Shown piece by piece: positions 1 to 32,000 of a stretch of 32,000 nucleotides of DNA (the first letter of the stretch is position 1; every line of letters starts with the position of its first letter). Source of the DNA: Trichormus sp. ATA11-4-KO1 (lineage in GTDB: Bacteria > Cyanobacteriota > Cyanobacteriia > Cyanobacteriales > Nostocaceae); assembly GCA_019358915.1 (NCBI GenBank), contig JAHHIM010000043.1, forward strand, positions 1 to 32,000, given 5' to 3'. The notes beneath the pieces are model-generated. The model did no database searches. It had not been told where the DNA came from and saw only the letters and a list, made by a program, of their open reading frames with translations. The position numbers and the translations under genes are program-made.

Positions 1-129
1 GAGATTGTGACGGGGGCTTGAACGAGCGAATGAATCAATTCCAAAATTTTTCTTATTCTTCATTTTGTTCGCGGTAGCGTGCCTTGGGCTGCTATTTTGA
101 ATTTTGAATTTTGAATTTAAAAAAGGTCA
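1..129 (-). mobile_element. TTCAAAA-heptamer-flanked MITE-like element inserted at TGAC (runs off the window start)
   Basis: Minus strand reads TGAC|CTTTTTTAAATTCAAAATTCAAAATTCAAAAT, the same left end as the copies at 14712 and 20044. Reverse complement of 1-50 matches 14755-14803 (AATTGATT[C/A]ATTCGCTCGTTCAAGCCCCCG). Confidence 0.75.
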
Positions 130-1340
130 CAAACCGTAGTTTCCTGTGGTGACAAAGCCTTTCTCTGTTGTTCAGTTTTTTGCCAGCAAGGGTCTTTTGC
201 CACATCTGTACCTAATCTACTCAGAGTCACCAGAGATTCAAACGGGTATTTGGTAAGCATCAGCTGATTGAGAGTTTTCCCACTATCTTTGAATTCGCTG
301 ACTGGGAGTATACCTCCACCAAAAATTACCTGTGGCACTAATACCAAAATTGTGAGTAGGGGAGCGACACTTTGACTGGGTGCGATAAGCCTAACGGCAT
401 AGCTTCGCTTACCGCTGAAACCAGCAGTCCCAAGACCATACTACCAAATGATGCCACGAACAAGGTTGCGTACATCCCAGTTATCGCATTTCCAGGAATA
501 TTCACTGCACTGACCATACAGCCTAAGAGTACAGCTGATTGGTACAATGCCAGCAGAAATGACAAGTGGAATTTAGAAGCAAGATAGGGGAGCAGCCCTA
601 ATCCCGCACTTCTTTCTCTGCGATAAATTGCAGTTTCTTTCGCTATCTCTGGCATAGTGGCCAACGCCCCTGCCATGACTGCCATGATGACTGTGACAAA
701 CAGCATTGTGATTGCTTGGCTAGCACTACCAGTTTTGGTGTCTAACAAGTCAGATTTCCACAATAAAAAGTTAAATCCTCCCAGAATTGGCGCTCCCGCC
801 AGCATCAGTGCCAAACTCATTTTGTTTTTGAACAATATGGTTAAATTACGCCGACATAACACTCCCCACTGCTGCAACAAATCCGGTTGTAATGGCACTG
901 GTGGAACTTTGGTTTGGGGTATGGTTTTTTGGCGATCGCTCACAAATCTCTTATAAAACCCACTGCCCCGAAACTGTTCTTCCCACTGTGTTGGAGACAG
1001 TTGCCGTTCCACTTTGTTGTAGATGGCATCAAAATCTGGAACTTTAAAATAATCGAATGCCATCTTGGGTGGCCCGAAGTATGCCAGTCTGCCACCCTTA
1101 GCAAGAAACACCACAAAATCCGCGATTGCTACATTCTTGGTGGCATGGGTAATTAGTATAATCGTACTACCCTTGTTAGCTAAGTCTCTCAGCAATTCCA
1201 TGATTTGCAGTTCAGTGCCGGGGTCAAGTCCTACTGATTACCAGGTCATTCCCTAAGTCACTACCAATGGTAAATGGTAGCTGGTCTAGGGTAATTTGCT
1301 GAATAGGGTTAGTGTGAGCAGTCAGCTGTAGAGTAAGCAT
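117..1340 (-). pseudogene. FHA-domain ABC transporter (ATPase + ABC-2 permease fusion), disrupted
   Basis: ATG at 1340 gives MLTLQ...LPFTIGSDLGNDLVI (FHA-like start), then jumps out of frame to GLDPGTE (remnant of DEPTSGLDP), so Walker A, signature and Walker B are missing. H-loop IILITH and ABC-2 permease (EIAKETAIYRRER) follow. Frameshift at 387-412; 3' end cut by the element at 1-129. Confidence 0.85.
387..412. mobile_element. 26-nt SDR-like small element inserted in a HIP1 site
   Basis: GCGAT(382-386)+insert+CGC(413-415). Removing it restores GCGATCGC and joins ORFs 338..1201 and 117..347 in frame (SAIAPSQSVAPLLTILVLVP). Confidence 0.8.
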
Positions 1341-1535
1341 GGCTGTACATTTTTAAAATCGCCCTTCAGCAGATAATACAGCACTCAGCACTGAGTATGG
1401 TAAAAAAGCCGAACGAACCCCCGACAAAAAGTTAGAGTTGCCTGATTTTTAGCTAGAAAGGTTTAGCTTTTTGTCAGTTGTAAATATTTTGTACAAGTTA
1501 AATACTAAGCACATACTTCCTGATTTTAAACGGGT

Positions 1536-2135
1536 ATGCCAGCATATTCTTATGTAGATAGAGAAGACCTTTCTTCGGAGTATCAGTCAGCGCTGCCAAT
1601 GGGAATTAGGCGGCGAAATAGAGCGCTAGAAACCAGTACAGTAGCATTAATGGGATTAAATGGGACATTAATGCTTTTAGAAATGTCTTTGCATGGTTTA
1701 ATACTAGGAGGACTATTAATTTCAGCAGCCGCAATTGTTCTGTTTCAAGAACAAGTCACTAATTTTATCGCCAAGGCAGACAAGAAACAACGCAAGTATA
1801 AGGTAAATATTTATGCCATACTATTTTGTTTTCTGTCCTTTGCATTTGTACTAGATTTTTCAACAGCGCCAGCTAGCGCTCAATTCTTTCAGGCTGCTCA
1901 AAACTGGATTACAAGCACTGCTTTCGGTAGTGCGCTTAATCCCGATACAGCAGCTACAGTTGTAAACATTTTCAATATCCTGCGGGTATTGTTTTTGTTG
2001 TACATCGCAGTTTCGGTCGTCAATGTCATCCAAGCGGTGCGACGGGATGAGGATTGGGCCAGTGCATCTAGAACACCTTTAATTGTCCTGACAGGTGTGT
2101 TTGCCGCCGACTTCTTAACAACATTGATTATCTGA
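1536..2135 (+). CDS. MPF_C T4SS membrane protein, pilin/VirB2-like (Alr7204-like position)
   Basis: Several hydrophobic helices, signal-peptidase-like APASA/QFF site followed by two TM segments; first gene of the virB4 operon. Confidence 0.6.
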   Translation: MPAYSYVDREDLSSEYQSALPMGIRRRNRALETSTVALMGLNGTLMLLEMSLHGLILGGLLISAAAIVLFQEQVTNFIAKADKKQRKYKVNIYAILFCFLSFAFVLDFSTAPASAQFFQAAQNWITSTAFGSALNPDTAATVVNIFNILRVLFLLYIAVSVVNVIQAVRRDEDWASASRTPLIVLTGVFAADFLTTLII

Positions 2136-2146
2136 TGTTGTCAAAA

Positions 2147-2430
2147 GAAGCAGGGGAGCAACGCGAAAAAGTGAGATCATCGTGAAAAGAGCAGGGGAGG
2201 CAGGGGGAGCAGGGGAAGTGAAGAGAGAATTTGAGTACTTTTTACAAAGAAAGGCAGAGGGCAGAGGGCAGAAGCCCAGTTTAAAAAAAAGAATTGTATC
2301 GAGACGCGTAGCGCAAGATACAAAGCGTCCTTGCCTCAATCCCACGTTTTTAAACGTGGGTTCCCGAACGGATTGCTTATACACTTATTTCTTTCTCTCC
2401 CCCTGCCTCCCCTACTTCCCCTGCTGCTTC
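2147..2430. mobile_element. Composite MITE-like element with inverted GCAGGGG(G/A)-type arms and a nested GGCAGAG heptamer arm
   Basis: Left GAAGCAGGGGAGCA / GCAGGGGAGGCAGGGGGAGCAGGGG, right CCCCCTGCCTCCCCTACTTCCCCTGCTGCTTC. 2247-2271 is identical to 21741-21765. Hairpin CCCACGTTTTTAAACGTGGG at 2341-2360. Confidence 0.65.
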
Positions 2431-2480
2431 AACGATTATCCCTTTTCAAGCGTGCCATTCGTATAAGACCGCAGTTGTAT

Positions 2481-2795
2481 ATGCCGGAAAAAAAATTTCG
2501 TGTTGTCAATCAAACATTAGGCAGTCAACCGAAAATAGGCCCGTTCCCTGCCGACCAGATTCTGCCGTGGACTGTAATAGCAATAGCCAGCACACTTTTT
2601 TTCTACTACATCCTAAATATAGGATGGCTAGCAACTTTATTTACTACATTTTGGGGATGGGCAACGTGGTGGTTTGTATCAACGAACAAAAGCTTCCTGG
2701 GTAAATTTGTGGGTACGCCTCGAATCAGTAGAGGATATATGCCCTTTTCATCACTATTAAATCCTCCAAAAAATCAAATTAAAAAACGTAAATAA
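2481..2795 (+). CDS. MPF_C T4SS VirB3-like small membrane protein (Alr7205-like position)
   Basis: ATG at 2481 (upstream part of the track ORF is repeat-derived); 104 aa with two TM helices, immediately before virB4. Confidence 0.65.
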   Translation: MPEKKFRVVNQTLGSQPKIGPFPADQILPWTVIAIASTLFFYYILNIGWLATLFTTFWGWATWWFVSTNKSFLGKFVGTPRISRGYMPFSSLLNPPKNQIKKRK

Positions 2796-2805
2796 TATTA
2801 AGTCA

Positions 2806-5628
2806 ATGTCTAAAAAATCTCAAAATAAAACAGAAAGATTGGGAAAAACAACATTGACACTGACACCCTTTGAAGATGTTGTTCATCTATCGGGTATCTG
2901 CGAAATTGAATTAGCAGGGAGGCAAGGAGTAGGAGCATTAATTCTCAAGAAAAAAGAAACCATTCAAATTAAATTTGCTTTTGATTGCAATGGGATTCAC
3001 CCTAGTTTAGCAACAGAGCAGGTATTACCAATCTTTGAAGGAATAGAAGCTGGTTTAAAAGAATTGCCAGAACGGGAATTTTTGACAATTCACTTTGGTT
3101 CTTTTACTAATGATTACCAAAGACAAAAAGAATTAAACCAAATTGAAAATGAATGTAAAATCGAACAAATGAAGCTGCTTTTACGCAGTGAGCGATTACG
3201 AGTAAGAGGACTAACAAAGTTGGGGGTTCGCAAAAATAAATTCTTGAGACTTTGGTGTACATACACAGTCAATGATGAAGAAAAAATCGAAGATTTTGCT
3301 GAAGTAGGACTGAAGAAAATACAAACCATTTGGCATCAGTTTACAGGAGAAATTCATCAATTAAACAAAGACCGCATCGAAAATATTTTACGTACCTCAT
3401 TCCTGGACGGATTCCAATCTTGGGAGCAGATAATTTCCAATAAAATGGGATTAATTGTAACGCCTCTAAGCGCTTCAGAAATTTGGGGGACAATGTGGGC
3501 AATGTTAAACACAAAAGAGCCGACAGAAATTCCAAATCCCCTAATCCTAAACAAAAAGGGATTGACAGAAAATCAAACGAGTGATTTTCATATTAGACAT
3601 CATCTTCTAGAAAACGAAAAGTCTGTCCCTGTTTTTGATAGAAAGTGGGTGAAGCTGCAAGACAAATATATAGGAGCGCTAAATTTTAGTCACAAACCAG
3701 GGGGGTGGGTAGATGAATATTCACAACTGCGATACCTGTGGGAGGTAATATCTAAAGAGAAGATTTTTGACACAGAGATTTTTTGTCAAATCAGCAAAGC
3801 CAACCAAGCGATCGCCAAGACAAATTTGCAGCGTTTAACTAAGCAGTCGATTACCTCAACTACCATGTCCAGTGACAAAGGTAATATCGACGTAAAAGCC
3901 GGACTGAACATTGAAGAATCAGTAGAAGCTCAACGTACTCTATACAAAGGTAGTACCGTAATTCATACGGCAGTGGTTTTTTTAGTCCACCGAGCTTCTT
4001 TGCAGAAGCTGGATGATGATTGTCGATATTTAGCCAGTTGTTTTCTCAGACCGGCAGTAGTTAGCCGAGAGGTGGAATATGCCTGGAAATTATGGCTGCA
4101 ATGCTGCCCATTCGTATGGGAGCCATTACTGACAAAACCATTCAACCGCCGACTACCCTATTTTAGTAGTGAAGCGCCAGGGCTAATACCACTAATTAGA
4201 ACATCCACAGGGGATAAATCAGGTTTTGAATTAATAGCGGAGGAGGGAGGAACGCCAGTACACCTGGATTTATACAAAAACCATAAAAACCTGGCAGTAT
4301 TTGGTACAACTCGTTCTGGTAAATCAGTGTTAGCTGCGGGTATTTTGACCCCAGCTTTAGCGCAAGGGATTCCGGTAATAGCCTTGGATTACCCCAAACC
4401 TGATGGTACGTCTACTTTCACGGATTACACCAAGTTATTGGGTAATGATGGAGCGTATTTTGACATTGCTAGAGAATCAAATAATTTGTTTGAGCTTCCA
4501 GACTTGCGCTTGATGAGTGAAGAAATTATTAAAGAGCGGATGTCTGATTTCAAGGATTTCCTGAAGTCCGTGCTAATGACAATGATTATTGGCATGAACT
4601 CAATTGGTGTGAGTCCAACAATCATCTCGATAATTGAGTCGATTATCGCTTTGGCATTGCAGACATTCTTTAGCGACGACCAAATAAAACTACGATATCA
4701 AGCAGCCCTCAAGGCAGGAATAGGGACACGAGAATGGCTAGATACCCCAACTTTAAAAGACTTTTGTAAATACTGCACGCCTGGATATATTAATCTCGAT
4801 TCTCTATCTAACAGTAGCAAAGAAGTAACTGAAGCGTTAGGACAAATTCAAATAAGATTGAAATATTGGCTAGGTAGCAAAGTAGGACAGTCAATTTCTC
4901 AACCTTCCAGTTTCCGCACAGATGCCAAATTATTAGTATTTGCTCTCCGAAATTTAGCCAGTGAATCTGATGCGGCAATAGTAGCGTTAAGTGCTTACGC
5001 CGCAGCTTTACGAAGGGCCTTATCTTCTAAAGCCAGTATATTCTTTCTAGATGAAGCTCCGATTTTATTTGAATTTGATGCCATAGCTGATTTGATTGGG
5101 CGACTATGTGCAAATGGTGCGAAAGCGGGGATTCGTGTCATTTTATCGGCACAAGAGCCGGAAAGTATTTTTCAAAGTAAAGCAGCTGCGAAAATTTTCG
5201 CCAATCTTAGTACGCGTTTAGTAGGTAGAATTCAATCTTCAGCAATTGATCCATTTGTACAAAGATTCAAGTACCCTTACGAAATTATCAGTCGTAACAG
5301 TACAGAGTCATTTTATCCCAAGAAAGAGGGTATCTACTCAAGTTGGTTATTAGATGATAATGGCAAACTTACCTTCTGTCGTTATTATCCAGCATATTGT
5401 TTATTAGCAGCAGTTGCTAATAATCCCAATGAGCAAGAATTAAGGTCTTTGTTCCTCGCCAAATATCAACACAACCCTATTCTCGGATTTTATAAATTCA
5501 GCGAGGAATATATCAAACTGATTCGAGATGAGGAGCTATCAGAGGAAGCTAAACAATTGTTAACAGGAAACTTATTGAAGAATTCAGGAGCCAGAAATCA
5601 GGAGTCAGAATCAATGAGTCTGGTCTGA
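2806..5628 (+). CDS. virB4: VirB4-family T4SS ATPase
   Basis: 940 aa; Walker A GTTRSGKS, Walker B FFLDEA, VILSAQ motif; operon context. Confidence 0.9.
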   Translation: MSKKSQNKTERLGKTTLTLTPFEDVVHLSGICEIELAGRQGVGALILKKKETIQIKFAFDCNGIHPSLATEQVLPIFEGIEAGLKELPEREFLTIHFGSFTNDYQRQKELNQIENECKIEQMKLLLRSERLRVRGLTKLGVRKNKFLRLWCTYTVNDEEKIEDFAEVGLKKIQTIWHQFTGEIHQLNKDRIENILRTSFLDGFQSWEQIISNKMGLIVTPLSASEIWGTMWAMLNTKEPTEIPNPLILNKKGLTENQTSDFHIRHHLLENEKSVPVFDRKWVKLQDKYIGALNFSHKPGGWVDEYSQLRYLWEVISKEKIFDTEIFCQISKANQAIAKTNLQRLTKQSITSTTMSSDKGNIDVKAGLNIEESVEAQRTLYKGSTVIHTAVVFLVHRASLQKLDDDCRYLASCFLRPAVVSREVEYAWKLWLQCCPFVWEPLLTKPFNRRLPYFSSEAPGLIPLIRTSTGDKSGFELIAEEGGTPVHLDLYKNHKNLAVFGTTRSGKSVLAAGILTPALAQGIPVIALDYPKPDGTSTFTDYTKLLGNDGAYFDIARESNNLFELPDLRLMSEEIIKERMSDFKDFLKSVLMTMIIGMNSIGVSPTIISIIESIIALALQTFFSDDQIKLRYQAALKAGIGTREWLDTPTLKDFCKYCTPGYINLDSLSNSSKEVTEALGQIQIRLKYWLGSKVGQSISQPSSFRTDAKLLVFALRNLASESDAAIVALSAYAAALRRALSSKASIFFLDEAPILFEFDAIADLIGRLCANGAKAGIRVILSAQEPESIFQSKAAAKIFANLSTRLVGRIQSSAIDPFVQRFKYPYEIISRNSTESFYPKKEGIYSSWLLDDNGKLTFCRYYPAYCLLAAVANNPNEQELRSLFLAKYQHNPILGFYKFSEEYIKLIRDEELSEEAKQLLTGNLLKNSGARNQESESMSLV

Positions 5629-5749
5629 ATCCCCGACTCATTGTAGACCAGCAAAATTTTAATTTAGTGAGGGTCTTATACCCATTTATTCGTCCGCCAG
5701 TCACATAGAATTAAATTCTGAATTCTGACTCCTGAGTTCTGAATTCTTC
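5577..5749. mobile_element. AGGAGTC/TTCTGAC heptamer-flanked MITE-like element overlapping the virB4 3' end
   Basis: Inverted arms GAAGAATTCAGGAGCCAGAA ... TTCTGACTCCTGAGTTCTGAATTCTTC; core homologous (reverse complement) to 18325-18487. Confidence 0.75.
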
Positions 5750-5771
5750 TTGTAAAAATCGCTTAATTATC

Positions 5772-6488
5772 ATGCAACTCAAACCCCAAAAATTTATCAT
5801 CCCTATTTCTATTGTGCTGACAGGGATATTGATTTCTACTCCCAGTCACGCATTAAGCTTGCCAATTCTTAATTTTGTTCAGTCGATTATTGATGATGTG
5901 AGGAATGAGTATAGGCAGTTAGAGCAGCAAGTACAGCAAAAAATTGATAGTTCCTGGGCAGACATCAAGAATGATGCCCGTGAAGCTATTCAAAGTTCAA
6001 TGGGTTCAATGGGAACACCAGACCCAGTATCCAGTGGTGAAGACTTGAAACAAAGACTGAGAAATAGTCGTTCACTGCCAGAAGCCAAAAATCTGGCTCA
6101 AGATTTAGAACGAGATTTAACTCGAGCTTCTGTCTCATCTGTTGTGGGAGTAGAGGGACAACAAGATACGGAAAGAAAAATTCAGGCGACTACTCAAATA
6201 GCTCAAGAAGCTCAAAGTTTGGCACAGCAAGCACAAAACATGGATGCCTCCCAAAATATCTTGAAAGTCATCGCGGCTCAAAATGCTCAAATGGTTTCGG
6301 CGATCACTCGTCTTCACGCTGATTCTTTAGCTTCTCGACAAGATACAGCCCAATCAAATTTGATGCTGGCACAGATTGCCGACAATTTAGCCAGCACCCG
6401 TGAAAAAGAGAATTTACGAATTACAGGGCAGGCTACTTTAACTCAAGAATTAGTATTTATGTCCGTTTTAGATCCAGCAAGAAACTAA
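5772..6488 (+). CDS. MPF_C T4SS secreted coiled-coil protein (VirB5/TrbJ-like position)
   Basis: Signal peptide ending TPSHA; Gln/Ala-rich helical body; follows virB4. Confidence 0.6.
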   Translation: MQLKPQKFIIPISIVLTGILISTPSHALSLPILNFVQSIIDDVRNEYRQLEQQVQQKIDSSWADIKNDAREAIQSSMGSMGTPDPVSSGEDLKQRLRNSRSLPEAKNLAQDLERDLTRASVSSVVGVEGQQDTERKIQATTQIAQEAQSLAQQAQNMDASQNILKVIAAQNAQMVSAITRLHADSLASRQDTAQSNLMLAQIADNLASTREKENLRITGQATLTQELVFMSVLDPARN

Positions 6489-6491
6489 TAT

Positions 6492-7610
6492 ATGTTGCCA
6501 TTAATCCATTTGTTAGCTCAAACTCCTCCACCTGATAATGTCGCCCAGAGAGCCGCCCAAGTTTCTCAGGCAGTTTCTCAAGGTTTTGATGAGTTGTGGC
6601 AAGAGGTGCTGGGAGGCCCACTTTATTCTGCGATGTGTACAGTTGGTACATTATTTGCAATAACAACACTGGGGTTTTACATTCTGGAATGGACAAAACA
6701 AGTTTTAAACAATGAAGAACAACGAGCTTTTAGTTCTTTTATCTGGCCCTTAATTATTTCGGCACTGCTGTTTAACAATGGACAACTTTTGGGAAGAACG
6801 ACTGTTGGAATCAAAGACTATATAAATAATGTAAACAATTATGTGCTAACAAGAACAGCTGTAGGAGTTGACCTAAGAGCGGCTTATACCAGGGCTTTAG
6901 GTGTGACAGCAGTACGAAGTGCTATCGGCAGAGAAATTGAGATGTGTCAGTCATCTTCGTTGAGTCCCCAAGATGGCATTGATTGCTTGCAAGAAGCAAG
7001 AGGACGGCTCATGTCTCAGTATCCTAGCTACTTTGGTGCAACTGGCCCTTTTGCGTGGTTAATTGACCGCATAGATACTGTGATATCTGCGCCTATTCAA
7101 GCTATAAGAGGCGGCGCTAATCCTATTCAAGTTCTACTTTCTCCGTTTAGTGGGTACGTTGGCTCAGTTGTGTCGGAGAATATCACCAATATATTGGTAG
7201 GTCTAAGCGGAGCATATCAATGGGGCATAGAATTAACTATGCTTCTGAGCGCTTATCTTGGCCCTTTGGCTGTAGGTGGTTCATTACTACCCTATGGTTC
7301 ACGTTCAATTTTTGCATGGCTCACAGGATATTTTTCTGTCGGCATGGCAAAACTAGGTTTCAGCATTATCACAGGTTTTGCTGCCGAATTAATTGCTAAT
7401 TCTCGTTCAGATCAACCGCTATTTTTCTTATTCACAATTGGAATTATTGCGCCTTTTTTAGCCACAGGATTGGCGGCGGGTGGTGGACTAGCATTGCTTA
7501 ATCAAATTAATAAAGCCGCAGATGAAGCTAAGAATTTAGCCAAAGATGTTGCTGTCACTGTGTCCACTGGTGGTGGTGGTGGTGTGGCCAGAATGATTCG
7601 TCCTAGATAA
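6492..7610 (+). CDS. VirB6/TrbL-like polytopic T4SS membrane protein
   Basis: About six TM helices, periplasmic loop with a Cys pair, GPLAVGGSLLP, Gly-rich C-terminus. Confidence 0.7.
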   Translation: MLPLIHLLAQTPPPDNVAQRAAQVSQAVSQGFDELWQEVLGGPLYSAMCTVGTLFAITTLGFYILEWTKQVLNNEEQRAFSSFIWPLIISALLFNNGQLLGRTTVGIKDYINNVNNYVLTRTAVGVDLRAAYTRALGVTAVRSAIGREIEMCQSSSLSPQDGIDCLQEARGRLMSQYPSYFGATGPFAWLIDRIDTVISAPIQAIRGGANPIQVLLSPFSGYVGSVVSENITNILVGLSGAYQWGIELTMLLSAYLGPLAVGGSLLPYGSRSIFAWLTGYFSVGMAKLGFSIITGFAAELIANSRSDQPLFFLFTIGIIAPFLATGLAAGGGLALLNQINKAADEAKNLAKDVAVTVSTGGGGGVARMIRPR

Positions 7611-7830
7611 TGAATCAATTCAAAATTCAAAATTCAAAATTAAAAATTAAAAATAAAGCAAGTGGCGTTGGGGTTTCTACCTACCTTGGAAAACAAGGAT
7701 TTTTTTGCTCACAATTCCACTCGGTTTTGAACCTAACTTTTTTTTCATAAAATCAACTATGTAAAGAAAAATGAATCAGCTTAAAACCCTCTTCCCTCCT
7801 GCCTTCTGCCTTCTGCCTTCTGCCTTATCC
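7610..7830. repeat. Composite intergenic heptamer repeats (TTCAAAA array and CTGCCTT array)
   Basis: TTCAAAA tandem near 7617-7655, (CTGCCTT)n near 7799-7826; CACAATTCCACTCGGTTTT at 7710-7728 recurs exactly at 21146-21164. Confidence 0.7.
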
Positions 7831-7869
7831 TAGCGATAAATTTTCCCACCCACCTACTTACATATAATT

Positions 7870-8658
7870 ATGCTCAAAATTAAACAAACAAACAAAGAGC
7901 CAAGTTTACTGTTGAGTTATGGAGCGGCAGTTCCAACTAGAGTAGCAATTGTAGCAGTAGTGGGATGTTCTGTAGCTTGTATTTCTTTGATTGTCCAATT
8001 TCTGAATTATGGGGCAATTAGCAGATTAGCTAAAAATAAAGTACCTTCATTGATTCAATTGTCAAATGGAGAAACTATCTATGCAAAAGCGGTAGACCCA
8101 GCAGAGCGCTCAAGTGAAACTATTAAGCAGTTTGTCTCTGATGCCTTTGTTGGAATGTTCAATTGGGATGGATTAGTTCAGACAAATAATGAGCAAGGTA
8201 AGCTGGTAATCAAAACAGATCCTGGGGTAGAAATCAAGGGAATAGATAACAATGCCTCTCGAAAAGTGACGACGAAAGCTTATGAAGCTGCTTTCTCTCT
8301 GACAGACAAACAAGGCTTCCGTTCGGCTTTTCTCAGGCGACTGGCACAAATGACCGACCCGGAAATATTTAGCGGAAATATTCGGGTAGCTATTGTCCCC
8401 AACTATATTTCAAATCCTCGCAAAATTAGCGAAGGAAAGTGGCAGATTGATTACCAATCTACTTTAGTGACCTTCAAGAAATTAGATAATGCTGGTGACG
8501 CTATTCCTTTTAATAAAACAATAACAGTTGAATCAGTTACCACCCCGCAAAACCCTCCAGAAGATACTACAGAATTAGCTAAGAAAATATATAGAATTCG
8601 GCAACCGGGACTAGAAATAACTCAAATTACTGATTTAAACCTTGGGAAAAATAATTGA
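7870..8658 (+). CDS. VirB8-like bitopic T4SS protein
   Basis: Single N-terminal TM then alpha/beta periplasmic domain; sits between VirB6-like and VirB10-like genes. Confidence 0.6.
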   Translation: MLKIKQTNKEPSLLLSYGAAVPTRVAIVAVVGCSVACISLIVQFLNYGAISRLAKNKVPSLIQLSNGETIYAKAVDPAERSSETIKQFVSDAFVGMFNWDGLVQTNNEQGKLVIKTDPGVEIKGIDNNASRKVTTKAYEAAFSLTDKQGFRSAFLRRLAQMTDPEIFSGNIRVAIVPNYISNPRKISEGKWQIDYQSTLVTFKKLDNAGDAIPFNKTITVESVTTPQNPPEDTTELAKKIYRIRQPGLEITQITDLNLGKNN

Positions 8659-8660
8659 TT

Positions 8661-10250
8661 ATGAATGAAAATATCTCAAATACAGAAAATCAAGAAAGTT
8701 CATCACTTGTTGATGAAATATTAAACATTGATGAACTGGATGAATCTTTCGTTGAACAAGAAGATAAAGCTCAAGATGAGATTCAAGACGTTGATGAAGC
8801 TGAACTTTTGACCAAGCATAATGTGATTACTTCCCCTTGGTCGAGGCTGGGTATAATTGGTGTACCGTTAGGTATTGGATTTTTGATTTTTTACTTTCTG
8901 TTTAACAACATAATTAACGGCAATTCTCAAGCCACAAACCAAAGTACTAAACCTACAGAAACAGAAGCAACAGAACAATCAACATCTGAATCTAATGATG
9001 GAGATGTTTACGCTCAACTAGCATTAGCTAGACAGTCTGAGCAATTAGAAAAAATTTACCAACAGAAACAAGAAGCACCATCACCTGAGTTACCAGAAAC
9101 CTCTAAAGTTAAACCTGAAACAGTTCCTAATCAATCTCTAACACCGCCGCCACCAGCACCGCCACCACCAGCACCGCCGCCGCCACCACCTAGAAATTAC
9201 TCCCCACCTCCACCTCCACCGACACCGACTCCTCCAAGAGTAACGCTAGAAAGAGAATTAACTCAAGCTCCCGACCCAATCAGTGAACTGAATAGATTAC
9301 GGAAAATGGGGTCATTTGGCAATATCGCCTATGCTGCCAATGAAAATGAATCATTGCCTGCTTCACAGCCCATACTCACAAGAATAGAGTCAGAAGAAAA
9401 CGAACCTGAACTTCCCATTACCAGCCCTCACCAAATTACTCCCAACGCGCTTTCTAGAGAGGGGATTGAGAAGATAGAGCCTCGTTGGCAAGTAGAAAAG
9501 CAAAGCAGACAAGCCAAGATGAATGATCTCAAAATAGCGTCAGTTAACTTTTTACCCCAGGAGGCTCAAATTATCAATGAGCGCCGCAGTCGTTACCTAG
9601 TAGTTGGAGAGTTCGCTAGCGGCACTTTGATTACTCCTTTGGTTAAAGAACAGTCCACTGATACAAATAACCAGCAGAATGAAGACGGCAAGCACTATGT
9701 TGCCAGGCTCACTGAAGACCTCAAAGATAATTACGGAAATGTGGCGATCGCTAGAGGCAGTTTAATGGCATTAGAAATGCTGTCAGTTGATGGTGCAAGT
9801 TACGCTCAAGTACAAGTAACAAGCATCATCAAAGACAACACAGAATATCCCATCAGTGCAGGAGCGATTACTGTACAGGGGGATGGCGGTAAACCATTAA
9901 TAGCTCAACAGCATAAAGATAAAGGCGGCGAAATCGCTAGGTATGACCTCACAGTGGGTTTGGTGAGCGGTTTAGAGAAGATTGGAGAAATTATTAATCA
10001 ACCCGACATTGAAGATGACATTGAAGACGAATTATTAGATGGTCGGATTCGTCGCCGCCGCCGCGTCAACAATAGTCGTCGCAATATTGGTGGGGCTGTA
10101 CTAGAAGGTGCATTCGGGAGCCTCAGCGAGATTATTGGTCGTCGGGCTGAAACTTCCACACAAGAAATTTTGGCTCGTCCCAATGTTTGGTACATACCTA
10201 AAGACACCAAATTAACATTTTTGGTCAACCGTACTTTAGAGCTTCCTTGA
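8661..10250 (+). CDS. virB10: VirB10/TrbI-family T4SS core protein
   Basis: Acidic N-terminus, one TM, long Pro-rich linker, C-terminal beta domain ending in VWYIPKDTKLTFLVNRTLEL (TrbI-like). Confidence 0.75.
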   Translation: MNENISNTENQESSSLVDEILNIDELDESFVEQEDKAQDEIQDVDEAELLTKHNVITSPWSRLGIIGVPLGIGFLIFYFLFNNIINGNSQATNQSTKPTETEATEQSTSESNDGDVYAQLALARQSEQLEKIYQQKQEAPSPELPETSKVKPETVPNQSLTPPPPAPPPPAPPPPPPRNYSPPPPPPTPTPPRVTLERELTQAPDPISELNRLRKMGSFGNIAYAANENESLPASQPILTRIESEENEPELPITSPHQITPNALSREGIEKIEPRWQVEKQSRQAKMNDLKIASVNFLPQEAQIINERRSRYLVVGEFASGTLITPLVKEQSTDTNNQQNEDGKHYVARLTEDLKDNYGNVAIARGSLMALEMLSVDGASYAQVQVTSIIKDNTEYPISAGAITVQGDGGKPLIAQQHKDKGGEIARYDLTVGLVSGLEKIGEIINQPDIEDDIEDELLDGRIRRRRRVNNSRRNIGGAVLEGAFGSLSEIIGRRAETSTQEILARPNVWYIPKDTKLTFLVNRTLELP

Positions 10251-10978
10251 TGAAGATGAATAAGCTAAAAATAACTGGATGGGCTATAGGTCTGTGCGTG
10301 AGTTTTACCCCACTTATCGCCAATGCATCCACACCTATTGTTCGCAGCTTTAAGCAGTCTCAAGTCAGTGGTGAAACTGCGACTTTTCAAACTATCAATG
10401 TTTGGAATGGTCACGGTGTCAGTATCTCATTCTACGAAGTTGGGGAGACAATCAAAAGAGTGTGGTTAGACGACCCCTCCCAAATCCTGGTAGATACTGA
10501 CGGCTGTTTAGAAGGCATCGACCAAAATTGCCAAAATCCTGGTGCCGGGCTGATTCACCTGCGACGAATTAACCGAGTTAATATTCCTGGCTTACCCCAA
10601 GCACCAAGCACTCTGCTAACGATTATTACGCAATCATCAAGTGGAGAGCGCAAGGCTTACAGTTTTCGTGTAGCTACTTCTAATGGCACGCCTAAATATA
10701 GTCAAGTAGTGATTACTAATGATGTGGTTGTGCAACAAGAGAAAGCTATTCCACAACTTCAACCGTTAGTAACTACTCTGAAAACTACACGTAATCTCAA
10801 AAATGGGATAGCTGTTGCTATTAGGAATAAATTGCTCAATCCCCAAGACAAATTACATCAACGCCTAGAAAAATTAATTAACTACTTACAACAAGGAGAT
10901 GAAATTACTACGGCTGCTAGTAAAGCGGTTGTCTCAATGGAATTAGTCAATAAAATCATGGAAATAGGCCAAATTTAA
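10250..10978 (+). CDS. VirB9-like secreted T4SS protein
   Basis: Signal peptide (LIANA), beta-rich domain (TINVWNGHGVSISF...ETIKRVWLDDPS); start overlaps the virB10 stop. Confidence 0.55.
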   Translation: MKMNKLKITGWAIGLCVSFTPLIANASTPIVRSFKQSQVSGETATFQTINVWNGHGVSISFYEVGETIKRVWLDDPSQILVDTDGCLEGIDQNCQNPGAGLIHLRRINRVNIPGLPQAPSTLLTIITQSSSGERKAYSFRVATSNGTPKYSQVVITNDVVVQQEKAIPQLQPLVTTLKTTRNLKNGIAVAIRNKLLNPQDKLHQRLEKLINYLQQGDEITTAASKAVVSMELVNKIMEIGQI

Positions 10979-10980
10979 AA

Positions 10981-12189
10981 ATGACTACAGAAAAACCATC
11001 ACAAAAAGCTAAGAAAGATATTGCTAGTTATCTCATATTGTGGGGCTTATTAGGGGGATTATTTATCCATAGTTTTATCAAACATGGAATACTAAATCAA
11101 GCAATCGGCTGGATGATTCCCCAGGCATCGGCTCAAGTTCCCATTGTTAATTCCCGTTCTGGATTCATGCCGGATTGGTCAAGGCTTCGCTTCAGCGACA
11201 TGATTGTACAAGAAAGCGGTAGCGTGAGGTTTCCAGGAAGATTGGGAACAGAAACTAGGACTTGGAGTGCTGGACAAAGTATCGCCGAATTTTTAGAGTT
11301 GGGCGATTTTGAAGAAGCAGATTTTGGCATAGAAAGACTCAATGTGCAAGCGATCGCTCGCACCCAAGGGACAAACATCAACACACTGCGTTTATCCGAT
11401 TTTGGATTATTAAAAAAGCAATCTATAGCGAATTTAGTACAAGCAGTCCCAAGCTTAAGGAATAGATATGTCAGCCAAGTTCCACCAATCAGAGATTTGT
11501 TGAGGCGATCTGGATGGGGAACTAGCGGAAGAATAGGTGACATTGCTCAAATCAACGGAATAAGACAACTACAGCTTGGGCGAATCGACTTAAGCCGATA
11601 TAGATTGTTAGATATTCCAGGGGTGGAGAGGACAGCGATTCAAAGGTTTGCAAACTGGCAAGATACGTTAATTAAAGACATTCCCGGACTGCCTAACTTA
11701 ACTTGGAACAATTTTCCTAGTATCCCCACAGCTTCCCTGGCATTTATTGGCAAAGTTGATCTACCTTTAGGTGATCTCGAAGCTAACAGAATCCGCAGTA
11801 TTTCTGGTAGTTACCAAGAAGGTTTCAACGTTCCGTGCAATCTTCCTAGTTGCGCTCACTTTGAATTATCTGGGTTTACGCCTGGCGCTACAGGCGCGCA
11901 GTGGATATCAGGTAAATCCCAACAAGTGCGCGGGGGTTTTGGGATTTTACGTGTGGTCAACGGAGGAAGAGAACCCACAGGACGGCATCCGTTTGGTTCC
12001 GCCTTTAAACAAGTGGTGTGGAATATCAATGAAGCTGAAGGTAGGGTTGACACCAGCATGTTTTTTAGAATTTGCAAGCGGATAGCTTTTGTTCGCACTT
12101 GCACTCCCTATTTTATCGGGCCTGTTCCCTTTATCAATTATCGAGAAAAAGACCCAATAATTCTTGGTAATCCTCCTACAGTTCCGTAA
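10981..12189 (+). CDS. MPF_C-associated exported protein (Alr7212-like position)
   Basis: N-terminal TM, internal (I/V)PG(L/V)-type repeats, Cys-containing C-terminal domain; last gene before the coupling protein. Confidence 0.55.
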   Translation: MTTEKPSQKAKKDIASYLILWGLLGGLFIHSFIKHGILNQAIGWMIPQASAQVPIVNSRSGFMPDWSRLRFSDMIVQESGSVRFPGRLGTETRTWSAGQSIAEFLELGDFEEADFGIERLNVQAIARTQGTNINTLRLSDFGLLKKQSIANLVQAVPSLRNRYVSQVPPIRDLLRRSGWGTSGRIGDIAQINGIRQLQLGRIDLSRYRLLDIPGVERTAIQRFANWQDTLIKDIPGLPNLTWNNFPSIPTASLAFIGKVDLPLGDLEANRIRSISGSYQEGFNVPCNLPSCAHFELSGFTPGATGAQWISGKSQQVRGGFGILRVVNGGREPTGRHPFGSAFKQVVWNINEAEGRVDTSMFFRICKRIAFVRTCTPYFIGPVPFINYREKDPIILGNPPTVP

Positions 12190-12282
12190 GAATTCAGTAG
12201 TCAGGAGCCAGAAGCCAGAATTATCAGGGTTTAGAAATATGTAAGAATTCAGCACCCAGGAGTCAGAAGTCAGAATTAATTC
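12186..12282 (+). repeat. Two tandem ~45-55 bp GTAAGAATTCAG...GGAGTCAGAA units (A then B)
   Basis: Units at 12186-12240 and 12241-12282; near-identical reverse-complement copies at 14635-14682 (A) and 14683-14918 (B, interrupted). Confidence 0.8.
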
Positions 12283-12310
12283 TGAATCCTTACACAGTTC
12301 GTTAATAATT

Positions 12311-14101
12311 ATGAGCAAACAAAATACAGTAATCGCGCAACAACCATCACAGTTTAGGCAATTTCCAAATCAGTTATCCACTCAGTTTAATCAACTACAA
12401 GACCCACAACATGACATTGGTAAATATACACATAACTTATTTAGTCCCAACGGATTGAGTCTTTTAGGGATGTTAGGGTTATTGATTATTCTGAAAGTCT
12501 TTTTTGGTGATAGCAATAATAAAAAGAAACTGGCCAGTAGTTATTGGGGAGGAAAAAAAGAGATTGCTGCTGCTAAGAAAAAAGCCCTAAAACAGATATC
12601 AACAATCAAGTGTGATAGTGCTGCTTTATATATTGGCAAGCATCAATTTAAAGGAAGAAAAACAGAAAAAGGTAGTGTGGGTATTCCCTTTTATGTTCCA
12701 GATGCCCAACGAGGTACAGCAGCTATTGGCGCTCCTGGTAGTGGGAAAACTTTCAGTGCTATCAATCCTTTAATTTACTCAGCAATTGACCAAGGATTTC
12801 CCATAATTGCGTATGATTTCAAATATCCATCCCAAGCCAAAATTGCAGCTTATGCCAAGAAAATGGGATATGACGTGCATATTTTCGCCCCTGGTTTCCC
12901 GGAATCTGAAGTCTGCAACCCTATTGATTTTTTAAGAGACTCTGCTGATGCAGAAACAGCAAGACAGCTAGCAACAGTTATTAATAAAAACTTCCGAATT
13001 ATCAGTAGTGCCAGTGAAGATGGTTTCTTTGGCCCTTCAGGAGATCAATTAACGCAAGCAATTTTAATGCTCACTAAAGAATTTGGCGATCGCGCTGACA
13101 TTATGACCTCAGCTGCTATCCTTTCTAGTGAGCAAATGGTCACCCGCTTAATGGCAGCTAACTTAAATCCTTGGATTAGAATCGCTTTTGGTCAGTTATT
13201 TAGTTCTGCTGGTTCTGAGAAAACTGTTGCCGGAATCACTGCTACTGCATCCTTAATGTTTACCCGCTTCATGGCGAAAAACACATTAGGCTGTTTTGTT
13301 GGTAAAACTACTTTACCCTTAGAAATTAAGGGTAAGCAAATGATTATTTTTGGACTAGATAGAGAGCGTCGAGATGCTGTTGCTCCCTTGATGACCAGTA
13401 TTCTACATATGACTGTGGCGAGGAATATTGCTAAAAAACGCCAAGACCCTCTAATAGTAGCTCTGGACGAATTACCCTCAATCTACTTACCAGACTTGTA
13501 TAAATGGCTGAACGAATCTCGAAGTGAAGGCTTTTGTGGTGTCCTGGGCTGGCAGAATATGGGTCAACTTGAGAAGAATTACGGTAAGGAAGTAGCTAAA
13601 ACTATCCTTGGTGCTTGCGGTACCAAGTTTGTCTTTAATCCCGGTGAAAACGATTCGGCACAATTATTTTCTAGCTTTTTGGGAGATGAAGAAATCAGAT
13701 ATAAACACAAAAGCCGTTCCACTGGTGGTGGGAAAGCCAATACGACAACGAGTGAGCAAGAAAAGACTAAGAAACTCTTTGAGTCTGCCCAATTTCTCAA
13801 ATTGCCAGCAGGTAAATGTGTTTTTATCAACCCTGCATATTCCAATAAAAATGAGGGGTCAGTTCCCTTGCTAAAAACTATCAAAATCCCTAAGTCCATT
13901 ATCTCAATCGATGATTACAACCAAGAACAATGGAGTAAATTAGTCGCTAAAATGGCACGACGAAGCACCCAAAGACCTCCGACACAACAAGATTTAGATA
14001 TCAGAATTAGAGAAGTAGACCGGAGACTGCCAATACCTGAAGACCCTGTGGAACCTGGGGTTCAGATGTTGCCTGTAGATAGCCTCAAATCAATGCTGTA
14101 G
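12311..14101 (+). CDS. virD4: Type IV coupling protein (VirD4/TraG/TraD family)
   Basis: N-terminal TM, Walker A GAPGSGKT, YDFKYP, NPIDF, Walker B VALDEL, GWQNMGQL, SSFLGDEEI. Confidence 0.92.
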   Translation: MSKQNTVIAQQPSQFRQFPNQLSTQFNQLQDPQHDIGKYTHNLFSPNGLSLLGMLGLLIILKVFFGDSNNKKKLASSYWGGKKEIAAAKKKALKQISTIKCDSAALYIGKHQFKGRKTEKGSVGIPFYVPDAQRGTAAIGAPGSGKTFSAINPLIYSAIDQGFPIIAYDFKYPSQAKIAAYAKKMGYDVHIFAPGFPESEVCNPIDFLRDSADAETARQLATVINKNFRIISSASEDGFFGPSGDQLTQAILMLTKEFGDRADIMTSAAILSSEQMVTRLMAANLNPWIRIAFGQLFSSAGSEKTVAGITATASLMFTRFMAKNTLGCFVGKTTLPLEIKGKQMIIFGLDRERRDAVAPLMTSILHMTVARNIAKKRQDPLIVALDELPSIYLPDLYKWLNESRSEGFCGVLGWQNMGQLEKNYGKEVAKTILGACGTKFVFNPGENDSAQLFSSFLGDEEIRYKHKSRSTGGGKANTTTSEQEKTKKLFESAQFLKLPAGKCVFINPAYSNKNEGSVPLLKTIKIPKSIISIDDYNQEQWSKLVAKMARRSTQRPPTQQDLDIRIREVDRRLPIPEDPVEPGVQMLPVDSLKSML

Positions 14102-14110
14102 GAGTTTTCA

Positions 14111-14623
14111 GTGAGAGCAAAGATTAGAGAGGAAGCTATCACTGACTTTCAACATATATACCAATTGGATCAAACAAAAAAAAGATTGCTAGGAAACATA
14201 GTAAATGTTTTAGGAGCTACATCACACATTGTCAGTGCTTTTTACAAACAATCCAGCAAGAGACCCTCATTAAAGAAAGTTGGTATATATGTCAAGCTTG
14301 TATTTAAGCATGTCCAAAAAATACTTGATGAAAAATATTATGAGCAAATTATTTACAGGTATCTTCAAGGAATTGGCTGGAGCGATTTACAATATATAGC
14401 TTTTATTGCTGTTAGGAGAAATTTAGTGGAAATTGACATTATTCTCAATCGAGTTATCTCTAGCACTAAAATCATCGATTTAAAATGCTTGGGTGCTACC
14501 TGGATGCAATACGAAATTCTGCAAAAAGTATATACAGAAATAATTAACACAGCCAATAGTAAATTTGTAAAGATTCAGAATTCAGAATACAAGAGTCAGA
14601 ATATTTCAAACTCTCATATTTGA
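14111..14623 (+). CDS. Degenerate MOBP-like relaxase domain lacking HUH histidines
   Basis: Collinear with the MOBP pattern: LDEKYYEQIIYRYLQGIGWSDLQY...EIDIILNRV versus LDDxxWxxIAxxYLxxMGFxxxQY...HxDxxxxHxHIxxNRV. GTG start with AGGAG RBS at the virD4 stop. Confidence 0.6.
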   Translation: MRAKIREEAITDFQHIYQLDQTKKRLLGNIVNVLGATSHIVSAFYKQSSKRPSLKKVGIYVKLVFKHVQKILDEKYYEQIIYRYLQGIGWSDLQYIAFIAVRRNLVEIDIILNRVISSTKIIDLKCLGATWMQYEILQKVYTEIINTANSKFVKIQNSEYKSQNISNSHI

Positions 14624-14918
14624 TAAATAAACTAATATTCCTAAACTCTGATAATTCTGACTCCTGACTACTGAATTCTTACATTCCTAAACCCTAATTA
14701 ATTCTGATTTCTGACCTTTTTTGAATTCAAAATGCAAAATGCAAAATGCAAAATAAAATTTTGCAATTGATTAATTCGCTCGTTCAAGCCCCCGCCATAA
14801 TCTTTAATTTTGTAAAGCCCTGGCGGGCATGGCTGCGCTTACCGCGCAGCGTGCCTTGGGCTGCTATTAATAATTTTGAATTTTGAATTGATTTGACTCC
14901 TGAGTGCTGAATTCTTAC
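14568..14918. repeat. TTCTGAC/GTCAGAA heptamer-flanked composite element hosting a nested insertion
   Basis: Left arm TTCAGAATTCAGAATACAAGAGTCAGAAT; two right arms ending GAATTCTTAC at 14682 and 14918. Confidence 0.7.
14712..14897 (+). mobile_element. TTCAAAA/TGCAAAA-flanked MITE-like element with TGAC target duplication
   Basis: TGAC at 14712-14715 and 14894-14897; excision restores TTCTGACTCCTGAGTGCTGAATTCTT. First 37 bp identical to 20044-20080. Confidence 0.8.
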
Positions 14919-14927
14919 CTCAATTTT

Positions 14928-17324
14928 ATGTTTGATCCAAATTCCGTAAATCTTGTTTCCATTTTTTCTAGGGAAGATTATCAAAGAACTCTGAAAATTT
15001 GGAATGAAGCAATTGTGCCACTAGTTGAAGCAATTTCTGAGCGTTTAGAGTATGAATGGGACAAGAGAGCAAAGATAGAAATTGGATATGATACTTATGT
15101 CATGAAGCCCAATGAATCAGGGGGGTATTCGTGGTCAAAGATTGACCCCCTGATTGATATCGAATGGGATTTTGATGATGATTTAGAAGAAGTAAACAAA
15201 GCCACTACGGAGCCGGTTACATCATCACCTGCCGCTTCCCCATTTTCATCAACTGAAGCCACTCCTTTACCTGGAGTTACTTCAAAAGAGCCAGCCCATA
15301 ATGAAAACACACCAGATTCACCAAATTCCTCTACAGTCTCTCCTACTCCATCCCCTCCAGATCATATTGATTTGGAACATTGGCAAGAAATAGTGGAGGG
15401 CAGTGCCATTGACCCAGATATTGCCAGCCGCAATTTTAAAAGTCTTCAACACGACTCAGTAGAACAAGCAAATGAGGCGTGGGAATACCTGATGTACAGT
15501 AACAACATCTCCCGCCGTAACGATGGACGGCTCAGAGATGGAGATTTAAACAGATATCAGCACCTAGAAAAAGGCGGTTGGTGGTGCAATGCTGGGGTTG
15601 ACCCTCGCTCATTCCCAGATTTACAACCAGGCGACAAACCCGATGAAAAGCTGTGGGGATGCTTCAAACCTAACGCACCTAGGGAAAGTAGTGATAAACC
15701 TGGTAAATTCATCAAATACGAGCATCCACCCAAAACTGACTTGAGTATCTTTTTACTGGATGTGCCTGGCGCGATCGCTAACAAAATTTACGACAAAGCT
15801 GGAGTTAATCCAACCGAGAGCGATCGCCAGAGTGGATTTTGGTACTGTGCTTGGAAACATAATCTACCCATAATTGTGACTGAAGGTGCTAAAAAAGCAG
15901 GCAGCTTGTTAAGCCAAGGTCATGCAGCTATTGGATTACCGGGAATTAATGCTGGCTACCGTAGTCGAGATGAACAGGGGAATCCCATTCAGCCTCAACT
16001 GCGTGAAGAATTTGCCATGTTTGCGAATAAAGGTAGAGATATCAAATTCTGCTTTGACCACGATATCAAGCCGAAAACCATTCGTAATGTGAACATTGCT
16101 CTATTACAAACTGGTAACTTACTTGAGAAAGCTGGGGCAAACGTTAGTGTCATCGCGCTGCCTGGCCCTGAAAAAGGAGTTGATGATTTTACAGTCAAAC
16201 AGGGTTCAGTTGCTTTTGAACAGTTATTTAAAGAAGCTCAACCTTTAAAAGAGTGGCAGAAAAATTACCAACCACCTGATTTAAAATTCACAATCTTGTT
16301 GAAAAACGGCGAGGTACTCAAACTTTATGAAAAACAGGCAGACGGGACTGTTAGTGCCAATCCAGCTAATTTGTCATCAGAAGAAGTTGCTAATTCTATC
16401 CCTAAACCTCGCTCATCTCCAGAACCGCAAGCACCTATTAATTCAAAAAACTCAGAAAATAACAGTAGTAAAGAAGAAGCTAATCCCAATGTTGCACTAC
16501 CTTTAATTGAAAATAATGATAATTATCATGAATCTCAAAATCAACAATACTGGGCAGCACAACAACAAGTGCCAATCTACGCCAAAACTCTTCCTAGACA
16601 ATTTCTACTGAAGAAAGAAAATCAAGATATTGCATCTACTGCCAAGCAACTTATTGATAATTATGGAGTGGAATTAGATGATAGTAGCTTGGTTTACAAG
16701 AGTGATGCTTTTACCGTAAGGAAATTTCGTGACACTTACAGTATCCACCGTGCCGAAGATGAACAGAATACTTATTTCGCTCAACCTCTGATGCAATTTG
16801 AGATTGATAAACAAGGTAAGATTGCCATTACCAAAGAGCCGGAAAATATGCTGGCAGTAGAACGACAAGAATTTTTAAATGTTGCTAGCAAGGAAAATCA
16901 ACTACCTTCATTTTATGAAGATGCTAAAACACTTAAATCTCATCTAGGTTCTCTTGCTCCTTTGGGAACTCAAGAAACTATAAAAAAAATACAGATATCA
17001 GAAATTGGTCAACTGCTTAATAATACTTTAAATACAGCACAATCTCGTCATCTACAAATAGGAGCTTACCGAATTAAATCTGAGAATAATCCCCAGACTG
17101 GTGATAACTTTATTAAATTGTTTAAAAAAGAAAATAATTTAGATAGAGAAGCTATCAAGATTAATTTAACTACAAATGAAGCTCATACATTTAAAATTGG
17201 ACAGCAAGATGTCGAAAACCTCCAACTAATTGCTAAGAGGGTACAGTTAGAATATTCTCAACCACAATCTAGACAACAATTTCGCCAAAGTCGCAAGTCT
17301 AAAAATCCCGATATCGAATTATAA
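14928..17324 (+). CDS. DUF3854 (Toprim) primase-like protein with long C-terminal extension
   Basis: KYEHPPK, IIVTEGAKKAGSLLSQGHAAIGLPG, FCFDHD, KGVDD motifs; ATG 14928 preferred because GTG 14904 lies inside a repeat. Confidence 0.8.
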   Translation: MFDPNSVNLVSIFSREDYQRTLKIWNEAIVPLVEAISERLEYEWDKRAKIEIGYDTYVMKPNESGGYSWSKIDPLIDIEWDFDDDLEEVNKATTEPVTSSPAASPFSSTEATPLPGVTSKEPAHNENTPDSPNSSTVSPTPSPPDHIDLEHWQEIVEGSAIDPDIASRNFKSLQHDSVEQANEAWEYLMYSNNISRRNDGRLRDGDLNRYQHLEKGGWWCNAGVDPRSFPDLQPGDKPDEKLWGCFKPNAPRESSDKPGKFIKYEHPPKTDLSIFLLDVPGAIANKIYDKAGVNPTESDRQSGFWYCAWKHNLPIIVTEGAKKAGSLLSQGHAAIGLPGINAGYRSRDEQGNPIQPQLREEFAMFANKGRDIKFCFDHDIKPKTIRNVNIALLQTGNLLEKAGANVSVIALPGPEKGVDDFTVKQGSVAFEQLFKEAQPLKEWQKNYQPPDLKFTILLKNGEVLKLYEKQADGTVSANPANLSSEEVANSIPKPRSSPEPQAPINSKNSENNSSKEEANPNVALPLIENNDNYHESQNQQYWAAQQQVPIYAKTLPRQFLLKKENQDIASTAKQLIDNYGVELDDSSLVYKSDAFTVRKFRDTYSIHRAEDEQNTYFAQPLMQFEIDKQGKIAITKEPENMLAVERQEFLNVASKENQLPSFYEDAKTLKSHLGSLAPLGTQETIKKIQISEIGQLLNNTLNTAQSRHLQIGAYRIKSENNPQTGDNFIKLFKKENNLDREAIKINLTTNEAHTFKIGQQDVENLQLIAKRVQLEYSQPQSRQQFRQSRKSKNPDIEL

Positions 17325-17343
17325 TTAGTGGGAATCATCTACT

Positions 17344-18162
17344 ATGGAACAAGGTAAATCTTCAACTCTAGAAAAAATTAAACAAGTTAATCCTGGAGGC
17401 ATCTCAGATAATATGATGGTTGCCAGGCTTTCTCGTATATTGAATGAGACGAAAAATGCAGAAAAAGAGAAAGATAATTTAACAGTTGATTCTCCTGAAC
17501 GCCAGCAGCAACCACAACAAGAATTAGGAAAGTTATTATCTCAAGGGCAAAATACTGATGAGTACAAACAGCAACTCAAACAGCAATACCTCTCCCAATA
17601 TTTAGCTAAATTTGGACTAGAAGAGCAGAAGCCTCAACCTCAACCAAGTGCAGTAATTACTCAACTTGAGAAATTATCTGAGCGTCAAAAATCACGTCAA
17701 CAATCTGTGCCACAAAAACAGAGTATTTCATCAATAGTTAAAGACAAATTTAGCAAAGCAGTAGAATCAGTTATGGGGCAGAATGAGCGAACAAATAAAG
17801 ACCAGGAGAAGAAACCATTTATCATAGCAGTTATGGATGCCATTATCACCAGGGGTAAAAATATTGGCAATGGAATTAATACCTATGAAAATGAAGGATA
17901 TAAAGCTCAACTTCAAGTTCAAAATACTAAACAGATTCTTAGTATAGACCGCAAGAAACTACAACCGCAGCAACAGAACCCAGCTTTTCAAGCCGAAAAA
18001 GAGGGAGCAAATGATTTTAAGATTTTAAGAGACGATCTCTCTCAAGCAGAAGTGAAAAACATAGTTGAACTTAATCAACAAGAGCCACCATCACAATCAC
18101 CACAAACTCGAATTCAACAAAAGCGAAAAGAGAAAGATAAAGGTCTAGACATTGGTGATTGA
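17344..18162 (+). CDS. Gln-rich hypothetical protein, candidate T4SS substrate
   Basis: 272-aa ORF co-directional with the operon; basic C-terminal tail QQKRKEKDKGLDIGD. Confidence 0.7.
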   Translation: MEQGKSSTLEKIKQVNPGGISDNMMVARLSRILNETKNAEKEKDNLTVDSPERQQQPQQELGKLLSQGQNTDEYKQQLKQQYLSQYLAKFGLEEQKPQPQPSAVITQLEKLSERQKSRQQSVPQKQSISSIVKDKFSKAVESVMGQNERTNKDQEKKPFIIAVMDAIITRGKNIGNGINTYENEGYKAQLQVQNTKQILSIDRKKLQPQQQNPAFQAEKEGANDFKILRDDLSQAEVKNIVELNQQEPPSQSPQTRIQQKRKEKDKGLDIGD

Positions 18163-18163
18163 T

Positions 18164-18487
18164 AGGAGTCAGGAGTCAGAGTTCAGGAGTCAGAATTCAG
18201 GAGTCAGTATGAATGAAAATTCAAAATTCAAAATAAATGGTGAAAAACCGAACCAGATATATAACTTAGTAACCTTTTCAGATAGAGCGTTTGATTTCTG
18301 AATTATCAAAGCAGAATACATGCGTCAGTCGCCAGAATTCGGAATTTAATTCTGTGCGAGTGGCGAATGAATAAACGGGTTTAAGACCCCGCTAAATTTT
18401 TAATTTAGCGGTCTACAATTAGTGATGGGTCTGAATCCCCCACTAATTGATTCTGACTCCTGACTCCTGACTCCTGTATTCTTCTTC
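18164..18487. mobile_element. Nested AGGAGTC heptamer-flanked MITE-like element
   Basis: Left (AGGAGTC)n arm, internal TTCAAAA pair, right (TGACTCC)n arm ending TATTCTTCTTC; 18325-18487 homologous to 5577-5749. Confidence 0.75.
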
Positions 18488-18513
18488 AAGTTTCATACAA
18501 CATTTAGTACAAA

Positions 18514-19332
18514 ATGGGTAAAAAAAGAATGACAGACAACTCAAATAAACAGTCCGAAACTTACAGTCGCAGATTAGTAATTGTGACTGGTGACAAAGGA
18601 GGCGTGGGAAAAAGTACCTTTGCTAGAGGTTTATTACAAACCTACTTAGATACGCAGCAACAGTTCGTAGCCTTTGATGCTGATACGTCAAATCCACAAA
18701 TCAAAAGATTTTATGAGAAGGAATGCACGGTTTTACCTCTTGATATCTTCAAGAGGGGGCAAGCCGACATCTTTCTAGATCGGTTGAAAAACTTGATAGA
18801 TCCTCCCAAACAAGAAGGACAGGAAAATGCTGAACCGGGTAAATCTCTATTCTTACTTGAGTTACCACCCCAGTCGATTCAGTTTTTTCGCTCATTTGAG
18901 TATGAAATGGGATTCTTTGAAATGGTAGGCAAAGACCTTGACCTACGAGTAACGATGGCAGCAGTGATTAATAGAACAAAAGATTCGGTTAATCAACTCT
19001 CGCATTTACGTGATTTTTGTGGAAATAATGTTGATTATGTTGTGATAAAAAACCTATTTTTTGGTGATGAAGAAAGCTTTGAGCGATATGACAATTCTTC
19101 ATTAGTCACAGAACTAAAAGAACTTAAAGCTCCAATACCAGAAATCTATATGCCTGACTTGATAGCACACGCATACGACTATTTAGATGAAAACAATTAT
19201 TCATATGCTATGGGAATTACACAAACAGAAAAGCTTTCTGTAAAAGGTAGAGTCAGCAAGTGGATGGAAAATTTCAAGAACTCAATTAGGCCAGTGAAAA
19301 ACTTGTTGGGATTAGAAAATGTCTCCCTGTAA
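18514..19332 (+). CDS. MinD/ParA-superfamily P-loop NTPase (TraL/MobD-like mobilisation accessory)
   Basis: Deviant Walker A GDKGGVGKST, FDADTSN, YVVIKNLFFG. Confidence 0.8.
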   Translation: MGKKRMTDNSNKQSETYSRRLVIVTGDKGGVGKSTFARGLLQTYLDTQQQFVAFDADTSNPQIKRFYEKECTVLPLDIFKRGQADIFLDRLKNLIDPPKQEGQENAEPGKSLFLLELPPQSIQFFRSFEYEMGFFEMVGKDLDLRVTMAAVINRTKDSVNQLSHLRDFCGNNVDYVVIKNLFFGDEESFERYDNSSLVTELKELKAPIPEIYMPDLIAHAYDYLDENNYSYAMGITQTEKLSVKGRVSKWMENFKNSIRPVKNLLGLENVSL

Positions 19333-20056
19333 GCGTCTAATTATGACCGTAGGTGATTCTCGCGTAGGAAAGTCTACGGTGATTCGGCTGTTAATTGATT
19401 TTTTCTGCTCTCAAGGAAAGCGAATCAGAGCCTATGACCACGACAATCGCCGCAAATTAGATTCCTACAAATATTTAATCCCTGTTGAGAGTATCAATTT
19501 TAACGGAGGTACTGACCAGATACTCGAAGAAATCAAGAATGGCTACGATGCGATCGCCATTGATATGCCAGGACAGCAGATAGATAGAATCTGCGAGTAC
19601 ATGGATAATGTCAACCTTTTCAAAGTTTTGACTGAAGTTGGCTGGCGGCTAACTTTTGTACAACCAATTTCTCATAGATTAGACTGTCTTGAATATCTGG
19701 AACAGCTTTTAGCTTTTGCAGAGAACAAGGCTGATTATGTTGTGGTAAAAAACCAACACTTTGACCAAAAATTTCAGCTATATCAAAATTCCAGTTATTC
19801 CCAATTAATGACTTTGAGTGGTACAGACATTGTTCTTGATGGGCTAAATAAATATAGCTATGAAGCAATAGAAAGGGCATCCTGCCCATACTCACAAGCT
19901 ATTTCCTCTATTAGTATTTATTCTGTGTATAGAGCTTACGTTTACAAATGGATTAAAAATTTCCACCAATCAATTTTAAATAATTCTATCGCTCAAAGAC
20001 ATTTAGGACTTTTACAAATAAATCAGGAGCAAGAGCAAAGGCATGACCTTTTTTGA
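19319..20056 (+). CDS. Second, diverged TraL/MobD-like P-loop NTPase paralogue
   Basis: GDSRVGKST, YDHD, IDMPG, YVVVKNQHF; overlaps the preceding gene. Confidence 0.75.
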   Translation: MSPCKRLIMTVGDSRVGKSTVIRLLIDFFCSQGKRIRAYDHDNRRKLDSYKYLIPVESINFNGGTDQILEEIKNGYDAIAIDMPGQQIDRICEYMDNVNLFKVLTEVGWRLTFVQPISHRLDCLEYLEQLLAFAENKADYVVVKNQHFDQKFQLYQNSSYSQLMTLSGTDIVLDGLNKYSYEAIERASCPYSQAISSISIYSVYRAYVYKWIKNFHQSILNNSIAQRHLGLLQINQEQEQRHDLF

Positions 20057-20148
20057 ATTCAAAATGCAAAATGCAAAATGAAGAAGAAATAATGCGCGAA
20101 TTTTGAATTGATAATTTTGAATTTTGAATTGGAGCGAAGCGACATGAC
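20044..20148 (+). mobile_element. Short copy of the TGAC-targeting TTCAAAA element
   Basis: (CA)TGAC duplicated at 20042-20047 and 20143-20148; left end CTTTTTTGAATTCAAAATGC, right end TAATTTTGAATTTTGAATTGGAGCGAAGCGA. Confidence 0.8.
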
Positions 20149-20755
20149 GATTTCTAAATATTCTGAAGCAGAAAAGGAAAGAATACGAGAACTTTCAGAG
20201 GAAATAGGATTTGACCCCAATGACCCGATGTTCCAAATTATGAGCATCTTGGGTAATTTTGAGGAGATGATGATTCAATTTCCTGCTCAGATGGAAGCCT
20301 TGATGGAAGCCGGGGCACTGATGATGGATAAAAAACTAGAATCAGCATCCAAAGCCGCAGAGGTGATGCAACACGCAATCATTACCTCTGCCGTTAAAGA
20401 AAGTATTAAAGAAGAAATCCCTCGGCTGAAACCGACAATTTCTCTGCCTGTGGAAGCACCGCAGATTGGTAAAGTCAAACTGGGGGTGTGGTCTATTGGT
20501 AGTATTCTTGGCGGCATGATAGCCTTAGGGGCTTTACTCGGTTCTGCCACTACTTGGAATGTCATTGCTAATTACGTGGCAGATCCCACCACTGGAGTTA
20601 CAGCCAACGATCTGAAAACTTTACAATGGGCGAAATCACCAGAGGGAAATCTTGCAAGGCAAATATTGACTGATAACAAAACCACAATTGATGTTTGTCG
20701 GCGAGAAGATCGCTTACAAGGTCACTGCTTAGTTAAAATCAGAAAGTCCAACTGA
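20144..20755 (+). CDS. Single-TM plasmid protein (DUF6753 / TraM-MobE-like)
   Basis: ATG 20144; GFDPNDPMF motif, helical region, one TM, LQWAKSPEGNLAR; follows the P-loop pair. Confidence 0.6.
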   Translation: MTISKYSEAEKERIRELSEEIGFDPNDPMFQIMSILGNFEEMMIQFPAQMEALMEAGALMMDKKLESASKAAEVMQHAIITSAVKESIKEEIPRLKPTISLPVEAPQIGKVKLGVWSIGSILGGMIALGALLGSATTWNVIANYVADPTTGVTANDLKTLQWAKSPEGNLARQILTDNKTTIDVCRREDRLQGHCLVKIRKSN

Positions 20756-20766
20756 CTTGTAAACTA

Positions 20767-21003
20767 ATGCATGACTTTAAAAATACGCTAGATCAAGTTG
20801 AGAATATTATAGCAATTGCCATATTCCTTTGCTTAATCATCGTAGCGCTTGCTAAGTTTGAAATTGATATTTTGGAAACAGTTTTTTACCTGGTACTCGC
20901 AGCGATTATATCTCCCTTTACAAAAATAAATAGACCAGCAAAACGTTTATTGCTGGTCTTTGGCTTTATTTGGGGTGTTTTGTTGGGTTATTTTACAAAA
21001 TAA
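20767..21003 (+). CDS. Small hydrophobic membrane protein
   Basis: 78 aa, three hydrophobic segments, 11 bp after the previous stop. Confidence 0.6.
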   Translation: MHDFKNTLDQVENIIAIAIFLCLIIVALAKFEIDILETVFYLVLAAIISPFTKINRPAKRLLLVFGFIWGVLLGYFTK

Positions 21004-21303
21004 GGAAGAAGTTAGGAGGAAGAAGGAAGAAGGAAGAAGGAATAGCTAATAAAACAGGAGTCAGAATACAGAACTCAGAATTCAGAATACTCTACCCATA
21101 AAGGGATAGAGTTTTAAGGCGAGAATATTTTAATTTTTTTTCGCCCACAATTCCACTCGGTTTTAACCGATATTCATCACCCACTCGTACAAAATTCATA
21201 CTGAATTCTGACTCCTGAGTTCTGAATTCTTCTTATAAAAACTTTAGTTGTGGGTTTAAAGCCCACTTTTTTAAATGTGGGTCTCTTCTTCTTTCTTCCT
21301 TCG
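21002..21303. mobile_element. Nested element: outer GAAGAAG/CTTCTTC arms, inner AGGAGTC/TTCTGAC arms
   Basis: Outer AAGGAAGAAG...CTTCTTCTTTCTTCCTT; inner CAGGAGTCAGAA (~21056) ... TTCTGACTCCTGAGTTCTGAATTCTTC (~21232); hairpins at 21250-21281. Confidence 0.7.
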
Positions 21304-21317
21304 TGAATTAACAAATT

Positions 21318-23318
21318 TCACAGTTCTTGCCCCGGCTGCTTACGCCTCTGTTGTGACTGCTGTTTTTTCCTGGCACATAGCGTATCATTCCAATCTTTAC
21401 CTTTGGGTTTAACCCTGATGGCATGATGTAACTGTTCCATGATCATTCGTGCCGTTTCATCCCCGGCATGGTCATTGTCATAGGCCACTTCCACTGCGGG
21501 AACAGTGTTGAGAAATTCCACAGGCAGACTTTTGGGACTATCTACTGCCATGTACATTGTCCTGGCTAATGGCAGCCCTTGCTGGATTTCCAGTTCAAGC
21601 GTTGCCAATGATAATGCCTCAATGGGGGACTTACACAATACTGCCCTTTGAATTTTGTCTTGTGGTTGACCACTTAAACAAAAGTAAAACCACCCATCAG
21701 TACGCTTGGTTCCTCTCTCATATCCTTTAAAGGTGTTATCAAGAAAGGCAGAGGGCAGAGGGCAGGAGGCAGAAGGAATACTGTCCTCTGTTCTCTGCTG
21801 CGACCACAGTCCTGCCGGGTTTAAGACCCCCACAGTCCTGCCGTTCAGTGGCTCCAAATCAGGAGGGGTGGAATTTCCTCCTGATTTGTTCCTTCTGCCC
21901 TCTGCCGAATGCCTTCTGCCTTCTTCAACTTCCCCTCGTGTCCCTCGTAAAAATGCACCTGTGGTTTCACCGTTCAAATCTCGCATCAAGAACACAGTGT
22001 TCTGTTGCTCGTCAGCATAGACAAACCCCCGCTCATGAAGGGCTTGCACAAAATTTGGTAGTAATCCCCGTTTTTGTGTGAGGTAATTTTGAACCGCTTG
22101 CCAATGGACTTGCTCCTTAACTGGTGCTACAAACTGAGGCTTTGGCTCCACCTGGGCAATTTTCTGAGCTTGTTCTCTGGCATGATGAGTTACAGACCGT
22201 TGCATCCCCACTTCACCAAATCGTTCATTTAGCCAGGCGATCGCTTGCCGATAATTACACTCATTAACGTGCATCACCAAGTCAATTGCACCGCCGCAGC
22301 CCTTTTGGACATTGGGATGAAAGTCGTAAAACTTGGAGCCATCTATCTTCATGATGTGACCGTGACCTCTCCATCTCTTCGACTGGTCACGGTCACGGTC
22401 TAGCCCCAACTGCCATGCTACATCCTCCAGGGGCAAATCCCGTAGTTGTTCGGCTTGCTGTTTCCATAGCAAATTCTCTTTTTCTTGCTCCAGTAAGCGC
22501 CGACCTAAATGCTGGCGGAGTTTTTCTGATGCGATCGCTTTTTGTGATGCCCGTTTCTCTAACTCAATCATTCGTCGGCGATCTGCTAATTGATGATCAA
22601 GGTCGAGTATGCGTTTGTCATTCTTGATCCGGTCAAGTAATTGTTGGGCTGTTTCCCCAGGTAGCGGTGCGAATCGCTCTAGTTCTAAACTTAAAGGTTT
22701 ACTGTTGACTGCCTGATAATATTCTTTAACTTTGGTGTGCGTGGCATTGCTACCTTTAATACCCCGTTCAATGCCCAATGATGCAAGTGCTTGTGCATAA
22801 CTATCTTGCAGCTTCGATAACTTAATTCTTCCTTGTCCCTGACTACCACCGAACATCTCTTTATAGCTCAGTCGTTTGGTTTTTTCGTTGACAGGAACCA
22901 CATAAGCGTGGATATGAGGAGTCGCTTCATCCAAGTGCAATTCTGCCCTAACGCACTTATCGCCGTAATTCTCCAGCAACCAGTTTTTAGAAGCATTGGC
23001 AAAGTCTAACATCCGTTGATTATCCCACTCGCCTGCTCTTGAGGGGTCATGAGGGCGAAAGTATTCTGGTGATGCCGAGAGAAATATTTCACTACACAGT
23101 ACTGAGTCTTTCCTAGGCTTGTATTTTGTCTGGGATGTGATTTTGTCTTTCACCACCTCTAACAGCGATCGCTCGTCACACTCCCCAATGAGCCGGATGT
23201 TTTCTTTAGCTGGGTCAGCATTGGGAGTATCTTGAAGTCGGGCAGTATGTTTCTCACTGCCACCGATGTTGCCAAAGGACTTTAATTTCTCAACGCGCAG
23301 AATTGCCAGCGCTACCAT
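21318..23318 (-). CDS. mobV: MOBV (Pre/Mob) relaxase with C-terminal DUF3991/Toprim-like domains
   Basis: AILRVEKLK...EKHTAR, EIFLSASPEYF, LHLDEATPHIHAYVVP (HUH), LQDSYA...LGIERG; C-terminal YLTQKRGL, VAYDNDHAG, KDWND. Confidence 0.92.
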   Translation of the reverse strand: MVALAILRVEKLKSFGNIGGSEKHTARLQDTPNADPAKENIRLIGECDERSLLEVVKDKITSQTKYKPRKDSVLCSEIFLSASPEYFRPHDPSRAGEWDNQRMLDFANASKNWLLENYGDKCVRAELHLDEATPHIHAYVVPVNEKTKRLSYKEMFGGSQGQGRIKLSKLQDSYAQALASLGIERGIKGSNATHTKVKEYYQAVNSKPLSLELERFAPLPGETAQQLLDRIKNDKRILDLDHQLADRRRMIELEKRASQKAIASEKLRQHLGRRLLEQEKENLLWKQQAEQLRDLPLEDVAWQLGLDRDRDQSKRWRGHGHIMKIDGSKFYDFHPNVQKGCGGAIDLVMHVNECNYRQAIAWLNERFGEVGMQRSVTHHAREQAQKIAQVEPKPQFVAPVKEQVHWQAVQNYLTQKRGLLPNFVQALHERGFVYADEQQNTVFLMRDLNGETTGAFLRGTRGEVEEGRRHSAEGRRNKSGGNSTPPDLEPLNGRTVGVLNPAGLWSQQRTEDSIPSASCPLPSAFLDNTFKGYERGTKRTDGWFYFCLSGQPQDKIQRAVLCKSPIEALSLATLELEIQQGLPLARTMYMAVDSPKSLPVEFLNTVPAVEVAYDNDHAGDETARMIMEQLHHAIRVKPKGKDWNDTLCARKKQQSQQRRKQPGQEL
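21741..21929. mobile_element. 189-bp GGCAGAG/CTGCCTT-flanked element inserted in frame in the relaxase gene
   Basis: Arms AAGAAAGGCAGAGGGCAGAGGGCAG ... CTGCCCTCTGCCGAATGCCTTCTGCCTTCTT; adds 63 codons between GTRGE and DNTFKGY. Confidence 0.8.
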
Positions 23319-23345
23319 ATTTTTTAAAACGCGACTATCTAAGTC

Positions 23346-23459
23346 TTACTTTCGTGCCCCCGGCAGGGCGAACTACTTTTGTGTCTCGAACGCAGTGAGA
23401 GATGCCGTAGGCACCCCGCAGGGGCACGAAAGTAAAGTGAGTATACCATCATGGTACTC
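23346..23459 (+). other. Putative oriT (MOBV/RSA type)
   Basis: Perfect 15-bp inverted repeat TTACTTTCGTGCCCC (23346-23360)/GGGGCACGAAAGTAA (23421-23435) running into AAAGTAAAGTGAGTATAC, similar to the pBBR1 oriT core AAAGTCTAGTGAGTATAC as recalled; just upstream of the relaxase start. Confidence 0.75.
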
Positions 23460-23479
23460 TACCCGAAATCTCTCTTTTA

Positions 23480-23612
23480 CCCGCCACCGCTACACCCCAT
23501 TTACACCACATTTACACCCCTTGCTTTTTTTAGTTCTAACTCGATTTTTTGGCTTTTCACACCACGTCTACACCCCCTTTACACCACACTAAAACCACTT
23601 TTAACCCCTAGT
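23480..23612 (+). promoter_or_regulatory. parC-like centromere/operator: two blocks of 11-bp direct repeats
   Basis: Units TACACC(C/A)C(A/T)TT-like at 23491, 23502, 23513 and at 23558, 23569, 23580, 23591, 23602, directly upstream of the parR-like/parM genes. Confidence 0.7.
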
Positions 23613-23657
23613 ATTTTTTTAGTGTGTTTTAATACGAATATACTTAGATTTCAGATC

Positions 23658-24098
23658 ATGAGAAAACAACGAAATAAAAATGTTGAACTTCCAAGGTTCA
23701 AACGGAGTACCTCAAATTGGGAAGGCAAAGTCATTGAATACTTATTGGCTTATCCTGGAAAAACTGCTGTTGAGCTAACTGGGGAAGCCCTTACTTCTTA
23801 CTGGTTGGTTGAGGCTTTGGAGGGCAAGGTTAGTGATGAAGAATTTCAAAAAGCTTGCCGTGCTGCTGCCGAAAATCTCTCGAAAAAGTTGGCTTCTATC
23901 CAACAAATGTCTAATTTGAATACAATTACATCAGTACCCTCTTTTACACCACCAGTTTCGCCAACAACTCAACCAGTGGTTACACAAGTTCCTCAAAATG
24001 AAGAAGATGAAAATGAAGATGATGAGGACGACTGGGATATGAATCTTCAACCCACTGCCGACATGATTGCAGCTAATCAAATATTTAAAAAGGAATAA
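23658..24098 (+). CDS. Candidate ParR-like adaptor
   Basis: ATG 23658 (the longer track ORF crosses the iterons); 146 aa with basic N-terminus, helical core, acidic disordered tail; 1 bp before parM. Confidence 0.55.
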   Translation: MRKQRNKNVELPRFKRSTSNWEGKVIEYLLAYPGKTAVELTGEALTSYWLVEALEGKVSDEEFQKACRAAAENLSKKLASIQQMSNLNTITSVPSFTPPVSPTTQPVVTQVPQNEEDENEDDEDDWDMNLQPTADMIAANQIFKKE

Positions 24099-24099
24099 A

Positions 24100-25323
24100 A
24101 TGACTGCTAATAACCAATCTGATGCAATAAAGCTGGTTTTGACTTGTGATTTGGGGGCAAGTCTTAATAAGATAATCGCTCAAATATATCCTGATGCTGT
24201 GCCGCAGGTTATTACCATGAGTCCAGAAGTAGCAGATGTAGAAAAGGAGTCCGTTAAAGGACTTGCTGTTGATGCTGCTTCTCAGGACGCAGCTTGGGTG
24301 GGAATAGGCTCCGAATACTACGTTTTGGGGAGTCTGGCTAAATCTATCTTTGGTGGTACATCTGCTATTCGGGATTTGAAGTATCAGTATGCGTTACCTA
24401 AGCTAGCTGGGTTATTATGGTTGACCTGTCAACATTTCAAGTTAAAAGAGGCTGATATTTTTGTACATTTACTGCTGCCATCCGGTGAGTACAAAGATGG
24501 TAAAACTTTAGGGAAGCAGTTGTCTGTGGCTCTCAAGCAAGGAATCATTACACCAACTGGTAAATTAAAACTCAAGCAGCGCAATTTCCATGTTTCTTTG
24601 GAAGGTGCTGGTGTTTTTTCTCATCGTCGGCGCACTTTGGATAATGCTTATTATCGTCAGAGCATTGGAATGCTGATGTTAGGTTATCGCAATGCCAGCT
24701 TGACTGTGGTTAAAGGTGGTAACCACATCAAAGCTGAATCCACAGATTGGGGGATGAATTGGTTAGTTCAACGGTTTGTTGATCATACTGCTGTTGGTTT
24801 GTCTAAAGACGATTTACGTGTACCAAAAGCTTTGGTAGAAGCAAGCTTAGGTAATTGTGAGCTACTCCGTTCTCTATCACGAAAAACTAAATCTGCTGAT
24901 ATAGAGTCTGACCTGGCGTTATTTCAACAGTCTTTAAATCTTGTGCGTCGGGAGTATTGCCGCGCTTTGTTACGGTGGATTAGAAATATCGCATCTGTCG
25001 ATGAAGTTCTTATTTGTGGTGGCACTGGTGAATTTGTTCGTCAAGAACTGAGTAAATATTTTGAACAAGAAGGAATACCCATTGTTTGGAATGGTGGGGT
25101 GAACATTCCCACAGTTCTAGATACTGATAAATTGGGTAGTAGATTGGCTGATGTCTGGGCTTCACACATTAACCACATTGAGATGTTGGATCAGCATTTC
25201 AGTTATGATCGTCAGCAGCCACTAGTTTCAGAGCCTCAACCCCAACCCCAAAAAATAGTTGAACTTGCTTCTGCCAAATCTGACCCTTGGAAAGGCTATT
25301 TACCGATGAAGGAAGGCCTATGA
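24100..25323 (+). CDS. parM: ParM/StbA actin-like plasmid segregation protein
   Basis: Phosphate-1 DLGASLNK, LLLPSGEY, connect-1 LEGAG, phosphate-2 MLGYRNAS, adenosine ICGGTG. Confidence 0.88.
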   Translation: MTANNQSDAIKLVLTCDLGASLNKIIAQIYPDAVPQVITMSPEVADVEKESVKGLAVDAASQDAAWVGIGSEYYVLGSLAKSIFGGTSAIRDLKYQYALPKLAGLLWLTCQHFKLKEADIFVHLLLPSGEYKDGKTLGKQLSVALKQGIITPTGKLKLKQRNFHVSLEGAGVFSHRRRTLDNAYYRQSIGMLMLGYRNASLTVVKGGNHIKAESTDWGMNWLVQRFVDHTAVGLSKDDLRVPKALVEASLGNCELLRSLSRKTKSADIESDLALFQQSLNLVRREYCRALLRWIRNIASVDEVLICGGTGEFVRQELSKYFEQEGIPIVWNGGVNIPTVLDTDKLGSRLADVWASHINHIEMLDQHFSYDRQQPLVSEPQPQPQKIVELASAKSDPWKGYLPMKEGL

Positions 25324-25694
25324 GCATTACCCAAAAGCTGACAGAGTTTGCCGAACAACAGAATTTCGATGTTAGGTCATCTGAAATTTATGACGGGGTT
25401 TGGCAAGATGCAGCGATTACCAATATTCCCGAAACTACCCTCAAAGAGGGCGATCGCTTGCTGTCGCTCCTCAAAGATAGTGAGGCTTCACCAGAATTTA
25501 TCATCAGTTTCCTCGCATATTCCTATCAAAAAGGAATGCCGCTTTACTTGATGGAACATATCTTGAATAGCGACCTCGATGGTGATGGTAGAACCTTATC
25601 TCAAGAGTATTTTCAGGATGGTACAGACCCTTTAGCAATAGATCCTTGTAGAAAACAAGCACAAAAATCAAGACAAATTGAATTGGAGCTATGA
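25320..25694 (+). CDS. Hypothetical protein with DxDxDG Ca-binding-like motif
   Basis: ATGA overlap with parM; SDLDGDGRTLSQEYFQDGTDPL; tail RKQAQKSRQIELEL. Confidence 0.7.
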   Translation: MSITQKLTEFAEQQNFDVRSSEIYDGVWQDAAITNIPETTLKEGDRLLSLLKDSEASPEFIISFLAYSYQKGMPLYLMEHILNSDLDGDGRTLSQEYFQDGTDPLAIDPCRKQAQKSRQIELEL

Positions 25695-25724
25695 CTTTTT
25701 GCAGTAGTCACTAACAAAAAGTCA
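25692..25724. other. 10-bp inverted repeat at the end of the par operon
   Basis: TGACTTTTTG-N13-CAAAAAGTCA. Confidence 0.4.
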
Positions 25725-25763
25725 CGCAAGATATGTGTTTTAGTTGGATGTAATGCCAAATGA

Positions 25764-25795
25764 AAGTACGTAAAATCTTTTACGTACTTCTTTTT
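25764..25795 (+). terminator. Possible intrinsic terminator or operator palindrome
   Basis: AAGTACGTAAAA-TC-TTTTACGTACTT followed by CTTTTT. Confidence 0.45.
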
Positions 25796-25805
25796 GTGAT
25801 TGAAG

Positions 25806-26141
25806 ATGCTTGCTCCTTGGGATGAAACTGATTTATATAACCCTGAACATCGAAAAGAAAAACTGGAAATTCTCCTTTGCCAAAAAGCACAACAAGGAGA
25901 TGATGTGTCTTCACTGATTGAGGCTTTAGGCTATTTCAAGAATACACAGAATGAACAACAGTGGCAAAAAATAGTAAGAAGACAAACCCAAGAACAACTA
26001 ACATTTGATTCATTACAAAGAATACTCATTACTGCTTTTGCTGTTTTAGGTGTAATTTGTTTCTTCGATAAAGTATTAAATCCTACAGAATCAATAACTA
26101 ACAGAAATAATCCGACTCAATCTATTGAAAAGCAGCACTAG
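25806..26141 (+). CDS. Small single-TM hypothetical protein
   Basis: 111 aa, hydrophobic ILITAFAVLGVICFF segment. Confidence 0.6.
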   Translation: MLAPWDETDLYNPEHRKEKLEILLCQKAQQGDDVSSLIEALGYFKNTQNEQQWQKIVRRQTQEQLTFDSLQRILITAFAVLGVICFFDKVLNPTESITNRNNPTQSIEKQH

Positions 26142-26240
26142 TACCGCGAGGCGGAATTCAAAATTCAAAATTCAAAATGAATACAGCGTAAGCGTTTCAT
26201 TAATTTGGAATGGTCTGTTTATTTCCGCCGTGTTGTACTA
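26139..26240. mobile_element. 100-bp MITE with TAGTAC...GTACTA ends and internal TTCAAAA array
   Basis: Imperfect terminal inverted repeats TAGTACcgcgaGGCGGAA / TTCCGCCgtgttGTACTA; ACTAGT repeated exactly 100 bp apart (26137, 26237). Confidence 0.8.
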
Positions 26241-26804
26241 GTTTAGATATTGCTGTCGATAGTGATTACGCTTTAGTTTTTGGGATTTTCTGCCTGTCCA
26301 TTGCCAGATGGGAGTTAACCGCTCGACATCCTTAAACAATAATTGCCAACTGTCATTACCTGTATACTTGCTAACAACATTGGCTAGAACACGTAAGCAT
26401 CGTAATGGTTGACTTTTCACCTGTTCTTCAGCGAAACGAAGAACTATCCAGTTAGCCTCGACAAAGCATTTATTTCGGTAGTCATCCATGCCTACACAGT
26501 GAATTGGCTCTTTAGTTTCAAATGCAAATGGTTCATCAACTTCTATATCCACATGCAAGTTTGTACTTACTTCCACGAAAAGAAAGTCGGCACTGTAAGC
26601 GCGGTCATGTCCAGGGGGTAGTAACTGTTGTTGAGAAAACACATGAGGGTCAAAATACTTGCCTAGAATCAAACCGAAATTCTTCTCGGAAGCACCTAGT
26701 CTCGTGTTTTCGCTTGATTCTGAAGGCAAAATTAAAGGCTTAAACTGACCACGTTTGACGGCTTCAGGAATAAATAATAGTGGATAACAAGGACGATTTT
26801 TCAT
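26238..26804 (-). CDS. DUF559/Vsr-like PD-(D/E)xK endonuclease-domain protein
   Basis: YSADF...HVDIEVDEPF...H...DDYRNKCFVEANWIVLRFAEEQV matches the DUF559 pattern DF...IEVDG..H...D..RD..L...GW.VLRF; ATG at 26804. Confidence 0.75.
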   Translation of the reverse strand: MKNRPCYPLLFIPEAVKRGQFKPLILPSESSENTRLGASEKNFGLILGKYFDPHVFSQQQLLPPGHDRAYSADFLFVEVSTNLHVDIEVDEPFAFETKEPIHCVGMDDYRNKCFVEANWIVLRFAEEQVKSQPLRCLRVLANVVSKYTGNDSWQLLFKDVERLTPIWQWTGRKSQKLKRNHYRQQYLN

Positions 26805-28413
26805 GAGTGCCTTAATCGAACAAGTCTTCAATTTAATTGAACTACAAAATCCTATCGTTGCTATAGAATCCCCACTCCAGGAGAGGCAACGATTACTTAC
26901 AAGTATTGCAATTGAATGTGAACTACAAGAGAAAAACTGCTATCTGTGGTCACTGGAAGATGATCGACTACATCAATTGCAAATTAACGAGGGTGAATTA
27001 ACTCTACAGCCAGTCAGTGAATATCAGCCTGTTGTCAACAAATCCAGGCGCGAACATTACTTTGAAATTCTAAAATTCTGGAAAACCACCAACTTAGAAG
27101 GCATTTTAATAGTGGAGGGAATATTTCCCTGGCTGGGTACGGATACCAGTAACCCTGATTTTTTTCTCACCTCGGAATGGATTAAGTCGGCGCTAATTAA
27201 TCTCAAACTCTACAATCGTAACTCTAATAAAACAGCACTTTTATTGGGGCCAAATGCTCATCTTTCATTTGATATCGCTGCGGAAATTCCGGCTGTCACT
27301 CAGGAATTACCAACAGTCGAGGAAATTACGGCTTATTTACCGCAAATTTTACCCATATTCTATACTGAATCGGAAATCCATGATTTAGCGATCGCTGCGG
27401 TAGGAATGTATATTGCAGATATTGAGTATGGTGTCTTTTCTGTTATCACCGATAACATAACATCTGTCGAAAAGCTTTCTGCTTACAAAATTAATCTACT
27501 CAAGCGGGTGTACAACGTTGAGTTTCTCCAGCCCCCAGCGATTGAAGTTGGTGGACTGGAACTGATGCAGGAATCGTTCAAAAAATACAAACGACTGACT
27601 ACACCACTAGCTAAAGCTTACAATCTACGACTACCCAAGGGTGTGTTATTAATCGGCCCACCAGGAACGGGTAAATCCCACTCGGCTAAGGCTTGTTCTC
27701 AAAGGTTGGGTGTGCCTTTAATCATTGTAGAATGGTCTAGTTTTCGCAGTTACGGCAACCTTGCAGAATTCAAACTGAAAAAATTATTGGCACTGGTAGA
27801 TCGAATAAACAGTATCATTTTTTACCTAGATGACTTTGATAAGGGATTCGCTGGGGATGATGATTTATCCAAGAGGTTGGCAGGTATTTTATTAACTTGG
27901 ATGCAAGAACGTACTAGTGATGTACTAGTGATTGCCAGTGCTAACAATATAGAATGGTTGCCCCCAGAACTGACTAGATGCGGACGCTTCGATGACATAT
28001 TTAAGGTGGATTTACCAAACAACGGTGAGCGATACGAAATATTCAAAATTCACCTAGCGAGATTTGACTACCGTTTCCGTTTTGGAGATCCCTTTACTGA
28101 TGACGAGTGGCGTAGGCTACTCAAGGAAACGTATCGCTGTGTGGGCGCAGAGATCCAAACCATTGTGGAGAGAGCAGCTGCAACTACTTTCTGTGAAATG
28201 TTCCCCGAAGATATTCCCATACTCAATGATTTACCGCCACTGGAAATTACTCTAGGCGCACTATTGCAGTCCAGACAATTAATCAATCCCTTGGCCATTA
28301 GAGAAGCTGACAGAATTGAATCGATGCGAAACAAAGCTTCTTTACAGGGTTTACCTTCTAGCCCTGTTGATTCTTCTAATTACAGTATTGGTGACGTAAA
28401 TATCTTTGGGTGA
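26803..28413 (+). CDS. Ycf46-like AAA+ ATPase (inactive N-terminal AAA-like domain plus C-terminal AAA domain)
   Basis: VGGLELM, PKGVLLIGPPGTGKS, FYLDDFDKGF, LLTWMQE, SANN...LPPELTRCGRFDDIFKVDLP. Confidence 0.88.
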   Translation: MSALIEQVFNLIELQNPIVAIESPLQERQRLLTSIAIECELQEKNCYLWSLEDDRLHQLQINEGELTLQPVSEYQPVVNKSRREHYFEILKFWKTTNLEGILIVEGIFPWLGTDTSNPDFFLTSEWIKSALINLKLYNRNSNKTALLLGPNAHLSFDIAAEIPAVTQELPTVEEITAYLPQILPIFYTESEIHDLAIAAVGMYIADIEYGVFSVITDNITSVEKLSAYKINLLKRVYNVEFLQPPAIEVGGLELMQESFKKYKRLTTPLAKAYNLRLPKGVLLIGPPGTGKSHSAKACSQRLGVPLIIVEWSSFRSYGNLAEFKLKKLLALVDRINSIIFYLDDFDKGFAGDDDLSKRLAGILLTWMQERTSDVLVIASANNIEWLPPELTRCGRFDDIFKVDLPNNGERYEIFKIHLARFDYRFRFGDPFTDDEWRRLLKETYRCVGAEIQTIVERAAATTFCEMFPEDIPILNDLPPLEITLGALLQSRQLINPLAIREADRIESMRNKASLQGLPSSPVDSSNYSIGDVNIFG

Positions 28414-28417
28414 ACAA

Positions 28418-28476
28418 AACAGAATTCAGAATACTCTATTTCCCCATTCTGGTTCCTGACTCCTGACTCCTGACTT
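28418..28476. repeat. Short CAGAATT/TGACTCC heptamer-flanked element
   Basis: CAGAATTCAGAATACTCTA (also near 21076-21094) ... CCTGACTCCTGACTCCTGACTTC. Confidence 0.6.
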
Positions 28477-28487
28477 CTTTTTTAACT

Positions 28488-28991
28488 ATGCAAATATCTA
28501 AGAAACTTGATTTAGTTGCTCTCAAAGGACTTAATCTCTTAGGGCCAATTGCTGGAATAGCAGTTATTGTCGGAACCCTTTCTCTAATATTTCTCTCATC
28601 TCGCCCACAACACTTGCCGATTAAATACAAGCTGATCCACAACAATTACACTTTTTACTTGGAATCAGCTACCAAACCTAAAGAACTGGAGAAAGGACTG
28701 AAATTTCGAGCTACTCTACCGAGCGATCGCGGAATGCTTTTTGACTTTGGTAAACCTTACACTAATGCTGGTTTCTGGATGCACAAAGTCAATTTCCCTC
28801 TAGATATCATATTTCTTAATGATGGTATGGTTACGAAAATTGTTAACAATGCGCCGCCATGTCCCCAAAAGCCATGCATCATTTATAATGCTCCTATTGC
28901 CACTCATGTTCTTGAACTTCCTTCGGGTACAGCCAAAAAAAGTAACATCCAAATTCAAGATCAATTGCAAATCCTTAATTATGATCATTAA
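28488..28991 (+). CDS. DUF192 family protein
   Basis: GLKFR..LPSDRGMLFDF, FWMHKVNFPLDIIFL, APPC...PC..Y, VLELPSG; N-terminal TM. Confidence 0.9.
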   Translation: MQISKKLDLVALKGLNLLGPIAGIAVIVGTLSLIFLSSRPQHLPIKYKLIHNNYTFYLESATKPKELEKGLKFRATLPSDRGMLFDFGKPYTNAGFWMHKVNFPLDIIFLNDGMVTKIVNNAPPCPQKPCIIYNAPIATHVLELPSGTAKKSNIQIQDQLQILNYDH

Positions 28992-29044
28992 GCTTTCAAA
29001 TGATAAGTCAACATCATGTATTTTCGGATTTAAACAATAAAAAA

Positions 29045-29082
29045 TTAGGAGTCAGGATTGAAAATCGAGTTCTGACTCCTAA
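29045..29082. repeat. Minimal AGGAGTCAG/CTGACTCCT hairpin
   Basis: TTAGGAGTCAG ... CTGACTCCTAA inverted repeat. Confidence 0.55.
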
Positions 29083-29132
29083 ATCCTAGAATATGATTTC
29101 TTTCTTCAGGTTCTTTCTAAATCAAGAAAATT

Positions 29133-29828
29133 ATGATACGCGTGTTAATTATTGAAGATTTACCCATTCTTAGATTTGGACTAAAAACCACTGTTTCCCA
29201 ACAAACCAATATGGAAGTGTGCGGTGAAGCAGCATCGGGACAACAAGGATTGCAAGCAATAAGGAAGAGTAAACCCAATGTCGTCATCTTGAAAATTGAT
29301 TTACCAGATATTAACGGCATTGACTTAATTGTCACTATTAAAAAAGAGTTTCCTGATATTAGAATCATTGTTCTGACTCAGCACTCAGATGAAGGACTAC
29401 TAAAATTAGCTTTTAATTCCGGTGCAAGCTCTTATTTGCTACAAGATACTGAACCGGAGATCCTCTTATACGCAATTAAGATGTCTTATGAAGGACAGTG
29501 CTGGATTGACCCTAAACTTTCTCGCTCAATTCTAGATATCAAAGAGGAGGAAAGTCCTTTAAAGAAAGGAAAAAAGTTTGGCGAATCGTTGACTTCTTCC
29601 GAAATCAAAGTCCTTAAAATGATGGCTTTTGGCTTTTCCAATGAGCAGATGGCAGAAAATCTCCATGTCTCTATTGGCACAATCAGAGGATATACAAATT
29701 CTTTAAATCTCAAACTTGGTTCCCAAAATCGCGCTCATGCAGTTTTTCGTGCGATCGCTTTGGGATACATAAACTGCAAATCACTATTTCTTGAAGTTTC
29801 CAACAATGACAATTGGGAAGCCGTCTGA
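29133..29828 (+). CDS. NarL/LuxR-family response regulator with atypical receiver domain
   Basis: REC fold IRVLIIED...EVCGEA; LuxR HTH LTSSEIKVLKMMAFGFSNEQMAENLHVSIGTIR; phospho-Asp position reads K (VVILKIDLP). Confidence 0.9.
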   Translation: MIRVLIIEDLPILRFGLKTTVSQQTNMEVCGEAASGQQGLQAIRKSKPNVVILKIDLPDINGIDLIVTIKKEFPDIRIIVLTQHSDEGLLKLAFNSGASSYLLQDTEPEILLYAIKMSYEGQCWIDPKLSRSILDIKEEESPLKKGKKFGESLTSSEIKVLKMMAFGFSNEQMAENLHVSIGTIRGYTNSLNLKLGSQNRAHAVFRAIALGYINCKSLFLEVSNNDNWEAV

Positions 29829-29892
29829 TACCATTTCACGAAAAATTTGATACAGATGTAACCTTGAAAGGTTTACTGTATCTAGGTTTTTT

Positions 29893-29949
29893 AATTGCGA
29901 ATTGCGTTCGCGGAAGCGTGCCGGAGGCTCTATTGCGAATTGCGAATTG
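29893..29949. repeat. AATTGCG heptamer array interrupted by a ~25-nt SDR-like insert
   Basis: (AATTGCG)2-TTCGCGGAAGCGTGCCGGAGGCTCT-(ATTGCGA)2; insert resembles 68-93 and 14843-14865. Confidence 0.75.
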
Positions 29950-30045
29950 GTATGATTCCCCAAGAGGACATAGGGCTATTTGTCGGGGGCAGAAGCCATC
30001 CTCTTCTTTGACCAAAAATCTTCAACTTTTAAAGGAAATAAACAA

Positions 30046-30657
30046 ATGTTAAATCGCTCTTTTTTGACTAGTGGCAAGTACCTAATTCTTTCGTTAGCCT
30101 TTGCATCTGCATCCTGTCAGTCTACAGTTGGGTCTAACACTCAACTTGCTCAAAAAAATCAAGCAAATCCTTTTCTTGAAAAAGTCAGAAATATTTCTCG
30201 GCAATCTCCTTCGTTGTATAAAGTGACATATGAAGTATGCGGAGTAGAGAGGATTGTGAGCCTCGGAAGTTCAGTTGAAAATCAATGCGTTGAATCTGCC
30301 CAACCAATGTATTTTTGGGCGGCAACTGGCGCACATAAGTTAATCCCTACTCGTGATTTTACTACAGGTATTCAGTCTCATCTGTTTATTGAATCGCGAG
30401 GGTGTTTTGGTATGGGTGAGGCTACCGAACCTAGCTTCTACAAGGCTCAAACATTCCTCGTAGGAGGGTTTCGAGATGAAGCTAAGTTACCCACGCCCTC
30501 GGCTCAGGTGACAGTCAACCAGCTTTCTGAACAACAAAAAGAACAAATGATCGCTGAATATATCTCCAGCCCTCCTGGAAGTTTTCCCACAGGAATTCCA
30601 GCTATTTATGATTGCCGTCCCGAAGCACAATGGAGACAAAAATTTCTTCGTGAGTGA
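30046..30657 (+). CDS. Putative lipoprotein, unknown function
   Basis: ATG 30046 with AAGGA RBS; signal peptide with lipobox-like ASASC. Confidence 0.65.
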   Translation: MLNRSFLTSGKYLILSLAFASASCQSTVGSNTQLAQKNQANPFLEKVRNISRQSPSLYKVTYEVCGVERIVSLGSSVENQCVESAQPMYFWAATGAHKLIPTRDFTTGIQSHLFIESRGCFGMGEATEPSFYKAQTFLVGGFRDEAKLPTPSAQVTVNQLSEQQKEQMIAEYISSPPGSFPTGIPAIYDCRPEAQWRQKFLRE

Positions 30658-30708
30658 ATTTCAGATTGATCAGGTTGTGGCGAAGTCCAAGACTCAAGGA
30701 ATGGAAAT

Positions 30709-31464
30709 ATGAATACATTAGATATAGAGCAAGCACAAACTCATTACGAGCAAGGGCTTGAACACCTCAAATCAGGAAATTTAGAAGGAGTTGTGGAATG
30801 CTTTGAGCAAGCATTAGTACTTAATCCTAATTTTGCAGAAGTTCCCAATATAATAGGGTTGATGGAGCTTAAAATCGAAAAATATTCAGGTGCAATTCAA
30901 CTTTTTGATACAGCCTTAAGTATGAACCCAAATTTTGCTGAGGCTTATAATAATCGGGGATTTGCTCGTTCTAAGCTGTATAACAAAGTTGGCTCTATTG
31001 AAGATTTTGACACTGCTATCTTGCTGAATCCACATTTTATTGACGCTTATTTAAATCGGGCTCTTACTTATCAAGGGTTGTGGGGTGATAGTCAAAAAGC
31101 AATTGATGACTATAATCAAGTTTTATTAATTAATGCTAATTCTTTAGAAGCGTATATCGGTAGGGGACAGTCCTATTTATTCTCTGGAGAACTTGAAAAA
31201 GCTGTTGAAGATTTTGAATTAGCAGTGGTCATAAATCCTAATTCCGCAGAAGCATATAACAATAGAGGAGTAGCACGATTCGAACTAGGTGATAAACAGG
31301 GAGCAAAAGAGGATTTGCTTAAAGGTTTTGACTTGTATTATGCCCAAGATCATACGATGGCATGTATTTTTACGAGAAGTTTGATAATGCGACTTTCCCC
31401 GGATTATGAAGTATACAAAGATTTGATAGGGGTTGAAAGTAAGATGGGAAAATCGAAAAAGTAG
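30709..31464 (+). CDS. Tetratricopeptide repeat protein
   Basis: Repeated 34-aa units such as NPNFAEAYNNRG and NPNSAEAYNNRG. Confidence 0.92.
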   Translation: MNTLDIEQAQTHYEQGLEHLKSGNLEGVVECFEQALVLNPNFAEVPNIIGLMELKIEKYSGAIQLFDTALSMNPNFAEAYNNRGFARSKLYNKVGSIEDFDTAILLNPHFIDAYLNRALTYQGLWGDSQKAIDDYNQVLLINANSLEAYIGRGQSYLFSGELEKAVEDFELAVVINPNSAEAYNNRGVARFELGDKQGAKEDLLKGFDLYYAQDHTMACIFTRSLIMRLSPDYEVYKDLIGVESKMGKSKK

Positions 31465-31663
31465 CCTCACAACTTGCACCTGGAAATATGAATATCAAAA
31501 CCACAACTACGTGCAATTTCAATCGGGGAGAATCCAAATTAATCAAATTTCTCCAGAAATAGTAAGTTATTTTGATAATGCAAATGTAAAACTTGATGAA
31601 CACTTAAAAAAAGTCAAAACAATAGTATAGAACGTTAGGTAAAATCAATGGACACAGTAGAAT

Positions 31664-32000
31664 CAGGGTAAGCTCATCTAATTTGGTATAACATGAACTT
31701 GACAAAATAACAAAGATAAGCATAAGCAAACAGATGAAAAATGCACTTGACAAAAATGCACTTGACATCAGAGCAAAAGAAGTGAGATGAAAGCAATGCA
31801 ATCACCCTAAAAACACCAGGAAAGAAACCAGCCGCAGCACAGGATTTTCAAGGCATTGATTTTAGTTACGACTACCGCATTGAAAAAGGACATCACCGCA
31901 CGGAAATTCGCTCCTGTTGGTCTGTACCAGTTTCTGCCCTTGGTGAACTTTACCAACCCCAAATCTGGGCTGGACTCCAAAGTATTGTCATGGTTGTTCG
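31664..32000 (+). mobile_element. ISAs1-family insertion sequence, left end, internally deleted (continues beyond window)
   Basis: CAGGGTAAGCTCATCTAA terminus typical of ISAs1 ends, followed by transposase remnants. Confidence 0.7.
31786..32000 (+). pseudogene. ISAs1 transposase fragment
   Basis: Frame from 31786: DESNAITLK...AQDFQGIDFSYDYRIEKGHHRTEIR...WAGLQSIVMVVR (ISAs1 EKGHGRxExR and WxGL motifs); no start codon, in-frame stop at 31783. Confidence 0.85.

Follow-up and report, generated by a model that had tools for sequence, protein, structure and literature searches.

A predicted MOBP-derived relaxase domain without its active site is maintained behind the coupling protein of Nostocaceae MPF_C plasmids: a tentative gatekeeper of the transfer machine

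Results

The transfer region

The window (the whole stretch of DNA that was analysed, 32 kb) is one complete contig and carries an MPF_C-type operon colinear with that of pCC7120alpha, in which the VirB4-like ATPase and VirB10 are accompanied by six more colinear ORFs (Table 1). Directly behind the coupling-protein gene lies an unbroken ORF with a GTG start, encoding a protein of 170 aa that we refer to as the pseudo-relaxase. An earlier note on this DNA had described an uninterrupted ORF with a good ribosome-binding site, and both features are confirmed; the AGGAG sequence overlaps the stop codon of the coupling-protein gene, and the two genes are probably coupled in translation.

Table 1. 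Features of the window, with the grounds for each assignment
Feature	Position	Strand	Grounds or remark
MPF_C type IV secretion operon	1536..12189	+	Colinear with the pCC7120alpha model system
VirB4-like ATPase	2806-5628	+	Within the MPF_C operon
VirB10	8655-10250	+	Within the MPF_C operon
Type IV coupling protein VirD4/TraG, directly upstream of the pseudo-relaxase	12311..14101	+	PF10412 (E 6e-28), PF12696, PF02534
Ribosome-binding site AGGAG	14100..14104	+	Overlaps the TAG stop of the coupling-protein gene
Pseudo-relaxase: predicted MOBP-derived HUH-fold domain (residues ~1-150) without catalytic Tyr and three-His triad	14111..14623	+	Sequence, model
Place of the MOBP motif I catalytic Tyr, here Q18/L19	14162..14167	+	Tyr in 22/22 controls, 0/125 family rows
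Degenerate motif III: A100, E107 and D109 in place of His, His and His	14408..14437	+	Alignment with MOBP
DUF3854-containing protein, directly downstream of the pseudo-relaxase	14904..17324	+	PF12965 (E 7e-43), synteny
MOBV relaxase (Mob_Pre + DUF3991 + Toprim)	21318..23318	-	Intact HTAR and HLDEATPHIH motifs
Candidate MOBV oriT	23346..23450		15-bp perfect inverted repeat, then a stretch conserved upstream of related mobV genes

The last ~16 codons of the ORF fall within short-repeat DNA (14577-14915) and encode a non-conserved tail modelled with low pLDDT. Inverted elements built of heptamer repeats flank intergenic spaces at 14577-14915 and at 21040-21232, one of them providing these codons. 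Homologues of the DUF3854 protein begin with MFD, and the start of its gene is likely the ATG at 14928.

The MOBV gene was said to lie about 7 kb away and to encode a working relaxase; the distance is 6.7 kb and the motifs are intact, and it is on these sequence motifs that we presume it to be the working relaxase of the contig. The candidate oriT next to it may resemble known MOBV nic sites. A scan of the window with an RP4-type nic pattern returned four matches where 3.5 were expected, which is chance level. The same genome encodes an intact MOBP relaxase on another contig (C39:8545-10083), the C-terminal part of which matches the DUF3991/Toprim tail of the MOBV in the window; the match suggests that nuclease domains have been swapped on a common tail.

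Predicted fold and ancestry

The protein matches PF03432 over residues 30-144 with E=0.001 and 19.8 bits, which is below the cut-off of 24.6, a threshold passed by six of the eight other family members tested. Its AlphaFold model (pLDDT 90.8) was compared with 48,161 chains using VIA, and the six best matches are all relaxases: MobA (2ns6; Z 11.4, rmsd 3.5 Å over 142 residues), NES (Z 10.5), TrwC (9.9), TraI (9.7 and 9.6) and MobM (9.3), with a viral Rep as the first non-relaxase at Z 6.6. No MOBP structure is among the matches. Foldseek also ranks 2ns6 first (E 3.8e-3) and returns nothing at E<=0.001; a sequence search of the PDB gave nothing significant, and the matches in the ESM Atlas are PF03432 clusters only. 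As judged by HHalign, the family aligns with 20 MOBP relaxases over 102 columns with a probability of 99.05 and an E-value of 2.2e-18. Structural matches to HUH relaxases, the lack of which the earlier note had taken to count against its reading, were thus found, and a MOBP-like relaxase domain is what both model and alignment point to: the predicted fold is that of HUH relaxases, and the sequence comparison indicates descent from MOBP.

With the MOBP relaxases (PF03432; RP4 TraI, R64 NikB and VirD2 type) the family shares the nuclease-domain pattern, the predicted HUH fold and the structural residues of motifs II and III (RP, Y..MG, QY, NR). Unlike active MOBP relaxases, it lacks the catalytic Tyr, the three-His triad and the C-terminal domains; an adjacent gene for an RHH accessory protein (mobC) is also missing, the gene upstream being that of the coupling protein. 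Its members measure 145-206 aa, versus about 300-1200 in most of the active MOBP relatives seen.

In relaxase trees (72 rows, after 15 had been removed to thin the set), the family forms a single clade (SH-aLRT 98-99) outside the sampled cyanobacterial MOBPs, a placement that carries a long-branch warning; a position as sister to the plasmids' own MOBP is not rejected (p-AU 0.136), and decay of that MOBP in place finds neither support nor rejection. With every sampled cyanobacterial MOBP falling outside this clade, the MOBP donor was not found. A screen of 7999 candidates yielded no fused or longer forms, though as evidence this is weak.

Family, synteny and selection

Searched with a profile built from 13 relatives, 389 Nostocaceae genomes gave matches in 84; two were removed, their sole match being a true MOBP, which left 82 genomes with 119 loci. 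The main type accounts for 100 of these loci, a 145-aa type for two and a ~200-aa type for 17. The ORF is whole at 116 of the 119 loci; two of the others are 5'-truncated near contig ends, and in the third (L063) a deletion has fused the N-terminus of the coupling protein in frame to the C-terminal half of the family, giving 226 aa.

The coupling-protein gene lies directly upstream at every locus with upstream sequence, and a DUF3854-type gene lies downstream except at two loci that end at a contig edge, in keeping with the conserved synteny looked for. Some members have diverged to 20-35% identity and are yet still folded, as modelled, and in the same position. In one subclade (L064-L088) the DUF3854 gene is split into an N-terminal ORF of 125-154 aa and an ORF of ~800-970 aa.

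An order-wide profile search (64 rows, 401 genomes) matched 48 genomes, only two of them strongly and both Nostocaceae, with no strong match outside Nostocaceae in the genomes searched; the 27 other loci that it returned, together with eight earlier ones, are MOBP relaxases with an intact motif III. A 50%-representative library gave 37 matches, the ten best being family members and most of the remainder MOBP relaxases (E 1e-6 to 1e-3).

The operon order of pCC7120alpha, the MPF_C model system, is identical to that of the window, and the orthologue there, WP_010999769.1, is annotated as hypothetical. We take it to be alr7214, going by gene order from alr7213. The latter is VirD4 (PMC8600333). 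Eight MPF_C profiles have been built (PMC4027160), and alr7214 has no match in the supplements of that paper that were searched.

The best 150 coupling-protein matches in the 389 genomes were examined, 252 weaker ones lying beyond them. The pseudo-relaxase gene lies behind 91 of these 150 and is missing behind 59; it is therefore not a core component of MPF_C.

Selection was assessed from pairwise dN/dS (Nei-Gojobori) among 115 members, pairs that are not independent of each other. In rising dS bins, the medians are 0.40, 0.24, 0.27 and 0.20 for the pseudo-relaxase and 0.33, 0.36, 0.28 and 0.23 for VirB10, and the coupling protein runs from 0.14 to 0.09; at dS 0.1-1.0 the ranges are 0.20-0.27, 0.23-0.36 and 0.09-0.11, respectively. 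The ORF of the contig and its closest relative give 0.058/0.346, and the ~200-aa subfamily gives 0.27 at dS 0.3-1. The family, with values much like those of VirB10, is kept by purifying selection, and so is the ~200-aa subfamily. The idea of a decaying relic without function could draw on the 59 coupling-protein loci that lack the gene and on the dN/dS of about 0.35-0.42 among the closest pairs, but the values of 0.2-0.3 at depth, the 116 whole ORFs and the divergent members that keep both fold and place largely refute it, and we give it hardly any credence. Homologues that evolve neutrally and are frequently broken, the other outcome held to speak against the earlier reading, are accordingly not what the family shows.

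Loss of the active site

The catalytic columns were read from an alignment of 125 family rows, 118 of them loci, with 22 MOBP controls. The motif I Tyr is present in all 22 controls and in none of the family rows. The corresponding column of the contig's ORF holds Q18, or L19 in ungapped register; the nearby Y17 misses this column by one residue, and just 7 of 118 members have it. This loss is additional to those of metal-binding His in motifs II and III stated earlier, which we also find, with Y60 where MOBP has His in motif II and A100-E107-D109 versus H-H-H in motif III.

No member (0/118) has the full His triad; its first His is seen in one of the 118 locus rows, and the second and third are kept in 15/125 and 98/125 family rows. 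The three ligand columns hold 22 different triplets, with Y, K, L and A among the residues: D-Y-H (42 of 118 members), K-E-H (17), L-N-H (15), E-H-H (12) and A-E-D (7), the last being that of the contig's ORF. The former catalytic columns are variable, ranking 139 of 145 (position 100) and 111 of 145 (position 18) by entropy, and the columns that are conserved are structural or family-specific.

HUH relaxases require the motif I Tyr (His in MOBV) together with the motif III triad or its HEN variant, according to PMC12857230. Because Tyr and triad or HEN are absent from the family, there is a strong inference from sequence that it is catalytically inactive. No HEN triplet occurs among the 118 members, nor does the family have a conserved catalytic His of MOBV type at any fixed column of motif I. 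The contig's ORF, with E107 and D109, resembles MOB-HEN relaxases such as ColE1 MbeA in that motif III His residues are replaced by acidic or amide ones; in HEN, however, the first His and the catalytic Tyr are kept (the HEN motif as given in PMC12857230, the Tyr following from its account of HUH relaxases), whereas the family has neither and its replacements are not fixed.

A nuclease with non-canonical chemistry, of the kind of the MbeA HEN variant or the His-catalysed MOBV, might still bind metal through E107 and D109, and two of the three ligand places hold H, D, E or N in 97 of 125 rows and all three in 18, with the last His kept as counted above. Yet no nucleophile is conserved: Tyr and His reach weighted frequencies of 27% and 32% in the region 12-24, neither at a fixed column. 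The scatter of triplets and the complete relaxase found on each complete plasmid checked also argue against activity, and we consider it very improbable. The protein is very probably a dead pseudoenzyme maintained by selection.

Among the conserved residues, E7, W90, D92, L93, Q133 and Y134 are specific to the family; R51, K55, N113 and R114 are also conserved. The latter four, together with the basic character of the contig's protein (pI 9.6), would suit a DNA-binding regulator or an oriT-binding protein, one of the roles put forward in the earlier note. N113, R114 and Q94 are, however, (near-)invariant in active MOBP as well and may be structural, and the pI, which spans 5.7 to 9.6 across the family, drops to 5.7 in several clades. 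In addition, many MOBP relaxases themselves require an accessory protein for oriT binding (PMC12857230). A regulator or oriT-binding role thus appears improbable, and the family-specific residues and the pI range fit binding to protein better than binding to DNA.

MOBV and MOBP relaxases alongside the pseudo-relaxase

A FastTree of 158 coupling proteins, drawn from 95 of the 115 family loci that are complete, from the 59 loci lacking the gene and from four named plasmids, has two sides: the pseudo-relaxase is carried by 79 of 81 on the MOBV-using side versus 16 of 77 in the sister clade. MOBV is present on all 19 complete cyanobacterial plasmids with a main-type pseudo-relaxase, whereas complete sister-clade plasmids carry a distinct MOBP in 17 of 19 cases and MOBV in two, both from Calothrix; plasmid and genome counts are not independent, since the named plasmids overlap the genome set. 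Tyr and triad are intact in the five sister-clade MOBP copies checked, and one of nine sister-clade plasmid regions opened contains a pseudo-relaxase. MOBV itself comes in two types, with about 48% identity, in the clade that retains the gene, and one of them is also found on small mobilisable plasmids.

The association has exceptions in both directions. Two clean deletions of the gene were found in the MOBV clade, one on a contig that keeps an unbroken mobV ORF, and MOBV occurs without it on the Calothrix plasmids and on two plasmids of a third MPF_C clade, where an unrelated gene fills the slot. Conversely, the five replicons of the ~200-aa subfamily that were checked all have a MOBP match (four full-length, one partial) and no MOBV. 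The pseudo-relaxase is therefore dispensable and not MOBV-specific, although in MOBV-using systems it is close to fixation. The suggestion that MOBV displaced MOBP, leaving its fold behind, is not supported as it was put, given this subfamily beside MOBP without MOBV.

Within the sister clade, coupling proteins that differ by about 1% may have or lack the gene, which is gained or lost as a cassette. The ~200-aa gene overlaps, by about 160 nt and in another frame, an ORF of ~142 aa that looks coiled-coil-like (L044, L051, L060), and the two come and go together. Some sister-clade systems have, in the pseudo-relaxase slot after the coupling protein, an unrelated protein of ~90-100 aa (L199:13618-13911, L200:13704-13973 and 17 more loci), which matches neither the pseudo-relaxase family nor Pfam; 3' remnants of its gene lie in the 83-bp spacer of some systems from which it has been lost.

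These distributions bear on two further explanations. The pseudo-relaxase could be an accessory factor that bridges or loads the MOBV relaxosome, the DUF3854 protein or both onto a coupling protein adapted in its evolution to MOBP; transfer would be raised by it but would not depend on it. The position of the gene between those of the coupling protein and the DUF3854 protein at all loci with flanks, its retention across the MOBV clade (79/81) and the pairing of sister coupling proteins, 70-76% identical, with MOBP would all be explained; the two deletions, one with mobV unbroken, the MOBV plasmids of Calothrix and of the third clade, and the ~200-aa subfamily on replicons without MOBV are not readily accommodated. 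We rank this explanation second and regard it as doubtful. The adaptor of the earlier note survives in this non-essential form only, an obligatory MOBV adaptor being disfavoured by the MOBV-bearing MPF_C plasmids that do without the gene.

Relaxases are substrates of type IV secretion systems. The pseudo-relaxase might thus be exported, as a translocation-competent relaxase fold that helps establishment in the recipient, for example with its primase-like neighbour, the adjoining DUF3854 gene product. Only the ~150-aa nuclease domain is retained, however, and the sister-clade homologue of the neighbour (L193:15776-18265) has no DUF3854 Pfam match; export seems to us rather improbable.

Discussion

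The reading that we rank first, with less than even confidence, is that the pseudo-relaxase is a decoy that mimics a relaxase and works against MOBP hitchhikers. Made together with the coupling protein, it would be a non-cutting mimic that occupies a protein surface needed by MOBP relaxases, either the substrate site of the coupling protein or a MobC/RHH recruiter on a foreign oriT, and MOBP relaxosomes of co-resident plasmids would thereby be hindered from using the transfer machine. Such a decoy would be cheap for a plasmid that relies on MOBV and would get in the way of MOBP where this is the plasmid's own relaxase. All of these binding partners are putative; a complex prediction for coupling-protein residues 68-585 with the pseudo-relaxase gave no answer either way, with a score of 0.02.

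Between the adaptor, the oriT-binding regulator and the inhibitor that had been proposed, our best guess is that an inhibitor or decoy fits the distribution best: it would explain why the gene is nearly fixed with MOBV, patchy with MOBP, and dispensable. The reading is favoured by the fact that potential targets are common: small-plasmid-type MOBP occurs in 139 of the 389 genomes and lies, together with MobC, on plasmids of 30-60 kb, and one copy is in this genome (C39). It also has a precedent in CtiC, which imitates a relaxase domain and keeps the relaxosome from assembling (PMC13635750).

Several observations count against the decoy: (i) MOBP co-residence is weakly, not significantly, higher in carriers (42/71 versus 19/45 genomes; Fisher p=0.09, kin not being independent), and 29 of the 71 carrier genomes have no such MOBP at E<=1e-40; (ii) the MOBV/MOBP contrast is one phylogenetic split and may reflect lineage history; (iii) the cyanobacterial MOBPs to be mimicked are not the nearest relatives of the family; (iv) the ~200-aa subfamily persists under selection beside an intact MOBP; and (v) known fertility-inhibition genes, fast-moving accessory genes according to the abstract of PMC5696584, contrast with a pseudo-relaxase that is nearly fixed in the MOBV clade. 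The full proposal, that the HUH nuclease domain of a MOBP was domesticated as a gatekeeper within the coupling operon and excludes MOBP hitchhikers from the type IV secretion systems of MOBV plasmids, is accordingly put forward as a tentative one, more likely wrong than right.

CtiC of SGI1, the closest precedent for the mechanism proposed and the model for it, is likewise a small relaxase-derived protein in a transfer operon and acts as a decoy (PMC13635750); relaxase-domain origin, as predicted here, and transfer-operon location are what the pseudo-relaxase has in common with it. The two differ in what is copied and in who makes it: CtiC, produced by the mobilised island and directed at its helper, imitates a C-terminal, non-catalytic domain of a MOBH relaxase, whereas the pseudo-relaxase is, as predicted, an inactivated catalytic HUH domain on a conjugative plasmid. 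They have no link in sequence or fold, and the decoy function is demonstrated for CtiC only. The fertility inhibitors PifC and Osa act at coupling proteins in plasmid conflicts and are patchy like the ~200-aa subfamily; they are, however, accessory genes and not near-fixed tra members, and a relaxase origin is not described for them (PMC5696584, abstract).

The pseudo-relaxase thus appears to be a pseudoenzyme version of a known relaxase fold, apparently undescribed in print. As the earlier note had supposed for MPF_C systems, the literature searched, from which subscription papers were mostly absent, yielded no description of this protein or of a conserved HUH-relaxase pseudoenzyme.

MPF_C is a class that has not been studied by experiment, and its model plasmid, pCC7120alpha, offers in the orthologue one small gene to knock out. 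If substrate gating is real, it would show how helper plasmids control hitchhikers, with relevance to the design of cyanobacterial vectors; and if the gatekeeper reading is correct, it would represent a helper-side defence against mobilisable parasites made from the parasite's own enzyme fold. Finally, many members pass PF03432 and are annotated 'relaxase/mobilization nuclease', so that false MOBP calls are possible in mobility typing.

Follow-up and report, generated by a model that had tools for sequence, protein, structure and literature searches.

C-terminal translocation signals are already known in other T4SSs: in the account given in PMC8740702, the Gln-rich tails of XVIPCD proteins, the last residues of VirF (Arg-Gly-Leu) and a hydrophobic residue at position −3 of RalF are needed for transfer. 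MobA and TrwC are described as relying on internal signals in their own conjugation systems and on C-terminal ones where a heterologous system carries them (PMC10025392), which counts against a C-terminal reading of the tail considered here. The Toprim primases TraC1 of RP4 and SogL of R64 are described as co-transferred (PMC5512222). For cyanobacteria, the paper on the MPF_C class defines the components of the machine, and its MPFC section makes no mention of substrates or signals; the same survey, from 2014, came across no study of conjugation systems in cyanobacteria, whether experimental or computational (PMC4027160). Our search of the open-licence PMC and bioRxiv literature found no description of this tail and no later work on the substrates or signals of cyanobacterial conjugation.

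The window, that is, the whole 32,000-nucleotide stretch of DNA analysed, belongs to a cyanobacterial element that carries VirB4, VirD4 and a VirB10-like gene together with a relaxase, the gene content of the MPF_C class (Table 1). Four of its proteins end in a shared tail, consisting of a polar Gln/Lys/Arg linker and a terminal [G/D/E]-hydrophobic-[E/S]-[L/I/R] motif; the four C-termini quoted in a sequence-only reading of this DNA are all present in the sequence. Comparison with homologues suggests that the cyanobacterial (MPF_C) conjugation system probably uses the tail as a C-terminal signal for translocation. The VirD4-type coupling protein, a putative reader or gatekeeper of the tail, is 77% identical to VirD4 of pCC7120alpha and matches 117 plasmid records, the organisms among the matches listed being cyanobacteria. 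On pCC7120alpha, from Nostoc sp. PCC 7120, genes of the MobV, D1/DUF3854 and 17344 families are likewise present and encode tails. The 14111 protein (such proteins being named after their start position) aligns with a full MOBP relaxase at E 1e-6, with EID facing HIH, and is possibly an adaptor.

Table 1. Coordinates of transfer genes, tail-bearing proteins and tails in the window.
Feature	Position	Strand	Evidence or sequence
VirB4-like ATPase, MPF_C-type transfer cluster, without tail	2806..5628	+	TIGR02746 E 1.8e-11, TIGR00929 E 1.1e-8, both below cut-off
VirB10/TrbI-like core protein, without tail	8655..10250	+	PF03743 E 1.3e-9
VirD4-type coupling protein	12311..14101	+	PF10412, PF12696, PF02534 above cut-off
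MOBP-relaxase-like domain, HUH histidines replaced, without tail	14111..14623	+	PF03432 E 0.001, below cut-off
virD4-adjacent protein: DUF3854 Toprim-like domain, D1 + D2 alpha/beta domains, tail	14928..17324	+	
Domain D1 (helix, beta-meander, helix), homologous to the 17344 C-terminal domain	16629..16883	+	HHalign 91.9%, E 6.8e-7
Tail 1, end KNPDIEL	17262..17324	+	full C-terminus QQFRQSRKSKNPDIEL
272-aa protein: helical N-domain, D1-like C-domain (17803-18081), tail	17344..18162	+	
Tail 2, end KGLDIGD	18100..18162	+	full C-terminus QQKRKEKDKGLDIGD
MobV relaxase with DUF3991 + Toprim_2 domains	21318..23318	-	NF041497 above cut-off; PF01076, PF13154, PF13155
Tail 3, end QPGQEL	21318..21380	-	full C-terminus QQSQQRRKQPGQEL
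ParM/StbA-like actin gene, without tail	24067..25323	+	NF052678 E 3.4e-7, below cut-off
124-aa protein, TSP3-like DxDxDG calcium-binding-type motif (about 25572-25631)	25320..25694	+	alignment
Tail 4, end RQIELEL	25632-25694	+	full C-terminus RKQAQKSRQIELEL

The virD4-adjacent protein has an alternative GTG start at 14904, from which its residues are numbered, and its DUF3854 domain (PF12965, residues 312-435) contains the Glu and DxD of a Toprim active site in the form of TEG at 326 and FDHD at 384; judging from Toprim domains generally, we take these to be the catalytic residues. The protein is a predicted primase; a PDB sequence search with the DUF3854 region gave no match. AF2 models residues 556-806 with a pLDDT of 87 and the last 19 residues with values below 50. 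The four tail carriers had been described as unrelated, a view contradicted by the homology of the 17344 C-terminal domain to D1 (HHalign 91.9%, E 6.8e-7, 81 columns), so that the independent tail-bearing groups here are three rather than four. By HHalign, D2 has no profile similarity to D1 or to the 17344 domain, though the predicted order of elements is similar; neither the relaxase nor the 25320 protein shows a D1 domain. In fold searches, neither the 17344 model (best Z 6.3, rmsd 3.0, 70 aligned) nor D1+D2 (best Z 4.8; none in Foldseek at E 0.001) had a clear counterpart. In the 25320 family the TSP3_bac match is weak (3 of 13 members, best E 0.006), and ESM Atlas matches to mobilization fragments, DUF4316 and TSP3_bac, all below 0.9, are leads only.

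Among homologues of the four proteins, 198 of 237 distinct tails (84%) fit the tail rule: 83/103 in MobV, 56/68 in DUF3854/D1, 42/47 in the 17344 family and 17/19 in the 25320 family. The rule matches 3 of 415 tails (0.7%) from ten groups of T4SS and accessory proteins encoded alongside, a count on which the earlier statement that the structural T4SS proteins lack the tail holds, and 61 of 4,809 remaining genome ORFs (1.3%); homologues of the VirB4-like ATPase (0/56 distinct tails) and of the VirB10/TrbI-like protein (0/39) give no match. Because the rule was tuned post hoc, on tails already seen, and homologues are kin, P values overstate the case. On the contig itself, a rule fitted post hoc to the four tails matches 4 of 28 ORFs versus 5 of 4,809 others, and with a looser rule none of 171 non-overlapping 28-gene blocks has at least three matches (binomial P of 4 or more of 28, 4e-4). 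Conservation among homologues is stronger evidence than these contig-level statistics.

MobV tails have Leu at −3 in 79% of cases and Glu or Ser at −2 in 93%, with varying positions upstream, and Glu occupies −2 in 68% of the MobV tails and 76% of those of D1. Conservation thus lies in the last four residues (hydrophobic −3, E/S −2) and not in positive charge. The tail had been called basic, a description that fits the net charges in the window (+3, +2, +5 and +1) and fails among homologues, where the last 20 residues are neutral or negative in 96 of 231 distinct tails (MobV 41/101, D1 15/65, 17344 27/46, 25320 13/19). Variants include ELD, ELGD and EIG for tail 2 across the 17344 family and GLEL, DLSL and RGLER for tail 3 across the MobV family, and the tail is retained where the last folded region changes. 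It is predicted to be unstructured: AF2 gives two tails a pLDDT below 50 and no secondary structure, low confidence being a proxy for disorder only.

Carriers of the tail comprise relaxases of three MOB families, the virD4-adjacent protein and a large plasmid protein family. The end motif alone occurs in 6/9 full-length MOBP relaxases, 2/3 MOBF relaxases and 5/8 members of the plasmid family of 1,300-2,070 aa, and the full rule is satisfied by 3/9, 1/3 and 4/8, respectively, against a background of 312 (end motif alone) and 61 (full rule) among 4,809 ORFs. No full-rule tail is found on Rep-type DUF3854 proteins (0/14) or ParM homologues (0/15), and in this distribution the tail follows a role in conjugation, not the protein family. 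Across 41 genomes, the D1 family is present in 9 and the 17344 family in 6, all 6 being among the 16 with a VirD4 match; both families are absent from the 25 without one. One genome carries a 25320-family member and has no VirD4 match at E 1e-40, which counts against the translocation-signal reading.

After removal of four-family orthologues, enrichment of the motif on plasmids is only mild (45/2,066 plasmid ORFs versus 61/4,809, odds ratio 1.7, p 0.007), which also counts against that reading, the residual matches including several implausible cargo proteins, such as an HlyD protein and a transposase; with the strict rule, a first blind test on six plasmid sets gave 2/915 versus 2/4,809 (p 0.12), and the core motif on the same sets 7 versus 10 (p 0.012). 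A second test on seven plasmid sets, three of them partly seen beforehand, gave 11/1,006 versus 14/4,766 (p 0.002), most matches being four-family orthologues.

The stop of the ParM-like gene overlaps the start of the 25320 gene (ATGA), and the sequence-only reading had placed one of the tail proteins in the par operon. Of 32 other loci that hold the 25320 gene, most of which reach only 1-2 kb upstream of it, just 3 show this linkage; conserved par linkage was rejected on this count, and the par link is incidental. As for the last residue, it is hydrophobic in 56 of 68 D1-family tails encoded next to close VirD4 homologues and Arg in none, and seven virD4-downstream proteins from elements with 44-49% VirD4 have Arg last or second-last. 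Strict co-variation of the tail ending with the VirD4 clade was rejected, since relaxases 97% identical to ours end in QQQER.

All comparative tail results would fit equally well if the tail acted on the donor side, gathering the relaxase, primase and accessories on the coupling complex or relaxosome while only the relaxase crosses, and the D1 gene lies no more than two genes from virD4 in the inspected loci, as expected of an adaptor. We nevertheless regard such docking as unlikely, considering that probable donor-side accessories mostly lack the tail (TraL-like P-loop pair 0/20, DUF6753 0/9, 14111 protein 1/20) and that among its carriers are a primase, SLOG/macro proteins and very large proteins, kinds that are typically transferred as cargo. 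Less probable still is a mixture of motifs, with the 25320 tail binding the beta sliding clamp and the others something else, such as a protease or host factor. The ending Q-hydrophobic-x-L-x-L, which resembles the QLxLxL of Pol IV as given in PMC4564189, is found in 6/6 near homologues of 25320 and in 6/9 tails of the neighbouring DUF6884 family, and ParR-like ORFs ending in TLDFDL also satisfy the rule; yet within the four families the hexameric clamp motif (Q −6, hydrophobic −5, −3 and −1) is confined to the 25320 protein and its near homologues, neither of the two clamp motifs compared is fitted by any tail of the wider 25320 family (0/14), MobV (0/101), D1 (0/65) or 17344 (0/46), and Arg-ending variants do not match a clamp motif.

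It seems quite improbable that domain shuffling scattered the 3' ends of relaxase genes and left the tails as remnants that have no function in common. Two of the four proteins do have a common domain, a degenerate relaxase domain lies directly upstream of the D1 gene, and relaxases 97% identical overall differ in their tails; against this, in two families the linker varies more freely than the terminal positions, the motif outlasts replacement of the tail (GQEL versus QQER), and DNA similarity among the four tails does not go beyond shuffles (22/300 for the best comparison), a result on which recent DNA duplication of the tails was also rejected. Polar C-termini of low complexity might also resemble one another by mere chance, given a loose rule, drawn up post hoc, that 1.3% of background ORFs match, but the 84% of 237 homologue tails versus 0.7% of 415 same-locus controls makes this explanation highly improbable.

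The translocation signal that we favour lies, like C-terminal T4SS signals in general, at the extreme C-terminus of the relaxase and of non-structural proteins, and is nearly absent from the machine. It would mark four proteins for entry into the recipient, namely the relaxase, the predicted primase and two functionally unassigned ones, with the VirD4 complex or a later step engaging the free C-terminus and threading the unfolded chain. The relaxase would pilot ssDNA, the DUF3854 protein could prime second-strand synthesis in the manner of RP4 TraC and R64 SogL, and D1-type domains may supply a folded docking part by analogy with XVIPCD and BID domains; both recognition by VirD4 and delivery of the tail proteins to the recipient are what we infer from the comparisons. 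The shared T4SS substrate signal put forward earlier is thereby retained on comparative evidence, with its positive charge, its four groups and its par link in need of revision. An elaboration that we hold to be tentative and unlikely is a two-part address. One part would be a portable acidic-hydrophobic end of four residues, which MOBV, MOBP and MOBF relaxases would each have acquired separately; the other would be D1, whose fold is unmatched, docking on VirD4 in the manner of XVIPCD. The virD4-adjacent D1 protein would then be a modular carrier of swappable cargo such as the primase, and L- and R-ending forms would partly sort substrates between coupling-protein clades.

If true, this would be a conjugative signal relying on terminal hydrophobic and acidic residues and not on positive charge, and its four-residue motif would provide a direct mutational handle, a means of listing cargo from sequence and possibly a tag for protein delivery between cyanobacteria. 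To specialists it would be useful rather than startling, because other systems are already known to have C-terminal signals and co-transferred primases.

Among described systems, the XVIPCD proteins of Xanthomonas (X-T4SS effectors), as presented in PMC8740702, likewise combine a small alpha/beta domain, a disordered Gln-rich tail and a hydrophobic end in a VirD4-type system. They differ in the order of structural elements as predicted for D1 (helix, 5-6 strands, helix, versus alpha-alpha-beta-beta-beta), in their last six residues, which lack acidic residues and contain Arg whereas −2 is mostly Glu here, and in serving killing rather than plasmid conjugation; Pfam gave no match for the domain. 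In the Agrobacterium VirB/VirD4 system, according to the descriptions in PMC10025392 and PMC8740702, a hydrophilic disordered C-terminus is similarly found on the relaxase and other substrates (VirF, VirE2, VirD2; RSF1010 MobA C48), and the Arg-Gly-Leu end of VirF (PMC8740702) resembles the RGLER end of many MobV homologues; the hallmark of those signals, net positive charge with an Arg cluster (PMC10025392, PMC8740702), is unconserved here, 96/231 tails being neutral or negative. Legionella RalF shares the hydrophobic −3 and a tolerance of nearby charge changes, but belongs to Dot/Icm with DotM and IcmSW-type adaptors, none of which was identified here (PMC8740702 for RalF). The virD4-adjacent protein parallels RP4 TraC1, R64 SogL and polyvalent proteins as a Toprim-type protein of variable domain content in a transfer region (described in PMC5512222), with the difference that its Toprim is DUF3854, otherwise a domain of CyRepA replication proteins in the account of PMC10079941. 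The locus as a whole agrees with the MPF_C class as outlined in PMC4027160, having VirB4, VirB10 and VirD4 in a compact cyanobacterial arrangement.

The four C-terminal tails described in the sequence-only reading, polar Gln/Lys/Arg linkers ending in [G/D/E]-hydrophobic-[E/S]-[L/I/R], are present in the sequence, and a rule fitted to them matches 4 of the 28 ORFs of the window versus 5 of 4,809 elsewhere in the genome. A looser, full rule, fixed afterwards, matches 61 of these 4,809, a background that includes some false ORFs because calling was mechanical (at least 90 aa, overlaps dropped); no 28-gene block across the rest of the genome contains at least three such matches.

Contig C43, the window, is one of 73 contigs in the genome. 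Its VirD4 matches 117 plasmid records, the listed organisms being cyanobacteria and mostly Nostocales, and shares 77% identity with its counterpart on pCC7120alpha, the model of the MPF_C class (PMC4027160). Between virD4 and the D1 gene, as in many Nostocales loci, sits a stand-alone MOBP-relaxase-like domain with replaced HUH histidines, possibly an adaptor or a relaxase remnant. Two P-loop genes and DUF6753 recur close to mobV; the first P-loop gene is weakly TraL-like (E 0.0015), and the pair resembles the IncP traL-traM pair. The relaxase itself carries a 189-bp in-frame insertion (residues 464-526), absent in relatives 97-99% identical and likely to be a small dispersed repeat, with four further near-full copies elsewhere in the genome (71-83% identity). 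An ORF with an acidic C-terminal region, kept upstream of the ParM-like gene in three other plasmids, is a candidate ParR-like partner.

Features of the conjugative element and its surroundings in contig C43
Feature	Position	Strand
VirB4-like ATPase	2806-5628	
VirB10-like gene	8655-10250	
VirD4	12311-14101	
MOBP-relaxase-like domain	14111-14623	
DUF3854/D1 protein (tail)	14928-17324	+
17344 protein (tail)	17344-18162	+
Two P-loop genes and DUF6753	18514-20755	
MobV relaxase (tail)	21318-23318	-
Insertion in MobV relaxase	21741-21929	
ORF with acidic C-terminal region	23451-24098	
ParM-like gene	24067-25323	
25320 protein (tail)	25320-25694	+

Among homologues from the best 80 of 170 VirD4 loci, 120 of 1,165 MobV homologues and homologues of both small proteins (17344 and 25320), the rule matches 83 of 103 distinct MobV tails, 56 of 68 DUF3854/D1 tails, 42 of 47 in the 17344 family (counting no fragments below 140 aa) and 17 of 19 in the 25320 family. 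Among T4SS and accessory proteins encoded at these loci, taken as ten groups, it matches 3 of 415 tails, in agreement with the claim that structural T4SS proteins lack the tail. Constraint is concentrated at the extreme end, MobV tails having G/E/D at -4 (85%), L at -3 (79%), E/S at -2 (93%) and L or R at -1 (84%), and D1-protein tails E at -2 (76%) and L at -1 (84%); the 17344 family lengthens the end by 1-2 residues (ELD, ELGD). Positive charge, part of the original description, is not conserved, 96 of 231 distinct tails being neutral or negative. AlphaFold2 models the tails as unstructured, with low confidence.

Nor are the four proteins all unrelated, as had been proposed, since the C-terminal domain of 17344 aligns to D1, one of two alpha/beta domains (D1 and D2) of the DUF3854 protein (HHalign 91.9%). 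This homology does not account for the shared tail, because D2 separates D1 from the tail and homologues vary just upstream of it; DNA coding for the four tails shows mutual likeness no greater than shuffles. D1 also occurs in virD4-downstream proteins without DUF3854: the match is strong for the one on pCC7120gamma (E 3e-16) but weak for those of four more distant elements (E 0.001-0.008). Fold searches with models of 17344 and D1+D2 gave no clear match.

Whether a protein bears the tail goes with its role. The end motif alone (background 312 of 4,809) and the full rule match, respectively, 6 and 3 of 9 full-length MOBP relaxases, 2 and 1 of 3 MOBF relaxases, and 5 and 4 of 8 members of a plasmid protein family of 1,300-2,070 aa. 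The full rule matches none of 15 ParM proteins and none of 14 DUF3854 proteins of ~900-1,200 aa resembling CyRepA replication proteins (PMC10079941), six of them checked against Pfam. P values are too strong, because the sequences are related to one another and some tails were seen before the rule was fixed. Of 41 genomes, 9 hold the D1 family and 6 the 17344 family, none of them among the 25 lacking a VirD4 match; the 25320 family is present in one genome without such a match, and tail endings correspond only loosely to VirD4 clade. A second virD4 contig of the genome (G000:C38) codes for a protein of 1,583 aa with the tail (2467-7218); three of its relatives (1,591-2,073 aa) had no Pfam match, and MOBF relaxase-helicases fused to DUF3854 at two other loci (L103:13493-17992, L160:4356-9089) both have Arg-rich tails.

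The predicted enrichment on plasmids was not significant under a first, strict rule (2 of 915 in six plasmid sets, p 0.12) and proved modest (45 of 2,066, odds ratio 1.7) after removal of orthologues of the four families; the cargo set is therefore small and the rule yields false positives, including ParR-like ORFs ending TLDFDL, a HlyD protein and a transposase. A TFTLDFDL end is conserved on 103-108-aa ORFs of four comparison loci (L100:13080-13391, after a ParM/StbA gene; L119:8239-8550; L206:17222-17548; L215:2608-2919), which are probably such ParR-like false positives. The suggested par-operon link of 25320 recurs in just 3 of 32 loci. The hexameric clamp motif QLxLxL (PMC4564189) describes the 25320 tail and the tails of five near homologues, though not those of the wider family; DUF6884 proteins of the virD4 downstream operon (L020:15665-17083, in another locus, and relatives) have a hexameric clamp-type end in 6 of 9 distinct tails.

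On balance we favour the tail as a terminal signal for chain uptake by the MPF_C machine. The relaxase would then pilot the DNA, the DUF3854 protein would prime the second strand like RP4 TraC1 and R64 SogL (PMC5512222), and the 17344 and 25320 proteins would act in establishment. Many proteins are likewise moved by F-type systems, on signals that are either C-terminal or internal (PMC11288057). For transfer by their own systems, MobA and TrwC rely on internal signals (PMC10025392), which counsels caution for the relaxase's tail. The reader of the tail need not be VirD4 itself, because in Xanthomonas transfer is abolished when the Gln-rich XVIPCD tail loses its last six residues, even though this tail shows no binding to the all-alpha domain of VirD4 (PMC8740702).

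A literature search of open-licence PMC and bioRxiv papers found no cyanobacterial description of such a tail. It is a real, conserved and testable motif, for which we infer a role in export; distinct from both the Agrobacterium-type Arg-rich signal and the XVIPCD tail as these are defined, it has a close precedent in kind in C-terminal T4SS signals in general, among which VirF requires its last residues Arg-Gly-Leu and RalF a hydrophobic residue at -3 (PMC8740702).
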